The position numbers and the translations under genes were made by a program. Positions 1 to 64,000 of a stretch of DNA of 64,000 nt are shown here, piece after piece (position 1 is the first letter of the stretch; each line of letters starts with the position of its first letter). The notes beneath the pieces were generated by a model. It did not search any database and was not told where the DNA came from. It was given only the letters and a program-made list of their open reading frames with translations. Source of the stretch: an uncultured Chloroflexia bacterium (GTDB lineage Bacteria; Chloroflexota; Anaerolineae; J036; Brachytrichaceae); assembly GCA_963764985.1 (NCBI GenBank), contig CAVXUI010000005.1, positions 145,569 to 209,568 on the forward strand, written 5' to 3'.

Positions 1-122
1 AATATTGCGGAACACGAATCCAAGTCCGCAGTCAAAAGCTCCGAAGGTCCGCCCGCGTCTGCTGCGCAGACATGGCAGGAGCCTGGCAACACTTTTGGCT
101 GCATGCCTTGCAATCAAACACT

Positions 123-1363
<1,241 letters not shown>

Positions 1364-1450
1364 GAATTCAGAATCCAGAGTCCAGAATCCAGGCATGCGC
1401 ACGCGGCACTGGCTCTTCTTTCTGGATTCTGGATTCTGGACTCTGGACTC
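1364..1450. repeat. Hairpin element with arms made of 7-nt GARTCCA units (copy 1)
   Basis: Left arm GAATTCA GAATCCA GAGTCCA GAATCCA (1364-1391). 31-nt loop. Right arm TGGATTC x2 plus TGGACTC x2 (1423-1450). Starts directly after the rhaI TAA and ends 5 nt before ATG 1456. Confidence 0.85.
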
Positions 1451-1455
1451 TACCC

Positions 1456-3508
1456 ATGCCTACCAACCTCTGGAACCCAAAATCCGCTTCCGGCCTTTCC
1501 GGTCTCGACCTGCTCGTGTATCGCTCGAATCTGCTGGGAGCGGATCGCAGCGTCTGCAATATTTTTGGCGGCAATACCGGCAGCAAGGTCGACGCGGTCG
1601 ATTTTCGCGGCCGACCAGCGCGCGTACTGTGGGTCAAAGGCAGCGGCAGCGATCTGGCCACCATGCGCGCAAAAGATTTCGCCGGCCTGCGCATGGAAGA
1701 CATTGAGCCGCTCTTTGAGCGCGACGCCATGACGGACGAGGAAATGGTCGCGTATTTGACGCAGTGTCTGAACGGCGCAAATATGCCGCGTCAGAGCATT
1801 GAGACGTTGCTGCACGCGTTTGTGCCCGCCGCGCACACCGACCACACCCACCCCGACGCGGTGATTTCGCTGGCCTGTTCAAAGAACGGCAAAAAGTGGA
1901 TGCGCGAGGTGTATGGCAAGCGTGCGGCCTGGGTCGATTACATCCGGCCCGGGTTTACGCTCAGCAAAGAGATCGGCCAGGCCGTGCGCAGCAACCCGCA
2001 GATCGAATGCGTGGTCATGGGCAAACACGGCCTGGTGACCTGGTCCGACGACCCCAAAACCTGCTACGACAACTCAATCCGCATCATCGGCGAGGCCGAG
2101 GCGTTCATCGCCCACAAGGCGCAGGGCAAGAAGGTGTTTGGCGCACCAAAAGCAGCACTGAAAGACAGGTACAGCGATTGCCGAAAGCATCCTGCCGACC
2201 CTGCGCGGCGCGGTCAGTGCTCACGGTTGCAGCGTGGTCAAGTTTGACAACAGTCCGGCCGTGATGGCCCTGGTCAACGGCGCAAACGCGGCCAAACTCG
2301 CGGCGGTCGGCGCGGCCTGCCCCGATCATCTGGTGCATACCAAACGCGTGCCGCTGTTTATCGACTGGAACGGCAAAGATGCCGCCCAGCTCAAGACCGC
2401 GATCGTCGACGGCGTCAAGAAATATCAGGAAGACTACGCGGCCTATTTCAAGGCGCATGCAGCAGAGGGCGACAAGATGTTCCACCCGGCCCCGCGCGTG
2501 ATCCTGATTCGTGGCGTCGGCATGTTCACCACCGGCAAAGACGCCGCGCTGGCCGGTGTCAGCAACCAGCTGTATCAGCGCGCGATCGCGGTGATGGCTG
2601 GCGCAACCGCGCTCGACACCTTCACGTCGCTCAGCGCTGCCGAGGCCTTTGCGATCGAGTACTGGCCGCTTGAACTTTACAAACTCGCGCAGCGCCCGCC
2701 CGATCGCGAGCTGGCCGGGCGCGTGGCGTTTATTACCGGCGGCGCCAGCGGCATCGGCCGCGCCACAGCCTATCGCCTGGCGCAGGACGGCGCGCATGTC
2801 GTCATCGCCGATCTTAATGGCCCGGGCGCACAGACCGTGGCCGATGACATCGTCAAGCGGTTTGGCGCCGATCGCGCGCGCGCCGTGGTGTGCGATGTCA
2901 CCGTCGAGGCGCAAGTGCAGGCTGCGCTCAACGTGGCTGTGCAGGCCTATGGCGGGCTGGATATCGTGGTGAACAACGCCGGGCTGGCCAGCAGCAATCC
3001 GGTCACCGAGGTCACCACCGCCGAGTGGGACAAGCTTTTTGCCGTGCTCGGGCGCGGCTACTTCATGGTTGCGCGCGAGGCCTTTCGCATCATGCAGCAG
3101 CAGGCTCTCGGCGGCAGCATCATCTTTGTGGCCAGCAAAAACGGCCTGATCGGCAGCAAAAACGCCTCGGCATACGGCGCGGCCAAAGCCGCCGAGATCA
3201 ACTTGGCGCGTTGCTTGGCTGAGGAAGGCGGCGCACTTGGCATCCGCGTCAACACCGTCTGCCCGGATGCGGTGCTGACCGGCAGCGCGATCTGGAGTTC
3301 CGACTGGAAGGAAGCGCGCGCCAAGAGCATGGGCATCCGCGTCGATCAGCTCGAAGACGCCTACCGCCAGCGCAACACGCTCAAAGTCAGCATCTATCCG
3401 GAAGACATCGCCGAGACGATCTCGTTCTTCGCCGGCGACCGTTCATCCAAAACCACCGGCTCAGTTGTCACGGTCGATGGCGGCGTGACGGCCGCGTATG
3501 TGAGATAA
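1456..3508 (+). CDS. rhaEW: Bifunctional rhamnulose-1-phosphate aldolase / short-chain dehydrogenase; one frame break near 2170-2240
   Basis: ORFs 1456-2247 and 2234-3508. The N-terminal part resembles a class II aldolase/adducin domain. The C-terminal part is an SDR (AFITGGASGIGRATAYRLAQDGAHVVIADL, NNAGLAS, SKNASAYGAAKAA). About 684 aa in total, as expected for the fusion. It lies between rhaI and rhaB. Confidence 0.8.
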
Positions 3509-3587
3509 GAATCCAGAGTCCAGAGTCCAGAATCCAGACATGACCGCTGTGACACGGTCTCATGTCTGGATTCTGGATTCTGGATTC
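3509..3587. repeat. Hairpin element with arms made of 7-nt GARTCCA units (copy 2)
   Basis: GAATCCA GAGTCCA GAGTCCA GAATCCA (3509-3536), inner stem GACATGA/TCATGTC, then TGGATTC x3 (3567-3587). Abuts the rhaEW TAA (3506-3508). Tail TTTACTCTGT runs into ATG 3598. Confidence 0.85.
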
Positions 3588-3597
3588 TTTACTCTGT

Positions 3598-5004
3598 ATG
3601 ACTAAATCCATTGCCCTCGCCGCCATCGATCTCGGGGCTGAAAGCGGCCGCGTGATGCTGGCAAAGTTTGACGGCGCAAAGATTCAGCTCGAGGAAGCGT
3701 TTCGCTTTCCAAATGTGCCGGTGCAGGCGGGCGACACGCTGCACTGGGATATTCTGCGGCTGTTTGGCGATATCAAGACCGGGCTTGCCGCCGCGGCGCG
3801 GCTTGCAAACGGCTCGCTGGCCGGCGTCGGTGTCGACACCTGGGGCGTCGATTTTGCGCTGCTCGACGCGCAGGACAAGCTCATTGGCAACCCGGTCCAT
3901 TACCGCGACGCGCGCACAAACGGCATGGCCGAACAGGTCTATGCGCGCGTGCCGTGGCGCGATATTTTCAATCGCACCGGCATCCAGTTTTTGCAGTTCA
4001 ACACGCTGTTTCAACTGGCGGCCATGCGCTTTGGCAATGCGCCCGCGCTGGACCATGCCCGCTCACTGCTCACGGTTCCAGATTTGCTGAACTTCTGGCT
4101 GTGCGGTGTCAAAGCCAACGAATACACAAATGCCACAACCACGCAGCTGATCGACGCGCGCACGCGCGCATGGTCGCCCGAGTTGATCGGCGCGCTCGAT
4201 TTGCCGGCGCGTCTGTTCGAACAGCCGCTGGCGCCGCCGTGCAGTGTGCTGGGCGAAGTGCGGCCGGAGATCAAACAGGCTATGGGCGTGAGCACGCTGC
4301 CGCTGCTCTTACCGTCGACGCACGACACCGGCTCGGCCGTGGTCGGCGCGCCGCTAAGCGGCGCGCGCGATCTGTATCTGAGCAGCGGCACCTGGTCGCT
4401 GATGGGCTTCGAGTCGCCCGAGCCGATCATCAACGACACCGCGCTGGCCCACAACGTCACGAACGAAGGCGGCGTCAATGGCACCGTGCGCGTGCTCAAG
4501 AACATCATGGGCTTGTGGCTGCTGCAGGAATGCCGGCGCAATTGGGCCAAGCAAGGCCGCGACTATACCTACGAGCAGCTTGAAGCGCTGACACGCGCCG
4601 CGTCCACCCGCGCGCGCATCGCGTGCGGCGACGCGCGCTTTTTGCCGCCCGGCGACATGCCCGGCCGCATTCGCGCGTATTGCCTGGAGACCGGGCAAAC
4701 GCCACCCGAAACCGACGGCGAGATCGCGCGCTGCGTGATCGAGAGCCTGGCACAGGAATATGCCGATGTCGCCGCGAAGTTCGACGACCTGGCCGGCCAC
4801 CGCCACGAGACGATTCACGTCATCGGCGGCGGCTCGCAAAACGCGTTGCTGAACGAGCTGACTGCGCAGACCACAGGCCGGCGCGTGGTGGCCGGGCCAG
4901 TGGAGGCCACCGCGCTGGGCAACGTGATTGCGCAGTTGGTGGCGCTGGGCGAGTTGTCATCGTGCGCAGACGGGCGTGCGATTGTGCGAGCCACAGGCGC
5001 GTAG
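3598..5004 (+). CDS. rhaB: Rhamnulokinase (FGGY carbohydrate kinase)
   Basis: ORF 3562-5004. The first 12 codons translate the hairpin arm, so the likely start is ATG 3598 (MTKSIALAAIDLGAESGRV). FGGY-type motifs DTWGVDFALLD and HVIGGGSQNALLNELTAQ. Rhamnose gene context. Confidence 0.8.
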   Translation: MTKSIALAAIDLGAESGRVMLAKFDGAKIQLEEAFRFPNVPVQAGDTLHWDILRLFGDIKTGLAAAARLANGSLAGVGVDTWGVDFALLDAQDKLIGNPVHYRDARTNGMAEQVYARVPWRDIFNRTGIQFLQFNTLFQLAAMRFGNAPALDHARSLLTVPDLLNFWLCGVKANEYTNATTTQLIDARTRAWSPELIGALDLPARLFEQPLAPPCSVLGEVRPEIKQAMGVSTLPLLLPSTHDTGSAVVGAPLSGARDLYLSSGTWSLMGFESPEPIINDTALAHNVTNEGGVNGTVRVLKNIMGLWLLQECRRNWAKQGRDYTYEQLEALTRAASTRARIACGDARFLPPGDMPGRIRAYCLETGQTPPETDGEIARCVIESLAQEYADVAAKFDDLAGHRHETIHVIGGGSQNALLNELTAQTTGRRVVAGPVEATALGNVIAQLVALGELSSCADGRAIVRATGA

Positions 5005-5025
5005 TTAGAAATCAAGACAGCAAGA

Positions 5026-5099
5026 GAAGAAGAAGAAGCCACAGATTTCACAGATTGGATAACAACGCAATCTGTGAAATCTGTGGCTTCTTCTTCTTC
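5026..5099. repeat. Perfect 32-bp hairpin (possible bidirectional terminator) between convergent rhaB and iolD
   Basis: GAAGAAGAAGAAGCCACAGATTTCACAGATTG (5026-5057), 10-nt loop, exact reverse complement at 5068-5099. The arm contains (GAA)4 plus two CACAGATTK units. Confidence 0.8.
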
Positions 5100-5129
5100 C
5101 GCAACTTCTACGGCAGTTCCGCTATCACC

Positions 5130-7008
5130 TTAGTACTCGCGTTCTTTCGCGCGCATCGTCGTCCACTCGGCGCGTTGCGCGCGTACCTCGGGGCTCTCGC
5201 TGACTTCGGCCGGTGGCACGTCCCACCAGCTGTAGCCCGGCACGCCCACATAGCGGTCGTTGCGCACATAGATCACAGTCGTGGTTGCCACGGTTTTGGC
5301 CGCTTGCAAGCGCCTCCACAAATTCGTCGTAGCCCTCGGCGCGAATCACATGCGCGCCCAGGCTGCGGGCGTTCATCGCCAGATCGACCGGCAACTCGCG
5401 CGGATCCTGCGCGTCGTCGCCCGTCACACGGCCGTTTTCCTGGATAGGCATAGCGCGTGCCAAACCCACCTTGCCCCAGCGAGCGACTAAGACCGCCGAT
5501 GCTCTTGTAACCGCTGTTGTCCATCAGGATCATCGGTCAGCTTGAAGCCTTCCTGAATCGAGGTGATGATCTCCTGCGACAGCATCAGATACGAGCCATC
5601 GCCGACCAACACATAGACTTCGCGCTCGGGTTCGGCCATCTTGATGCCCAGGCCACCGGCAATTTCGTAGCCCATCGTGCTAAAGCCATAGTCCAGGTGA
5701 TATTGCGATGGATGGCGCGCCCGCCATAGCTTGTGCAGATCGCCGGGCAGGCTGCCCGCCGCGTTGATCATGACCGCCTCTGGGTCGCCCAGGTCGTTGA
5801 CCGCGCCGATCAGCTCGCTCTGGCTGGGCAGCGGCGTGTTGCGGATCCGCGTAGAAGCCGTCGACCTCGGCCTCCCACTCGTTGTGCAGCTCGCTGGCGC
5901 GCGCGCGGTGATCCGGCATCGACCTGACCAGCCAGCCAGCGCCCGTGCAGCTCTTCCAGCGTTGCGCTTGCATCGCCAACCAAGCCGAGTGCGCTGTGTT
6001 TGGCGCATCGAACTCGGCCACGTTGATGTTGATAAAGCGCACGGCCGGGTTTTGCAACAGCGTCTTGCTGGCGGTGGTAAAATCGCTGTAGCGCGTGCCG
6101 ATGCCGATCACCAGATCGGCGTCTTCGGCGATGGCGTTGGCGCGCCGGCGTGCCGGTCACGCCGATGCCGCCCAGGCACAGCGCGTGGTCATAGCGCAGG
6201 CTGCCTTTGCCGGCCATGGTCTCGCCCACCGGGATGCCGGTTGCGTCCACAAAGTGCTGTCAGCGTCTCCGTGGCCTCGCTGTAGCGCACGCCGCCGCCA
6301 GCCACGATCATCGGCTTTTTGCTGGCGCGAATCCACTCGGCCGCGACCTGCAGCGCGTCGCGGTCCGGCCGGTTGCGCGGGATCGTCCAGACGCGCTTCT
6401 CAAACAGCGCAGTCGGGTAATCGAACGCTTCGGTCTGCACGTCTTGCGGCAGACACAGCGTGACCGCGCCGGTATCGACCGGGCTGGTCAGCACGCGCAT
6501 CACTTCGGGCAGGGCGGTGATCAATTGATCCGGGCGATAGATGCGATCCCAATAGCGGCTGACCGGTTTGAAGCAATCGTTGACCTGAAATATCCTGTGA
6601 GTGCTCGCTTTCGAGTTGCTGCAGCACTGGCGCCACATTGCGGCGCGCAAAAATATCGCCGGGCAACAGCAGCACCGGCAGGCGGTTGACCGTCGCCAGC
6701 GCCGCGCCAGTGATCATGTTGGTCGCGCCGGGGCCGATCGAGCTGGTGCAGGCCAGCGTGCGCAGCCGGTTGCTGTGCTTGGCATAGGCCGCCGCAGCGT
6801 GCACCATGGCCTGCTCGTTGCGGCACTGGTAATAGCGAAAGTCCGGGTTCTGTTGCAGCGCCTGCCCCATGCCGGAGATGTTGCCATGGCCAAAAATGCC
6901 AAAGCAGCCGCCAAAGAACGCGCGTTCCTGTCCATCGCGCACGGAAAACTGCGCGTGCAAATAACGAATGACGGCTTGCGCCACCGTCAGGCGAATACGT
7001 GTTGTCAT
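5130..7008 (-). CDS. iolD: 3D-(3,5/4)-trihydroxycyclohexane-1,2-dione acylhydrolase (TPP enzyme, IolD); at least 5 frame breaks
   Basis: N-terminal ORF 6400-7008 ([63 protein letters not shown]). Further pieces in ORFs 6189-6650, 5810-6250, 5680-6111, 5487-6008 ([30 protein letters not shown]) and 5273-5533. C-terminal ORF 5130-5321 ([17 protein letters not shown]). Confidence 0.75.
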
Positions 7009-7009
7009 G

Positions 7010-8092
7010 TTATAGGTCGGGGTTCGGCAGCATCAAGTCGCGAATGACTGCGACAAAGCTGTGCCAGGCTTCAATAAACGATCGCAACGTGCGCGTGCTC
7101 GCACCGAATGTGTCGAAATCGGCGACGCTCATGCCATCGGCGTGATAGGCCCGGCCAAACTCCGGGATCTTGTCGAGCAACGTGTTCACGATGACCGGAT
7201 CGACAGGCACCGACATGCGGTTGGCCGGGCGCTGGCCGGAGTCGTTGAACTTAACCTGCCACTCCCATGGAATCGTCAGGCTGACGTCGCCGCCGACGAA
7301 CTCGGTCCAGTGGTAAAAATTGCGATAAGCCGCCGACAGCAACTGCGTCCGATAGCCGCGCGTTTTGTAAATCTCGTAGGCGTTTTTGAAACAGGCCACG
7401 CCGCACCATTCGAGATGTTCCGGCGCGATGTCGATGGCGTGCTTTTTGACCTGAACCTTCATCCAGTCGTCGTTGCGGCCAACCATCATCGTGGCATACG
7501 GCGTCATCGTCGCGGTTGGTTTGCGCGCCGCATCGCGGCGTTTGAGGCCGCGTTCGATGTGGTCGGCGATCGCCAGCACCTGCGGCACACAAAAGCTGAC
7601 GGTCACGTTTAGGTTGATGCCGCGATACGTCAGCTCTTCGATTGCGGCCACACCGGCCGATGTGCAGGGCAGCTTGACCTGCATGTTCGGCGCCAGCCCG
7701 CTGAAGTAGACGGCCTGTTCGATGATGGCGGCGGTGTTGTTGTAAGCGGCCGGGTCGGTTTGAATCGACATGCGGCCGAGCTTGCCGCCGGAGCGCTCAT
7801 ACACCGGCAGCAGCATCTTCGCGCCGTGGACCGCGAGTTCCTCGTAGACCTGCCAGCTGACGCGCGTCTCGCTCCAGGTCGGATTATCGTGAACAATCTG
7901 CAGGATGCGCTCGCGCCACAGCGGCATGTCTTTTTTGAGCGCATTGCCGACGATCACCGGGTTGCTGGTCGCGCCGATCGCGCCGCGCGCGATGGCATAC
8001 GTGAGCTCCTCAACCGCGCAGGAGTCGTTCAGATATTGCGTTGGCGTGGTCGACGCCATGTCGTGCAAAGGGGCCAGAGTTTCTGATGTCAT
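7010..8092 (-). CDS. Transaldolase-family protein
   Basis: Intact 360-aa ORF. Motifs GATSNPVIV and QVKLPCTSAGVAAIEELTYRGINLNVTVSF. Its ATG overlaps the iolB stop (ATGA). Its stop is 1 nt from the iolD ATG. Confidence 0.7.
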   Translation of the reverse strand: MTSETLAPLHDMASTTPTQYLNDSCAVEELTYAIARGAIGATSNPVIVGNALKKDMPLWRERILQIVHDNPTWSETRVSWQVYEELAVHGAKMLLPVYERSGGKLGRMSIQTDPAAYNNTAAIIEQAVYFSGLAPNMQVKLPCTSAGVAAIEELTYRGINLNVTVSFCVPQVLAIADHIERGLKRRDAARKPTATMTPYATMMVGRNDDWMKVQVKKHAIDIAPEHLEWCGVACFKNAYEIYKTRGYRTQLLSAAYRNFYHWTEFVGGDVSLTIPWEWQVKFNDSGQRPANRMSVPVDPVIVNTLLDKIPEFGRAYHADGMSVADFDTFGASTRTLRSFIEAWHSFVAVIRDLMLPNPDL

Positions 8093-8976
8093 TTGTAGAA
8101 CGGCACGCGTGGATCGGTGCCCTTGTAAGCGTGTTTGACCCAGCTGTGCGCCGGATCGTCCGAGTTCGCGAGCGATTGTGCGCTGCCGGCCAGCACGTTG
8201 AGATAATAGGCGTTGTAGCCTGGCGCGGCCGTCACCGGGTGATAGCCTTCCGGCACCAGCACTGCATCGCCATCGCGCGCCACCAACGTGGCGTCGATCG
8301 GAAATCCGGCCGCATGTAGTGGTGATTCCGGCGCGGTGTAAACGCGTTGCAGCGCAAAACCATCCGGCCGGTCGAGTTTGTAGTAATACACTTCTTCCAG
8401 ATCGGCTTCGAGCACGACGCCGCTGGCATCGACTTTATGCACATCGTGCTTGTGCGGCGGGTAGCTCGACCAGCTGCCGGCCGGCGTATACACCTCGACG
8501 ATCACCAGCTTGTGGCACGGGAAACCGGGTGGCAGGATGCTATTGATCTGGCGCGTGGCGTTGTCGCCGCCGCGAATCTCGACTTTGACGTCAGCCGGCG
8601 TGACATGCTTGGGCGCATAGTCGCGATCGGTGTGCGTCCAGGTAATGACATAATCCGCGAGCGATTCGCACACGATCGTAAACGCAGTGTGGCGCGGCAG
8701 ATACAGCGCGTGGGGAAAGCCGGCAAACACCGAGGCGCGTTCGCCAATGCCGTGCCACTCGCCGCGGCTTGACTGCACGGACAAGCGCCCGCTCAGCACC
8801 ACAATCGCCAGTTCGGACTCGCCAGTCTCATGCTCGCGCCGCTCGCCCGTCCGCATGCGGCGCGCCTGAAAGTGAATGTGCTCCCAACCGGCGCTCTCGG
8901 GCGTGATGTTCATCAACACGCCCTGGGTCTGTTCCTGCGGGTGAACGATCAGGTTGCTTGCGTTAAATTGTTTCAT
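8089..8976 (-). CDS. iolB: 5-deoxy-glucuronate isomerase
   Basis: Intact 295-aa ORF with cupin-like IolB signatures (SWSSYPPHKHD, LEEVYYYK, AVLVPEGYHPVTAAPGYNAYYLNVLAG). Confidence 0.8.
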   Translation of the reverse strand: MKQFNASNLIVHPQEQTQGVLMNITPESAGWEHIHFQARRMRTGERREHETGESELAIVVLSGRLSVQSSRGEWHGIGERASVFAGFPHALYLPRHTAFTIVCESLADYVITWTHTDRDYAPKHVTPADVKVEIRGGDNATRQINSILPPGFPCHKLVIVEVYTPAGSWSSYPPHKHDVHKVDASGVVLEADLEEVYYYKLDRPDGFALQRVYTAPESPLHAAGFPIDATLVARDGDAVLVPEGYHPVTAAPGYNAYYLNVLAGSAQSLANSDDPAHSWVKHAYKGTDPRVPFYK

Positions 8977-8979
8977 GGT

Positions 8980-10032
8980 CTAGCCGCGGCGCTTGGCCGG
9001 CTTTGCGGTCAGTTTGGCCGGCGCCGCCGTGCTGCCGCGCTCAATCAGGCGCGGCGTTACTACGGTGTTGCGCGACGGTTTGTCGTCGATCAGATTTTGC
9101 AGCGTCTGCATTGCGATCATGCCGATTTCGCGGGCGGGCTGGTGCACGGTGGTCAACCCGGGCTCGGTGTAGCTGGCGACCGGCACATTGTCAAACCCGA
9201 TCACGCTGAGCTGGCCGGGCACGTCAATGTGCAGATCGCGGCAGGCCAGCAATACCCCAAGCGCGATCATGTCGTTGTAGCACACGATGGCGGTCACACG
9301 GCGTTCCAGCAATTTCGACAGTGCGCGATTGCCGATGGCAACATCTTCATCAGGCTCGGCTCGCATCTCCGGATCGACGATGATCGCCGACTCATCGATC
9401 ACCACGCCGGCGCCATCCATCGCATCGCGAAAACCCTGCAATCGATTCTTGTTTGACACCGCGCGGCTGGCTGCGCCGACATAGCCAATGGCGCGGTGCC
9501 CGAGGCTGAGAAGATGGCGGGCAGCCACCTCTGATCCGGCGCGATCATCAACCGACACCGAGTGCATCATCGCGCGCGGCAGATCCGACTGGTTGTTTAC
9601 CAGCACAAACGGCCCGCTCTTTAGCACGGACGGCGGCGGCATGCCACGCGTGCTGGCCAACAGGATGCCATCGACCCGGCGTTGACGAAAGACATCCAGA
9701 CAATGGGCTTCGAGCTCCGGGTCATTGTGCGTGGCGCTCAGCAACACGCTAAAACCGGCAGGTTGCGCGATCTGCTCAATGCCGTTGACCAGATTAGCCA
9801 AATAGGGATCGGAGATGCTGGGGACGACGACGCCAATTGTGTTTGTGCGCCGCCCCTGCAGGCTTTGCGCCACCGCGTTAGGCACATAGCCCATTTTCGC
9901 GGCGATCGTGTGGACACTTTCGCGAACTTCCGCGCTGATCAGCGGGCTGTCACGCAAGGCGCGCGAAACAGTGGAATGCGAGACACCGGCAGCGTGGGCG
10001 ATATCCTGAATTGAGGTATGTCGAGTGGACAT
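8980..10032 (-). CDS. LacI-family transcriptional regulator
   Basis: ORF 8980-10125. Likely start is ATG 10032 (MSTRHTSIQDIAHAAGVSHSTVSRALRD, an HTH), followed by a periplasmic-binding-like sugar domain. Lies 3 nt upstream of iolB. Confidence 0.8.
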   Translation of the reverse strand: MSTRHTSIQDIAHAAGVSHSTVSRALRDSPLISAEVRESVHTIAAKMGYVPNAVAQSLQGRRTNTIGVVVPSISDPYLANLVNGIEQIAQPAGFSVLLSATHNDPELEAHCLDVFRQRRVDGILLASTRGMPPPSVLKSGPFVLVNNQSDLPRAMMHSVSVDDRAGSEVAARHLLSLGHRAIGYVGAASRAVSNKNRLQGFRDAMDGAGVVIDESAIIVDPEMRAEPDEDVAIGNRALSKLLERRVTAIVCYNDMIALGVLLACRDLHIDVPGQLSVIGFDNVPVASYTEPGLTTVHQPAREIGMIAMQTLQNLIDDKPSRNTVVTPRLIERGSTAAPAKLTAKPAKRRG

Positions 10033-10067
10033 GGTTTGACATCCGCGCTCCATGGCACGGCCAGAAT

Positions 10068-10083
10068 GTGCACACGTGTGCAC
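10068..10083. promoter_or_regulatory. Perfect 16-bp palindrome; candidate LacI-family operator
   Basis: GTGCACACGTGTGCAC is centred on CG, as LacI-type operators are. It lies 36 nt upstream of the regulator ATG (10032), at the head of the lacI-iolB-tal-iolD gene string. Confidence 0.35.
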
Positions 10084-10157
10084 TTGTGTGTGGATTGTAA
10101 GACCAGCGCCAAAGTTGTCAAGCAAACAGCGTTCGAAAGATTACAATACGCCCCCGC

Positions 10158-11505
10158 ATGGCAGACTTGCTCCCACCGCACAACCAGGAAGCCGAAGAGG
10201 CCGTACTCGGTTCCCTACTTATCGATCAGGAAGCGATTCTGCGTGTCGCCAGCTTTTTGCTGCCCGAGCATTTTTACGTCATCAAGCACCAGTGGGTGTA
10301 TGAGGCGATGAAAACCCTGCAGGAGAAGCACGATCCAATCGACTTGGTAACGCTCTCCGCGCAGCTCGATGCCGAGGGCAAGCTCGACGAGATCGGCGGC
10401 GAAGGCTTTATTGCACAGCTGACCAACAGCGTGCCCACCGCGCTCAATGTCGAAGCCTATGCGCGCGCGGTCGAGCAAAATGCGGTGCGCCGCAAGATGA
10501 TCGGCGCGGCCGGCGATGTCGCCCGGCTGGCCTACGACCAGACGCTGCCGATCCAGTCGGTCATCGAAAAAAGCGAAGCCGCGATTTTCAACGTGTCGGA
10601 GGGCCATGGCGAAAGCCAGATGGTCCCGATCAAAAAAGCGGTCAGCGATTATTTCGAACGCATCGAGTATCTTCACGAACACAAAGACGAACCGCTTGGC
10701 ATTCCGACCGGTTATAACGATCTGGACAAACTCACCGGCGGCTTGAATCGCGGCGAATTGATCATTATTGCGGCCCGCCCCGGCGTCGGCAAAACGTCGT
10801 TGATGCTGAACCTGGCCCAAAATGCCGCGTTGCGCCATCGCCAGCGCGTGGCGGTGTTCATGCTCGAAATGGGCAACGAGCAGATCGTGCGGCGTTTTGT
10901 CGCCGGCGAAACCGGCATCGACTCTCAACGGCTGCGCCGCGGCGATCTGCGCGACGAGGAATGGGGCGCGTTGACGCGCGTCTCCATGCAGATGGCTGAA
11001 ATCACCATGTTCCTGGACGACTCGCCGTCGCTCACGCCGCTCGATCTGCGCGTCAAAGCTCGCCGCATTTATCAGGAACACGGCCTGGATCTGATCATCG
11101 TGGACTACTTGCAGCTGATGCAGGGCGAGAACAGCAGCGGCAAAGGCATGGACAACCGCGTTCAGGAGATTTCGTATATCTCGCGCGCGCTAAAACAGAT
11201 CGCGCGCGAACTCAAGGTGCCGACTGATCGCCGGTTCAGCCAGCTCTCGCGCCTGGTCGAACAACGCAGCGACAAACGCCCGATGCTGAGCGATCTGCGC
11301 GAATCGGGCTCAATCGAGCAGGACGCGGACATCGTCATGTTTATTTACCGCGACGAGATCTACAACCCGGATACCGAGTTCAAAAACATCGCCGAGATCT
11401 CGGTGCAAAAGAACCGCAACGGCCCGACTGGCAAGATCAACCTGTTCTTCGACAACCGACTTGACGTCGTTCAAAAACCTGGCACAAGAGAAGATCGAGC
11501 TGTGA
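10158..11505 (+). CDS. dnaB: Replicative DNA helicase DnaB; one frame break near 11465
   Basis: MADLLPPHNQEAEEAVLGSLLIDQEAI, Walker A ARPGVGKTS, IIVDYLQLM. After ~11465 the track frame runs on, but a 1-nt shift gives the canonical tail SFKNLAQEKIEL with TGA at 11503-11505. Confidence 0.9.
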
Positions 11506-12782
11506 TGCCTCCCGACATTCATCGATGCCCAGCTCGCGCAGATCGACAACCTTGACGAGCTCAAGGTCATGCTGGTCGTGCTGCGCCTGCTCGGACAAAA
11601 GCCAGAACGAGGTGGCCATCGGTGAGCGAGGCCGAGCTGCTCGGCGCATCCGGCCGTTCGCGACGGATTGCGCTTCCCGTCGATCACGCTGCGGCCGGCG
11701 CTGCAAATGGCTGTCGCGCGCGGCACGTTGCTGGCAAGCCCGATGCGGTCGAGGCGCGCCGCGCTATTTGCGCAACGACGCCGCAGAACATTCGCGCGGT
11801 CGAGGCGCTGGCCGAAAGCGCTAGAACGCATCCGCGCCGCGCCGGATCCGACGGGCGCGTGCTCAACGCGCGCTCGGCCGCGAGATCGAACGGCTGGAGG
11901 GCCTCGAGTATTTATCCGCCAGAGCCGACGACATGCGACGGATCGAAGAATGGCTGGCGCGCGGCTACACGCGAAGACGAAATGCATCGGCGCTGTGCGC
12001 GTCACGCTGCTCCACCCGCGCCCGCGCAAGCACGCCGCACCGCGCCGCTTGCGCGACATGTCAAAAAGCGCTCATCGAAAAATCCGCCTGCCGCGCCCAG
12101 CGAATATTTCGCCATGATCATCGCCCGCAAACGCAAACCGGCGTCGAAGAGATTGTCAACCTGCGGCTGCGCCTGGGCCGCGAACCCAACGGCCGCGAAT
12201 TACAATGGATGCGCGCGCGGTCGTGGCCATGTTTGGCTTGCGCGCCACGCTCGGCCGCGCTTGGCCGGCTGACGCGCGACGACGCGGTGGATCTTTCGCG
12301 CGTTGCTGCCGTTGCTGGCCGAATCCGAAGCGGCCGCTCGCTGGCGACCGCGCACCGCAGGCCACGGAGATGACAAACTGCGCGAAGTGATTCAGCTCTA
12401 CGAGACCAGCTTGGGCTGCCGCCCACCGCGTGATCGCCGACGAGATCAAGCAGGTGCTCAGAGAGGCCGGACCCCGCCCTGTGGCGCGGCGTGTTTGACT
12501 ATGCCGCGCGCAAAAACAAAAAGAGCTGGCCGTATATCAAAAAGCTGCTGCTCAACCCGTCGCCCGATATGTTTGCGCCGGCGCCGGTCAACGACACCGC
12601 GCGTCTCCGCGTTTGCAGATGTATCGGCAGACGCGTCAATCGCATGATCGATGCCGGCCATGGCCAGCGAGATCAACACGATTGCGCTGGCACGTACACG
12701 ACCTGGCGCGCTGGACGCCGCGTTCGACAAAGCCGCGCGCAGCCAACGCGCTGCGCTGGGATTACATCAAGAGCTGTGCTAA
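11505..12782 (+). CDS. DnaD-domain replication protein; heavily frame-broken, boundaries approximate
   Basis: ATG 11505 overlaps the dnaB stop (TGATG). Pieces read across frames: IDAQLAQIDNLDELKVMLVVLRLLGQK, IERLEGLEY..RRIEEWLARGY, VIQLYETS, FDYAARKNKKSWPYIKKLLLNPSP, ALRWDYIKS (DnaD-domain-like). Confidence 0.5.
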
Positions 12783-12818
12783 CCTCGAAAGACAAGCCAA
12801 ACCGGAACAAGAAGACAG

Positions 12819-13724
12819 ATGGCAAACGACAACCCGCCCGCCAACCCGCAACGAAGGCGGCAGCCTACCGACGGCCGCAAGTCAGATACACCGACGAGCA
12901 GCGCAAAGCCGCTGAAGAGCGTGCTCGACGCCAGCTTGAGGAGCGGAAGATGAATAGAGCGCAGAGAGGTTCGCAAAGCCGATGGCGCCTCTCGCAGCGA
13001 CCCGGACGCGCCGTCGATGCGCGCGACGGGCGCCGACCTGCGCCACCTGCGGCAACAAGCGCTTTGTGGTCGATGCGACAAGGCGCGCTCAAACCTTGTC
13101 CGGACTGCGATGTCGCGCAAAAGTGGCGGGTCAAGGCCATCAGCGCCTTCTCGTCGCAGCAGCGAGGTCACGCGCAAACAGACGTTTTTGAACTTCAAGA
13201 TCGAATTCAACGGTGAGGAGAGCGCCGTGCTCAAGCGTTGCCTGCGCGCTACCGAGAAGTTTGCCGGACGATCCGACACGGCAAGTGGCTGGTGATGTGG
13301 GGCGAACGCGGCTCGCGGCAAATCGCATCTGTGCGCGGCCGTCGACAATCACCTGTATCAGGTCCGCACGCCGTCGCTCTTTATCACCATGCCCGATTTG
13401 CTTGCCTCGTTGCGTCAGGCCATGGAATTTGAAAAGAACACCGAGCAGGAAAGCTACAGCGGGCGCATGCGGCTGTTCAAAACCGCGCCGGTGTTGATTC
13501 TCGACGACCTCGGCGCGGAAACCGGGTCGGCTTGGGCCGATGGCGTGCTGTTCGAAATTCTCGACTACCGCTATCGCAACCGGCTGCCTACCATGATCGC
13601 CACCAACGTCAATCCGGATGACTTCGATCCGCGCGTGGCCTCGCGCATGCAGGATCGCGAATTCTGCACCGTCATTGAAGACGCCGCGCCCGATTTTCGT
13701 CGTCGCCCGAAGAAAGATCGATGA
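12819..13724 (+). CDS. DnaC/IstB-like AAA+ helicase-loader protein; frame-broken, start uncertain
   Basis: C-terminal ORF 13389-13724 (VLILDDLGAE..WADGVLFEILDYRYRNRLPTMIATN). After a 1-nt correction near 13310 the upstream part reads WLVMWGERGSGKSHLCAAVDNHLY (Walker A). There are Cys-pair segments (CATCGNKRF, KPCPDCD) further upstream. Confidence 0.6.
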
Positions 13725-13736
13725 GGACCGATGAGA

Positions 13737-13821
13737 AGGTTAGCCACAGAGGTCACGGAGGAACGGAGTAAGACCAATCGCTTTTTTTCTCCGTGTCCTC
13801 TGTGACCTCTGTGGCTAACCT
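13737..13821. repeat. Long imperfect hairpin (arms of about 32 nt) with CACAGAGGT-type units
   Basis: Left arm AGGTTAGCCACAGAGGTCACGGAGGAACGGAG (13737-13768). Right arm CTCCGTGTCCTCTGTGACCTCTGTGGCTAACCT (13789-13821). One mismatch and one bulge. Confidence 0.8.
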
Positions 13822-13892
13822 ACTTCCTGACAGTTGCTGACAGATTTGACAAAATACTTGAATTCATCGGCTAGATTCTTACACTGACGTGC

Positions 13893-14192
13893 ATGCAAGA
13901 TCCATTGACTGAACAGATCATCGCGGCGGCGATTGAGGTGCATCGATTGTTAGGCCCGGGGTTGCTCGAGTCAATTTACGAACAGGCGTTGTGTGTCGAG
14001 CTGACGCTGCGCGGTTTGAAAGTAGAGCAACAGGTGTATCTCCGTCGACACTCAGAATCTGTGAGTAAACTACCGGATGTGGCGCTCGCGCAAGCACTGT
14101 CATACCTGCGGGCCACCGGTCTGCAACGCGGTCTGCTGATCAACTTCGGCCTATCCCGTCTGATCGATGGCCTAAAGCGCGTTTCGTTATAA
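13893..14192 (+). pseudogene. GxxExxY-family (PD-(D/E)XK-like) protein remnant with an internal deletion
   Basis: N-terminus IIAAAIEVHRLLGPGLLESIYEQALCVELTLRGLKVEQQV and C-terminus AQALSYLRATGLQRGLLINFG match the family. About 30 residues of the central core (the usual Y-K-G ... D-L-L-V-E ... E-L-K segment) are missing. The protein is 99 aa versus the usual ~125. Confidence 0.65.
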
Positions 14193-14206
14193 AAGAAAAT
14201 CTTCCC

Positions 14207-14234
14207 CTCCGTGCTCTCTATGACCTCTGTGGCT
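14207..14234. repeat. Solo half-arm copy of the 13789-13821 hairpin arm
   Basis: CTCCGTGCTCTCTATGACCTCTGTGGCT versus CTCCGTGTCCTCTGTGACCTCTGTGGCT (3 differences in 28). It contains the in-frame ATG (14220) of argH. Confidence 0.75.
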
Positions 14235-15638
14235 GAAAAAACTTCCCCTCCCTCCCCTTCTACTTCAAAGCTCTGGGGCGGTCGGTTCACCGGTGAACTC
14301 GACGCCTGATGAAACAATTTCAACGACTCGCTGCCGTTCGACATCCGCCTGTGGGAAGTGGATATTACCGGCAGCATGGCGTATGCGCGCGCGATTGCAA
14401 AGTCCGGCATCATCACACAGCGTGAATCAGGACGCTGCTTGCTGGCCTCGATGCAGTGTTTGCCGAGTTCGCTGCCGGCAAATTCGTGGGCAAGGACAGC
14501 GATGAGGACATCCACACCGCCGTCGAGCGGCGCTTAAAGAAATCGTCGGCGATGTGGCTGGCAAATTGCACACCGGCCGCAGCCGCAACGATCAGGTTGC
14601 GACCGACCACCGGCTCTATTGCCGCAGTGCGGTGGCTAAACTGCACAACGGCGTTTCTCAGTTGCAAACCGCGCTGGTGGCGCAGGCCGACGCCAACATA
14701 GAGCACGTTGATGCCGGGATACACGCATCTCCAGCGCGCGCAACCGATTACATTTGCGCATTGGGCGTTGGCCTACGTCTGGCAACTGCAGCGTGATCGC
14801 GAACGCCTAAACGACGCGCTCAAGCGCATCAATATTTCGCCGCTCGGCTCCGGCGCGCTGGCCGGCAATCCGTTCGGGCTGGACCGTGAAGCGCTCGCGC
14901 GAGATCTCGGTTTTGACGGCGTCACCGAAAACTCGCTCGATGGCGTCAGCGACCGCGATTTTGTGGCCGAGTTGTTGTTTTGCTGCGCGATGATCGGGCT
15001 GCATCTCTCACGGCTGGCCGAAGACATGGTCTTGTACTCAAGCACCGAGTTTGGCTTTGTCACGTTTGCCGATGCCTACAGCACGGGCTCGTCGATCATG
15101 CCGCAGAAGAAAAACCCGGATGCGATGGAGCTCACGCGCGGCAAGAGCGGGCCGGCTGATCGGCAACCTTGTCAGCCTGCTGACGGTCATCAAGGGCTTG
15201 CCGATGACCTACAACAAAGACATGCAGGAGGACAAAGAAGGGCTGTTCGATTCGATCGACACGCTAACGATGACACTGAGGTCGCAAGTGGCGCAATCGC
15301 AACGCTCAAGGTAAACCCGGACAAGATGCGGGCCGCCATGGATCCGGCCATGCTGGCGACCGATGTCGCCGAATATCTGGTCCGCGCGGGCGTGCCGTTT
15401 CGCACCGCGCATCACCTGAGCGGCCAAGCGGTGGCGCTGGCCGAAAAGCTGGGCATCCAAATGAGCGACGCTATCAGCTGAACAGTGGCGCGGCATCTCG
15501 CCGCACTTTGCCGCGGACATCAAACGCGTATTTGATTTTGCGCAGTCGGTCAATTCGCGCGATGTCATCGGCGGGACAGCCGCGCGCTCGATAAAGACGC
15601 AGTTGCGCAAAGCCCGCGCCGCGATGCGCCAGGTGTAG
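14220..15638 (+). CDS. argH: Argininosuccinate lyase; several frame breaks
   Basis: SKLWGGRF is in frame with ATG 14220. Other pieces: [43 protein letters not shown] (ORF 14554-14796), [53 protein letters not shown] (ORF 14708-15481), [19 protein letters not shown] (ORF 15051-15314). TAG at 15636-15638. Confidence 0.85.
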
Positions 15639-15641
15639 CGC

Positions 15642-16433
15642 GTGACGGCGCACCTGTTCGAATACAGTGTCAACAAGGGCGGCATTGAGCGCAAGGGGGA
15701 TGCTACTCGCCTGCATATCGGCCCGACGCCAGCCACGCAGTACAGCGATGCGCAGCTCGACGATTACAGCGGCCACCGGCCGTTTGTCTTTCGGCATGCA
15801 GCGCCGCGAACACTCCGCCTGCGCGCGCGGTTCTCGCATCCGATCGGCGCGCTAAAAGGGACAGCCGGGTTTGGCTTCTGGAACCATCCGTTCGGCGCTG
15901 GCGGCGGGCTCATCCCGCGCAGCTTGTGGTTCTTTTATGGATCACCGGAATCCAATCTGCGTTTCTCGCGCCAGACGCCGGGCCATGGCTTTAAAGCCGC
16001 CCTGTTGGACGCGTTGCCGCTCTGGCGTCGCCAATCACCGGCGACCGGCACCTCTGCGGGGCCGGCATCTGAAACGAGTAAACCCGCCAGCGTGCTCTTT
16101 AAGCTCGCGCAGAAGGTCCTCACCAGCCGGCCGATCACCGCGCTGGCGGTGCGCACGGCGCAGCGCATCTCTCACGCCCCCGAGCAGATGCTCAACCTGG
16201 ACATAACCGATTGGCATGACTACGCGCTGAGTTGGCAAACGGATGGCGTCGCCTGGTCTGTCGATGGCGAAACTGTCTTCCGCGCCCGGCGTCCGCCAAC
16301 CGGCCCCCTCGGCTTAGTTATTTGGATCGACAACTATGTCGCACAGTTTACAGAAGCTGGCAAATACGAAATTGCGCATGTTTCCATTGCGCGCGAACAG
16401 TGGCTAGAGGTGGAGGACGTTGCGGTCTTTTGA
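15642..16433 (+). CDS. Hypothetical protein, possibly a concanavalin-A-like / GH16-like fold
   Basis: Intact 263-aa ORF with a GTG start. The segment DWHDYALSWQTDGVAWSVDGETVF resembles the GH16/ConA-like strand motif. The product call is weak. Confidence 0.45.
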   Translation: MTAHLFEYSVNKGGIERKGDATRLHIGPTPATQYSDAQLDDYSGHRPFVFRHAAPRTLRLRARFSHPIGALKGTAGFGFWNHPFGAGGGLIPRSLWFFYGSPESNLRFSRQTPGHGFKAALLDALPLWRRQSPATGTSAGPASETSKPASVLFKLAQKVLTSRPITALAVRTAQRISHAPEQMLNLDITDWHDYALSWQTDGVAWSVDGETVFRARRPPTGPLGLVIWIDNYVAQFTEAGKYEIAHVSIAREQWLEVEDVAVF

Positions 16434-16667
16434 CCGATGAACGACAAGGACTATGCGATAGTCTTAGCGTAGAAGGCGCGTTCATCATCAACGTTTCGGA
16501 TGAACACAAGTGCTGATGGTTGGATTGGCCTCTGGCTGATCACAGGCAACCCATCCGGCGCGCGCCACACTTCACACGCGTCACGGCGCACAGTATGTGT
16601 TTTGACGCGTATCGACAAGGGCATAGGCCCGATTGTTTGCATACACATCTAAGGGGACTGAACCGAC

Positions 16668-16877
16668 ATGGCGACACTAATCATTTTGAGCGCTGGCGTG
16701 CTCCTGGTCTGCTTGATCATGCTGGCGAATGCACAACACAGCCAGACAAAGACGCGTCGCGCAAACACAGCTGAAACAGTGCGTCTTGGCGATCAAGTTG
16801 TAGCAACAGCCAAAGCCCCTGTCTCAAAATCGAACCGCCGCGTTGGCATGTTTGGCGCAAACATGCGCGACGACTGA
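16668..16877 (+). CDS. Small hypothetical membrane protein (69 aa)
   Basis: AAGGGGA lies 9 nt upstream of the ATG. The N-terminus is hydrophobic (MATLIILSAGVLLVCLIMLA). No family recognised. Confidence 0.35.
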   Translation: MATLIILSAGVLLVCLIMLANAQHSQTKTRRANTAETVRLGDQVVATAKAPVSKSNRRVGMFGANMRDD

Positions 16878-16909
16878 CGTGCGACTAGCACCGTCCGGCG
16901 TTGACACAG

Positions 16910-17208
16910 TCACCCAGCATCCGGCGGGAGTGAACGCCAATGCTCAAGCCAGGCGCGGCCGGCATCCGTGAGCCAATAGGTCGCAGCTGGAAACTTTTTG
17001 TTGCTGCTAATGAGCCCGGCATCGGCCAGCAACAGACACATCATCGGCGGCAACCGGCGCGCTATGCGTCCAGGTCATACAACACGTAACGCTTGGAGCC
17101 CTCAATGTCGCGGTGGTCTTTGAGGCGCAGCCCCGCGGCGATGGACGTGAGCAACTTGCGCTGCGTGTCGCTGATCGATATGTCTGCAGGATCCTGCCGC
17201 TCAGCCAT
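16910..17208 (-). CDS. Small hypothetical protein (~99 aa, one frame break near 17065)
   Basis: MAERQDPADISISDTQRKLLTSIAAGLRLKDHRDIEGSKRYVLYDLD, continuing after a shift as RRLPPMMCLLLADAGLISSNKKFPAATYWLTDAGRAWLEHW. Starts 9 nt after the preceding ORF. Confidence 0.3.
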
Positions 17209-17217
17209 GGCGTGCCT

Positions 17218-17425
17218 TCATCCCAGGTTATCGACGTGCTCTTGCAGCTGACGTTGGTTGATTTTTACGAATTTATCAGGCACCAATTCGTCCATCTCTT
17301 CCTGCGTCAGCCGATAGGACAAGATCTCGAGCGCGTCTTCAGGCGATTGCCCATAGCACCAGCTTTTTCTTGCCGTTCGTCATGTCAAACAGATACATGA
17401 AGTGCGGGTTGCAAAAGCTGGACAT
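17218..17425 (-). CDS. Small hypothetical protein (~69 aa, one frame break near 17360)
   Basis: MSSFCNPHFMYLFDMTNGKKK, then after a shift SWCYGQSPEDALEILSYRLTQEEMDELVPDKFVKINQRQLQEHVDNLG. Lies immediately downstream of the radical SAM gene. Confidence 0.3.
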
Positions 17426-17437
17426 TTATGCCTTTGC

Positions 17438-18812
17438 TCAGCGCTTCCCAAAATTCGCGCGATTCTGGAGAACGCTGGTCATGCCGCGCTCGACTTCGTC
17501 GTTGTATTTGCCGGCCAGCAGTTCGCGATAAAACTTGTAGTCAATGCCCTTGAGTTTTTCGTCGTCCGGGAAAGCGGTGATAGTTGTCTTTGCTCATCAG
17601 GCTTTTGCCTTCAGCAATCAGCTGATTGCCCAGGGCCGAGCCCGGATACGGCGCATAAAACGAGATCGACGGCAGGATGCGCTTGGTGTATTTGATCATG
17701 CGCATGGTCTTGAAAGCGTCTTCGCGTGTTTCGCCGGGAAGCCCCAGCATGATGTTGCTCCAGAAGACCGGCGGCTCTTCGCCCGCGCGCCTCCATGTCA
17801 TCGCCGATGCGCGTCAGCAAGATCGATGGCAAAGTAGTTGTCCTGCTTCGGTGCATTCTTTATTGAGAATCTTGAGCACGCGGTCGCTGCCGCTTTCAAA
17901 GCCAATCGACACGGTCTTCCAGTTGGTCTTTCGCACAACCGCCTCAAACAACTCCGGCCACTGCCGAACCGTGTCCGCGCGCGCCGGCGGCCCAATACGG
18001 CCAGACCTTGTTGGCCATCTTCGGATACTTCTCGACCCACTCCTCCAGCCAGGACGGATTCTGAAAGAACATCGAATCGTGAATGACGAGCGAGCCAAGC
18101 GGGCCATAGGTCTTGTCCAGAAAGTTGAGCTCTTCGATGACCATCTCGACCGGACGGCGGCCCATGTTCGGGATGTAGCTGTTCTCATTGCAAAACACGC
18201 ACTGCCACGGGCAAACGCGGCTGGTGAACATCGTGGCCACCGGCGCCGGCCCCCAGCCCGCACTCCGGTTCGAGCGGCCAGCTGAACTTGGCCTTCGAGC
18301 TTCTTGCTGGCCGGCTTGGGCCACATAGTCGCGGTCGATCATCGGCCACTCGGCCATGCTCTTGGCGCCGCAGCCAAGCAGATGACGCGGAAAGGCATCC
18401 GGATTGGCGACCAGATTGACGATCGTGTTCTCGCCCGGTCCCTGGCAAATTTTGTCGAATTCGGGCACGGCCAGCATTTCGTCCAGCGCGACAGTGGCAT
18501 GCATGCCGCCGGTCAGCACCAGGCCTTTCGGGTTGACTTGTTTGAAAATTTTGGCCGAGCGATAGGCGACCGGAATGTGTAGCTGCGCACATTCATGATC
18601 AGCATGTCGTAGCCTTTCATGCGGCGCTCGACTTCGTCCCAGCTCGTGCACTGACGCGTGCTGAACATGTCGGTCTCGATGCCGTTGTTCTTGAGAATGG
18701 TGCGCAGCAATCCCATGCCGTGATCCTGCCATTGCTCATGCGGGCCCGCCGGATTAACCAGGTCGCCCAGGTCGCCCAAATCCAGCCAGAGGCGTTTGGC
18801 CGCTGGCGCCAT
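17438..18812 (-). CDS. B12-binding-domain radical SAM protein; at least 4 frame breaks, 3' end uncertain
   Basis: Pieces in ORFs 18513-18944, 17944-18732, 17814-18326 and 17541-17801. N-terminal B12-like domain: LLRTILKNNGIETDMF..GYDMLIMNV..VLTGGMHATV. Radical SAM core: SRVCPWQCVFCNE, SIGFESGSDRVLKILNKE, NIMLGLPGETREDA. Likely ATG at 18812. Confidence 0.7.
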
Positions 18813-19143
18813 TGCGCGGCTGTCTTTGGGAAAAGGTTCTTCAACATCGCATGTCACGATAAACAATACAAGAAGTGCTGACGATGGCAACAACGTGGCG
18901 GCTAGCCGCAGCCCTACGCGAACACCGTCGGGGCGCATAGCCACGAGACACCAAAAAGTACGAAGATCGGCGAGATCCTAATCGCGCGAAGCGAGGGACA
19001 TAGCAATTCGCCGCCTAACTGACCCTGTTTTTGGTGCACCAGCGCTGGCTGCGACAGACAACAAAGGCGATCGGGACAGCTGCCCGCTCGCCTTTTGTCT
19101 ATGCCGTGCAATTATGATCGACACGGTGCACGGCGATCAACGC

Positions 19144-19585
19144 TTAGTGGCAACCGCAGCCGCTGCCGCAGCTGGCGCCTTCGTCGGTCGCGCCGCTGTC
19201 TTTGGTCTTAAAGGAGCTGCCGCAACCGCAGGCTGCCACGGCATTGGGGTTCTCGATCTTGAACCCGCCGCCCATCAGGCTGTCGACAAAGTCGATGCTG
19301 GCGCCCGAAAGATACATCATGCTGGTCGGATCGACAAACAGCTTGACGCCGTTCTGATTTACGACCGTGTCAAAATCGCGCGGCTCGGCCTCAAAGGCCA
19401 TGCCATATTGCAGACCCGGAGCAACCGCCGCCGGCGACAAACACGCGCAGGCCATGATTTGGGATATTGCGCGAAGCCAGCAGATCACGCAGCTTGGTCT
19501 CGGCCGTCGGCGTCAGGCTGATGGTCGGTGCGTCAATCGCCACTTCGACTTCTCTGGTGATATCGGTCAATGCTACGGTAGCCAT
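19144..19585 (-). CDS. IscA/ErpA-type iron-sulfur cluster insertion protein with a Cys-rich C-terminal tail; one frame break near 19430
   Basis: ORF 19391-19585 (GLRVFVAGGGCSG) joins ORF 19144-19488 (LQYGMAFE..GGGFKIENPNAVAACGCGSSF). An extra tail KTKDSGATDEGASCGSGCGCH follows. Confidence 0.75.
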
Positions 19586-19900
19586 TCAGTCATAATCCTT
19601 GTCTAGAACCGGCGCGCACAACTGGGACTTTCCCAGAAACGCACCAATGCTGATACGAGTGCAACAGGTCCTCTGAGGACCCAAGCTTACGCGAAGATTC
19701 TAGCATGGGGTCGAAAATCCGCTCATTTTGTGAGCTCCGGATAAATTTAAGTGGATGTGCGTCCGTTTACATTCACCCGGCTCGGCGCCGCAGGAGAGCG
19801 CCCCGTTGCGTGTAGCGCAAGTTGCGCAGCCGATCCGCTTCGCGCGCATTGCCATGTGCCCCCGCCCGCACACTTGTGGCAGTCAATTAAAATACCTGCA

Positions 19901-21539
19901 ATGGACGGCATCGTCACGCTCAACACTGCACTCGAACAGGTCAACACTGCCCTGCGTGGAAACACGCCGGCCGAGGCGCTTAATGCAACCGCAGAGCTGC
20001 TCGCGGCGTATCCCGAATCGGTGCGGGCCTGGCGCGCCCGCGCCAGCGCACTCGAAACGGCCGGTCAATACAGCGCCGCCGCCGAAGCGCTTGGCCGCGT
20101 GCTCGATATCGTGCCCTCCGACGCCCTGGCCCTGGTCGCCCACGCCCGCATGCTCAACGCCTCCGGGCGCAGTGCCGAAGCCGCAGAAGCGGCCCGGCTG
20201 GCGCTTGACTACGATCAGGACAACGCGCAGTTGCGCAAATTCGCGCAGCAAGATTCGGCGCTGCATCAGATGCACCCGGGTTCGGCGCATGCCGGTCGCG
20301 TGCATATGGCGCGCACCCAATTTCAAAATGGGCTGACAAACCGCGCGATCGCCAAGCTGCACAATCTGTTGCAGAGCCACCCGACCCGCACCGACACCTA
20401 TGTTGAGCTGGCGGACATGCTCTGGCGCAGCAGCATTCGCCACACCGCCGCCGAGATGTGCCGCAAGATACTTGAGTCACATCCGCACTGCCTGACTGCC
20501 AACGCAATCCTGATGGCCTACAGCCGGCGCATGGAAGATCCGGGCGCTGAACAACGCCACCTCGCTGCCATCGCCCAGGTCGACCCCGACCACCGCGAAA
20601 CATTTGGCCTGCTGGCCGAGAAGTCGCCGGTGCGGATCATCGATGTGCCAGTGCAAAACAGCAGCGCGCGGCCGTTGGTTGAAGAAGATGAGGAATCGCG
20701 TTCTGATTGGGTCGATCAGTTGATCGCATCGTCATCGGTTGCGCCCCCGCCCACCGGCCGGCCATCCGCACTCGCGCCCTCGGACAGTGTCATCGATGAC
20801 CGTGAGGCCACCGCGATCCACGAATTGCCGCCGCTGGACTGGTCGATCGTCGATGCGCAGGAGATTACGCCGGTTGACGACGAACTGCTTGCCGAAGCCG
20901 CACTCGATCGCGCCCAATCGCCTGACGCGCCCGTCGAACCCGCCGGCGCCGCCGTGCGCGTCACCGACGAAGGTGTCGCGGTGGAGCCATTGGATTGGGA
21001 ACGGGTGGAAGACGAAGGTTCTGAAACGGTCGATGTTGAAGCAATCGAAGTCACAGAAATCGTCGACGATGTCGATGAAGGCGATGACGATGAATCTGGT
21101 TTCGATGGCGATGGCACGGTCGAGCGACGAGACCGACAGCGACGACGCTGTCGATGGCGCAGATGCGTCGGAACGGTCCGGGACGACACCGGGACCGGAC
21201 TTTGTGACGCACGGCGGTCGCATGATCCGGGTCGACACGATGAAGCCAATACCGATCGTGCCGCGCCCGGCGCAGCGAGCGGTGAAACCCGATGACCTGC
21301 TGAGCACTGCGCGGGATGCTTTGACGCGCCGTTCGCTCGATGAAGCTGCCGCGCAGTATGAGTTGCTCGCCGGCAAAAATAAGCGCCTGGAAGACATCAT
21401 CACCGACCTGGAAGATGCTGTTCGGGTGCATCCGGCCAACCGCCGACTCTATGAGGCGTTGGGCACCGCCTATCAAAACAAGGGCAATATGCCGGCCGCG
21501 CTGGAAGCGTTCCGCAAGGCGTTGTCGTCAATCGGGTAA
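19901..21539 (+). CDS. TPR-repeat protein with an acidic low-complexity linker; one frame break near 21100
   Basis: ATG 19901 (MDGIVTLNTALEQV). TPR-like helices in the N-terminal half. Asp/Glu-rich region around 20850-21130. The C-terminal TPR (LYEALGTAYQNKGNMPAALEAFRKAL) is in ORF 20739-21539. Confidence 0.6.
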
Positions 21540-21557
21540 AATTCTTCCTGCAATACC

Positions 21558-22039
21558 ATGGAAAGAACTCTGATCATCATCAAGCCGGATGGCGTGCAAC
21601 GCGCGCTGATCGGCGACATCGTCTCGCGTTTCGAAAGCGCGGCCTGCGCATCGCTGGCATGAAATTGATCCAGATTCCGCGCGCGCTCGCGGAAGAACAC
21701 TATGCCGAACACAAGGGCAAGGGATTCTATGAACCGACCGTGCAATTCATGATCTCGGGGCCGGTTGTGGTCATCTGTCTCGAAGGGCCAAATGCCATGG
21801 CGGCTTCACGCCAGACGATGGGCGCCACCCGCCCGCCCGAGGCTGCACCGGGCACCATCCGCGCCGACTTCGGTCTCGATGTATCGCGCAACCTGGTGCA
21901 TGGCAGCGACAAACCCGAAACTGCCGAACGCGAAATAACGCTCTACTTCAAGCCGGAAGAACTCGTCAGCTACCAGCGCGCTGCCGATATCTGGCTGAAG
22001 GATTGGCCGCTACAAAGGTTCTACACGCAATCCCTTTAA
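21558..22039 (+). CDS. ndk: Nucleoside diphosphate kinase; one frame break near 21640
   Basis: [26 protein letters not shown], then ORF 21659-22039 ([44 protein letters not shown]). Confidence 0.85.
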
Positions 22040-22098
22040 AAGCGCGGCTGATTTCAAAGCTGCGCTTTCTCGAATGACGACTGTTTTACAAGCGTCAT

Positions 22099-23613
22099 AT
22101 GACTCGAACCCGTTTTGCCCCGTCACCCACAGGCTTTCTTGCATGTCGGCGCGCATTCGCACCGCGTTGTTTTCCTGGCTGCATGGCCGGACAGGCAGGC
22201 GGCCAGTTTTTCCTGCGGCTCGAGGACACCGATCAGGAGCGCTATGTGCCGACCTCGCCGCGCCAGATCATCGAGAGCTTTCAATGGCTCGGGTTGGCGC
22301 TGGATGGCGGGCCGGATCACGGCGAGCTCAAGAAATGAAGGTGGACGAGGATTTCCCCGGCGCGCTCGGCGATGGCGAGTCCGCGGCATCCCGGGGCCCT
22401 TTGTGCAGTCGCAGCGGCTTGCCGATATACAAAGAGCATGCCGAGCAGCTGATCGCGCCGGCGCGGCCTATCGCGCCAATGAAACGGCGGCAGAACTCGA
22501 GCCGATGCGCAAAGCGGCCGACGCCGAAAAGCGCGGCATTTTGATTCACCGAGGCGTCGCGCGTGCGCACCGCAGATCCACCCGGCCACGCCGCATGTGG
22601 TGCGCTTTGACATGGCGCGATAGCGGCGACACCGTGCTCGACGATGCGATTCTGGGCGACGTCACCTTTCACAACGGCAACCTCGGCTCGGACCCGGTGA
22701 TCCTGAAGAGTGATGGATACGCGACCTATCATCTGGCCGCAATGGTGGATGATCATTTGCAGGGCGTGACGCATGTGGTGCGCAGCCAGGAGTGGCAGCC
22801 CAGCGCGCCGATGCACATCCAGATCATCCAGGCCTTTGGCTGGGAGCTGCCGGTATTTGCGCATGTGCCGCGGGTCAACGGGCACGATGGCAAAAAGCTC
22901 AGCAAGCGCACCGGCGCGCAGAGCGTGTTTGAGTTTCGCGACCAAGGCTATCTGCGCGAGGCCATGCTCAATTTTCTGGCCATGCTGGGCTGGGCGCCAG
23001 GCGGCGGCAGCGAGCAAAATGTGTTCACGCTGGACAATTGATCGCACAGTTTACGCTCGGCCAAGTGGGCAAATCGCCCGCGATGTTTGAATACCCAAAG
23101 CTCGACTGGCTCAACGAGCAGCACATTCAACGGCTGCCTCACGACCGAGCTTGCAGATCGGCTGATTGCCATTTCTCGACAAAGATGGCCTCAAGATCGA
23201 CACGCAGGCCAAACGCGATTTGCTGGTGCGCATCGTGCCGCTGATCAACACGCGCATCAAAAAGCTGACCGAAGCCACGCCATTTATCGACTTCATGTTT
23301 AGCGACATCGCCCCGCCCGCCCGCCGACATGCTGATTGGCCCGAAGATGGAGCAGCATCTGTCGTTGCATGCGCTGCGGGCGTCAAAGGCGTTGATCGAG
23401 GGGCTCGGGCAATTTGACGAAGCCGCGCTGGAAACCGCGTTTCGCGAGCTGGGCGAGGCGTTGCAACTCAAGCCGGCTCAGCTGTTTACGATCATGCGCA
23501 ATGCGGTCAGCGGCAAGTCCGTCACCCCGCCGCTGTTTGGCACCATGGTGGTGCTCGGCCGCGAGACCGTGCTGAAACGGCTGGCAATCGCCGAACAGGT
23601 GTTGTCGGCGTAG
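22099..23613 (+). CDS. gltX: Glutamate--tRNA ligase; at least 5 frame breaks
   Basis: MTRTRFAPSPTGFL.., FFLRLEDTDQERY, ILKSDGYATYHLAAMVDDHLQGVTHVVRSQEWQPSAPMHIQIIQAFGWELPVFAHVP..KLSKR. C-terminal ORF 23329-23613. Confidence 0.85.
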
Positions 23614-23678
23614 GTGGAGCCCACGGTAGGTGGAGCCCACCTTCGAGGTGGGCTCCACCTACCGTGGGCTCCACTTAC
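23610..23678. repeat. 32-bp hairpin made of two 16-nt units per arm; both convergent stop codons lie inside the stem
   Basis: (GTAGGTGGAGCCCACS)x2 at 23610-23641, loop TTCGA, complement at 23647-23678 (1 mismatch). The gltX TAG (23611-23613) and the S8 protease TAA (23675-23677, minus strand) are both in the stem. Confidence 0.85.
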
Positions 23679-25935
23679 GGCGTCGCGCTGAATGCCACGT
23701 CGTCAATCAGCAGGTAGCTGCCATCCTGCTCATCTGCTTCGAACGCAAAACGCAACGAGACGCCGCGTCCGACGTAGGTGCTCAAGTCGATTGACGTTCT
23801 TTGCCATCCCAGCTGCACCGGGTTGCCGGTGTTGTCCAGGGTCTCGCACAGATTGCGCGTGTCGACCACGACACCATCGATCATGACACGCGCAACGTCA
23901 TTCTCAGGGCAAGCACCGCTGACCAACGACTCGCGGCTGATCGTGAGCGCGTAGAACGTCAGATAGCGCGCATCGGCCGGCACCAGCACGCGCTGGTAAA
24001 CGCTGGCGTTTTCGCTGAGGCCGCTGCACGAGCGAAACCAGATCGCAGACTGTCCGCTACGCGGCGCAATTGAGGGCAGCGCGCTCACCCACTGCGGATC
24101 ATCAGACGCGTAAATGCCTTTGAACGCCGCGGTGGACGAAACCTGCCAGGCGGAGAGGCCCGCTTCAAAGTCGCCGTTTGCCAGGTCGGTCGCGGCTGGC
24201 AGTTCAGGCAGCCCGCCGATCAGCGGAATCAGATGTTTAAAAGGCCGTAGAACGCACGAGGCCGGCGCTGTTTGCGCCGGCCCGGTTGAAACTTTCACAG
24301 GACTGTTCATCTTGCCACCGCCGAGCCTGCGGCCCGGCGGTGCTGCGCTGCCCTTGCGGGCAAGCGGCAGGAGAATCTTGTTGTCGAGTGTCGGCAGCGT
24401 ATCGACAAATGTGACTGCGGCAAACGCGTTGGCGATGCCTGGTACCGCAACCGTTGGTGATGCAGTTGCTTCCTGCTTGGAAAGTCGGTCGAGGTGTTTT
24501 GTAAAATCTCGATCACGCGCGGCGTAGTGAGATAGGCGCGCTGCGATAGCATCAGCGATACGATGCCGGCCACATGCGGCGCAGCCATGCTGGTGCCCAC
24601 CTCGAGACCGTAGTTCATCGCTGCCGGCACAGTCGTGCCCGCGTTCAAGGTCGAAATGATGCCGGCGCCGACGGTGGGTGATGCGCCGCCAGGCGCCGCG
24701 ATAGTGACGCGGGTGCCAAAGTTGCTGTAGCTGGCGCGGTTGCCATCGCGCGTCGTAGCGGCAACCGAGACCACGCCGATGCAGTTTGCCGGCCGCGAAG
24801 ACGTGACGTTGAGGTTTTCATTGCCAGCAGCTGCCACGACGACGGCACCGGTTGCCAATACATCGTTCACCGCGAGTTGATAGAACTCGCCGTTGCGATC
24901 GATTTGTCCGTTCGAGAATGTGCGCACTGTGCAGGGCCCGGGGCCGCCCAGGCTCAGATTCAGCACGCGCGCCGGGGTCGGGTTGCGCACAGTGCCGGGC
25001 ACTGTCAAGCCGACGGCCCAGCGCATGCCATCGACAATGTCTGATGTGTAGCCAGCGCCGCATTTTGCCAGCACCCGCACCGGGACGATTTTCGACACCC
25101 AGTTGATGCCGGCCACGCCCTCACCGTTGTTGCCTGCGGCGCCAATCGTGCCTGCTACATGGCTGCCATGCCAGCTGCTGCGCGTCCCGCAACGATAGTA
25201 ATCAGAATTGACATTTGTGGCTTCGGCGCTGCTGACATAGTCCCCCGGGTCGCTTGGATCGGTATCGCGACCGTTGCCATCGCGCGTGAAATCCGGGTCG
25301 GTCGGATCGGAGCTGACCATATCCTGCCCGCCGGTGTAGCGGCCGGCAAAATCAGGGTGCGCTTTCAGAATGCCGGTGTCAAGCACCGCGACATAGATAT
25401 CTTTTGAGCCGGTGATGACGTCCCAGGCGCGTTCGGCATCGATGCCAAAGTCGCCCGAGGCTGGATCGGCAAAATGCCACTGGCTGCCAAACTCGGTGTC
25501 GTCCGGCGTGAATAGCGCATAGAGTTTTTCGTCGACGACGGCGTAATCGACTTCCGGCAGTTCGGACAGCGACGCTGCCATCAGCGCCGCAGCCTCCCCC
25601 GTCACCGGGGCAGCCAGGTTAAACACCTGAGCCTCGCCCGACATATCGCGCGCAAACGTCATGTCTACCCCGATATGCGCACCCATCGTCGCTGCGATGC
25701 GATTCAGCGCCATGCTGCGCTCGAACCCATCTGTCTGCAGCGTGCCAAGCGCGCTGGCGGGCTTGAACTTGACAATCAGCCGGGAGATCTTGTCCGCTCC
25801 TGGTCGCGCATGTTGCGCCGGGCCGCGCGTCTCAACGAAACTGGTCGCATTGGCCGCAGAACGCTCCGCCACACCCGTAACACTGATGGCAGCCGCTATC
25901 GCAAGCAGGCCATGAACAAACGTTTTTCGGTTCAT
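23675..25935 (-). CDS. Secreted S8 (subtilisin-family) serine peptidase with a ~240-aa C-terminal extension; two close frame breaks at ~24440-24480
   Basis: Signal peptide MNRKTFVHGLLAIAAAISV (ATG 25935). Catalytic regions VAVLDTGI, SWHGSHVAGT, GTSMAAPHVAG. After ..TDFP two 1-nt shifts give AGSNCITNGCGTGIANAFAAVTFVDTLP...GGKMNSPVKV, which reads in frame into ORF 23675-24310. Confidence 0.75.
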
Positions 25936-26025
25936 CGTGTATTCCAAATACGCCAACACCCCTTCGTATTGTTGGCGTCCTAATATGCGTTGACAACGCG
26001 TGCGACAAACAGGGTTTCTAAATCT

Positions 26026-26074
26026 GGCGAAATTGCCATATCCCTCGCGGCGCGAGGGATATGGCAATTTCGCC
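26026..26074. repeat. 24-bp hairpin, ATATCCC family (copy 1)
   Basis: GGCGAAATTGCCATATCCCTCGCG (26026-26049) and its exact complement (26051-26074). Lies downstream of queG and upstream of the S8 protease (both on the minus strand). Confidence 0.8.
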
Positions 26075-26144
26075 GCTTTACAACTTTAGTTTTTGTTGCA
26101 CACGTTGACGACGCACTCAAACGACTCGCATTATCTTGTCGCGT

Positions 26145-27197
26145 TCAGATTCTACGCGCAGCCCACGAGGCATGTTGACGTACTACTAATTCTTCGTTGA
26201 CATTCTCAGCAAGCAGCCGCAACGCTGGCGCCAGCGACGCATCGCCACTGTTGCCAGCCGCAACACAGGCGTTGCGGACCAGACCGCGCCGTTTTGCGCG
26301 CGCCAGCGGCGTTTTGCCGAACCGGGCGCGAAAAGCGTCGCCATCGAGCGCCAGCAGGTCCGACAGCAACGGCGCGGCGCGATCGACCGACTCCGGACGA
26401 AACGCCGCGCTTAACGGCGAAGCCGCAGCCCGGCTGAACCGCCGCACATACGGGCACACATCCTGACAGATATCGCAGCCAAACACCCAGTTGCCCATGT
26501 GCGGCCGCAACGCTTCTGGAATTTCACCTTTGAGCTCAATCGTCAAATAGGAAATACAGCGCCGCGCGTCGAGCACGCCAGGTTGCGGGAACGCGGCTGT
26601 CGGACAGGCAGTCAAACAGCGCGTGCATCCGCCGCACGTGATTGTCGAAGGCCGCTCCGGGATCCGCAGCAGGTGCGTGTCATCCATGGCATCGGCGACC
26701 AGCACCACGCCTAAAAACAGAAACGAGCCGCGTTGCCGGTTGATCAGACAGGTGTTTTTGCCGATAAAGCCCAACCCGGCGCGTTCGGCCCAGGCGCGCT
26801 CCAGCACCGCTCCGGTATCGACATACGCGCGTGTTTCTGAATGCACCCAATCGCCAAAGGCGCGCAGCACCGGCGTCATGACATCGTGATAGTCCAGCCC
26901 CCAGGCATAGCGCGCAATGCGTCCGCGGCGCGGGTCGTGCAGCGCCGCGTCCGGGATTGCAAGCGTCTCATAGCTCAAACCGACAACAATCGCAGATTGT
27001 GCGCCGCCGAGAATCTTGCGCGGATCCAACCGTTTTTCCACTGCATCGGCGCGCGCCAGATAGCCCATCTCGCCGTGCTGGCCGGCTTCCAGCCACTTCA
27101 CAAATCGCCCGCCGTCCATACCCGGATCCAGCGGCGCAATGCCGACCATGTCGAAACCGAGGGAGAGGGCTTTTTCGGTGATGAGATCGGGGCGCAT
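26145..27197 (-). CDS. queG: tRNA epoxyqueuosine(34) reductase
   Basis: Intact 350-aa ORF with two 4Fe-4S ferredoxin motifs (CGGCTRCLTACPT, CDICQDVCPY) and a HEAT-like C-terminus (VRNACVAAGN). Confidence 0.85.
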   Translation of the reverse strand: MRPDLITEKALSLGFDMVGIAPLDPGMDGGRFVKWLEAGQHGEMGYLARADAVEKRLDPRKILGGAQSAIVVGLSYETLAIPDAALHDPRRGRIARYAWGLDYHDVMTPVLRAFGDWVHSETRAYVDTGAVLERAWAERAGLGFIGKNTCLINRQRGSFLFLGVVLVADAMDDTHLLRIPERPSTITCGGCTRCLTACPTAAFPQPGVLDARRCISYLTIELKGEIPEALRPHMGNWVFGCDICQDVCPYVRRFSRAAASPLSAAFRPESVDRAAPLLSDLLALDGDAFRARFGKTPLARAKRRGLVRNACVAAGNSGDASLAPALRLLAENVNEELVVRQHASWAARRI

Positions 27198-27208
27198 GGG
27201 AAGAAAAG

Positions 27209-27289
27209 GTGCTTAAAGTGCTTAAAGTGCTTAAAGTGCTTAAAGTGCTTAAAGTGCTTAAAGTGCTTAAAGTGCTTAAAGTGCTTAAA
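27209..27289. repeat. Tandem array of nine perfect copies of the 9-nt unit GTGCTTAAA
   Basis: 81 nt, counted directly. Preceded by GGGAAGAAAAG, which abuts the queG start codon (27195-27197 on the minus strand). No inverted partner arm is nearby. Confidence 0.95.
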
Positions 27290-27400
27290 GTCTAACGGGT
27301 TGTGTCGCGCCGTGTCAATGCAATCACCTGCTCTTAAGTGACATGGTAAGTGATGCATCCAGAGTTGAGCGAACAGCCACGCGTGACACGCTCGACGTGT

Positions 27401-27453
27401 CGCCCAACGCGGGTCATCTCTCCGCTTCGCGGAGAGATGACCCGCGTTGGGCG
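27401..27453. repeat. Perfect 25-bp hairpin with a 3-nt loop
   Basis: CGCCCAACGCGGGTCATCTCTCCGC, loop TTC, then GCGGAGAGATGACCCGCGTTGGGCG. Lies in the divergent queG/glcD intergenic region. Confidence 0.85.
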
Positions 27454-27569
27454 AAGTGCTGCTTTCAACGCAGTCAGCCGAACCGCGCCCGCCCGCGCTG
27501 CGCTGATCACCCCAATCGCAGGATGCACCCCGTTAAGCAGCGAAAGCACCTTCTTCGTATACTTACCGC

Positions 27570-29030
27570 ATGTCCCTCCCCGCCTTTATCGCCGATCTCG
27601 CACAGATCTTCCCAAAAGACAGGCTGCTGATGCATGCCGCGGCATTGGCGCCGTATGAGTTCGACGCGTTGGCGGCGTTTCAACAGCGGCCGATCGCCGT
27701 GGTCATCCCCGAGACGCAAGACGAGGTGATTCGCACGCGTCAAAGCGCTGTCACGCGCACGCGGTGCCGTTTGTGTCGCGCGGCAGCGGCACCAGCCTGT
27801 CGGGCGGCTCGTTGCCGGTCAAGGAAGGCATCGTGATCGCGCTCAACCGCTCGAACACGATCTTGCAAAATCGATCATCGAGCAGCGCATCGCGGTGGTT
27901 GAGCCCGGCGTGATCAATCTGGATATCACACGGCGGTGCAGCACGCCGGGTTGCTGTATGCGCCGGACCCAAGCAGCCAGCCGGTTTGCACCATCGGCGG
28001 CAACGTCGCGTTTAACAGCGGCGGCGCGCATTGCCTGAAATATGGCATGACCAGCAACCACGTGCTGGGTCTGAAAGTCGTGCTGCCGGACGGCGAGATG
28101 GCGCAGTTTGGCGGCGCGAGCATGGAAAGCGTCGACGCCGACTGGGTCGGCATGTTTGTCGGCAGCGAGGGCTTGTTTGGCATCGCGCTCGAAATCACCG
28201 TGCGGTTGCTGCCAAAACCCGAAGATCTACAAGACCGTGCTGGCGGCCTATCACAGCCTGGAAGCAGCCGGCGACGCGGTCTCAATGGTGATCGCCTCCG
28301 GATTGCTGCCCGGCGCAATCGAGATCATGGATGACGCTGTCGATCCAGGCGGCCGAAGCGGCGGTGCAAACCGGGCTATCCGCTCGACGCCGCCGCGCTG
28401 CTGATCGTCGAACTCGAAGGCGAGCGCGCGCAGGTCGAAAGCTGAATGGGCGCGGCTGGAGCCGATCATCAATGCATCGAACGCGTATTCGATCAAGATC
28501 GCGCGCAACGAAGAAGAGCGCGCAAAAATCTGGAAGGGCCGCAAGAGCTCGTTCTCGCGCGGTGGGCCGGCTCAGCCCGGACTACATCGTGCAGGACGGC
28601 GTGGTGCCGCGCAGCCGGCTGGGTGAAGCGCTCAAAGAGATCGAAGCCATCAGCGCGCAAACACGGGCTGCGCGTGGCCAACGTCTTTCACGCCGGCGAT
28701 GGCAATTTGCACCCGCTGATCCTGTTCAACGCCAAAAACGACGGTGAGTTTCACCGCGCCGAACTGCGTCAGCAGCGACATCATCGATCTGTGCATCCGG
28801 CTTGGCGGCTCCATCACCGGCGAGCACGGCGTCGGCGTGGAGAAGCGCGAATATATGCCGCGCCAGTTTGAGCGAGATCAGACATGGATGCGATGTGGCG
28901 CATGCGCATCGGCGTCGACCCAAAGGACATCGCCAACCGCGGCAAGGTATTCCCGTACAGGCGAAGCGCCGGCATTGCGCATGTCGGCATGCATCCGCTG
29001 GAGAAGGCCGGCGTGATCTCTCGCGAATAA
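27570..29030 (+). CDS. glcD: Glycolate oxidase subunit GlcD (FAD-linked oxidase); at least 5 frame breaks
   Basis: Pieces: ORF 27570-27836 ([13 protein letters not shown]), ORF 27936-28334 ([51 protein letters not shown]), ORF 28446-28871 ([14 protein letters not shown]), ORF 28744-29016 ([15 protein letters not shown]). TAA at 29028-29030. Confidence 0.8.
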
Positions 29031-29034
29031 GACC

Positions 29035-30107
29035 ATGCAACAGATCATTGAACGACTGCGCGCATCCGTGCGCGATGCCAGCGCGCGTGCGCGTCTGCGG
29101 CGCGCACACAAAACAAGCACATCATCGACGGCGCAACCGAGCTGGATCATCAGCAAGCTGCGCGGCGTGCATCGACTACCAGCCCAGCGAATACATCATT
29201 CAGGCGTATGCCGGCACGCCGGTGCGCGAAATCGCGGCGATGCTGGCGGAGCACGGGCAGTATCTGCCGTTTGACCCGCTGCTGGTCGAACATGGGGCAA
29301 CGCTGGGCGGCACGGTGGCGGCAAACGCCTCCGGCCCGGAGCGTTATCGATATGGCGGCGTGCGCGACTTTATCGTCGGCTGTCACTATATCGACGGCAC
29401 GCGGCGAGCTGCTCAGCGGCGGCGGCAAAGTTGTCAAAAACGCGGCCGGGTTTGACTATCCAAAGCTGTTTGTCGGCAGCCTGGGCGCGCTCGGCGTGTT
29501 GACCGATGTGTGCTTCAAAGTCTTTCCGCGGCCCGAAACCTACAACACCCTGCGCATCTCGTTCCGCGCGATTCAGCACGCCCTCGATGCGATGACGAAA
29601 GTTGCGTTGGCGCCGCTGGATGTGCATGCGCTCGATATTGCGGCGACATCGACCGACTACACACTCGAAATTCGCGTGGGCGGGCTTGAGAACGGCATCG
29701 CCAAACGCATGGAACGCATCGAACACATGGCGGGCGGCGGCACGCGATTGACCGAGACGGCCGAAGCCGCGCACTGGCGCACTGTGCGAGAGCTCACCTG
29801 GCGCAACCCGCGCAGCACGCTGGTCAAAGTGCCGGTGACGCCGGCGGCCATCAGCACGCATGAGCCACGCTGGCGCGAATACGGTTTGCGGCGCTACAGC
29901 GTCAGCGGCAATGTGGCCTGGATCGAGGTGATGCCAGGCAGTTTGGAGCGCCTGTCCGATGACCTGGCACAACACGGGTTGAGCGGGTTGGCATTTAGCG
30001 GGCCAAGCGCGCTAAAACGGCTGGGCGTGCAACGCTCCAATCCATTCGCCGACCGCGTGCGCGCGGTCTTGGATCCAAACAGGAAGTTCGCGCGCCTGGG
30101 CGCTTAG
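29035..30107 (+). CDS. glcE: Glycolate oxidase FAD-binding subunit GlcE; at least 2 frame breaks
   Basis: ATG lies 4 nt after the glcD stop. ORF 29208-30107 contains [39 protein letters not shown] and [28 protein letters not shown]. Confidence 0.75.
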
Positions 30108-30132
30108 GAGTCGCGCCAGAATAATTTAATAA

Positions 30133-30179
30133 GGCGATTTCGCATATCCCCCGCAAAGCGGGGGATATGCGAAATCGCC
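30133..30179. repeat. 22-bp hairpin, ATATCCC family (copy 2), between convergent glcE and NUDIX genes
   Basis: GGCGATTTCGCATATCCCCCGC, loop AAA, then GCGGGGGATATGCGAAATCGCC. Related in sequence to the arm at 26026-26049. Confidence 0.8.
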
Positions 30180-30204
30180 CATCAACTTATTTTGACGTGC
30201 GCCC

Positions 30205-30966
30205 TTAGTGTCGCGAGATCGAATAGATCTCAGTCTTGGTCGGATCCATCGTCATGCCGTCGATGGTGGTTGGCTGCGAGCCAACGCCCTCAAGCGCGGC
30301 GCGCACGATGTGCTTGTTAAAAGCATGAATGTGCTCGCCTGCCAGATACTCATCGACCGGCATCCAGCGCGCATCGGCGATCTCGTTGGGATCGGCTTCA
30401 ATCTCGTGCGAGAGCGGCGTCAGCCGGCAGACAAAGTAAAAATCCGATTTGCCAAACCGATAGCCGTGCTGATGCCGGAAACACACAACCGAGTCAAAAC
30501 GCGTGCGGATGCCGGTTTCTTCAAAGACTTCGCGCATCACGCCATCGGCCAGATGCTCGCCTGGATCGATCAGGCCACCCGGCATCTTGAAGAAGTTGGG
30601 GCGGTCTTTTGCGTGATAACGCTCGACAATCACCAGAACTTCGCGCTGCTCGTTGATCACGACCGCGCCCGCGCCGATGAAATGCGAGGCATCTGATGGA
30701 ACAAACGCGCCGTCTCGCAACTGGCGCGTCAGCATCAGATATGCCGCGTTTGCGTGATGAAACACGAAGCCCTGCGCCACTGCATGCGGCACATAAGTCA
30801 CAAACGAAATTGGCAGCTTCAGCCAGGCCAGCCGGAACCCGCCCTCAACCCAATGCGCAACAGACGTCTGCAGCTGTTCAACAAATATCTCGAGCGCCGC
30901 GGGCAGCGCCTCCGGGTTAACGGTCACGCCGCCAAACGGATCGGTTGTGTATTCAAAATGTGCCAT
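30205..30966 (-). CDS. NUDIX hydrolase (Nudt6-like, with an N-terminal accessory domain)
   Basis: Nudix box GGLIDPGEHLADGVMREVFEETGI. The likely start is ATG 30966 (MAHFEYTTDPFGG), because the longer ORF start at 31011 lies inside the IS terminal repeat. Confidence 0.8.
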   Translation of the reverse strand: MAHFEYTTDPFGGVTVNPEALPAALEIFVEQLQTSVAHWVEGGFRLAWLKLPISFVTYVPHAVAQGFVFHHANAAYLMLTRQLRDGAFVPSDASHFIGAGAVVINEQREVLVIVERYHAKDRPNFFKMPGGLIDPGEHLADGVMREVFEETGIRTRFDSVVCFRHQHGYRFGKSDFYFVCRLTPLSHEIEADPNEIADARWMPVDEYLAGEHIHAFNKHIVRAALEGVGSQPTTIDGMTMDPTKTEIYSISRH

Positions 30967-30999
30967 GCAAGACAGCATTATGCAGGAAGAAAGTGCTTT

Positions 31000-32095
31000 A
31001 GGCCTTGTCAAAAATAACCGCTACAAGTTAGGGAGCGGGTCGGTAGCATAGCTGGATATGCAGGAGCCGATCAAACGGAAGTATCTGCGATTGGTATCGA
31101 CGCTGAATGAACGGGAACGGCGGCTGTGGGCGACAAATGAAGCCAAGACAATGGGTTACGGCGGTGTGAGTCTGGTATCGCGGGCATCGGGTATTTCGCG
31201 TAGTGCGATACACACAGGCCTCACCGAGCTCAAGGAATTGAACAGCTTTGGCAATCTGCTGGACGATCGGATACGAAAGCTTGGTGGCGGACGTAAGCAT
31301 CTGACTCAGCAATACCCGCGACTGAACGACGAGTTACTGAAGCTGGTTGAACCACAAACACGTGGAGACCCGAAGTCAGCGTTGTGCTGGGTAGCAAAAA
31401 GCAGCCGCGCGCTGGCGACTGAGCTTGAAGCCAAGGGGATTGCAGTGTGTCATCAGAGCGTTTGTGCCGTACTCAGCGCGGCAGGTTACAGCTTGCAGGC
31501 CAATCAAAAGACGCTTGGGAAAGGGATTCCAGATGGCGTCTATGACATCCAAGCAAACGAAGCATGGGTCAGTGTGGGCAACGATCACGACACCGCCCAA
31601 TTTGCAGTAGCCAGCTTGCAGGCGTGGTGGCGCAACATGGGGCAACAGCGATACGGTGACATCAACGGCATTTTGATCACAGCCGACAGCGGTGGCAGCA
31701 ATGGAAATCGATCACGGTTGTGAAAGTTGTCGTTGCAAGAGTGGGTAAATCAAATGGGCGTGCCAGTCAGCGTGTGTCATTACCCACAAGGAACAAGCAA
31801 GTGGAATCGTATTGAGCACAGGCTATTCAGCCAAATCACCCTCAACTGGCGTGGTCGCCCACTAACCAGCATTGAGTTGATCGTCAACTTGATACAGAAC
31901 ACGACGACTCAAACGGGCTTGTGCGTCAACGTCGCGCTCGATCCGGGCAAGTATCCGACAGGAACCAAAGTGTCCGATGCAGACTATGCAATGATACGTT
32001 TGCGCCAAGCCGCATTTCATGGCGAATGGAATTACACGACTTTGCCAGTGGCTTGAAGTATGGAAGTTGTAGCACTTATTGTTTGACAAGGCCTT
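31000..32095 (+). mobile_element. Decayed ISAzo13-like insertion sequence
   Basis: Terminal inverted repeats AGGCCTTGTCAAAAATAACCGCTACAAG (from 31000) and the reverse complement of ..TTGTAGCACTTATTGTTTGACAAGGCCT (to 32094). The first 13 nt are identical, with about 28 of 33 matching overall. TA dinucleotides abut both ends. GC is visibly lower than in the flanks. Confidence 0.75.
31058..32056 (+). pseudogene. ISAzo13-family DDE transposase, frameshifted and internally deleted
   Basis: ORFs 31058-31723 and 31727-32056: RLWATNEAKTMGYGGVSLVSRASGISRSAI, WVSVGNDHDTAQFAVASLQAWW, ITADSGGSNGNRSRL / VCHYPQGTSKWNRIEHRLFSQITLNWRGRPL. The junction ANQKTLGKGIPDGVYD skips about 70 residues found in full-length family members (~450 aa). 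Confidence 0.75.
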
Positions 32096-32275
32096 AGCGC
32101 CCGGAGTGCATAACTCTCAGGCGAATCCCAGCGAAGCCGCCGGGCGGCACGCCGCCTTTGCCATGGCTAGCCCGGGACCTCGGTCCCGGGGGGCGCGACT
32201 TTTGCGCTTTGCCGTCTTCTAGACTAAAGTTGTGTTCAACCACACACCGCCGCACATTCACGCAAACGAGGGCCC

Positions 32276-33716
32276 GTGACACAACAAAACATAGAACGCA
32301 AGAGTTTTTGGCGCACCGAGATCGCGGATATTTTGCTACTGATCGTCTTTGTCGCGATCGTTGAGTTGTTGGCGCCGCTGTTGGCCAGCAACATTGCGCC
32401 GGGGCTGCAGCTGCCGCTGGGCATCGCGCTTGCGGTCATCCCGGCCGTGCTGTGGATCTCGATCTTTTCGGCGCAGGATCGCAGCGAACCCGAGCCACGC
32501 CATTTTGTGATCGGCGTTGCGGTGTTGAGCGGGCTGCTCGCGGCTGCGGTCGGACAGCCGTTGCTCAACGGCTTCTTCCGCATACAGGGCTGGCTGCACC
32601 GCGACATGCTGACCAACCTGCTCGGCTCGGTGCTGATCGTCGGCATGATTCAGGAGGCGCTCAAGTATCTGGCGGTGCGCTTTAGCGTGTATTTTTCGCA
32701 TGAGTACCGACCAACGCATCGACGGCGTGCTGTATGGCACAGCCGCTGGCGTGGGCTACGCCACCGTGCTGAACCTCAGTTCAGTCTTTGCGAGCGGCGG
32801 GTTTGAGGACCTCGGCGCCGGCGTGTTGCGCATCGTGATCACAGTCCTGGCGCATGCATCCGTCGGCGGGCTGGTCGGCTATTTCATGGCGCGCGATCGT
32901 TTTGACAACAAGCCCAGCGGGTGGATGGCGCTCGGGTTACTGCTGGCTGCGACGGTCAACGGCGTGTTTTCTGTGTTGCGCGGCGAGATCAGCGAGAGCC
33001 GCATCGCAATCGACGCCAGCGGCGCAGCGTCGGCCGGTTTCAGCGGCCTGCCCGCCCTGTTGCTCAGCGCGGCTGTGGCGATCGTGATCTTCGCGATCGT
33101 ATTCATGCTGATGCGCCGCGTGAGCGCGTTGCCAAAACAAACCGCCGGGCCGGCCCATGACACAAAGACGCTGTATGCAGCGCTGGCCGTCGCCGCGCTG
33201 GCCGTACTGCTCGGGCTGCTGTATCGCAACAGCATGGAGTCCCGCACGCGCGAATACGCCGATGCCGCGTCTGGCGTGACGTTGGTCTATCCGGACAGCT
33301 GGCGGCTGGATAAACGCGACGCAGGCGACGGTGTGTTGCGCGTGCGCGACCCGCAACAGACTGGCTATGCCACCACGCTTGAACTACGCTGGGTGGCGAT
33401 TGAGGCGACGGCCGACGACAAAAACGCGATCGCATCAACCGCCAACAGTTTGGCTGTCGAACGCGCGCAACAGTTGAGCGCCTACAAAACCCTGGATCTC
33501 AGCGTGACGTCGGACACACCCGGCGCCGGCAGCGCAAGTTATGCCTTTGTGTCCAGCGGCGGCGCGCTGCAGGAGCGTGTGCCCACAGTCGTGCTTGGCG
33601 AAGATCGCTACGTGCGCCGCGGCGACAAGGTGTTTATCTATACGCTGCACAGCACGGAAGCCAACCTGGCCACTGCCCAGCCTCTGTTTGAACGTTTTAT
33701 CAGCACATCTCGCTAA
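32276..33716 (+). CDS. PrsW-family intramembrane protease with a C-terminal extracytoplasmic domain; one frame break near 32700
   Basis: Multi-pass N-terminus with the EALKYLAV motif (ORF 32276-32806) and DGVLYGTAAGVGYATVLNL plus a second His region (ORF 32700-33716). Confidence 0.65.
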
Positions 33717-33776
33717 TCACGTATTCCGATTGAGTTACGTCAGAAGACACCATTCTTCGGCTCCACCGACACTCCT

Positions 33777-34982
33777 ATGAAATCACTCAAATATCTGGCC
33801 GTAGCCGCACTCGCTGGGTTGCTGGTATTGGCGACAACGCCGACCCGCACCGCGCCGGTGCGCGCGCTCGACAAAAAACTGGTGCAGCGCGCGTCAAAGG
33901 CGTCGGTGCAACTGGGCCCGATCCTGACGCGCAAGTCGAAGGGCAAGACGCAGACAAAAGTCGTCGGCATCGGCAGCGGGACCATGTTAAAAGGCGGCTA
34001 CATCCTGACCAACGCGCATGTCGCGGACATCGAGTCGATCCAGGAGGAAGCCAAGAGCCAGGGCGTGCAGGTGCTCGAAGGCAAGATGGCGGTCATGATC
34101 ACCCGTCGCACCGATGAGCCGCCCATTGCGACCTACATCGCCGATATTGTGCTGCTAGATCGCGAGCTTGATCTGGCCATGCTGCGCATCGCGTATGACA
34201 CCTCCGGCGAGCCGATCGACGCGGATGCGGAGGAAATTACGTTTCTCGACTTGGGCAATTCCGACACGATTGAGATCGGCGACACGCTCAACATCTTTGG
34301 CTACCCCGGCATCGGCGGCGACACGATCACGTTCACCAGCGGCCCGGTCTCCGGGTTTTCACCGCAGGGCAAAGTGGCGCGCGGCTGGATCAAAACCAGC
34401 GCGTCGATCTCCGGCGGCAACAGCGGTGGCACTGGCGTGGACGATGGCGGCAGACTCGTCGGCGTGCCCACGCAGGCCGGCTCGGGCCAGGGCAAAGACG
34501 TCGTCGATTGCCGCCCGGTCGCGGACACCAACGGGGATGGGCGCGTCAATAGCGAGGACACCTGCATGCCGATTGGCGGGTTTATCAACTCGTTGCGGCC
34601 GATCAACCTGGCTAAATCACTCATAAGCGAGGCCATCAGTGGCGGCTCGAACAATGGCAACAGCGACGATCCGGTCACCGAAGGTGTGCTCTTCACGGGC
34701 AAAGTCGTCGACGCCAGCACGGGCCGCCCGATCGCCGGCGCGGTGTTCGTTGTGCTCAAAGAAGGTGTCGCCTGGTCAGAGAACGTCAGCGAAGAAGACA
34801 TCTACGATCAAGCCCAAACCGATCGCAAGGGCCAGTTCGCCACCACAATCCCAGTCGTGCGCGGCTCCAGCTACAGCCTTGGGATCCTGGCCAAAAATTA
34901 CCGGCCCGTTTTGGACGACGCCATCGAAATCACCGACGCCATGCCCGACACGGTGAATTTGACGATCAAGATGCAAAAGTAG
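33777..34982 (+). CDS. Secreted trypsin-like (S1) serine protease with a CarboxypepD_reg-like C-terminal domain
   Basis: Signal peptide. His region GGYILTNAHV. Ser region SISGGNSGG. C-terminal GKVVDASTGRPIAGAVFVVLKEG. Confidence 0.75.
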   Translation: MKSLKYLAVAALAGLLVLATTPTRTAPVRALDKKLVQRASKASVQLGPILTRKSKGKTQTKVVGIGSGTMLKGGYILTNAHVADIESIQEEAKSQGVQVLEGKMAVMITRRTDEPPIATYIADIVLLDRELDLAMLRIAYDTSGEPIDADAEEITFLDLGNSDTIEIGDTLNIFGYPGIGGDTITFTSGPVSGFSPQGKVARGWIKTSASISGGNSGGTGVDDGGRLVGVPTQAGSGQGKDVVDCRPVADTNGDGRVNSEDTCMPIGGFINSLRPINLAKSLISEAISGGSNNGNSDDPVTEGVLFTGKVVDASTGRPIAGAVFVVLKEGVAWSENVSEEDIYDQAQTDRKGQFATTIPVVRGSSYSLGILAKNYRPVLDDAIEITDAMPDTVNLTIKMQK

Positions 34983-34983
34983 T

Positions 34984-35091
34984 GGCGAGGCATGCCTCGC
35001 CTTGCGTCACAACCACCCATATCTCCGCCACCATAAAGCATGCGCGATTGTTTGGCGGAGACGCGGCTGCGGAAGGCGAGGCATGCCTCGC
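34984..35091. repeat. Twin GGCGAGGCATGCCTCGCC palindromes bracketing a third hairpin, between convergent genes
   Basis: Perfect 18-nt palindrome at 34984-35001, 2 nt after the protease TAG. A 17-nt copy at 35075-35091, 2 nt before the ccmB stop on the minus strand. Between them is the stem TCTCCGCCA/TGGCGGAGA. Confidence 0.8.
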
Positions 35092-35093
35092 GG

Positions 35094-35774
35094 CTACTCA
35101 ACCACCAAAAACTCGAACAGCAGTGTGCCGGCCGTCCAGAAAATGACGATGAACCCGGCCAGCATGCCGAGATAGGGTCCGTAATCGGCAAATGGCAGCC
35201 GATCGACGATCCCCGATGTGGCCAGCACGGCCGCAGTCACCAACGGCAGCACCACGGGAAACAGCAAGATCGGCAAAAACACCTCGCGCGCGCGGGTGTT
35301 GGCGGCCATCATCGCGATCAACGTGCCGGCGCCGGCATAACCGACCGCACCCAGCACCACGGTCAGCCAGACGCCGGGCAGCACCATGCGTTCGTCGAAC
35401 AAGACGGCCACAATCGGCACGGCCAGCAACGCCACGATCAGCGTGAACAGCGCGTTTGTCAGCGCCTTGCCAAGATAGATCACGCTGCGATCGACCGGCG
35501 CGAGCAACAGGCCATCAAAGCACTGATTGATTTGCTCGTTCGACATCGACCGGTTCAGACCCAGCGTGCCGGCGAAGACCAACGTCACCCAGAGCACCGC
35601 CGGCGCGAGCACCGGCACGTTGTCGGCGCGCGCGCGAAAGCCAAAGCTAAACATGACCAGCGTCATCAGCGAGAAGACAAGCATCGCGGTCATGATTTCG
35701 CGCGTGCGTAGCTCGGTCAGCAGATCCTTGCGGATGAGTGCCAAAATTGGCCGAAGGATGCCTCGCGTCATCAT
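35094..35774 (-). CDS. ccmB: Heme exporter permease CcmB-like (ABC-2 type)
   Basis: Intact 226-aa ORF with six predicted hydrophobic segments. Immediately downstream of the CcmA-like ATPase. Confidence 0.65.
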   Translation of the reverse strand: MMTRGILRPILALIRKDLLTELRTREIMTAMLVFSLMTLVMFSFGFRARADNVPVLAPAVLWVTLVFAGTLGLNRSMSNEQINQCFDGLLLAPVDRSVIYLGKALTNALFTLIVALLAVPIVAVLFDERMVLPGVWLTVVLGAVGYAGAGTLIAMMAANTRAREVFLPILLFPVVLPLVTAAVLATSGIVDRLPFADYGPYLGMLAGFIVIFWTAGTLLFEFLVVE

Positions 35775-35777
35775 GGG

Positions 35778-36458
35778 TTATGCCACCAACGCGGCCAGCG
35801 ACGCGGCGTTCACGCCCGCGCGCACTTCGCCGCCGATCCTGCCATTGCGGATGACCACGGCGCGCGTGATGCCGTCCAACCCGCGGCCAAACTCGTGCGT
35901 GGTCATCACAATTGCGCGGCCGTTGGACGCGGCCTGTGTCAGCAGGCCGGACAACGTGGCGGCCGAGGCTTGATCCAGCCCGGTGTAGGGCTCGTCGAGC
36001 AACAACAGCGCCGGATTGTGCAGCGTGGCGCGCGCAATGGTCAGGCGCTGAATCATGCCGCGTGAAAACGTGCGCGCCAGATCATGCGCGCGCGGCCAAA
36101 GATCGACCTGGCGCAGCGCGTTTTCAATCGTCGCATGCGGCACGCCCTGCAGATCGGCGTGAAAACGCAGGTTTTCAAATGCGGTCAGATCCGGATACAC
36201 CAACGACTGATGCGACACCACGCCGATGCGCGCGCGCGCGGCATCCGGGTTCGCAACCGCGTCGATGCCGTCGATGCGCAAGGTGCCCGAATTTGGCTTG
36301 CTGAGCGTGGTCAGCATGCGCAGCAAGGTCGTCTTGCCTGCGCCATTCGCGCCGAGCACGGCCAGGCACTCATTGCGTTCGACAGAAAGCGAGATCCCGC
36401 GCAAGACCGGGCGTAGGCCGTAAAACTTTGTCAGTTGCTCGGCGATCAGCAACGTCAT
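35778..36458 (-). CDS. ccmA: Heme ABC exporter ATP-binding protein CcmA-like
   Basis: Walker A GANGAGKTT, signature FSRGMIQRL, Walker B LLLLDEP. Confidence 0.7.
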   Translation of the reverse strand: MTLLIAEQLTKFYGLRPVLRGISLSVERNECLAVLGANGAGKTTLLRMLTTLSKPNSGTLRIDGIDAVANPDAARARIGVVSHQSLVYPDLTAFENLRFHADLQGVPHATIENALRQVDLWPRAHDLARTFSRGMIQRLTIARATLHNPALLLLDEPYTGLDQASAATLSGLLTQAASNGRAIVMTTHEFGRGLDGITRAVVIRNGRIGGEVRAGVNAASLAALVA

Positions 36459-37282
36459 TTCTTGCCCAGTTCCTGGCTGCGCCGATAGGCGGCCCAGATC
36501 GCATCGGCCATCGCCGTGCGCACGCCCGCTTTCTCAAGTTCATAGAGGCCAGCCGCGGTCGTGCCGCCGGCTGAGGTCACCTGATTTTTGAGCGCAGCCG
36601 GGTGCAATGGCGATTGCAGCGCGTATTCGATGCTGCCCTTAAACGTCTGCATGACCAGCTTTTCGGCGACCGGCCGCATAAAGCCGAGATGCACTGCGGC
36701 ATCGATCATCGACTCGATCAACAAAAAGACATAGGCCGGGCCTGAGCCGTTGATCGCGGTGGCCATGTCGATCTGCGATTCTTTGTCGACCCGCACGTCT
36801 TCGCCCATCGCGGCCAGCACGGCTTTGGCCAGCGTGAGCTGTTCTTCGCGTACGTTGTCTGTGGGAATCCAGGCGGTCATGCCCTGCCCAATCTGCGCCG
36901 GCGTGTTTGGGATCGTGCGAATGACGGGCTGTGCCGGATGCAACCCGGCGCGAATCGAGTCGATGGTGACGCCGGCGGCGATCGAAAATAACAGTGCGTC
37001 CGGACTCAGGTTTTGCTTAATCGCAGCAAAGACGTCGTTAACAACTTGTGGCTTTACCGCGAGCACAACTAACGCTGCGCTTTCCGCAGCCTCAGTATTC
37101 GCGGTTACCGTATGGATTGCGTAGCGATCTCGCAAGCTGTCTCGTCGGCCAGCGTCAGGCTCTGACACCCAAATCTGGCTAGGCTGGAGGACGTTACGAG
37201 TGACCAGCGCCTTGATAATGGCCTCGCCCATGGCACCACCGCCCAAAAACGCGACTTTTTCCATAATAACTCGTTGAAGCAC
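36455..37282 (-). CDS. proC: Pyrroline-5-carboxylate reductase
   Basis: Intact 275-aa ORF. N-terminal Rossmann motif FLGGGAMGEA. C-terminal VTSAGGTTAAGL motif. Its stop overlaps the ccmA start by 4 nt. Confidence 0.85.
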   Translation of the reverse strand: MLQRVIMEKVAFLGGGAMGEAIIKALVTRNVLQPSQIWVSEPDAGRRDSLRDRYAIHTVTANTEAAESAALVVLAVKPQVVNDVFAAIKQNLSPDALLFSIAAGVTIDSIRAGLHPAQPVIRTIPNTPAQIGQGMTAWIPTDNVREEQLTLAKAVLAAMGEDVRVDKESQIDMATAINGSGPAYVFLLIESMIDAAVHLGFMRPVAEKLVMQTFKGSIEYALQSPLHPAALKNQVTSAGGTTAAGLYELEKAGVRTAMADAIWAAYRRSQELGKK

Positions 37283-37392
37283 CTGTCATAACGACGATTT
37301 TCAGTGAGTGTTTACCCGTGTGAACGCTCGCCGATCTGCATCGCTTTTATGACACAAACCCAAGAACTTAGACTGCGCCTGTGGATAACTTG

Positions 37393-37422
37393 TTGATAAG
37401 TATGACCCAACGGCTCTATAAT
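37393..37422 (+). promoter_or_regulatory. Candidate sigma-70-type promoter for mreB
   Basis: TTGATA (37393-37398), 18-nt spacer, TATAAT (37417-37422). AGAGG lies 6 nt upstream of ATG 37445. Confidence 0.4.
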
Positions 37423-37444
37423 AGCCGAATTCAAGAGGTAGCGA

Positions 37445-38536
37445 ATGCCTAGCATCATCGACCGGTTTCTCGGTCTCTTCTCGCTAGATCTGGGCATCGA
37501 CCTGGGGACGGCGAACACCCTCGTGGCTGTTCGAAACAAGGGAATTGTCATCAACGAACCGTCGTGGGTGGCTATTGACCGAAAAACGCGCCAGGTCAAA
37601 GCCGTCGGGGCCGAAGCCAAAGAAATGGTCGGCCGCACCCCCGCACGCATTGTGGCGATCCGCCCATTGCGCGACGGCGTTATTTCCAACTTCGAAGTCA
37701 CCGAAGCGATGCTGCGCTACTTCATCGAAAAGGCGCACAGCCGCAATCTGTTTAACGTCCCCCGCCCGCGCGTTGTCATTGGCATTCCCTCGGGCGTGAC
37801 CGAGGTTGAAAAGCGCGCGGTCTACGACGCCGCGCTTTCCGCCGGCGCGCGCGAAGCCTTTCTGATCGAAGAACCGATGGCAGCCGCGGTCGGCGCCGGG
37901 TTGCCGGTCATGGAAGCACAGGGCTCGCTCGTGGTCGACATTGGCGGCGGCACGACGGAGGTCGCGGTCTTCGCGCTGGGCGGCATCGTGGTCTCGCGCT
38001 CAATCCGCGTGGCCGGCGACGAGATGGACGAAGACGTCATCTCGTATGCGCGCACAAAATACAACCTGCTGATCGGCGAGCGCATGGCTGAAAAGGTCAA
38101 AATCGCGATTGGCTCGGCCTTCTCGCTGCCCGAAGAAAAGAACATGATGCTGCGCGGCCGCAACCTGGTGACCGGGTTGCCCGAAGCGGTGGAAGTCTCG
38201 TCGATCGAAATTCGCGAAGCGCTGGCGAACTCGGTCAACACCATCGTCGAAACGGTGCGGGCGACGCTCGACGAAACACCGCCAGAGCTGGTTGCCGACC
38301 TGATGGAAACCGGCATTGCGCTGGCCGGTGGTGGCGCGCTGCTGCAAGGCCTGGTCGAGCGCATCGCCGACGAGACAAATATTCACACCTGGATCGCCGA
38401 AGATCCGCTCACCTGTGTGGCGCGTGGCGCCGAATCGGTGCTCGAGAAACTCGATGAACTCGCACCGGTGCTGGTCGGCCTTGAGCGCAAGAGCACATCG
38501 CAACCCGCCACCACCAGCGTGCGCCGTGTTGCTTAA
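37445..38536 (+). CDS. mreB: Rod shape-determining protein MreB
   Basis: Intact 363-aa ORF. Motifs LGIDLGTANTLV, VVDIGGGTTEVAV, LAGGGALLQGL. Confidence 0.9.
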   Translation: MPSIIDRFLGLFSLDLGIDLGTANTLVAVRNKGIVINEPSWVAIDRKTRQVKAVGAEAKEMVGRTPARIVAIRPLRDGVISNFEVTEAMLRYFIEKAHSRNLFNVPRPRVVIGIPSGVTEVEKRAVYDAALSAGAREAFLIEEPMAAAVGAGLPVMEAQGSLVVDIGGGTTEVAVFALGGIVVSRSIRVAGDEMDEDVISYARTKYNLLIGERMAEKVKIAIGSAFSLPEEKNMMLRGRNLVTGLPEAVEVSSIEIREALANSVNTIVETVRATLDETPPELVADLMETGIALAGGGALLQGLVERIADETNIHTWIAEDPLTCVARGAESVLEKLDELAPVLVGLERKSTSQPATTSVRRVA

Positions 38537-39431
38537 ATGAACCGAAGCCGGTCCAGTTCGCCCATCGTCATCCCCATCGTGCTCGGCATCTGCGCCCTGG
38601 TTGTGTTGATCAGCCTGGCTTCACAATCGACGCTCGCGCAGGGGCCGCTTTCGATTGTGCTGGCGCCAGTGCAGCGCGTGTTGGCGCAGTTGGGGCGCGC
38701 CATCAACGGCGTGTTGCGACCGTTGGGCGAACCCGCCTTCACCCCCGAGCAGGCCGCACGCTACCAGGCGCAAATCACCGCGCTTTCAAACGAGAACTCG
38801 CGGCTGCGCGAGTTTCAAGCTGAAACACAGCAATACCGCGAGTTGCTCAAATTTACGCAGGACAACCCGGCGCTGGACTTTGTCGGCGCCGATGTGATCG
38901 GCATTGGCAGCAAGGCCTGCGAAGGCCGCCCCAACATTGGCGCGAATGTCGGCGTGTGCGCCGCGGTCATCGCTGGCGACCCGAGCCCGTATGTGCGTTT
39001 TCTCACGATCAACGCCGGCAGCGCAAACGGCATCCAGACCGGCATGCCGGTCATCGGCGGCGGCGGCGTGCTGATCGGTCGCATTGGCCGCGTGGTCAAC
39101 GCCAACACCGCGCAGGTGCAGCTGATCACCGATCCGGGCTCTTTCATCGTAGTGCAGCTGGTTGGCTCGCGCGCAACCGGCACGATTGCCGGGCAACCTG
39201 ATGGCACATTGCGGCTGCAAAACGTTCTGCAAACCGAGAACGTGCAGAAGCGGTGATCTGATCGTCACCAGCGGATTGGGCGGCGGTTTGCCACCCGGCT
39301 TGTCGGTGGGTCAGGTGGATCAGATTGTCAGCAAAGAGCTGGAAACCCTAAAGGAAGCGACGGTGCGGCCCGGCACCGACATGCGCCGCCTCGAGCACAT
39401 CATCGTCCTCAAATTCGTGCCGCCGTCTTAG
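38537..39431 (+). CDS. mreC: Rod shape-determining protein MreC; one frame break near 39250
   Basis: ORF 38537-39256 (TM segment, coiled coil LSNENSRLREFQAE, GMPVIGGGGVLIGRIGRV) joins ORF 39162-39431 (GDLIVTSGLGGGLPPGLSVGQV). Confidence 0.8.
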
Positions 39432-39449
39432 CGCCGCGCAACATCCAAA

Positions 39450-39955
39450 ATGCGCAGACATGTTTTCGCCACGTTTCTGTTGATCGCTTCTTGCGATCAC
39501 CGAGCGGCCATGCTGCCGACGATGCTCGGCGGTCTGCCGCGCCCGAACCTGGTGCTGGTCGCCGCCTCATCCTGGGCGGCCATGCGCCGCAACGAAGGGT
39601 TTGTCTGGGCGCTCGGGCGGCGGTGTGCTGCTTGATTTGCTTTCGAGTGCGCCGTTTGGCTCGCACACCGTGGGCCTGGTGCTTGGCAATCTCGTCGCGC
39701 TTGCGCTCGATCGATTCCCGATGCCGCTGCCATTTTTTCGCGTCACCAACTGGGTTGCGTTTACAACGCTGGTTTTTCACCTGGTGTTGCTGCTGGCGTT
39801 GATCGCTAGCCGGCCGCCGCTTTGACTTCGGGCTCGCGCTTTCAACCACCGTTCTGCCGTTGCTGGCGATCAACCCAGTGCTGTCGTTGCTGGCGTTTGT
39901 CTTTCTGGCGCCGGTGCAGAATCAGTTGAATGAGCAGGAGCGGTTTGCGAAATAG
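39450..39955 (+). CDS. mreD: Rod shape-determining protein MreD; about 2 frame breaks
   Basis: Hydrophobic ORF pieces 39450-39635 and 39601-25 (GGVLLDLLSSAPFGSHTVGLVLG), plus a final piece ending ..NEQERFAK with TAG at 39953-39955. The call rests mainly on its position after mreC. Confidence 0.6.
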
Positions 39956-40052
39956 AAGTACTTAATAAAGTGCTTAAGGTGCTTGAAGTGTTACGGTGCT
40001 GAGCAATGCCTGAAGCACTTTAGGCACCTCAAGCACTTTTAAGCACCTTCTC
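39954..40052. repeat. Imperfect hairpin built from 9-nt GTGCTTAAR-like units
   Basis: Left arm AGAAGTACTTAATAAAGTGCTTAAGGTGCTTGAAGTG. Right arm CACTTTAGGCACCTCAAGCACTTTTAAGCACCTTCT. About 80% complementary. Begins inside the mreD TAG and ends 28 nt before the mrdA ATG. Confidence 0.75.
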
Positions 40053-40079
40053 TCAGAATGCCCAGTTAAAACTATCCCC

Positions 40080-42247
40080 ATGCAGCTCGACGACCTTCCG
40101 CTCCGGCGCCGCACCAGCCAGGCACCGCCGACCGATCACACGGGCGGCCGCAAGCGTCTGTTGGGCATGATGGCGGTGCCGTCGCGGTGTTTTTGGCGCT
40201 GAACGGGCGCATTCTGTATTTCCAGACCACCTTGCGGCCCGAGCTCGAAAACCAGGCGCAGACAAACCAGACCGATTTGCAGCTCAAAACAGCGTCGCGC
40301 GGGATCATTTACGACCGCAATGGCATCCCGCTGGTTCGAAATGCGCCGATCTATCAGATCTCAATTATCCCGATCCGCCAGGTGGCCTTTGACGAAGACG
40401 TGCCGGTGATCGATCCGAAGACCGGGCAGCCATTGCTCGATCCAAAAACCGGCGAGATCATCTACAACGACTCGGCCGTGTTGCAGCGCATCAGCCGGCA
40501 GGCGGTCTATGCCAGGCTGGCCAGGCTCGTCAACCAGCCCGGCGTCACAGCAGGTGAAATCTTTACGCGCATGGTGCGCGCGCGTGACACTGGCCAGACC
40601 TTCCGTCCGGTCGTTGTAGTCGACAGCGTGCCGCGCGAAACCGCGCTCGTGATTCAGGAACAATCGCTGTTGCTGCCGGGCGTGGTGGTCGAGACGATTG
40701 GTTCGCGCATCTATCCGTATGGCGAGCTGTTTGGCAACATGCTTGGCTACACCGGCCGAATTCTGGACACCTCGGCGCGCCGTTACGGTCTTGAACCGGG
40801 CGGGAACAACAGAGAATTTCTGGTCGATTCAAATTATGGCGGCTACAAATATCTGATCGACAGCGATCGCATCGGCGTCACCGGCATCGAGGCCAATCAG
40901 GAACGCGAACTGCGCGGTCAGAAGGGCGAACGCGAGATCGTGGTCGATGTGTCGTATGAAGAAAAAGAGCTGCGCCGCGAGATCACGCCAACCGTCGGCA
41001 ACAACGTGCGGCTGACGCTGGATCTCCGCCTGCAGACGATCATTTCAGAACAGCTGCGCTATGGGCTGAACACGGTGAATTCGGAGAGTGGCGCGGTCGT
41101 CGCGCTGAATCCAAACACGGGCGAGATCATCGGCATGATCGGATTGCCGACCTATGACAACAATCTGTTCGCACGCGGCATCACCACGCAGGAGCTCAAA
41201 CTCCTCAACGATGATCCGTTTAAGCCGCAGCTCAACCATGCCACACAGGAAGACGTCGCGCCGGGTTCCACCTTCAAGATCATCACAACCGCCGCGATCG
41301 TGCAGGAAACTGGCGACAACGTCGACGAATTCACGCAAATTGTGGATCCGGGTATTTTTGAACTGCCAAACGCGTTTGACCCGAATGCAAAGGGCCGCGA
41401 GTTCTTTTGCTGGATCGCGCTAAAGCGGCAGGGAGGCAACCATGGCCCGCAAACGGCTGAAGAGGCGCTCAAAAACTCGTGCGACAGTTATTACTACAAG
41501 GCAGTCGGCGGCTACGAACCAGATGGCATCATCGGCATCGAATCGAACACGCTAGCCAAGTGGGGCCGCGCGTTTGGCATCGGCGAAGACACTTACGATT
41601 TCGGCGTGGCGTATTCGCCGGGTTATGCAGCCAGCCAGGAAGGCAACCTGTCGCGCGGCGGCGGCCTGTGGACGCAGGGTGACGACTACAACATCTCCAT
41701 CGGCCAGGGCGACACGCGCGCGACCGTGCTTGAGATGGCCATCGCCACATCCATCATCGCAAATGGCGGCACGCTGTATGAGCCCCAGATCGTGCGCGAT
41801 GTTGTGAACAACCAGCAACAGATTGTCAAACCCTTTGCGCCCAAGGTGCTTCGAAAACTGCCGTTGGACGATCGCACCATGCAGTTGATCCAGCGCGGCA
41901 TGTGGCGCGTTGTCAACGAGGAAGGCGGCACCGCGTTTTACAACGCCAGCCTGACAAAGTGGAACTTCGAGTACGCCGGCAAAACTGGCACGGCCGAGTT
42001 CTGCGACATTATCGTGGCGAAGCGCAAGCTATGCCCGCCCGACACAGAGTTTCAGCCGACACATGCCTGGTATATCGCCTACGCGCCTGCGGAAAACCCG
42101 CAGATCGCGCTGGCTGTGTATGTTTGGAACGGCGGCCAGGGTTCTGGCGTGGCCGCGCCAATCGCAGCGCGCATCCTGGCCAAGTATTTCAACCTGCCGA
42201 TCCCGGATGAAGAGCTGCCCAAGGTGGTCAAGAGCGATTCGGAGTAA
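40080..42247 (+). CDS. mrdA: Penicillin-binding protein 2 (elongasome transpeptidase); one frame break near 40180
   Basis: ATG 40080 (MQLDDLPLRRR..) shifts into ORF 40187-42247. PBP dimerisation domain plus transpeptidase motifs STFK (GSTFKIIT), SCD, KTGT (AGKTGTAE). Confidence 0.85.
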
Positions 42248-42248
42248 C

Positions 42249-42821
42249 TTACTCCAAAAACTTTACATCGCCCTTGTCGTTCAAATTCACTTTTTTGGTG
42301 ACACCGTTGACGTCGATCACATAGTCGCCGGCGCTGAGCGTAAACATGCTCACGATCACCGTGGTTTCAAACGGTTTGATCACCTGCGCGCAGACCTTGT
42401 CCGGGTCGCGCGAGGTTTTGACGGAGACGAGCACCTTGCCCTTCTCGTCGCGCTGTGTGATGGCGCCCAACGCGGTGCAGGCATCGCCCAGGCTGCCTTT
42501 AATTTTCACATCGAGCACAGACTTGTTGCTTGCGTTGATCGCCAGCGCCACCGAATCAACCACCGCATCGCCGATCACCGGAGCGGACACGGGTGACTTC
42601 AACGGCGAAACAAGCGGATCGACCGCCACAGCAGGCGCATCGCCACCGACGACAACGGCGGTCGGCGCGACAGATAAATCGCGCGCGGGCGCGGCCGCCG
42701 TGGCTGGCGCGGGCGCTTTGATGCCCGCTGCGGGGTTTGCCGTGGCTGCGCCGTTGCACGCGGTGAGCACCAGCATGCTGACAAGAATCACAACACCACG
42801 ACTATCGTTCATTTTCAACAT
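42249..42821 (-). CDS. Hypothetical lipoprotein
   Basis: Lipobox LVLTAC near the N-terminus, an Ala/Pro-rich linker, then a ~110-aa C-terminal domain. No family recognised. Confidence 0.5.
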   Translation of the reverse strand: MLKMNDSRGVVILVSMLVLTACNGAATANPAAGIKAPAPATAAAPARDLSVAPTAVVVGGDAPAVAVDPLVSPLKSPVSAPVIGDAVVDSVALAINASNKSVLDVKIKGSLGDACTALGAITQRDEKGKVLVSVKTSRDPDKVCAQVIKPFETTVIVSMFTLSAGDYVIDVNGVTKKVNLNDKGDVKFLE

Positions 42822-42876
42822 CGTTCACTCCTATCAGATTAGCGGTCCGAAGACCACTCAGTTATTTCTAATTCCC

Positions 42877-43821
42877 TCAGCGTCTGGCATCGTCCTGCTC
42901 GCCAACAACGGCTTTTACAAACGTCACCCGTTCAAACAGCGTCGGTTCAAACCCAAACGGCCGAAAGAGCGGCACAGACGCGCGCAAGTGTTCGCTGCTG
43001 CCAAACTCCAAATCAATGACATCCGGACGGGTTTGAAGCATATCAAGAACACCTTTGAATATGTCGCACTCGAGCGGCGTACCCCACACGTGCTGCTCTA
43101 GCCAAAGCGTCATCCGAAGGTGTGATCTTGCCGTCCACTCGATGTGTGCCAGCCCAATGTCGCGGCCCAGCGTCATACAACGGAATAAATTGCCCTCGTT
43201 TGGCGCCAGCAACTTTAACAAATCGGCCTGCGCCAGCTCGGCGCACCAGGCGTCTCCGATGTTGCTCTCGTATGAAATCCAGTGCGTGGCCTCGTCGATT
43301 TCGTCCGCCTTGACAACCTGTTCAAACTGACACCTGTGATTGGTCATCTTCAGCAAGCCCGGGTGGCTGCGCCGCAAAAATTGTGGGCGATAGCGACGAT
43401 ACCCGGCGCGCAAGGCGGTGCGCGCGGCGCGCTGGCTTTCGGCCGCGATCAACATCCACATCCAGCCGATGCCACGCGCGCGCACCTCGGCCTCGACCAG
43501 CGCCAGCATCGATTGCGCTACACCGCGTCGCCGCATATCAGGCGTCACGGCCAATGCGCGCACGCGCGCCGCCGCCTCGCCGCGTTCGAGCACGATCAAG
43601 CCCGCCGGTTCGATGTTCATCAGGCACACGTAAAGCGTGCCGGCCACCGGCAACACCATGCTGGCGAGCGCCTCCTGGCCAAGCGGCCGGCGCATCCATT
43701 GTCCAAACACCGGGTCCAGCGCGTCAAGGTCGTCGGCGGAAATTTGGCGCAGCACGCGGCGCAGTTCGGTCAGCCGGGCAGGCACCAGCTGCGCGCCAGC
43801 GATGGGTTTTCGCACGGGCAT
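42877..43821 (-). CDS. GNAT-family N-acetyltransferase (two-domain)
   Basis: Acetyl-CoA motif region VTPDMRRRGVAQSMLALVEAEVRARG. Intact 314 aa. Confidence 0.7.
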   Translation of the reverse strand: MPVRKPIAGAQLVPARLTELRRVLRQISADDLDALDPVFGQWMRRPLGQEALASMVLPVAGTLYVCLMNIEPAGLIVLERGEAAARVRALAVTPDMRRRGVAQSMLALVEAEVRARGIGWMWMLIAAESQRAARTALRAGYRRYRPQFLRRSHPGLLKMTNHRCQFEQVVKADEIDEATHWISYESNIGDAWCAELAQADLLKLLAPNEGNLFRCMTLGRDIGLAHIEWTARSHLRMTLWLEQHVWGTPLECDIFKGVLDMLQTRPDVIDLEFGSSEHLRASVPLFRPFGFEPTLFERVTFVKAVVGEQDDARR

Positions 43822-43833
43822 ATTTTACAGACA

Positions 43834-43920
43834 GGGAAGAAGGTGCATAAAGTGCATAAGGTGCTTAAGGTTGAGCGCCGCAACCTTAAGCACCTTATGC
43901 ACTTTATGCACCTTCTTCCC
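43834..43920. repeat. Perfect 40-bp hairpin built from GTGCWTAAR units
   Basis: GGGAAGAAG GTGCATAAA GTGCATAAG GTGCTTAAG GTTG (43834-43873), 7-nt loop, exact complement at 43881-43920. Lies 12 nt from the GNAT ATG (minus strand) and 54 nt from the LCP ATG (plus strand). Confidence 0.9.
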
Positions 43921-43974
43921 TGCGTCCACCCAAAGTAGGAGGCACGTTGCCACACTGCGTGTTTTAATTGGAGT

Positions 43975-45519
43975 ATGTCAAATCGCGTCGAGCGCGCATT
44001 CGAAGCGCTGTTGATTTTGGCGGTGCTCGCCACAATCGCATTTGGAGCCACCTGGGTCAACGGTTCGCCCATCAGCCTGCGGGCGCAATCGTTGCCAGCC
44101 GTCGCAGCACCATCCGATGCGGCGGCACAGGCTGCGCCCGGCGCACAGGTGCCAGGATCAGAACCAGCCGCGGCAAATCCAACGCCGCCCGCGCCTGACC
44201 TCAACGCCACGGTCGCGGTAACCGCGACGGACACAATATCTGGCAATCTAGGCGCTGCTAGCAATGTCGCGACACCGGTCGCCTTCGATGCCAATTTTGG
44301 CGCGGACAGAATCGATGACAACGATGCGCCGCTGCTCAAGCAATCGGCTGGCACGATCAACTTTTTGTTGCTCGGCAGCGATGACTCGCCAGACGGCCGC
44401 TGGGCGCGCACCGATTCGATCATCGTCGCCAGCATCGCAACGGAAGGCCCCAGCGTCAGCATGCTCTCGTTGCCCCGCGATCTGCATGTGCGCATCCCGG
44501 GCTACGGCAAAGACCGCATCAATACCGTGTATGAGCGCGGCGTCGCCGACAATTTCCCCGGCGGCGGGCCGGCATTTGTCGCGCTGGTGCTGCGCAAGAA
44601 TTTTGGCATCCGGATCGATCACTTCGTTCAGATCGACTTTAAGGGGTTTGTGACCGCAGTCGACACGCTCGGCGGCGTTGAAGTGCTGGCCGAATGCGAG
44701 CTGCACGACACTTTTCCCGATCCGGCGAATCCGAAGTCAAAGGTTGGCATTGATCTGGATGTTTATCCGGGCAAAGTCAAGCTGACCGGCCAACAGGCAC
44801 TGTGGTTCTCGCGCTCGCGCTGGAGCACCAGTGACTTCGACCGTGCGCGCCGCCAGCAAAAGGTGCTGCGCGCAGCACTGCGCAAAGCCAAAGAGTCGAA
44901 CCAATTGGCAAATGCGCTCGGTTTGTTTGGCGAGCTCCGGCAATACATTTCGACCGATGTTGGCATCACGGACATTCCGGCGTTTATCGCAATTGCGCAA
45001 GGGCTGGATAACCTGGCCATCAAGAGCCGCGTGATTACGTTCCCGGTTGTCAAGACGCTGGTGCGCAACGATGGCGCCTATGTGTTGGACCCGCAGCCGG
45101 ATATCTTGGCCTACGTGGCCGAGGCGCTCGCGCCGCCGGCCGCCAACCGCACTCAAACGCGCATTGGCGTGGAGGTGGTCAACGGCTCGTCCAAGCAGGA
45201 TATGGAATTAGTCGCAGCCGAGCGATTGGCGTGGGAGGGCTTTGCAGTGCTTGAAATATCCAAGATCGACGAGCGCTTCCCGGAGACGCAGGTGATCGAC
45301 TACGGCACCACGCCAAAAGCTTCTTCGATTCCGCGCCTATCGAGCATCTTTTCGGTGCAGCGCAAGAATGTGATCGGCGCAGCCGATCCGAGCAGCAAGG
45401 CTGCCGCCCGCATCGTGATTGGCGAGAATTACAACTCCTGTCCGAACACCGCCAGCATCGCCGGCGATGTCGTGGTCGGCAAACAGGACGTAAAACAGGT
45501 CGATACCCCGACGCCCTAA
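43975..45519 (+). CDS. LCP (LytR-CpsA-Psr) family glycopolymer transferase with a LytR_C domain
   Basis: TM segment, NFLLLGSDDSPDGRWARTDSIIVASI, SLPRDLHVRIPGYGKDRINTVY, and a C-terminal IGVEVVNGSSKQ domain. Confidence 0.8.
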   Translation: MSNRVERAFEALLILAVLATIAFGATWVNGSPISLRAQSLPAVAAPSDAAAQAAPGAQVPGSEPAAANPTPPAPDLNATVAVTATDTISGNLGAASNVATPVAFDANFGADRIDDNDAPLLKQSAGTINFLLLGSDDSPDGRWARTDSIIVASIATEGPSVSMLSLPRDLHVRIPGYGKDRINTVYERGVADNFPGGGPAFVALVLRKNFGIRIDHFVQIDFKGFVTAVDTLGGVEVLAECELHDTFPDPANPKSKVGIDLDVYPGKVKLTGQQALWFSRSRWSTSDFDRARRQQKVLRAALRKAKESNQLANALGLFGELRQYISTDVGITDIPAFIAIAQGLDNLAIKSRVITFPVVKTLVRNDGAYVLDPQPDILAYVAEALAPPAANRTQTRIGVEVVNGSSKQDMELVAAERLAWEGFAVLEISKIDERFPETQVIDYGTTPKASSIPRLSSIFSVQRKNVIGAADPSSKAAARIVIGENYNSCPNTASIAGDVVVGKQDVKQVDTPTP

Positions 45520-45540
45520 CAGTGCAAACCTGGGCGTTTC

Positions 45541-45588
45541 AGAAGCCGGGAATAAGCCCGGCATATGCCGGGCTTATTCCCGGCTTCT
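45541..45588. repeat. Loop-less perfect 48-nt palindrome between convergent genes (possible terminator)
   Basis: AGAAGCCGGGAATAAGCCCGGCAT followed by ATGCCGGGCTTATTCCCGGCTTCT. Its right end is flush with the minus-strand TAA at 45589-45591. Confidence 0.85.
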
Positions 45589-46197
45589 TTACCCCTGTAC
45601 CAACACTGCGCCGAGCAAGTGCGCGTGTGCCTTTTCCAGGCCGAGTTTGGCCTGCTGCACATCCTCGCGACGGGTTTTGTTGGCCGTTACGATCAGCAAC
45701 GCGGCGTCGGTGAGCGCTGCCAGAAGCATGGCATCGGTGTGCAACGCGGTAGACGCGGTGCTGATCAGGACCAAATCAGCCTGCGCCGCCAGCGTCTGCA
45801 ACAGCTGCGGCAACCGGGCCGAACTGAGCGCGTCGGACGCAATCGCAGATGCGCTGCCGGCGCTCAGCAGGCGCAGGCCACTGACACTGGTAGCTTGCAG
45901 GTTCGACGCCCCACCCTGCACAGCTTCGATCAAGCCGCTTATATTTTGTACGCCGAGCAACGTATGCAGCACAGGCGCACGCAGGTTGGCATCCACCAGG
46001 ATGATGCGTTTGTCGACCTGCGCGCACACCACGGCCAGGTTTGCGGCCGCCTTCGCTGCCGCGTCGGCGCTGTCCGGCGACGCGATCAAGATCGACTTAA
46101 GCGGCCGCGCCAACGCCGCAAACTGCAAATTCGCGCGCAGCGTGCGATACGCTTCGGCCACGCTGGCATTCGGCTGAGTTAGGGTGATCAAGCTCAT
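45589..46197 (-). CDS. CapB/Wzc-type BY-kinase homolog with degenerate catalytic motifs (predicted inactive)
   Basis: Family framework AEAYRTLRANLQF..ILVDANLRAP..LRLLSAG. Walker A is replaced by SPDSADAAAKAA. The Walker B position reads VLISTAS. There is no C-terminal Tyr cluster (a single Tyr in 202 aa). Confidence 0.65.
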   Translation of the reverse strand: MSLITLTQPNASVAEAYRTLRANLQFAALARPLKSILIASPDSADAAAKAAANLAVVCAQVDKRIILVDANLRAPVLHTLLGVQNISGLIEAVQGGASNLQATSVSGLRLLSAGSASAIASDALSSARLPQLLQTLAAQADLVLISTASTALHTDAMLLAALTDAALLIVTANKTRREDVQQAKLGLEKAHAHLLGAVLVQG

Positions 46198-46199
46198 AG

Positions 46200-46850
46200 T
46201 TATTCGGCCGGAATTGTGGCCAATACTGGCAGTTCAAGCTGGCGCTCAACATCGGCGCGCGAACGAATAAATGCAGCTGCGAGAGATTCAAGCAGCGCGA
46301 TGGCCGCCACGCCCAGCACACAGCCCAGCAATCCGCCAGCCAGCGTGTTGATTGATGTGCGCGGCCGATCCTGGCTGTAGCGCGGCGGGTCACCGCGCAC
46401 GATATTCACCTGGTCTTCGCGGCGTTGTTTTGTGTTTTCTTTGTTGCGATATTCAATGAGCAAATCGGACCAGGTCCGCGCGATGTTGTTCGCAGTTTCG
46501 CCGTTTGGATCGGTCACCTGAATCTCAATCCCAAAGCTGGCCGCATCGTCGGCCATTTTGGTGTTGCCGTAGATTGTGGCCGGGTGATAGTCCAGCGCCA
46601 ATCGCTGCGCGACTTCAGCCGCGTTTGTCTCCGTCCAGATTATCTGGATATACGACAACAGCAACGTTTTTGCTGACTGCGTCAACCCGAAATCGGTGCG
46701 CGCCGGTTGCACGGTCAATTTGATGCTGGACTTGTAAATCGGCGTCTGTAGTTTGCTAAACACATAGCCAGCCAGCGCGCCAATCAGCGCCACCAGCACA
46801 ATCACCCAGCCGCGTTGCCGGATGACCCGGATGTAATCTGTAAGTTCCAT
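46200..46850 (-). CDS. Wzz/chain-length-determinant (PCP) family protein
   Basis: N-terminus MELTDYIRVIRQRGWVIVLVALIGALAGY, plus a C-terminal TM segment. Intact 216 aa. Confidence 0.7.
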   Translation of the reverse strand: MELTDYIRVIRQRGWVIVLVALIGALAGYVFSKLQTPIYKSSIKLTVQPARTDFGLTQSAKTLLLSYIQIIWTETNAAEVAQRLALDYHPATIYGNTKMADDAASFGIEIQVTDPNGETANNIARTWSDLLIEYRNKENTKQRREDQVNIVRGDPPRYSQDRPRTSINTLAGGLLGCVLGVAAIALLESLAAAFIRSRADVERQLELPVLATIPAE

Positions 46851-47520
46851 CTATCGAATTTCTCCAAACACCGGCACGCCGAGCTGTTCGACATCGCGTC
46901 CGTGGCGCACGAGCGGATCCAAATAGTGCCAGGCAAAGACCGCCAGCACGCCGGCGATCAACCCGAGCAGCGCGCGCATAGGCAGATCGAAGCGCGAGCG
47001 CAACGCTGGCGGAATCGGTGTGGCCAGCGGTTCGTCCAGCAGACGCACCGGGGCAGCATCTGTGCCGCTCAGCTGCGGCCAATACTCCTGCGCGTTGGAC
47101 GAAAGTTCAGCAACGACCGCGCGCGCAATATCCACCCCTTGCGCTGGATCGGGCCAGGTCACAGTGACTTTGAGATAGCTCGCCGTGAATTCGCTGCGGA
47201 TCGCGCCGACCGGCACCACAACGGCTTGCGCAGCCAGCCGTTTTGAGACGTTTTCCGCAAACTTGCCTGTTTCAGAAGCCTGCGACAACGCCGCGCGTGA
47301 TGTATTCGGACGCCAGCCAGTTGTAGTGGCGGTCATAGCTGTAGGCATCGCGGGCCGGCGCCTCGGGTGGCAACCCGGCGGAAAAGCGCATGCTCACAGC
47401 GTAACCGGGCGAGACGGCTGGCGCAGTTGTGGCCAGAGTCAACGCCACAATCAGCAACGCCGGCAGCGGGATCAGCCACCAGCGTTGGCGCAGGATGTGC
47501 AAGTATTCGAGCAACGACAT
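46851..47520 (-). CDS. Second Wzz/PCP family protein; one frame break near 47300
   Basis: ATG 47520 (MSLLEYLHILRQRWWLIPLPALLIVAL) in ORF 47272-47670 joins ORF 46851-47348, which has a C-terminal TM segment LLGLIAGVLAVFAW. Its stop abuts the next gene's ATG. Confidence 0.65.
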
Positions 47521-47614
47521 GTTTTGGCGCGATTTGACGCGCAGGGGCAAGCCTAACACGCGCCCGCGTACGGCTCCCGTACCGCCCGCCATACGGGTGA
47601 AGCGCGGCGCTTCG

Positions 47615-48676
47615 TTACACCAAATCGTCGCGCTTGCGGCGTTTGAGCTCATCGACGACTCTTTTGACATCCTGCACGCGGTCGAGCGAGCAGATCAGCA
47701 GCGCATCCGGTGTGTCGATGATGGCCAGACGCGCCACGCCGATCGTCGCGATCATGCGGCCATCAGTCCCGCGCACCAGCGTGTCAAACGTGTCGATGCT
47801 GACGTGCTCGCCATCGATGGCGTTATCGTGCACGTCCTTTGGCAGCGCATCCATCAGGGCCGCCCATGAGCCAATATCGCTCCAGCCGATGTCGACCGGG
47901 ATTACGGCCAGTTTCTGTGCGTTCTCCATGATCGCATAGTCGACCGACAGCTTTGGCGAGATCGACCAGGCCACCTGCAGCGCGTCAGAATATGTCGGCG
48001 TGCCAATGTGTTGCTGCATGGCCTGCAATGCCTGCGCAAACACCGCGTGCTGACGCGCGTATTCGTCCATGCCAGTGGCGGCCTTCATGATAAACATGCC
48101 GCTGTTCCACGAGTGCACGCCACCTGCCAGATACTGTTCGGCGATTTCCTCGCGCGGCTTTTCTGTAAAGCGCAGGGCTTCATAGACGCCGTTGCGCAGC
48201 TCAGCGCCACGTTCGATATAGCCAAAACCAGTCGAGGCAAACGTTGGGTTGATGCCGATCAGCACAATGTGACCACTCTGCGCCTGGCTCTCAGCCTGCG
48301 CCAGCGTTGTGTGAAACGCGGCGAGGTTTGTGATGTGGTGATCGGCCGAAAGAATTGCCACAGTGGCTTCGGCGTCAGCGGCGTGGATGTGCGCCAGGCC
48401 AAGCGCGGCAGCCGGCCCGGAATCGCGAGCGTTCGGCTCGATGACGTAATTTGATGCTGGGATGCCAGGCACCTGTTGCTTAAATATTTCCGCCATGTCG
48501 GCGTTTGTGACAACCCAGACGCGGTCGAGCGTAATCAGAGGTTCCAGCCGTTCAGCAGTGACGCGAAACATGCTTCGTTCCTCGAGCAGGGGCAATGCTT
48601 GCTTTGGTGTTTGCTTGCGACTGAGCGGCCACATGCGCGTGCCGCTGCCGCCAGCCATGATCAATGCGTGATACAT
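47615..48676 (-). CDS. Mannose-1-phosphate guanylyltransferase-like nucleotidyltransferase
   Basis: MYHALIMAGGSGTRMWPLSR. Intact 353 aa. Confidence 0.75.
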   Translation of the reverse strand: MYHALIMAGGSGTRMWPLSRKQTPKQALPLLEERSMFRVTAERLEPLITLDRVWVVTNADMAEIFKQQVPGIPASNYVIEPNARDSGPAAALGLAHIHAADAEATVAILSADHHITNLAAFHTTLAQAESQAQSGHIVLIGINPTFASTGFGYIERGAELRNGVYEALRFTEKPREEIAEQYLAGGVHSWNSGMFIMKAATGMDEYARQHAVFAQALQAMQQHIGTPTYSDALQVAWSISPKLSVDYAIMENAQKLAVIPVDIGWSDIGSWAALMDALPKDVHDNAIDGEHVSIDTFDTLVRGTDGRMIATIGVARLAIIDTPDALLICSLDRVQDVKRVVDELKRRKRDDLV

Positions 48677-48699
48677 AGGGCGCTAAGTTTAGCGCCTGT

Positions 48700-49452
48700 T
48701 CAGCCGCTGCGCAGGACACCCGGTCCGGTTGGCCCGGGGCTGCCGCCGGCAGGCTCCAGGCTGATACCAAAACGAATATAGGTCTTCATCGGTCTGGGCG
48801 AAGTGACCAGCAGCGTGCGCTTGTCCTTCGAACCGGCAAAGACAACGCCACTGTCGCGCTTGCCGTTGGCGTCAACCAGCCAGAGCTGGAAGTTCTTGTC
48901 GGTCGGCACCTCGGGCAGATCCCCGACTTCGAGCGCGGCCACAAAGTCGTCCGGGTTGAACTTGATCTGCCCCCAGGCATTCGTGGCCTGGCCAGGGCCA
49001 ACCGGGTTGAGTTTACGGGCGTTGGCGCCCCGCGCCGCGATGTGCTGCGCAAAAACTGATGGATCGCTGCTGGGTGCGGCTGGCACAAGTCGCGACAGCA
49101 GCCCGGTACCGAGGCCGACCAGCGCCAGCAGCGCGAGCATAAGCCGGGGCGTGAGCAACGGCGCGCCAAACCAGCGCCGCAAGCGGCGCAACGGCGATTC
49201 GGTCTGTCTGCTATTTCCAGCGTCCTGCTTGGCCGCCGCAACCAGCGTGGCGCGAAGCGCGGCAGGCGCGCGCTGGCGCGGCACATTGCGGGCAAGATCG
49301 TCGGTGAGGGCTTGATAGGCGGCGAGTTTGGCGCGGCAACCCGGGCAATCATCCAGGCGCGCGGCTACAGCCAGGCGCTCGCTTTCGTCAAGCACGCCCA
49401 TGGCAAACTCCGGCAATAACGCCTCAACTTCTTCACACGTCAACATCGTCAT
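48700..49452 (-). CDS. Anti-sigma factor (zf-HC2 N-terminus, RskA-like C-terminus)
   Basis: [11 protein letters not shown]...[10 protein letters not shown], a TM segment, and C-terminal [18 protein letters not shown]. Its ATG overlaps the sigma gene stop (ATGA). Confidence 0.75.
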
Positions 49453-49992
49453 GGCTTCCCTGTCTGCTTCAGTGCGTTACGTAGTTTCTCCATGCCCAGC
49501 CGAAAGCGCGTCTTGACTGTCCCAAGCGGCCACTTAAGGTGCGCCGCAATTTCGCTCTGGCTAAGGCCATGATAATAAGTCAGTACCGATCACTTGTCGC
49601 TGCTCGTCTGGCAGATCGTGCATCGACGCGCTCATTTCCTCCCACTGCAACGCTGCCGTTTGGCGCGCATCTTGAACCTGCGGCGCGTCATCGTTGTCCA
49701 TCGAAAACGCGCTTTCAACCTGCCGCCGCTCACGCCGCAGCCGGTCGATCGACTGATTGCGCGTCATCGTCAGCAGCCATGCGGAGAAGCGATTATCGTC
49801 AAACAGATAGCGCTCCGGATGTGTCCAGATCTTGATGAACACATCCTGCGTCACTTCCTGCGCGCGCGTTTCATCCCGCAGGATCGCCGCAGCCAATGAA
49901 AACACCTGATCGCCATGCCGGTCATACAAGTGTCCGAGTGCTGCGGCATCACGCTGTTTGATCTGCCGCATTAGCTCTTCGTCACTCGTCAT
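49449..49992 (-). CDS. ECF-type RNA polymerase sigma factor; one frame break near 49570
   Basis: ATG 49992 ([27 protein letters not shown]). Region 2 [10 protein letters not shown]. After the shift, region 4 reads [34 protein letters not shown]. Confidence 0.75.
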
Positions 49993-50113
49993 GCCACCGG
50001 CAATTGTGGCGCAAAACGCAAAAATCGCACATACCGGCCGGGCGCATTGCTGAACCCGGCCGGTATGTGCGATTTGGCGCCTCTTCACGCCCCCCAATCG
50101 CGCCGTTGCAACG

Positions 50114-51280
50114 CTACTGCGGCATCAGCACCTCGCCGGTAGGCCGCAGCACGAACCACACGCTATTGACGTTTTGTCCCTTCAAGTCGCCTGCTGCGGC
50201 ATCTTCGACATAGTAATACAGCGGCATCTTGTTGTAAGTCACCTGCAACGAGCCGTCTTTGCGCTTGACTGTGCCAAGCAGTTCAGCCTTTGCGCCGGTT
50301 CCAACTGTCGGCGCAACTTCGGTCAGCACCGGCGGCCAGGCCACGGCGCACTTGTCGTAGCACGCGCTCTCGCCGTTGGTGTCTTTTGTGAACATGTAGA
50401 CCGAACGGCCTTTCTGATCCACCAGAATGTCGCCATAGATCGTCTTTCCCGCAGATACTTTGGCGATCACCGGCAGCTTGCCCTTGATCGCGGCGCCAGT
50501 CGGCTTGAGCATCCACCACACGTCGCCGACGCCTTGCCCGGTCCAGTCGCCGGAAGCTTTGTCGCTGACGAAGTAGTACACCGGCTGGCCGGCATAGGTC
50601 ACCTGCAGCTTACCGTCTTTGCGTTTGGTGGTGCCGAGCAGGCTGGCTTTGACGCCGCTATCGGCCTGGGGCGCGACATCGGTCAGCAGCGGCGGCCAGG
50701 CGGTTGCACACGCGTCATAGCAGTTGCTGACGTTCTTGGCATCTTTTGTGAACAGATACAGCGCACGGCCATTTGGACCGATCAACGCCTCGCCAAGCGG
50801 CGACTTTGTCTGGCCGACATACGAGACGATACGCTTGTCCAGCGCGCCGGCCGCGTTCAACACATACCAGACCTTGCCGACATCCTGACCCTTGACTTCG
50901 CCCGGCTTGTTGTCAAGATACCAGTAATACAGCGGCCAACCGTTGTACGTGGCCTGCAGCTTGCCATCTTTGCGCGTGGTGGTGCCAAGCAAGGCCTGAT
51001 CGACGCCCGCGGCCGCCGTGAGCGCACCATCAACATACAGCGGCGGCCAAGCCACGGCGCAGCGGTCGTAGCACACGCTTGGGCCGCCCTGAGTGTCTCT
51101 CGTATACATATAGAGCGACAGGCCATCGGCGGCGACGAGCACACGGCCGAGCGGCGTCGCGCCGAGCTTGACCTGGGTGCCGGTCTGCGCCTGGCTGGCG
51201 GTTGGCAGGCTCACGCACAGGCTGGCGAATGCTGCGGCTGCGAGCAACAGCCGTGTGACAATGGCTTTTCTTACAAACAT
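50114..51280 (-). CDS. Secreted protein with three tandem copies of a two-module repeat (Yx[FWY]xxD lipoprotein-type repeat, PF03640-like)
   Basis: GGAGG lies 8 nt upstream of ATG 51280. Signal peptide MFVRKAIVTRLLLAAAAFASL. Three repeats of [G..LY.[YF]T.D....S.CYD.CA.AWPP] + [LLGT..RKDG.LQ.TY...P.YY[WFY]..D]. The ORF start at 51514 is an upstream over-extension. Confidence 0.7.
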   Translation of the reverse strand: MFVRKAIVTRLLLAAAAFASLCVSLPTASQAQTGTQVKLGATPLGRVLVAADGLSLYMYTRDTQGGPSVCYDRCAVAWPPLYVDGALTAAAGVDQALLGTTTRKDGKLQATYNGWPLYYWYLDNKPGEVKGQDVGKVWYVLNAAGALDKRIVSYVGQTKSPLGEALIGPNGRALYLFTKDAKNVSNCYDACATAWPPLLTDVAPQADSGVKASLLGTTKRKDGKLQVTYAGQPVYYFVSDKASGDWTGQGVGDVWWMLKPTGAAIKGKLPVIAKVSAGKTIYGDILVDQKGRSVYMFTKDTNGESACYDKCAVAWPPVLTEVAPTVGTGAKAELLGTVKRKDGSLQVTYNKMPLYYYVEDAAAGDLKGQNVNSVWFVLRPTGEVLMPQ

Positions 51281-51510
51281 TAAGTAATCCTCCGAAACAG
51301 GTGATGCGGATGCAAGCAAATGCAACAAACGCATCAGTAGAAGATGCAACACGGCAATGATCCCTGCCTCGTTTGTAACGATTCGCCGGCCAAATAGCCC
51401 GTCACATGAAACGCGCATGTGTGATCTGCCGTGTGCTGTTACTAGAGATAACGAGGCCACACGCGGAATTGGATCTGTTTGCGACGCGTCATTTTGGCGG
51501 CGTCCGCGCA

Positions 51511-52648
51511 TCACATCGCGCCCGATTCCCCGCCGGGCGCGATGGCGCGACGCGGCAGGCTCAACACAAAACCTTGCCCCGGCGTCTGCCGCACGATCCC
51601 GCGCAACTCAAGCACAGCCAGCAGCGTCATCGCGTTTTCAGCGGTCATCTCCAACGCGCGTATGAGCTGATCGGCCGGCGTGGCATCATGTGAGAGCTGC
51701 GCCAGCACACGCCGCTCGTCGTCGGATAGCTCAACGGCCTCCAACAGTTCGCCCTGCGTTGGCAGTGTCTGCAGATTCAGCTGTTGCAGCACCGATTCAG
51801 TGCCGGTGACCGGCATGGCGCCCTGCTGAATCAGCAAGTTTGTGCCACGGCTGCTCGGGTTAAAAATATTGCCCGGCACCGCAAAGACATCGCGGCCTTG
51901 CTCTGCTGCAAACCCAGCCGTAATCAATGAGCCGCTTTTGACATCGGCTTCGACCACAATCGTGCCCAGGCTGAGACCGCTAATAATGCGATTGCGCGGC
52001 GGGAAATTGGCGGGCTCGGGCGGCGCGCCGATCGGGTAATCGCTGACAATAGCGCCGTTTTCGGCGATGCGTTCGCCCAGCCGGGCGTGTTGCGCGGGAT
52101 AGATCTTATCGACGCCGCAAGCCAGCACTGCAACCGTGCGCCCGCCGGCGGCCAGCGCCGCGTGATGCGCATACCCATCGACACCCCGCGCCAGGCCGCT
52201 CACGATTGTGACGCCGCTGCGCGCGGGCTCGCCTGCCAGACACTCGGCAACATCACGGCCATAGCGGGTGGCCTGGCGCGTGCCGACGATGGCGATCGCC
52301 AGCGCATCGCCCGGCAGCAACGCGCCGCGCACAAACAGCACCGGCGGCGGGTCGGCGACGTGCTTGAGCAATGCCGGATAGGCAGGGTCGTCCCAGCACA
52401 GCGCGGCGATGCCTGACGCTGCTGCAGCTCAAGCTCGCGCTGCCGGGTTAAATTCGCGGCGCGCGGCGTGCAGCCGGCCGATCGAACGGTCGTCCAGACC
52501 CGGCGTGCGCCAGGTCGGACGCGCCGGCCGCCAGGCCGCTTCGAGCGAGCCAAAATGCGCGATCAGTTTGCGCAGGCGGGCCGGACCAATGCCGCCGGAT
52601 CGTTGCAAAGTGCGAGAAAAAGGGCAGCGACGGCGGTGCTGTTTGCAT
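51511..52648 (-). CDS. dprA: DNA-processing protein DprA; at least 3 frame breaks in the N-terminal third
   Basis: ORF 51511-52371 (AIAIVGTRQATRYGRDVA..IVSGLARGVDGYAH..FPPRNRIISGLS..VVEADVKSGSLITA). Upstream pieces read GIGPARLRKLIAHFGS and GIAALCWDDPAYPALLKHV. Candidate ATG at 52648. Confidence 0.75.
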
Positions 52649-52710
52649 GCGCCAAATGGTAGCGGGTAGCGACAGCAGTTTTGCGGATTGGCAAAAAAGC
52701 GCTCAAACTG

Positions 52711-53299
52711 TCAGGAAGTGTCAGGACGTACGGGCGCGGCGTCGCTCAGGCGCGTCATCGCAATCAAGCCCATCCGGGATGACAACGCGTGACGGTCTCG
52801 CTGTCGAAATCGATGGTTTGAATGCAGCTGTGCGATCGCGGGCAACAACAATTCGTGTTCGTCCGGCTGTCGCACCACATACACATCGTTGCTGCCGGTG
52901 GCAAGCACTTCTTCAAGCTCGCCGAGCAGAACGCCGCCATATCGAGCGCCACTCGATGCCGATCAGATCATGCGCATAGTATTCGCCGTCGCAAGGATCG
53001 TGGCAAATGCGCCGCGTTCACGCTGATGACGCATGCCGCGCATGCAATTCGGATCGTTGCGGGATCACGCCCTGGCCAGCAGCAGCAGCAAGGCGCCCTT
53101 GATGTTCACGGACCTTGCGCGCTTACGTGGGGATGGCTTGCGGACGCGTCGTTCAGAAAACACCGCGGCCGGGGCGCCGGTGGAAATGCGCATCAGCATA
53201 TTCCTTTTCAAGTTGGATCTTGAGCTCGCCGGTGATGCCGTGCGGCCGCGACACCCGGCCGATCAAAAAGCGCGATGGAGTGTTTGCGCGCGCCGGCAT
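52711..53299 (-). CDS. rimM: 16S rRNA processing protein RimM; at least 3 frame breaks
   Basis: ATG 53299 overlaps the KH gene stop (TGATG). MPARANTPSRFLIGRVSRPHGITGELKI. Later pieces: GEYYAHDLIGIE, ATGSNDVYVVRQPDEHELLLPAI, VVIPDGL. Confidence 0.7.
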
Positions 53300-53532
53300 C
53301 AGTCGCCAATATCAAGCATGACGCGCTTGCCGCGCCGGTTCCCATGCCGCAACAGCGTGCGCATGGCGTTGGCGAGCTTGCCGTCTTTGCCGATCACGCG
53401 GCCAAGTTCACCCTCGCCGACCTGCAATTGCAGATAGCTGTCGTTGCTGCCTTCGCGTTGCTCATCGACAACGACCACGGCTTCGGGGTTATCGACCAGA
53501 CCGCGGGCGATATAGTCGATCAGATCTTTCAT
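53299..53532 (-). CDS. KH-domain RNA-binding protein (YlqC/UPF0109)
   Basis: Intact 77 aa with GRVIGKDGKLANAMRTLL. Conserved position between rpsP and rimM. Confidence 0.8.
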   Translation of the reverse strand: MKDLIDYIARGLVDNPEAVVVVDEQREGSNDSYLQLQVGEGELGRVIGKDGKLANAMRTLLRHGNRRGKRVMLDIGD

Positions 53533-53697
53533 GCTGGGTTGGATTGTATCAGCGCAAGCGGGTCAACTGCGCATGCGGGGGTGCACGCATATTTGTATTG
53601 CTGTCAAGATGCAGCGACATTTGCGCGTGGCGCCCCGGGACCGAGGTCCAGGCTAACGGGCGAAGCCGCCCTTCGGCGGCTAACTGCCGCATCTGCA

Positions 53698-53740
53698 GGA
53701 AAAGACAATGCCCGCGCAAGCGCGGGCATTTGTCTTTTCC
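53698..53740 (-). terminator. Stem-loop downstream of rpsP
   Basis: GGAAAAGACAATGCCCGCG / CGCGGGCATTTGTCTTTTCC (one bulge), starting 9 nt after the tandem stops TGATAA (53746-53751, minus strand). A second small GC hairpin lies at about 53664-53681. Confidence 0.5.
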
Positions 53741-53748
53741 GACTGTTA

Positions 53749-54155
53749 TCAGCGGCGGCTTCGGCCGGTGCTGCAGCCTTGGCCTTCTTTGGCTTCGGCA
53801 GGGCCTGCGGCCGATATTGGTGCGCGGGTTGATCGCGCGGTCGCGCGGCAACGGCGGCGGCGGCTTCGGCCGTCAGCACGTCGGTGGCCTCGCCCTTCTT
53901 CGAAGCGCTCAAACCGCGGTCGGCCGGTTTTCTTGAGCAGACGGGCGACAGCATCGCTTGGCTGGGCGCCAACCTTCAGCCATTTGAGTGCGCTGGCCTC
54001 AACAATTGCCATAGATCTCGGGCTCGGTGCGCGGGTTGTAGGTGCCGATGATCTCGATAAAACGCGCCATCGCGCGGGGACTCTCTGTCACACACGACGA
54101 TACGATAGCTGGGCTGACGTTTGCTGCCCATGCGGCGTAGACGAATACGAACCAT
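53749..54155 (-). CDS. rpsP: 30S ribosomal protein S16 with a Lys/Ala/Pro-rich C-terminal extension; about 2 frame breaks
   Basis: ATG 54155: [30 protein letters not shown], then shifted [18 protein letters not shown], then [26 protein letters not shown] (ORF 53749-54012). The reading of the tail is uncertain. Confidence 0.8.
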
Positions 54156-54442
54156 TTTCTGTGTTTCTTTCCTGCTGCCATGAGGCCCGGCGTTAACACG
54201 CTTCGGGAATCGCGGCTGCGATGTAGATTCTGCCGCGCACAGATTTAACTCTGTGCGCAACAGAACCGGCGATTGTTCTTTGTCAGGTATGGCGGTCTTC
54301 GCAACAACCAGGCTGCCGGCGCTCCTTCTCTGCCTGTCGCTTCGTGCGACAGACGAGATCCTGCGGAGACAGGCTGGCGGTTTAAACCGCGCATGGCAGA
54401 GAACTGGCGGAAAGGACGCCAATTGCCGTGCGCGAGAGTCGA

Positions 54443-55782
54443 TTACCGTCTTCCTCGCTTCAACCCGCCCATCAACATTTTGGCGCGCGGGTCGTTAGAC
54501 AACTTTTTCATCATGTCCTGCGCATCGCGAAACTGCTTAAGCATCTGGTTCAATTCCTGAACCGTTGCCCCGCTGCCGGCTGCCACACGACGTTTTCTCG
54601 AGGCGTTTAGTAGATCCGGTCGATGACGCTCTTCACGCGTCATCGAGCTGATCAACGCTTCCACCCGTTTGAACTGCTTCTCGGTGCTCCAGGCGCCAGG
54701 TCCTTCATGGCTTCTTTTGCGCCCGGAATCATCGCCAGCAGGTCGCTCAGCGGCCCCATCTTCTTGATCTGTTTCATCTGGCCGAGAAAGTCCTCCAGAT
54801 CGAACTTGCTCGTCATCATCTTCTCGGCCGCGGCTGCGGCTTCGGTTTCGTCAAACTGCGATTGCGCGCTGCTCGATCAGCGTCATCACATCGCCCATGC
54901 CCAGGATGCGCGAGGCCAGGCGATCCGGGTGGAAGATTTCAAAGGCATCGGCTTTTTCGCCGGTCGCCAGAAACTTGATCGGCACGCCGGTGACAGCGCG
55001 CATCGAAATCGCCGCGCCGCCGCGCGCATCGCCATCGACTTTGGTCAGAATTAACCCGGTCAGGCTAACCTTTTTGTTGAACGCGTCGGCCACATTGACC
55101 GCTTCCTGGCCGATCATGGCGTCGGCCACCAGCAGCACTTCCTGCGGCTTGGTGCGCTGGCGGATCTCGGCGATCTCATTCATCAACGTTTCGTTGATTT
55201 GCAGACGACCAGCGGTATCGAGGATCACGATGTCATAGGCGCCGGCGATCGCCTTTTGCAGCGCGTTCTGGCAAATAATCGGCGGCGCAACTTTGTCGCC
55301 CTCCGAGTGCACCGGAATTTGCAGCTGTTTGCCGAGCTGCTCAAGCTGGGTGATGGCGGCCGGGCGGTAAATGTCCGCCGCGACCAGCATGGGCCGATGC
55401 CCGCTGCTGCGCAGTTTCAGCGCCAGTTTCGCCGCTGTGGTGGTTTTGCCCGCGCCCTGCAGACCGACCAACATGATGACGTGGGGCGCCGGGCCGCCTC
55501 AGATCCAACCGCCCGCCCTCGCCTAGCGTGGCGAGCAGTTCGTCGTGCACAATCTTGATGACCGCTTGGCCCGGGCGTTAGGCTCTTGTGCACTTCTGCG
55601 CCGACAGCGCGTTCGCGCACGCGTGTCAAAAACTCTTTGACGACTTTGAAGTTGACATCGGCTTCAAGCAGCGCGACACGCACCTCGCGCATGGCTTCGT
55701 CCACGTCTTTCTCCGTCAAAAAACCACGCTTTCCGAGGCGGTCAAAAATGGCCTGAAGTTTGTCTCCGAGTGCGTCGAACAT
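54443..55782 (-). CDS. ffh: Signal recognition particle protein Ffh; at least 3 frame breaks
   Basis: ORF 55417-55782 ([27 protein letters not shown]), ORF 54851-55474 ([37 protein letters not shown]), ORF 54443-54664 (M-domain tail [23 protein letters not shown]). Confidence 0.9.
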
Positions 55783-55895
55783 AGCGAAAAGGCCAGTAAT
55801 TCTATCACTTCGGATGGCGACTCGCCACCTTCCCGAACCTCTTGAGTTTGGCCACAGGATTTTGTATTGCGGTCAACATGCCTTAAAATTAAAAG

Positions 55896-56108
55896 ATGTC
55901 TCCTGCCCTTCGCCGCCGCATTGCGAGCATTGTCACCACCGCGATCATGGCCTTTATCCTGTATCGGGTCGTCGATCGGTTGTTTATCGTCATTTGGGTT
56001 CAAGTTCCATGGTGGGGTTTGGTACTGTTGGCCGTGCTGCTGTTCTTGGCGGTCGACTTTATGGTCAACCGGGCGTTTGGAGTGGACAAAGGGGCATCTG
56101 GGCAGTAG
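55896..56108 (+). CDS. Small hypothetical membrane protein (70 aa)
   Basis: Two hydrophobic segments. Ends 4 nt before the next gene's ATG. No family recognised. Confidence 0.4.
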   Translation: MSPALRRRIASIVTTAIMAFILYRVVDRLFIVIWVQVPWWGLVLLAVLLFLAVDFMVNRAFGVDKGASGQ

Positions 56109-56112
56109 CTGA

Positions 56113-56931
56113 ATGATCAAAACTAAAGACGGACTCGAGCTCTTCGCACACGACTGGACAATCCCGAAACCCAAAGCCTGTGTGGTGCTGACCCATGGGT
56201 TCGGCGAACACGGCGCCCGCTATGCGCATGTCGGCGCGGCGCTCAATGCGGCTGGATACTCGCTGTACGGCTACGACCTCCGTGGACACGGCAAAAGCGG
56301 TGGCAAGCGCGGTCACACGCCATCGATGGATCATCTGCAGGATGATCTCAGCCGCGTCATCACGCGCGTCAAAAAGAGCGTGGGCAACACGCGGCTATTT
56401 TTGTATGGCCACAGCATGGGCGGGAACATCACGCTGGCCTATGCGGCCAGCCGCCCGGCCGGGTTGTCTGGCGTTCATGTCAATGCGCCGTGGCTCGAAC
56501 TCGCGGTTGCAGGCAACCCGGTCACCATCGCGCTGGGCAAACTGATGTCGCGCATCGTGCCGTCATTCTCACAATCGACGCCGGCTCTGCAAGGCATCCT
56601 GTCGCGCGACCCGGCGATCGACGCGGCAAATGCCGACGACGCGTTGGTGCACCGGACGATGAGTGCGCGCCTGTATGTTGAAATCACAACCGCTGCCGAG
56701 CAGTTGCTGAGCGGCGCCACACCGCTGCGCACGCCGCTGTTGCTGACGCACGGCACGGCCGACGCGGTCGTTGCATTCGCTGGCAGCGCGGCCTATTTCG
56801 AAATCTGCGGCGCAACGGACAAGACCTTTACGCCCTACGATGGCGGGTTTCACGAGCTGCAAAACGATCTGTGCAAAGACGCCTATCTGGCTGAAGTGAC
56901 CGCCTGGCTGGACAAACACACACACGCCTAA
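56113..56931 (+). CDS. Alpha/beta hydrolase (lysophospholipase / monoacylglycerol-lipase-like)
   Basis: HGFGEH, nucleophile elbow GHSMGG, C-terminal GGFHEL. Confidence 0.7.
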   Translation: MIKTKDGLELFAHDWTIPKPKACVVLTHGFGEHGARYAHVGAALNAAGYSLYGYDLRGHGKSGGKRGHTPSMDHLQDDLSRVITRVKKSVGNTRLFLYGHSMGGNITLAYAASRPAGLSGVHVNAPWLELAVAGNPVTIALGKLMSRIVPSFSQSTPALQGILSRDPAIDAANADDALVHRTMSARLYVEITTAAEQLLSGATPLRTPLLLTHGTADAVVAFAGSAAYFEICGATDKTFTPYDGGFHELQNDLCKDAYLAEVTAWLDKHTHA

Positions 56932-56935
56932 CACG

Positions 56936-57607
56936 ATGCCGACACACGCCACCCTGCCCTTGTGGGACGACGCGAACGATGGCGAAAAGCTGGCCAAGCT
57001 GCGCGTTTGGGTTGAAGACCTGTATCGCTACCAGCTTGGCGGCGCGCTCGAGCACATTCGAGCCACCCTGCGCGCGCATCAGCCCGCCGACCCCAAAGAG
57101 ACGCGCGATCGCGATCTGATCCTCGACTGGTGCGACAGGCACCCGGACATCATGAACATGCACTGCGAGCCCGGCCATCTGACCGGCTCGGCGCTGATCG
57201 TGCATCCGGCGAGCGGCCGCGTGCTGTTAAACCATCACCGCACGCTGAATCTTTGGATGCAGTTTGGGGGGCACTTTGACTACGAGGTCGAACCCTGGCG
57301 CGTGGCGTTGCGCGAGGCGCGCGAGGAGTCCGGCATCCACGATCTGGCGTTTTTGCCAAACATGCCGGACCCGGCCCCATTTGATGTGGACGTGCACAGC
57401 ATTCCGGCGCGCGGCAATCGGCCAACGCACCTGCATCTCGATCTGCGCTACCTGTTAAGCACGAATTCGCCCGAGCAAGCGCTGATCAGCGGCGAATCGC
57501 ACGAGATCCGCTGGCTGACGTTTGCCGAAGCTGAGGCACTGGTGCACAGCGACGAACTGCTGCGCATGCTGGGCAAGGCGCGCCGGGCGCTGGCGGCGCA
57601 GGTGTAG
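56936..57607 (+). CDS. NUDIX hydrolase
   Basis: Nudix box FGGHFDYEVEPWRVALREAREESGI. Confidence 0.75.
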   Translation: MPTHATLPLWDDANDGEKLAKLRVWVEDLYRYQLGGALEHIRATLRAHQPADPKETRDRDLILDWCDRHPDIMNMHCEPGHLTGSALIVHPASGRVLLNHHRTLNLWMQFGGHFDYEVEPWRVALREAREESGIHDLAFLPNMPDPAPFDVDVHSIPARGNRPTHLHLDLRYLLSTNSPEQALISGESHEIRWLTFAEAEALVHSDELLRMLGKARRALAAQV

Positions 57608-57628
57608 TCCACCTAGGTGGACTACACC
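57601..57628. repeat. Loop-less perfect 28-nt palindrome that includes the NUDIX stop codon
   Basis: GGTGTAGTCCACCTAGGTGGACTACACC. TAG at 57605-57607. Lies between convergent genes. Confidence 0.8.
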
Positions 57629-57684
57629 TGAAAACGCCAAAAGTGTCAGCAAGTGTCAGAATGCGTGGCGATGCCACGCACGAC

Positions 57685-58431
57685 TCACTTCTTCTTCTTG
57701 CCCTGTTTCTTCTTCCAGGCTTGATATTCATCCTGGGCGTCGGCGCGCAACGGGTAATATTTGCGCAGATCGCCGCCTTCAGACAGGCGAATGCGAGCGA
57801 ACTCCTCCCACTCGGCATGTTCGCTGGCGTGTTTGACCAATTCAGGCGCCAGTGCGGCCGGCACTACCGTGGCGCCATCGTCGTCAGCCACGATGATGTC
57901 GCCGGGCATGACCAGGCAGTTGCACAACGCGATCGGCACGTTGACGGCATACGGGAAGAGATTGGTCTGCGTGTGATAGTTTGGCGTGGTGCCTTTTAGC
58001 CACAACCCAAGCCCCAGATTTTTTGCGAACGGGTAGTCGCGAATGCAGCCGTCGATGACCACGCCGTTTCCGCCGCGGCCCTTAAAAAACGTCAGCATCA
58101 TCTCGCCGAAGATGCCGCTGCCGAGGTCGCCGCGCGCATCGACGCACACGAAGTCGCCGGGCTGTGTGTGATACAGCACATGCCGGTGCAGCTGCGTCTC
58201 CGGGTCGGCATATTCGGCCTGTTTATATTGATCCTCGCGCTTGGGCATCATCTGCAGCGTCAACGCTGGCCCGGCGAAACACGCGCCCGGCGTGTACGGC
58301 ACCGGTCCGCGAATGTGGGCGTCGCGAATGCCCATGCGGCTGAGTTCGGCGCTCGCGGTGGCGCTGCCGATTGCTTGCAGAGCCTGCACCAGCTTTTTAT
58401 TCGGTCGTGTGATGTCGTTTGTCTGAATCAT
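57685..58431 (-). CDS. RraA-family protein (RraA / HMG-CHA aldolase-like)
   Basis: Likely ATG at 58431 (MIQTNDITRPNKKLV), overlapping the upstream stop (ATGA). Motifs GDFVCVDARGDLGSGIFGEMM, VVIDGCIRD, PGDIIVADDDGATVVP. Confidence 0.7.
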   Translation of the reverse strand: MIQTNDITRPNKKLVQALQAIGSATASAELSRMGIRDAHIRGPVPYTPGACFAGPALTLQMMPKREDQYKQAEYADPETQLHRHVLYHTQPGDFVCVDARGDLGSGIFGEMMLTFFKGRGGNGVVIDGCIRDYPFAKNLGLGLWLKGTTPNYHTQTNLFPYAVNVPIALCNCLVMPGDIIVADDDGATVVPAALAPELVKHASEHAEWEEFARIRLSEGGDLRKYYPLRADAQDEYQAWKKKQGKKKK

Positions 58432-59480
58432 GGCAAAGCCAACTCTACGACAGGATGCCAAATTGCGCGAACCGGCGTCTGCCCCGCCTCGCGTTTGTGC
58501 AGCAACAACCATTGATAGATATTGATCCGGTCCGCGCCGTCCGCGGCCCAGAGCTGCGCCGGGTTGTAAATGTCATCCCAGATAAAGTGATCGCGGCCAG
58601 GCAAGGGGGTCAGCATGGCGTTTGGCACAGGTGCGCCGCAGCGCGTGCCGTCAGGTTTGGCGCGCGCGCCGTTGATCGTCTCAATCCAGGAGCGGCTGTC
58701 GTTGATCGGCACGGTCGCGTCGGCATCACCGTGATAGGCCCACACAGGCAGATTTGCATTTGAGATATTGCACGGCGTGTGTTTGTTCTGGACGGTCCCG
58801 GCGGACGGACAGATCGGCACGATGGCAGCGAGCCCGATGCTGTGCGACAGCGGCGGCGTGGCAGACATATCCATCTCGGATGCGTAGTGCAGCGCCATGC
58901 CACCGCCCATGCTGAGCCCGCTGAGGTAGATGCGCGACTGATCGGCATGTGGCAGCTGATGGGCGACCTTTACGACTGCGTCAACATACGCGTTATCCCA
59001 GCTTGCCTGCACATGCGGCGACAGCACGATAAAGCAATCACGGACGCCGCGCACGGTGAAGCACATGTCAGCGCCGTTTTGGATCAACTTTGGCGGTCCG
59101 AACTCCAGTATTTTTGACGCCGGCACATTGACCTCGCCGATGCCGTGCACAAAGATTAGCACCGGAAAGCGTCTGTCCGGGTCCGCGCCGTAACCCGCCG
59201 GCACATAGCGCCAATAGGAAACGGTGCGGCCCAGATGCGACGTGGCCTGCAAGGTGTGGCGGGACGACGGCGGCCCCAGTGCCACGACCGGCGTCGGCGT
59301 TGGAAGTGGTTTTGGCCGGCCGACAACAGGCAAAAACAGCCGCGCGCCGGCTGCGCCAGGCGTGGCTGTGTCGGATTGCAGTACGCGGTCGGCCTGCGCC
59401 GTTGTCGCGCCAGCGAATGCCAGCATCAGCACTGCGAGGGTGAGGCACAGCAGGCGCATGGCTGGCATTGTCCCAAACAA
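58428..59480 (-). CDS. Secreted alpha/beta-fold esterase (carboxylesterase / PHB-depolymerase-like)
   Basis: Signal peptide MRLLCLTLAVLMLAFAGATTAQA, nucleophile elbow LSGLSMGG, HGDADATVP. Confidence 0.6.
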   Translation of the reverse strand: MFGTMPAMRLLCLTLAVLMLAFAGATTAQADRVLQSDTATPGAAGARLFLPVVGRPKPLPTPTPVVALGPPSSRHTLQATSHLGRTVSYWRYVPAGYGADPDRRFPVLIFVHGIGEVNVPASKILEFGPPKLIQNGADMCFTVRGVRDCFIVLSPHVQASWDNAYVDAVVKVAHQLPHADQSRIYLSGLSMGGGMALHYASEMDMSATPPLSHSIGLAAIVPICPSAGTVQNKHTPCNISNANLPVWAYHGDADATVPINDSRSWIETINGARAKPDGTRCGAPVPNAMLTPLPGRDHFIWDDIYNPAQLWAADGADRINIYQWLLLHKREAGQTPVRAIWHPVVELALP

Positions 59481-60410
59481 TCAGCGCAGCGCCGGCAGGG
59501 CGCGCTCATAGAACGCAGTCACACGCGCCAGGTAGTCGATCGGCACCTCGCGATAGGCGCCGCCGTGGTCGGCATCGGCAACCTCCCACACCGTCGCGCC
59601 GGGCAGTGCCTGTTGCAGCGCGCGCGCTTGCTCAAGCGGCACGAGCAAATCATCGAGCCCCTGTATCAGCATCACCCGCTGCGCCGCGATTTTTGCAGCA
59701 TCGACCACCGGACGCGCAGCCCAGTAGTCCACGCCGGATTGGCGTTGCGCCAGCAGCAGGCCGGGAAAATGCAGCTGTCCGGGCGTGCGAGTCAGGCGCG
59801 TCCATTGAAAGCGCGCCGCACCGACAACGTCCGAAAACGCCGAATCCGAGACAACGGCGCCAATTCCCGCGTCATCGGCCATCGCGCCGAGCACAGCCGC
59901 ACCGCCAAGCGACACGCCGTGCAGTCCGATCTGCGGCCGCTTGAACCCGCGCGTTTCGAGCCAATCGACGGCTCCAAGCACATCACGCCGTTCATGGATG
60001 CCAAAGCTGACAAACGCATCTGCGCTTTTGCCATGCCCCCGCAGATCGATCATCATGACTGCAAAGCCCGCGTTGTGCAGGCCGGCCGCGAACTCGACAT
60101 AGCGGCCAAAAAACTCGTCGGTGCGGCTGCCGTCTTTGCCATGCACCAGCACAATTGCGCGTCGCGCGCCGACTTTTGGCATATACCAACCGGCCAGCTT
60201 CAGGTTGTCGCCGCGCGAAGAAAATGTCACGTCTTCGAAGTCAATCGGCCCGCGCCACGAATATGTGCGCGGTGTCATCGATGCTTGAAACACCCGGCGC
60301 GGCCGCAGAAAATAGACATACGCCAGCGCGTTCAACAACACATACGTGATCAGCACTTGCACCGTCAACCAGATCAACACGGGCCGCGCGAGGCACCAGA
60401 GAAGTTTCAT
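59481..60410 (-). CDS. Alpha/beta hydrolase with an N-terminal TM anchor
   Basis: N-terminal hydrophobic segment, HGKDGSR, elbow HGVSLGGA, C-terminal DADHG. Directly abuts the next gene. Confidence 0.65.
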   Translation of the reverse strand: MKLLWCLARPVLIWLTVQVLITYVLLNALAYVYFLRPRRVFQASMTPRTYSWRGPIDFEDVTFSSRGDNLKLAGWYMPKVGARRAIVLVHGKDGSRTDEFFGRYVEFAAGLHNAGFAVMMIDLRGHGKSADAFVSFGIHERRDVLGAVDWLETRGFKRPQIGLHGVSLGGAAVLGAMADDAGIGAVVSDSAFSDVVGAARFQWTRLTRTPGQLHFPGLLLAQRQSGVDYWAARPVVDAAKIAAQRVMLIQGLDDLLVPLEQARALQQALPGATVWEVADADHGGAYREVPIDYLARVTAFYERALPALR

Positions 60411-60524
60411 TGCGCCAGTATCGCCCGGAGACCGGAGATCTCGGGCTAACCATCACAATGGCGGCGTGCCGCCGGGCGGAGGGCAGGCGCAGTGGTTAGC
60501 CGCCGACAGGCGGCTTCGCTAGGG

Positions 60525-61910
60525 TTAGCGCGGGACCTCGGTCCCGAGTTCGCGCGCGCGCAGCGCCAGCCCAGCCGCCACGCCCGTAAACAAATCCTGC
60601 TGCACCACGCGATCTGCGCCAAAGCGTTTGACGAGCATGTCGACAAAACACGGGATCGCGGACGAACCCCCGGTGCGCACGACGGCGTCGATCTGATCCG
60701 CGCGCGTGCCTGCGCGCAACAGCACGTCATCGATCAATTCGCCGATCTGGCGGCGCTCCTGCGCGATAAAGGCCTCGAAGTTGCGGCGCGTCAGGGGATG
60801 CCAGATGTCAATCGCGCCGGATTCGTATTCAATAAACGAGACGTTGGCTTGCGTAAGCCCGACCTTGGCCTGTTCGACGCGTTCGTAGACGTCGTAGCCA
60901 TAGCCCTTCCCGATCAGTTCCTCGAGCGCGAGCAGCCGGATCGGGTCGTCACAGTCTTGCTGTGCCTCGCGCAGAAAGCCAAGGATATCGGCATTGCTGA
61001 GCATCGGGATGTTTTGCCAGTCGCCGAGTGCGTCCATCAGGTGGGTCGGCATGGTCATGCGGCCGGGTCCCCAGCGCACATCGCGGCCAAACCACGGCAG
61101 CAGCGCGCGGTTGAAGATGGCCTGGTCGAAGTGATCGCCAGCGATGCCGATGCCGCCGGTCGCGACCACATGCTGGGCGCCGTTGGCGTCAAACCGAACC
61201 ACGGCCAGATCGAGCGTGCCGCCGCCGAAGTCGAATACAAATGCATGCCGGGTTTGTTGCGCGCGCGCTTCAAGGCCAAACGCCAGCGCCGCACCGATCG
61301 GTTCCATCTCAAACGCGACCTCGGTAAACCCGGCCAGCCGCGCCGCTTCAGCCAGTCGCGCCTGCGCGCGCTCGTTGTCGGCCGCGTTTGCGACATTGGC
61401 GAAGTTGACCGGCCTGCCAAAAACAGCCGCGGTTGGCGCACGCCCCAACTCAGTGCCTATGCGAAAACGAACCTGGTCGAGAAAGGCGGCGATCAGGTCT
61501 TCGAGCGAGTAGTCTTTGCCAAAGAGCGATGTGCCGGCATACGTTGTCGCGAGCGGCCCCTTGAGCGTGTGCAGCAGCCGGCCGGGCGCATCGGCATCGA
61601 CATCGGTAAACACGTCGACGATCACCGCCCCACCCTTCAGGTCGTACCCCTTCGCCAGCAACTCGCCCAGCTCAAGATCGATCGTGCCGATGTATTTCTT
61701 GACAAAGCGAGGCACCCGCCCGACGTTCTGCTTGCGATACAACGAGATTGCCTGCCGGCCGATGTGCAGCGTCTGATCGCGTTCGACATACAACGCCGTG
61801 CGCAGCGTGTCGCGGCCGTCGTCCAGCGGCAAAATGCGCGGACGCGCGTCGCCCGCGCCAATTACAGCGGCGACGGTGTTTGTGGTGCCGAAGTCAATGC
61901 CTAAGAACAT
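60525..61910 (-). CDS. YegD-like Hsp70-family ATPase (actin-fold, no substrate-binding domain)
   Basis: ATG 61910 (MFLGIDFGTTNT). GRPVNF..ERAQARLAEAARLAGFTEVAFEMEPIGAAL, FDFGGGTLDLAVV, VRTGGSSAIP. About 461 aa, with the same architecture as E. coli YegD as I recall it. Confidence 0.75.
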   Translation of the reverse strand: MFLGIDFGTTNTVAAVIGAGDARPRILPLDDGRDTLRTALYVERDQTLHIGRQAISLYRKQNVGRVPRFVKKYIGTIDLELGELLAKGYDLKGGAVIVDVFTDVDADAPGRLLHTLKGPLATTYAGTSLFGKDYSLEDLIAAFLDQVRFRIGTELGRAPTAAVFGRPVNFANVANAADNERAQARLAEAARLAGFTEVAFEMEPIGAALAFGLEARAQQTRHAFVFDFGGGTLDLAVVRFDANGAQHVVATGGIGIAGDHFDQAIFNRALLPWFGRDVRWGPGRMTMPTHLMDALGDWQNIPMLSNADILGFLREAQQDCDDPIRLLALEELIGKGYGYDVYERVEQAKVGLTQANVSFIEYESGAIDIWHPLTRRNFEAFIAQERRQIGELIDDVLLRAGTRADQIDAVVRTGGSSAIPCFVDMLVKRFGADRVVQQDLFTGVAAGLALRARELGTEVPR

Positions 61911-61922
61911 GGGGAGAGTAAA

Positions 61923-62022
61923 GAATCTAGAATCCAGAATCCAGACATGAAGCATGCCCGCGGTTAGTCGTCTGAGTGATGAATGTCGGACGCATGTCTG
62001 GATTTGGATTTTCTGGATTCTT
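61923..62022. repeat. Hairpin element with arms made of 7-nt GARTCCA units (copy 3, more degenerate)
   Basis: GAATCTA GAATCCA GAATCCA GACATG (61923-61949) ... CATGTC TGGATTT GGATTTTC TGGATTC (61993-62020). In gene (minus) orientation it reads TGA-AGAATCCAG...GATTCTTTACTCTCCCC-ATG. Confidence 0.85.
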
Positions 62023-63146
62023 CACAAAAACATCGCCGCCGCGACACGCGCACCCACCACATTCAGCGGCCGCGCCTCGGACGGCTTGGCCGCGATGGGC
62101 AGGCTGCGGGTGGTGCTGACGACGAGGTCGCCAGTCATGGTGAGCATGAGCGTGGCCGTGGTTTGGCTTTGCAGCGCGCACGTCAGTGCGACAAAGTTCT
62201 TGATGAGCGGTTGCGATTTTGCGCCGGGCTTTTTGTGCGCTGGCAGGCCGGCGGTGGCGACCACGAATTGCGCACCGTCCGCGCCGACAAATTGCACCGC
62301 GTCATCGGCATTGATGCTGGGCAGAATGAGGGCGGCGACCACATCGTCGTCCTGCTCACGCGACACGCAAAACGCGCCGGACGATTCGACCAGCTTCAAC
62401 GGAAAGCGCACCCAGCGCCCGAGCCGCGTCAGCAGCAGCAGATCTTCCGCACCGCCGTCGGACGCACCCAGCCAGACCGGCGCGTCGGTGTGCTCACCCG
62501 GCGTAATCTGCTGACCCGACGCCAGCATATTCTCGACCACGCCCCAGGGCAGCGCCCGGCACCAGCCCTGTCGCGTCACCACGACCAGCTGTGCCGGCGG
62601 CGCAAACTCGTCGACAACGCAGACGGCTTCGACTTGCTCCAGCTTCATCAATCCGAGCGCGCTGGCGCGGGCGGCGTCCTGCCAATCCATGCGCGCGCTG
62701 AGACGAATGCCGAGCCCGTTGAGCGACACCAGCCGGAAGGTCGACGTCATCGCCAGCAAGCCACCCAGCCGCGTAGTCGCGGCCATATACAGCGGGCGCA
62801 GCTCGCGCACGCCGCGGTCTTCGGCCGTGACGAGTTTGAGCGTCTGATCCATTGACGCCACGCCGGGCAGCAGCAGCGCGTCGCCGGTACCGGTCAGCAG
62901 CGCCAGCACATCACCATCCAGATTGCGTTTGCGCGCATACAGCCGCAGGTCGCGCAGATCGTTGCGGGCGCGGCTGAGCTGGGCCGGCGACGCGCCGCTG
63001 CCGCTGCGTTTGAGAAACGCAGTCTCGGCGCGCAGCGCGTCGCTGTTGCGCTGCAGCGTCTGCGTGCGCGCGTGCAGCTCGGCGATCAGCAGGTGCGCGG
63101 CCGCCAGATCCGGCGCGGCCTCGAGCAATTCTTCAAGCGTGACCAT
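62022..63146 (-). CDS. Hypothetical protein with an N-terminal coiled coil and a GyrA-C-terminal-like beta-pinwheel repeat region
   Basis: Intact 374 aa. Helical N-terminus (LLIAELHARTQTLQRNSDALRAETAFLKR). Blade-like segments follow: QLVVVTRQGWCRALPWG, LLLLTRLGRWVRFPL, VQFVGADGAQFVVAT, LMLTMTGDLVVSTT. The fold assignment comes from pattern recognition only. Confidence 0.4.
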   Translation of the reverse strand: MVTLEELLEAAPDLAAAHLLIAELHARTQTLQRNSDALRAETAFLKRSGSGASPAQLSRARNDLRDLRLYARKRNLDGDVLALLTGTGDALLLPGVASMDQTLKLVTAEDRGVRELRPLYMAATTRLGGLLAMTSTFRLVSLNGLGIRLSARMDWQDAARASALGLMKLEQVEAVCVVDEFAPPAQLVVVTRQGWCRALPWGVVENMLASGQQITPGEHTDAPVWLGASDGGAEDLLLLTRLGRWVRFPLKLVESSGAFCVSREQDDDVVAALILPSINADDAVQFVGADGAQFVVATAGLPAHKKPGAKSQPLIKNFVALTCALQSQTTATLMLTMTGDLVVSTTRSLPIAAKPSEARPLNVVGARVAAAMFL

Positions 63147-63152
63147 GGTGCA

Positions 63153-64000
63153 TCAAGCGGGAACAGCCGCCTCGTGCTGTGTCGGTTTGATCTCGCTCAC
63201 CGATTGGGTTTTATAGAACAGGCCACCCTTCGTGGCATAGGCGCGCGCGTTGCCGCGCGCGTCCATCAACAGCACGCGCACCCAATGATCGACGGTCACC
63301 AGCGGTTGCATCTCGCGAGTCACGTCGAAGCCGGCTGCATCGATGTCCATTCCAAAACGCAAATTCGAAATCGCGCGGCTGGCGGCGCCGGTTCTGATCG
63401 TGAGCTCGCCCAGCCCCATGCACGAGGCCGCGCCGTAACGATCATCGACATAGTTGCCCGCGCCGATGATCGGCGAATCGCCGGCCCGGCCGGGATACTT
63501 CCACGCCACACCCGAGGTGGTGACTGCGTTGACGATGTGGCCGCTCGCATCGCGCACGGTCACGTTCATGGTGTCGCTGCTCTCGCGCATCGTAAAGGCG
63601 CGATTGGTTAACTCTATCAGCGCCGCGCGCGGTGCGTTGGCATCCTGCAGGATGTCGATGTCGGCATCGGACAGCCCAAGTGCGCGCATGCGGGCGATCC
63701 AGATCGTGTGCGCCTTATCGGTCAGCATCACGCGCCGTTCTGCGCCAATCTCTTCGCCAAAGCGCTCCGCGCCCGCGCCGACCAGCAGCACATGCGGGAG
63801 CTGTTCCATCACCGCGCGCGCCAGTTGAATCGGGTGCCGAAAGTTGCGCACGCCGGCGACCGCGCCTGCGCGCAGGTGACGGCCCTCCATAAACGAAGCG
63901 TCGAGTTCGACCTCGCCGAGCAGATTGGGCAGGCCGGAGAAGCCCACGCTGGTGTCGTCGGCATCGTCTTCCACATCGCGCGCGACCTGCTCAGCCACGT
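63153..64000 (-). CDS. Asparaginase-2 / glycosylasparaginase-family Ntn hydrolase (N-terminus lies outside the window)
   Basis: GAVAGVRNFRHPIQLARAVM, DTMNVTV (autoprocessing Thr region), TTSGVAWKYPGRAGDSPIIGAGNYVD. The ORF is open to the window edge. Confidence 0.7.
   Translation of the reverse strand, partial: VAEQVARDVEDDADDTSVGFSGLPNLLGEVELDASFMEGRHLRAGAVAGVRNFRHPIQLARAVMEQLPHVLLVGAGAERFGEEIGAERRVMLTDKAHTIWIARMRALGLSDADIDILQDANAPRAALIELTNRAFTMRESSDTMNVTVRDASGHIVNAVTTSGVAWKYPGRAGDSPIIGAGNYVDDRYGAASCMGLGELTIRTGAASRAISNLRFGMDIDAAGFDVTREMQPLVTVDHWVRVLLMDARGNARAYATKGGLFYKTQSVSEIKPTQHEAAVPA

Follow-up and report, generated by a model that had tools for sequence, protein, structure and literature searches.

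What are the hairpins that fill the space between consecutive genes at three junctions of this DNA, how would they have arisen, and what might they do there? The window, that is, the whole 64-kb stretch analysed, is part of a Thermoflexales-like Chloroflexota genome, and its DnaB is closest to those of Thermoflexales/Anaerolineae. Direct reading locates three hairpins, all intergenic and lying between co-directional ORFs at a stop codon, whose arms consist of tandem GARTCCA and TGGAYTC heptamers around a loop (Table 1). A sequence-only reading had reported hairpins with heptamer arms, in three copies and within operons, and direct reading, shuffles and folding confirm them. In all three copies the 5' edge lies 0-1 nt past the stop codon and the 3' edge 5-12 nt ahead of the next ATG. 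The placement flush with the stop was correctly described, whereas the range of 5-10 nt given for the distance to the ATG was too narrow (5, 10 and 12 nt in copies 1, 2 and 3, respectively).

Table 1. Positions of the three heptamer hairpins, their flanking codons and the other unit arrays of the window
Feature	Position	Strand	Composition or context	Evidence
rhaI stop codon	1361-1363	+	TAA	direct reading
Copy 1, whole hairpin	1364-1450	+		direct reading
Copy 1, 5' arm	1364-1391	+	GAATTCA GAATCCA GAGTCCA GAATCCA	direct reading, TRF
Copy 1, loop	1392-1422	+	31 nt	folding
Copy 1, 3' arm	1423-1450	+	TGGATTC x2, TGGACTC x2	direct reading, TRF
Leader and rhaEW start	1451-1458	+	TACCC, then ATG at 1456	direct reading
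rhaEW stop codon	3506-3508	+	TAA	direct reading
Copy 2, whole hairpin	3509-3587	+		direct reading
Copy 2, 5' arm	3509-3543	+	GAATCCA GAGTCCA GAGTCCA GAATCCA (3509-3536), then inner stem GACATGA	
Copy 2, loop	3544-3559	+	16 nt	folding
Copy 2, 3' arm	3560-3587	+	inner stem TCATGTC, then TGGATTC x3 (units 3567-3587)	
Tail and rhaB start	3588-3600	+	TTTACTCTGT, then ATG at 3598	
Stop codon of a 374-aa ORF without family match	62022-62024	-	TGA, then one A	
Copy 3, whole hairpin	61923-62020	-		direct reading
Copy 3, 5' arm (sense)	61993-62020	-	GAATCCA GAAAATCCA AATCCA, then inner stem GACATG	
Copy 3, loop	61950-61992	-	43 nt	
Copy 3, 3' arm	61923-61949	-	CATGTC, TGGATTC x2, TAGATTC	
Tail and start of Hsp70-like gene	61908-61922	-	12-nt tail TTTACTCTCCCC, then ATG (61910-61908); protein begins MFLGIDFGTTN	
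Hairpin past rhaB	5026-5099		perfect 32-nt arms, GAA x4 + CACAGATTT units; 21 nt past rhaB stop	
Hairpin past dnaC-like gene	13734-13824		9-nt units, CACAGAGGT type; 9 nt past dnaC-like stop	
Direct array	27209-27291		GTGCTTAAA x9.2, 100% matches; 11 nt upstream of queG ATG (minus strand)	
Hairpin near PBP2 gene	39967-40048		9-nt units, AAGGTGCTT type; upstream of PBP2 gene	
Hairpin between divergent genes	43832-43922		9-nt units, AAGGTGCAT type, perfect 42-nt arms	

TRF counts 3.4-4.6 period-7 copies per arm, and an independent repeat search returns identical arms. The first unit of copy 1, GAATTCA, is one base off GARTCCA, and the units of copy 3 carry small indels. The loops of the three copies are unrelated in sequence. 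Copies 2 and 3, 58 kb apart and in unrelated contexts, have in common an inner stem (CCAGACATG/CATGTCTGG) and a tail (GATTCTTTACTCT) that were not seen with the GAATCCA arrays of other phyla, which points to copying or conversion inside the genome. That all three copies share one orientation, as had been proposed, says nothing about the arms, since an (X)n-loop-(X')n layout is identical to its reverse complement.

The two-unit pattern matches 13 times against 0.01 expected from shuffles. Predicted folds range from -43 to -59 kcal/mol (z = -5.3 to -9.2, with no shuffle as good), the predicted stems being 28-36 bp long and the stop-to-start spacers 85-111 nt. Assuming transcription from the operon context, the predicted near-perfect duplex would exceed the ~20 bp criterion of RNase III-type enzymes. 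Rfam 15 yields no match at the gathering score, and its sub-threshold matches are only to eukaryotic miRNA-precursor models, that is, to generic long hairpins. Sense and antisense folds are equally strong (12 vs 12 oriented hairpins, mean difference 0.03 kcal/mol), so the transcribed strand bears no G.U mark of selection, and this symmetry counts against the reading preferred below. In constrained folding, the start region is predicted to become modestly more accessible in 4 of 5 cases when a ribosome is held at the stop; the predicted unmasking is absent in the related genome L200, and both its small extent and this absence reflect the ability of repeated arms to re-pair in a shifted register.

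The names RhaI, RhaEW and RhaB are backed by NCBIfam and Pfam. The RhaEW start agrees with the N-termini of homologues (MPTNLWNP vs MPKNLWNE / MPDNRWNP), and that of RhaB is backed by length (468 aa vs 467 aa in a homologue). The database places the rhaB start erroneously at ATG 3562, within the hairpin, an example of how such hairpins mislead start-codon calling. Three frame breaks interrupt rhaI in the assembly; frame breaks leave some gene boundaries uncertain, which counts against the reading preferred below.

A metagenome scan with RhaB recovered relatives of at most 57% identity, nearer ones being reached only via protein search. In two of the latter, L200 and L201 (RhaB 74-75% identical), a heptamer hairpin is also found at the rhaI stop, beginning in or at the stop codon and finishing 8-12 nt ahead of the ATG. 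Their units, GATTCCA/AATTCCA and AATTGCA/AATTTCA, are altered on both arms relative to the window, a concerted change of the two arms. Unit number varies among related genomes at this junction and the inverted-pair type is retained (L200, L201). Since equivalent hairpins occur in independently assembled genomes at this same junction, an assembly artefact, a possibility raised by the sequence-only reading, is excluded; its suggestion of slippage-prone units is borne out by unit number and sequence, which vary from copy to copy and from one orthologous locus to another. The comparison of orthologous intergenic regions that it had advised thus reveals hairpins with turned-over units in close relatives, while more distant ones have spacers of 3-24 nt, or overlaps, without hairpin. 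In hairpin-free L203 the junction reads TAA + CTCTTTCCCC + ATG, compared with TAA + hairpin + CTCTACCC + ATG in the window, where CTCTACCC-ATG matches the L203 spacer and start; as L203 shows, the window hairpin would have been inserted exactly between the rhaI stop and an ancestral 10-nt leader. The gene rhaEW, flanked by two hairpin copies in the window, is missing from the rhaI-rhaB interval of the two nearest relatives, and unit hairpins may mediate such deletions between direct copies. Further stop-to-start hairpins were detected in relatives, at 116-217 of L201 and at the dnaB junction of L207, 5 nt before the ATG.

These hairpins are not an isolated family. Three copies had been correctly counted, yet the window and its relatives also hold hairpins of other 7-9-nt units. 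In the Thermoflexales-like lineage, tandem units of 7-9 nt, frequently arranged in inverted pairs, fill many intergenic gaps, and the unit sequence tends to be locus-specific, with at least six unrelated unit sequences across the window and relatives. Two of the hairpins, at 43832-43922 and 5026-5099, lie between divergent or convergent genes, so placement is not purely intercistronic. Period-7 arrays number 19 in 131 kb (the window plus fragments of relatives) vs none in shuffles, and 248 in 824 kb of genomes found by a GARTCCA scan, where unselected rhaB loci have 9 in 696 kb; about half of these 248 use units other than GARTCCA. The ValRS gene of L207 holds in-frame heptamer arrays, which implies that a mutational process writes such arrays. 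GARTCCA arrays themselves occur in at least 119 loci of many phyla and are enriched directly at stop codons, 17 of the 47 that follow a long ORF beginning -3 to +3 nt from its stop vs ~5 expected under uniform positions. For ~9 of 23 oriented hairpins from other phyla, a long ORF starts within ~26 nt downstream. Avoidance of stop codons in all six frames was also considered as a property of the units; it is true for GARTCCA and fails for AGTTGAG and GAGATTA in relatives.

Arms of tandem units and a placement flush with the stop had been regarded as undescribed, but Rehm et al. 2015 (PMC4692102) describe both in Xanthomonas. Their study concerns heptameric SSRs, GGGAATC in Xanthomonas and GGGGAYT in Nostoc, and names Mrazek et al. 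2007 as the source for the excess of such repeats in bacteria. The Xanthomonas arrays have a mode of four units, form 70-75 convergent inverted pairs per genome, and are ~90% intergenic, mostly between co-directional ORFs with a strong bias to touch or overlap the stop codon; the pairs are transcribed, transcripts begin or end there more often than in controls, and unit number differs between species with the single or paired type being kept (PMC4692102). The window hairpins resemble these pairs in having ~4 head-to-tail 7-nt units, convergent arrays with stem-loop potential, co-directional neighbours and a position at the stop, and heptamers are over-represented among the repeats of the window and its relatives, as in the type studied by Rehm et al. 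The Xanthomonas unit is G-rich (GGGNATC) and a G-quadruplex was proposed for it, whereas GARTCCA/TGGAYTC units lack any stretch of three consecutive G, making the quadruplex reading inapplicable: the window hairpins belong to the broader heptamer class, outside its G4 subclass. They also differ in host phylum (Chloroflexota rather than that of Xanthomonas or Nostoc), in the distance to the downstream ORF (5-12 nt vs a mean of 160 nt) and in having locus-specific units in their lineage instead of one genome-wide unit. They are thus a lineage-specific case of the described paired heptamer microsatellites, the Xanthomonas pairs being the closest kind. More remote are the cyanobacterial STRR heptamers (Mazel 1990, as summarized in a citing paper) and the TAACTGA direct repeats of Beggiatoaceae, cyanobacteria and Bacteroidetes, sets of which lie a few nt upstream of start codons in RBS-poor regions and for which a role in translation was proposed (MacGregor 2015, PMC4679880). 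Tandem heptamers in intergenic DNA are common to both of these and to the window; STRR and TAACTGA repeats are nearly all direct and of one unit (169 direct sets vs 1 inverted), whereas the window hairpins are inverted pairs with long stems.

Among better-known structures, Neisseria Correia elements and Yersinia ERIC are transcribed MITE hairpins cut by RNases, and phage T7 has RNase III sites between cistrons. These are likewise long double-stranded stems in polycistronic mRNA that set ends and stability there, although they have a conserved sequence or terminal inverted repeats with TA duplications, unlike the window hairpins, which by analogy would most plausibly work in the same manner. 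RNA-unfolding translational coupling, as at the f1 gene VII/IX hairpin, provides another parallel and requires the upstream stop in or beside the hairpin (PMC12548453). There too a long hairpin ends just ahead of the downstream start, but the f1 hairpin is a single evolved structure, whereas the window hairpins are microsatellites, for which coupling would be a candidate role.

We give about an even chance to the explanation that these are microsatellite hairpins made by slippage and template switching, tolerated at operon junctions, and acting as RNA stem-loops. The element is an inverted pair, (GARTCCA)~4 - loop - (TGGAYTC)~4, in which replication slippage together with template switching or conversion between arms would preserve self-complementarity. 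Such a process would be very active in the Thermoflexales-like lineage, generating locus-specific 7-9-nt arrays in gaps and even in frame within genes. At operon junctions the hairpins occupy precisely the interval that separates the upstream stop from the next cistron's own 5-12-nt leader, where they would be co-transcribed with the operon and fold into a 28-36-bp stem-loop. The stem may bring stop and start side by side despite the 85-111-nt spacer, thus keeping the junction compact. It may also be processed and affect expression, as intercistronic punctuation: a barrier to 3' exonucleases, a target for double-strand-specific cleavage by an enzyme of RNase III type, and a structure that a terminating ribosome would need to open at its base in order to free the next start. 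Against a functional role, template switching alone would maintain arm complementarity without function, the predicted unmasking is modest, and in a synthetic operon, according to a review (PMC12548453), structure directly past the stop correlated negatively with coupling (Chemla 2020).

Several alternatives were considered among known element classes. REP/BIME elements, known from enterobacteria and pseudomonads, are extragenic palindromes within operons with proposed roles as mRNA stabilisers or terminators. The resemblance to them suggested from sequence remains a reasonable functional analogy as far as an RNA stem-loop role is concerned; membership fails, as REPs are conserved palindromes of 20-40 nt that carry a GTAG or CGTC tag, are associated with RAYT transposases and lack tandem-unit arms, while the window hairpins lack such a tagged palindrome, have arms of tandem units and unrelated loops, and no Y1 (RAYT-type) transposase was found in ~50 ORFs scanned with Pfam (the window being 64 kb of a contig of at least 299 kb, with many genes frame-broken). 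The only transposase matches in these ORFs are ISAzo13-type DDE fragments. Separate REP-like palindromes are present in the window at 23606-23682, 26026-26074 and 30133-30179. The GARTCCA hairpins number three in the 64 kb of the window. A MITE was rejected on the unrelated loops and on flanks without direct repeat, direct reading having found no target-site duplication (a TA duplication was sought and is not consistent). A mobile element of REP/MITE type whose transposase prefers sites beside stop codons is consequently very unlikely, even though copies 2 and 3 share inner stem and tail and REP elements are known beside stop codons, for its units would also have to change between loci and between orthologous sites. 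An intrinsic terminator or attenuator inside the operon would fit a stable stem directly after a gene and the moderately U-rich tail of copies 2 and 3 (UUCUUUACUCU), but it is extremely improbable: a terminator scan does not call the three hairpins, their loops measure 16-43 nt, a U tract (5 or more U in 8 bases) is lacking, and the next cistron begins 5-12 nt on in a conserved operon. On the preferred reading, the hairpins are thus distinct from REP, MITE and terminator elements. Integron attC sites (no GTTRRRY core, no integrase) and CRISPR (no spacers) were also discarded, the flanking genes being of core metabolism. Hardly conceivable, finally, are DNA-level iterons for a sequence-specific protein such as a heptad-binding ribbon-helix-helix regulator; 7-bp periodicity and the direct-plus-inverted layout recall heptad operator arrays, as in the omega/pSM19035 system, yet no single binding specificity fits at least six unrelated units in the window and relatives, and the position is intercistronic, not at promoters.

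Two other explanations differ on function. The hairpins could be neutral or selfish DNA, a slippage and template-switch bias of the lineage filling tolerated gaps, with stop and start merely marking the limit set by selection and the RNA hairpin being inconsequential. Units that vary by locus, in-frame arrays even in ValRS, fold energies without strand asymmetry, heptamer richness as a whole-genome property and relatives that function on 3-24-nt hairpin-free spacers all agree with this view. We consider it rather unlikely, though a serious contender: ribosomes and RNases are unlikely to overlook a 28-36-bp stem that ends 5-12 nt ahead of a start, in a lineage where only 14 of 45 called genes of relatives have a Shine-Dalgarno motif, a hairpin is kept at the rhaI stop across genomes with RhaB ~75% identical despite unit turnover, and inverted pairs, not direct arrays, cover the whole gap at junctions. 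At the opposite end, a selected coupling or shunting device, in which the stem joins stop and start so that a terminating ribosome or 30S subunit re-initiates across it and the arms slide in 7-nt registers, would fit the geometry of the three copies and L200/L201 (0-1 nt from the stop, 5-12 nt from the ATG), an ancestral spacer of 10 nt typical of coupled genes, the rarity of Shine-Dalgarno motifs and the partial exposure of the start that constrained folding predicts. It is nonetheless quite unlikely, as a ribosome positioned on the stop opens no more than roughly one unit, L200 shows no unmasking, unit hairpins also occur where coupling is impossible (43832-43922, 5026-5099), and no bacterial case of shunting across a 30-bp stem was found in the review PMC12548453.

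Tolerated slippage hairpins acting as RNA stem-loops, the explanation we prefer, bear on a wider question. Heptamer over-representation in bacteria is known and its cause unexplained, the only detailed study having read G-quadruplexes into it. The same architecture built from a unit unable to form quadruplexes suggests that the common denominator lies in the 7-nt period together with the hairpin rather than in G tracts. A bolder and decidedly improbable extension is that selection has widely favoured heptamer hairpins as a means of adding length to an operon junction while its coupling is preserved, with re-initiation across the stem as a bacterial analogue of shunting, and with register sliding and slippage tuning cistron ratios over evolution in lineages of several phyla that seldom use Shine-Dalgarno motifs. 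The stop-to-leader geometry, the concerted turnover of units and the occurrence of the motif in many phyla make slippage-driven operon punctuation a testable idea.

The three hairpins lie exactly where the sequence-only reading placed them, as direct reading confirms. The two-unit motif occurs 13 times in the window against 0.01 expected, and the three hairpins have fold energies of -43 to -59 kcal/mol (z-scores -5.3 to -9.2). Gene identities at their junctions are backed by Pfam and NCBIfam and the start codons by the N-termini of homologues. The public RhaB gene call (P0001, 480 aa) begins at an ATG (3562) within the copy 2 stem; 467-aa homologues back the ATG at 3598. Copy 3 is flanked by a 374-aa ORF upstream and an Hsp70-like gene downstream. 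The shared orientation of the arms in the three copies adds nothing to the argument of the sequence-only reading, because (X)n-loop-(X')n equals its own reverse complement. The inner stem and tail are common to copies 2 and 3 and absent from arrays of other phyla, which implies that some copying or conversion between loci occurs within the genome.

Repeat-containing features and frame-broken regions of the window and of comparison loci (L-numbers) from other genomes or metagenome contigs
Feature	Location	Details
Copy 1	rhaI TAA 1361-1363; rhaEW ATG 1456	GAATTCA GAATCCA GAGTCCA GAATCCA directly after TAA; 31-nt loop; TGGATTC x2, TGGACTC x2; TACCC before ATG
Copy 2	rhaEW TAA 3506-3508; rhaB ATG 3598	Four 5' units; added inner stem GACATGA/TCATGTC; 16-nt loop; TGGATTC x3; TTTACTCTGT before ATG
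Copy 3	TGA 62024-62022; ATG 61910	Minus strand; layout as copies 1 and 2
rhaI-rhaB hairpin region	L200 9913-10003; L201 2462-2559	Compared with window 1361-3600
Hairpin	5026-5099	Perfect 32-nt arms; GAA x4 plus CACAGATTT units
Hairpin, dnaC-like/argH junction	13734-13824	9-nt units, CACAGAGGT type
Same junction	L205 10190-10272	REP-like palindrome
Same junction	L207 13662-13741	Short 8-nt-unit structure
Same junction	L206 4714-4717	Overlapping genes
Hairpin	39967-40048	9-nt units, AAGGTGCWT type
Hairpin	43832-43922	AAGGTGCWT-type 9-nt units; perfect 42-nt arms; divergent genes either side
Perfect direct array	27209-27291	GTGCTTAAA x9.2; 11 nt upstream of queG start, minus strand
REP-like palindromes	26026-26074, 30133-30179, 50022-50075; L205 4733-4781, 10226-10272	GGCGAnnnnGCATATnCCCCGC; 1-3-nt loop
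Double palindrome	23606-23682	16-nt units, GTAGGTGGAGCCCACG; GTAG-tagged REP style
Loopless perfect 24-nt palindrome	45541-45588	AGAAGCCGGGAATAAGCCCGGCAT / ATGCCGGGCTTATTCCCGGCTTCT; convergent genes either side
ISAzo13-type DDE transposase fragments (PF07592)	31052-32056	Split by a stop codon
Frame-break regions	1-3508, 5680-6713, 13893-15481, 22103-23613, 54851-55498	
Heptamer arrays in ValRS (one a hairpin)	L207 4116-4144, 4692-4759, 5096-5126	QSPISNLQS; KIENEELRMKNEEFKIQNSKFSIS; ESEIQNLKSKIQN
Gap upstream of rhaB homologue	L122 about 5900-5975	GGAGTAC
Gap upstream of rhaB homologue	L148 about 5900-5985	GGGAGAWR
Gap upstream of rhaB homologue	L196 about 5920-5995	AACGTAA plus CCAGCAT

Orthologous junctions, whose comparison was proposed with the sequence-only reading, bear on the origin of the rhaI hairpin: the closest RhaB relatives, L200 and L201 (74-75% identical), also carry a hairpin, with its unit sequence altered on both arms. 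There rhaB directly follows rhaI, and the spacers of 85 and 92 nt are heptamer hairpins whose start lies within or at the rhaI stop codon and whose end lies 8-12 nt upstream of the ATG. The units are GATTCCA/AATTCCA in L200 and AATTGCA/AATTTCA in L201 versus GAATCCA in the window, with the changes mirrored on the 3' arm in both, and the hairpin has thus since turned over on both arms in concert. Remoter relatives (62-70% identical) have spacers of 3, 6 or 24 nt, or overlapping genes; one of them, L203, reads QAGGYQS-TAA, CTCTTTCCCC, ATG where the window reads QAGGYQS-TAA, hairpin, CTCTACCC, ATG. The short spacers and this match show that the hairpin was added precisely between the stop codon and the ancestral leader, at a formerly tight junction. 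In L200 and L201 no rhaEW separates rhaI from rhaB and the junction carries one hairpin; rhaEW of the window has a copy with the same GARTCCA unit on each side, and recombination between direct hairpins could have deleted rhaEW.

By DnaB, the window belongs to the Chloroflexota, closest to Thermoflexales/Anaerolineae. Across 131 kb of the window and fragments of its relatives, TRF detected 19 period-7, 3 period-8 and 6 period-9 arrays; Markov shuffles yielded no arrays of period 7 or 8 and, for period 9, about 0.1 per shuffle. The relative L207 is dense in hairpins of other 7- and 8-nt units, one of which starts just past the dnaB stop and stops 5 nt short of the next ATG; its ValRS gene even contains heptamer arrays translated in frame. 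Tandem-unit-arm hairpins in the window likewise extend beyond copies 1-3, and the AAGGTGCWT-type units are akin to that of the direct array upstream of queG. At the dnaC-like/argH junction the element differs genome by genome, and junctions that follow a stop codon seem to be hot spots of palindrome insertion. The window and L205 (DnaB 83% identical) also have in common a distinct, conserved family of REP-like palindromes, and in the GTAG-tagged palindrome the TAG is the stop codon of a GluRS anticodon-binding-domain ORF. Many window genes contain frame breaks, three in rhaI (read through frames 3>2>1>2) and one in rhaEW (near 2171-2238); splits or truncations affect the TPP enzyme, GluRS, argH and SRP54 genes, and segments of frame-broken genes are still 74-84% identical to relatives. 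Such pervasive breaks suggest indel errors of long-read assembly or recent pseudogene decay.

Scanning one genome per species for three or more GARTCCA units revealed at least 119 loci in Planctomycetota, Verrucomicrobiota, Acidobacteriota, Gemmatimonadota, Lentisphaerota, Bacteroidota, cyanobacteria and others. A complementary downstream array pairs with the GARTCCA array in 55 of the 119 (about 46%), giving 48 distinct hairpins when both strands and the window are included. Among 47 arrays following a long ORF, 17 start within -3 to +3 nt of the stop, compared with about 5 expected under uniform positions, and a long ORF starts within about 26 nt downstream of roughly 9 of 23 oriented hairpins. 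In 824 kb from GARTCCA-bearing genomes there are 248 period-7 arrays, of which about half use different units, versus 9 in 696 kb of unselected rhaB loci, so heptamer richness characterizes particular genomes. In unrelated metagenome contigs (L122, L148, L196), the gap just 5' of rhaB homologues is likewise taken up by tandem-unit hairpins or arrays, which begin at the stop codon.

Recognition by a sequence-specific protein or transposase is unlikely given the diverse units, unrelated loops and lack of target duplication; the roughly 50 ORFs scanned yielded no Y1 transposase, the only transposase sequences being the ISAzo13-type fragments. A terminator scan did not call the hairpins, which are thus no canonical terminators, and no Rfam family matches them. 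The best-supported explanation is a microsatellite arising by slippage and template switching, which would survive at gene junctions by folding away. The predicted 28-36-bp RNA stem would span from the stop to 5-12 nt short of the start and should act as an RNase barrier or substrate. The downstream start should also rely in part on the upstream ribosome to open the stem base; a Shine-Dalgarno motif precedes just 14 of the 45 genes called in the relatives. A neutral reading of the hairpins is a serious rival to such roles: the antisense strand folds as well as the sense strand (12 versus 12 oriented hairpins), and modelling gives modest unmasking of the start, with none in L200. We therefore only infer a function, the supporting tests being weak.

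Tandem-unit arms at a stop-flush site had been thought undescribed, wrongly so, since both Rehm et al. (2015, PMC4692102) and MacGregor (2015, PMC4679880) describe heptamer arrays, the latter TAACTGA arrays immediately upstream of start codons. Xanthomonas genomes each carry 183-186 GGGAATC-type heptamer repeats with a clear mode of four units and 70-75 convergent inverted pairs; about 90% are intergenic, chiefly between co-directional ORFs, with a strong bias towards positions at or overlapping the stop codon (Rehm et al. 2015, PMC4692102). They are transcribed, transcript starts and stops are commoner inside them than in controls, and their length differs between species while the type is kept (PMC4692102). 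As relayed in Rehm et al. (2015, PMC4692102), Mrazek (2007) found heptamers to be over-represented generally, for which polymerase slippage has been hypothesized. Unlike the Xanthomonas heptamers, GARTCCA is not G-rich and hence forms no quadruplex, units in the window lineage are locus-specific, and the elements also adjoin the downstream start; they come, moreover, from a phylum new for such repeats. The hairpins are real, and represent a previously undescribed form of a repeat type that is already known, though poorly understood.

What the first reader, a model, noticed from the sequence alone, without database searches (positions are those of the whole stretch)
61908..62024. GARTCCA element copy 3 joins the beta-pinwheel-like gene to the YegD-like Hsp70 gene, stop codon to start codon
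Read on the minus strand, the order is: TGA of the 374-aa gene, AGAATCCAGAAAATCCAAATCCAGACATG, a loop, CATGTCTGGATTCTGGATTCTAGATTCTT, TACTCTCCCC, then the ATG of the Hsp70-like gene.

The other two copies lie inside the rhamnose operon. By analogy, this placement argues that the two genes are co-transcribed and functionally coupled. Otherwise the roughly 100-bp hairpin would be read as an operon boundary.
Basis: partly seen in the sequence, partly recalled or inferred. Interest (0 to 1): 0.65.

Follow-up and report, generated by a model that had tools for sequence, protein, structure and literature searches.

The report
Heptamer-repeat hairpin between two coupled genes
A roughly 110-base palindrome built from 7-base units sits exactly between two genes that are always neighbours in related bacteria, but it is one copy of a common kind of intergenic repeat that landed in an existing gene junction, not the thing that links the genes.

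Summary
On the minus strand the order is TGA (62024-62022), a 29-nt arm of AGAATCC-type heptamers, a 43-nt loop, the complementary 29-nt arm, TACTCTCCCC, then the ATG (61910-61908) of the Hsp70-fold gene. Two more copies with the same architecture lie between rhamnose-catabolism genes.

The conclusion that the two genes form a co-transcribed, coupled pair is well supported, but by synteny, not by the element. The GyrA-CTD-like gene is followed by the Hsp70-like gene in 8 of 8 related contexts. In two lineages the genes overlap by 4 nt.

The hairpin is absent from those closest relatives. In three other lineages the same junction holds palindromes of three unrelated families. Hairpins of this type occur in every gene context: operon-internal, operon end, convergent and divergent. 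They show no sense-strand RNA signature.

Inverted heptamer arrays at operon junctions have already been described in Geobacter, Xanthomonas and Nostoc, with unknown function.

Verdict: this is a dispersed intergenic palindromic repeat lodged in a tight operon junction, a new member of a known kind. Its effect on expression is untested because no RNA data exist. Interest is low to moderate.

The parts
62022..63146 (-). 374-aa gene: N-terminal coiled-coil-like region plus a GyrA-C-terminal-domain-like (beta-pinwheel) region. The stop TGA is at 62024-62022.
   Evidence: ORF. No Pfam hit. Faint GyrA match in NCBIfam. The profile of 19 homologues matches GyrA CTD structures, E = 1.6e-13, residues ~132-358.
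61993..62021 (-). Stop-proximal (5') arm of copy 3: AGAATCCAGAAAATCCAAATCCAGACATG. This is a decayed or mis-assembled array of four AGARTCC heptamers plus AGACATG.
   Evidence: The regular form is seen in strain contigs X3/X4 and in the alignment.
61950..61992 (-). 43-nt loop, unrelated in sequence to the loops of copies 1 and 2.
61921..61949 (-). Start-proximal (3') arm of copy 3: CATGTCTGGATTCTGGATTCTAGATTCTT.
61911..61920 (-). Tail TACTCTCCCC. TTACTCT is a degenerate fourth heptamer shared with copy 2. There is no Shine-Dalgarno sequence.
60525..61910 (-). 461-aa Hsp70-fold (nucleotide-binding domain only, YegD-like) gene, ATG at 61910-61908.
   Evidence: Pfam HSP70 1e-23. NCBIfam PRK11678 5e-43, below its cutoff. 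N-terminus aligned with orthologues.
63153..63998 (-). Asparaginase_2-family gene, 6 nt upstream of the 374-aa gene. Probably the first gene of the same operon.
   Evidence: In L001, L125 and L128 it overlaps the orthologous 374-aa-type gene by 4 nt.
1361..1458 (+). Copy 1: TAA, hairpin 1363-1451, ATG 1456. It lies between the rhamnose isomerase gene and the fused aldolase/dehydrogenase gene.
   Evidence: (-47.8 kcal/mol, z = -5.8).
3506..3600 (+). Copy 2: TAA, hairpin, ATG 3598. It lies between the aldolase/dehydrogenase gene and the rhamnulokinase gene. The helix base encloses both the stop and the start codon.
   Evidence: (-60.2 kcal/mol, z = -9.5).

Best explanation
Copy 3 is one member of a dispersed family of intergenic palindromic repeats. 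Its arms are tandem arrays of a 7-nt unit (AGARTCC / GGAYTCT). It is REP- or STRR-like selfish or near-neutral DNA.

It lodged in the very short spacer of a pre-existing, conserved operon: asparaginase-like, then GyrA-CTD-like, then Hsp70-like. Because the ancestral spacer was only 0-15 nt, the inserted palindrome necessarily runs from stop codon to start codon.

The downstream gene must still be transcribed by read-through. In the mRNA the element would fold into a helix of about 30 bp whose base holds the stop codon and ends 7 nt before the AUG.

Shown:
- the anatomy
- family membership
- synteny of the gene pair
- absence of the element from the closest relatives
- turnover of palindrome families at this junction
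- occurrence of such hairpins in all gene contexts
- lack of strand asymmetry

Inferred:
- that it arrived by insertion or copying
- that it is read through
- that any effect on expression is a side effect, not the reason it is there. Candidate effects are hairpin-dependent mRNA processing or stability, interference with termination at the stop, and dependence of the SD-less downstream start on upstream translation.
For: 1. Family. Three copies in 64 kb share not only the heptamers but also the non-heptamer inner stem AGACATG/CATGTCT and the tail TTACTCT. Their loops are unrelated.

2. The pair predates the element. Hsp70-like follows GyrA-CTD-like in 8 of 8 contexts. There is a 4-nt overlap in L001/L002 and L125/L126 and a 13-17 nt spacer in L127 and P0013, with no palindrome.

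3. Turnover at the same junction. It holds ACGAAT-type arrays in L003, GAGTAAAT-type arrays in L004, and a GC-rich perfect palindrome in L128.

4. The genome is full of such hairpins in every context. Examples are 5026-5099 (operon end), 13734-13824 (convergent), 43832-43922 (divergent) and 39951-40048. A census of 55 array hairpins in related loci shows the same spread.

5. No RNA-level signature. G.U pairs number 80 on the sense strand and 83 on the antisense. The sense strand is the more stable in only 6 of 28 cases.

6. No Rfam family matches.

7. Strain variants differ by indels in the arm that are not multiples of 7 and are not compensated.

8. Precedent. Inverted heptamer arrays at operon junctions are reported in G. 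metallireducens (proB-proA), with a different repeat at the same junction in G. sulfurreducens (PMC2700814). Inverted heptameric repeats occur in Xanthomonas, and a (single) heptameric repeat lies between pecE and pecF in Nostoc (PMC4692102).
Against: No empty site was found in a close enough relative to show an insertion event or a target-site duplication. Copies 1-3 are all present in the nearest strains.

No mobilising enzyme was looked for or found.

All three window copies sit in the same stop-to-start position in co-oriented junctions. That is more uniform than the census of related elements and could hint at selection or at targeting.

None of the three downstream genes has a Shine-Dalgarno sequence, so the hairpin may matter for their translation.

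The census used heuristic ORF calls, and its loci were chosen by a pattern match.

The organism is unidentified.
Confidence: 0.6

Rival explanations
1. The hairpin is a functional intercistronic RNA device. The ~30-bp helix is a processing site (RNase III-like) or a stability barrier. Or its geometry, with the stop codon in the helix base and the AUG 4-8 nt after it, makes translation of the SD-less downstream gene depend on ribosomes terminating upstream: they melt the outer helix and release the start region.
For: The stop codon lies in the helix base, and the AUG is 4-8 nt beyond it or inside it, in all three copies. None of the three downstream genes has an SD, whereas an orthologous junction without a hairpin has GGAGGG. 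A helix longer than 20 bp is long enough to be an RNase III substrate (own knowledge). Correia elements are bound and cleaved by RNase III (PMC2649163). Most Xanthomonas heptamer repeats are transcribed (PMC4692102).
Against: There is no sense-strand bias in G.U pairs or in stability. The element is absent from half of the orthologous junctions and is replaced by unrelated palindromes in the others. The same kind of hairpin lies between convergent and divergent genes, where this geometry has no meaning. Short residual spacers are what insertion into tight junctions would give anyway.
Confidence: 0.15
2. The hairpin is a transcription terminator or attenuator and marks an operon boundary. The Hsp70-like gene would then be expressed from its own promoter or only by partial read-through.
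For: Hairpins of the same general type sit at genuine operon ends and between convergent genes (5026-5099 and 13734-13824). Related Acidobacteriota copies are flanked by AAAG...CTTT(T), which resembles a bidirectional terminator. Copies 2 and 3 are followed by TTT.

The second half of that condition is already not met.
Against: Only 7 nt separate the helix from the ATG. There is no promoter-like site on either strand in 60400-64000, and the terminator scan did not flag the hairpin itself. The stem is AU-rich with a 43-nt loop and only 3 T after it. The gene pair overlaps by 4 nt in relatives, which implies co-transcription there. Three such hairpins inside one catabolic gene cluster would silence its distal genes if they terminated efficiently.
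Confidence: 0.1
3. The element acts at the DNA level, as a cluster of protein-binding or methylation sites. One option is nucleoid-protein binding (IHF/HU), as speculated for the Geobacter paired heptamer sites. Another is an array of GANTC methylation sites, since each GARTC core is a GANTC palindrome.
For: The palindromes are symmetric, with no strand bias. There are 18 GANTC sites in about 320 nt of the three elements. The arms are conserved while the loops vary, which is what one expects if the arms are what is recognised. The Geobacter authors proposed binding of a global regulator or IHF/HU (PMC2700814). Correia elements bind IHF (PMC2649163).
Against: A 7-bp period with no spacing is too tight for independent protein sites on B-DNA (own knowledge). 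Other hairpin families in the same genome and at the same junction have units without GANTC. GANTC is only mildly depleted elsewhere in the window, 130 observed against about 160 expected. No candidate protein was identified.
Confidence: 0.1

Closest known systems
Paired tandem-heptanucleotide sites of Geobacter metallireducens ('class 3 putative global regulator binding sites', consensus MTYCTGA; Aklujkar et al. 2009, PMC2700814)
   Same: Both have about five tandem heptamers on one strand facing the same array on the other strand, at a variable distance. Both are multicopy and intergenic. One pair lies inside an operon junction (proB-proA), and the sister species has a different repeat at that junction. 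This is the same turnover seen here. The reverse complement TCAGRAK overlaps the CAGAATY/CAGGAGT units of the related Acidobacteriota hairpins.
   Different: The unit register and the ends differ: AGARTCC with an AGACATG inner stem here. The Geobacter sites were only described and assigned a speculative IHF/HU role.
Heptameric simple-sequence repeats of Xanthomonas (GGGAATC) and Nostoc (GGGGAYT), and the STRR heptamers of Calothrix (Rehm et al. 2015, PMC4692102, and references there)
   Same: These are intergenic tandem heptamers. In Xanthomonas 70-75 per genome occur as convergent pairs able to form stem-loops. In Nostoc one (single) repeat lies between pecE and pecF inside an operon. Length varies between close species, most are transcribed, and function is unknown. 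The GAATC core is shared with the Xanthomonas unit.
   Different: Those repeats are G-rich and were studied as G-quadruplex formers. The units here have no G-tracts, and the copies share non-heptamer inner-stem and tail sequence, which points to copying of a whole element and not only local slippage.
REP/BIME (repetitive extragenic palindromes) of enterobacteria and pseudomonads
   Same: Both are short, dispersed, imperfect palindromes confined to intergenic DNA. Both are frequent inside operons and after stop codons, are transcribed as part of mRNAs, and have no target-site duplication. REPs can stabilise upstream mRNA.
   Different: REPs are 20-40 nt with a GTAG or CGTC head (PMC3733652), and their arms are not tandem arrays. 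Here the arms are 29-36 nt of heptamers, and no RAYT transposase was examined.
Correia repeat-enclosed elements (CREE/NEMIS) of Neisseria and other MITE-like hairpin repeats (ERIC, RUP)
   Same: Both are intergenic elements of about 100-150 bp with terminal inverted repeats, often abutting genes. They are co-transcribed and fold into long hairpins. CREE binds RNase III and IHF and alters the expression of neighbouring genes (PMC2649163).
   Different: CREE has a conserved core, 26-bp non-repetitive inverted repeats and a TA target duplication. Here the loop is not conserved, the arms are tandem heptamers, and no duplication is evident.

Membership tests
Intergenic inverted heptamer-array repeats (Geobacter class-3 type / Xanthomonas inverted heptameric SSR type) | Arms made of at least 3 tandem copies of a 7-nt unit | tested here: met
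   TRF period 7 with 3.4-4.6 copies on both arms of copies 1 and 2 and on one arm of copy 3. The other arm of copy 3 is regular in strain contigs.
Intergenic inverted heptamer-array repeats (Geobacter class-3 type / Xanthomonas inverted heptameric SSR type) | The same array in inverted orientation a short, variable distance away, able to form a stem-loop | tested here: met
   Inverted repeats with 86-100% complementarity and loops of 16-43 nt. Folds have z = -5.3 to -9.5.
Intergenic inverted heptamer-array repeats (Geobacter class-3 type / Xanthomonas inverted heptameric SSR type) | Multicopy and confined to intergenic DNA, including operon junctions | tested here: met
   There are 3 copies in 64 kb, all between ORFs. 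Related copies occur in many Acidobacteriota MAG loci.
REP / BIME | 20-40 nt imperfect palindrome with a conserved GTAG or CGTC tetranucleotide at one end (PMC3733652) | tested here: not met
   The arms are 29-36 nt each, the whole element is about 90-110 nt, and the ends read TAAGAATCC...GGATTCTTTAC.
REP / BIME | Association with a RAYT (Y1 transposase) gene in the genome | not tested
   Only 64 kb of the genome is available, and the window's ORFs were not all scanned.
MITE (for example Correia/CREE) | Terminal inverted repeats and small size (50-500 bp) | tested here: met
MITE (for example Correia/CREE) | Target-site duplication flanking each copy | tested here: inconclusive
   No consistent direct repeat flanks copies 1-3 or the related Acidobacteriota copies. 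A possible TA on each side of copy 2 is not reproduced in copy 3.
MITE (for example Correia/CREE) | Conserved internal core, or a parent IS element with the same ends | tested here: not met
   The loops of the three copies are unrelated. No parent element was seen in the window. A genome-wide search is not possible with these tools.
Intrinsic (factor-independent) terminator | Short G+C-rich stem, small loop, followed by a run of T | tested here: not met
   The consensus scan did not flag the hairpin. The stem is AU-rich, the loop is 43 nt, and only TTT follows.
Curated structured RNA families (Rfam 15) | Match to a covariance model at or near its gathering score | tested here: not met
   There were 0 hits at gathering thresholds in the window. 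At permissive thresholds only weak matches to generic long-hairpin miRNA models appeared.

The most novel reading that the evidence does not exclude
Unit-array hairpins may be able to colonise operon junctions in many phyla because of their geometry. The fold places the upstream stop codon and the downstream start codon side by side at the helix base. Termination-reinitiation coupling would then survive a 100-600 nt insertion, or even come to depend on the hairpin once the Shine-Dalgarno sequence is lost. That would make them a general, unrecognised class of 'coupling-neutral' intercistronic elements. It would also explain why four unrelated palindrome families occupy the same junction of this gene pair.
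Probability: 0.12. Interest if true: 0.6.

Novelty: new member of a known kind. Interest (0 to 1): 0.3.

Why it matters
For annotation, a 100-nt, -43 kcal/mol hairpin between two genes should not be read as an operon boundary in this lineage. It should not be read as proof of coupling either. Synteny is the informative evidence.

The gene pair itself is a conserved module of unknown function, found here in 8 of 8 contexts, and it deserves a functional test. It consists of a protein with a coiled-coil region and a GyrA-CTD-like beta-pinwheel, followed by a YegD-like Hsp70 ATPase, often preceded by an isoaspartyl-peptidase/asparaginase-like gene.

More generally, one orthologous junction carries four unrelated palindrome families, and heptamer-array hairpins with near-identical units occur across several phyla. 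This adds a clean case to the poorly understood question of how such repeats arise, spread and are tolerated inside operons.

Tried and rejected
1. RNA-seq read-through test. Only low-depth metagenome contig runs share words with the region, and none is RNA, so it is not testable.

2. Census in the source genome. The metagenome scan with the 21-mer shared by copies 2 and 3 gave one chance hit in a 48% GC contig.

3. Exact look-up of the window's 374-aa protein found no record.

4. Taxon. Cluster members carry no organism names, and tblastn of the window's ORFs against the titled loci gave nothing close. The organism stays unidentified. The only hairpin-form matches of the 17-mer are in Acidobacteriota MAGs, which is a hint and not an assignment.

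5. A GC3-based gene caller picked antisense frames. I replaced it with a stop/start-proximity test.

6. The sense-strand RNA signature (G.U against A.C) was negative.

7. Rfam, at gathering and at permissive thresholds, found nothing relevant.

8. PADLOC search of both proteins gave no defence-system match.

9. A CsrA-type GGA-motif reading of the 3' arm was rejected: the GGA motifs are locked in the helix, and other families at the same junction lack them.

10. A leaderless-mRNA promoter (TACTCT as a -10 box) was rejected: it lies only 2-4 nt from the ATG.

11. GANTC avoidance outside the elements is only mild.
Full report
**Observation**

| Feature | Coordinates |
|---|---|
| TGA | 62024-62022 |
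| AGAATCCAGAAAATCCAAATCCAGACATG (5' arm) | 62021-61993 |
| 43-nt loop | 61992-61950 |
| CATGTCTGGATTCTGGATTCTAGATTCTT (3' arm) | 61949-61921 |
| TACTCTCCCC | 61920-61911 |
| ATG | 61910-61908 |

As RNA it folds at -43 kcal/mol, z = -5.3. The helix starts one base before the stop codon and ends 7 nt before the ATG.

The heptamer pattern is far above chance: 17 matches against 2.8 expected. The matches are concentrated in three loci.

Copies 1 (1361-1458) and 2 (3506-3600) have the same layout. A stop codon comes first, followed by four AGARTCC units and AGACATG. Then comes an unrelated loop, then CATGTCT, three GGATTCT units and a degenerate fourth unit, with the ATG 0-4 nt further on.

The shared inner stem and tail show that the copies derive from one another as whole elements. 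They did not arise only by independent local slippage.

**Quality caveat**

Contigs of near-identical strains carry copy 3 with three small insertions that restore a regular four-heptamer arm.

The same runs lack one base at 2168-2170. Deleting that base fuses two window ORFs into one 683-aa aldolase/dehydrogenase.

The window therefore contains indel errors or very recent mutations. The irregular arm of copy 3 should not be over-read.

**The genes**

- The downstream gene (60525-61910) is an Hsp70-fold ATPase without a substrate-binding domain. It matches Pfam HSP70 at 1e-23, and its best NCBIfam model is PRK11678, the YegD family, below that model's cutoff.
- The upstream 374-aa protein has no Pfam match. 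A profile of its 19 homologues matches GyrA C-terminal beta-pinwheel structures (3l6v, E = 1.6e-13, residues ~132-358) behind a coiled-coil-like N-terminus.
- Copies 1 and 2 lie between a rhamnose isomerase, a fused class II aldolase/short-chain dehydrogenase and an FGGY kinase.

**Synteny**

In all eight contexts recovered, the Hsp70-like gene directly follows the GyrA-CTD-like gene on the same strand.

| Context | Spacing | Content of spacer |
|---|---|---|
| L001/L002 and L125/L126 | 4-nt ATGA overlap | none |
| L127 | 13 nt | GGAGGG Shine-Dalgarno |
| P0013 | 17 nt | no DNA held |
| L128 | 94 nt | GC-rich perfect palindrome |
| Window | 111 nt | GARTCCA hairpin |
| L003 | 198 nt | ACGAAT-type arrays |
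| L004 | 654 nt | GAGTAAAT-type arrays |

An Asparaginase_2 gene overlaps the pair upstream in three relatives and lies 6 nt away in the window.

The functional pairing is therefore well supported, and it predates the hairpin.

**What occupies the junction**

The four long spacers each hold a palindrome, and the four palindromes belong to four unrelated families:
- AGARTCC heptamers in the window.
- ACGAAT-type units in L003; the arms pair at 20 nt, 90% complementary, fold z = -3.4.
- GAGTAAAT-type units in L004; the arms are 26 nt, 88% complementary, 597 nt apart, with further palindromes nested inside.
- A GC-rich perfect palindrome in L128 that resembles the window's own palindromes at 26026 and 30133.

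The closest relatives have no palindrome at all. This is turnover of selfish or neutral DNA at a permissive site. It is not conservation of a functional structure.

**The wider class**

The window holds many more hairpins whose arms are tandem arrays of short units. It also holds several plain perfect palindromes, about one hairpin per 4-5 kb overall. They sit in every gene context:

| Position | Context |
|---|---|
| 5026-5099 | after the last rhamnose gene, followed by ~400 nt without a long ORF |
| 13734-13824 | between convergent genes |
| 43832-43922 | between divergent genes, 11 nt from an ATG |
| 39951-40048 | upstream of a gene |

The 17-mer shared by the three copies occurs in many phyla. 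It recurs within single genomes, and in hairpin form, only in Acidobacteriota MAGs (Pyrinomonadaceae, Blastocatellia and unclassified). Its consensus there is AAAGCAGAATYCAGAATCCAGAAT, a loop, then ATTCTGGATTCTGRATTCTGCTTT.

A census of 55 array hairpins in these loci and the window again found all contexts. Helix bases typically lie 0-16 nt from a stop or a start codon. That is what insertion into short spacers would give without any special targeting.

**RNA or DNA**

If the hairpins were selected as RNA structures in the sense transcript, G.U wobbles should exceed A.C mismatches on the sense strand. They do not:
- There are 80 G.U pairs on the sense strand and 83 on the antisense.
- The sense strand is the more stable in only 6 of 28 cases.
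- The three window copies differ by less than 4 kcal/mol between strands.

No Rfam family matches. The elements behave as symmetric DNA palindromes.

**How it most likely works**

The best reading is that copy 3 is a dispersed intergenic palindromic repeat that entered, or was copied into, the tight junction of an existing operon.

Only 7 nt separate the helix from the ATG, and no promoter-like site was found. The Hsp70-like gene must therefore be transcribed by read-through, and the mRNA will carry a helix of about 30 bp from stop to start.

The likely consequences are inferred from known systems and were not tested here:
- The helix is long enough to be an RNase III substrate or a 3'-exonuclease barrier, as for Correia elements (PMC2649163) and REPs (own knowledge).
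- A stable hairpin starting at the stop codon may hinder termination of the upstream ORF, as reported for REPs within about 15 nt of stop codons in E. coli (own knowledge, not checked here).
- The SD-less start may rely on ribosomes terminating upstream, which melt the outer helix.

I rate a purpose-built regulatory role at about 0.15, a terminator or operon-boundary role at about 0.1, and a DNA-level binding or methylation role at about 0.1.

**Comparison with what is known**

Inverted arrays of tandem heptanucleotides in intergenic DNA have been described but not explained.
- G. metallireducens has eight pairs of five MTYCTGA repeats. One pair lies between proB and proA, and G. sulfurreducens has a different repeat at that junction (PMC2700814).
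- Xanthomonas has 70-75 convergent pairs of GGGAATC arrays per genome.
- Nostoc has a heptamer array between pecE and pecF.
- The Xanthomonas repeats are mostly transcribed and vary in length between species (PMC4692102).

The present element fits that kind. It fails the defining features of REP (size and GTAG/CGTC head), of Correia-type MITEs (conserved core and target duplication) and of intrinsic terminators.

**Verdict**

It is wrong in its logic, because the element is not evidence for that coupling and does not join the genes. The element is a new member of a known, functionally unexplained kind of repeat. Interest is 0.3.

Noticed in passing
window 2168-2170 (and about 1-1363): The window has one extra base relative to contigs of three independent runs. 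Deleting it fuses ORFs 1456-2247 and 2234-3508 into one 683-aa rhamnulose-1-phosphate aldolase/dehydrogenase-type ORF. The rhamnose isomerase gene upstream is also split over three frames. These are either assembly indels or recent pseudogenisation of the rhamnose cluster.
   Followed up: partly
window 27209-27291, 39951-40048, 43832-43922: There is a 9-nt unit family (GTGCTTAAA / AAGGTGCAT). It occurs once as 9.2 perfect tandem copies on one strand only, and twice as inverted arrays forming hairpins (the second with 42-nt perfectly complementary arms). This shows that arrays also expand without a partner arm.
   Followed up: partly
window 26026-26074, 30133-30179; L128 2332-2381: Plain perfect palindromes starting GGCGAAAT/GGCGATTT recur in the window. 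A similar one fills the orthologous GyrA-CTD-like/Hsp70-like junction in L128. This is a second dispersed palindrome family shared between related genomes.
   Followed up: partly
window 5026-5099 and 13734-13824: These hairpins combine a GAAGAAGAAGAAG or AGAAGG head with tandem CACAGATT or CACAGAGGT units. One lies 22 nt after the rhamnulokinase stop and the other between convergent genes. They are in terminator-like positions but have no T-run.
   Followed up: partly
window 1355-1460, 3500-3600, 61915-62030: The heptamer core GARTC is a GANTC site, the target of CcrM/HinfI-type methyltransferases. The three elements hold 18 such sites in about 320 nt. The rest of the window has 130 against about 160 expected.
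   Followed up: partly
L101 2821-2867 (-) and 2972-3017 (+): Two Acido-Lenti-1 RNA matches above the gathering score lie in inverted orientation about 100 nt apart in a Pyrinomonadaceae MAG. They are unrelated to the heptamer element.
   Followed up: no
window 60500-60515 (minus strand): A small GC-rich hairpin, GCCGCC-TGTC-GGCGGC, lies 13 nt after the stop of the Hsp70-like gene and is followed by a 114-nt spacer. It is a plausible end of the operon.
   Followed up: no
window 62022-63146 and homologues P0002-P0019: The module of a coiled-coil plus GyrA-CTD-like protein followed by a YegD-like Hsp70 ATPase is conserved in all 8 contexts. It is flanked either by an asparaginase-like gene or by ribonucleotide reductase and an M3 peptidase. 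The family is small (19 clusters), has no Pfam assignment apart from PF25566 on two members, and has no PADLOC match.
   Followed up: partly
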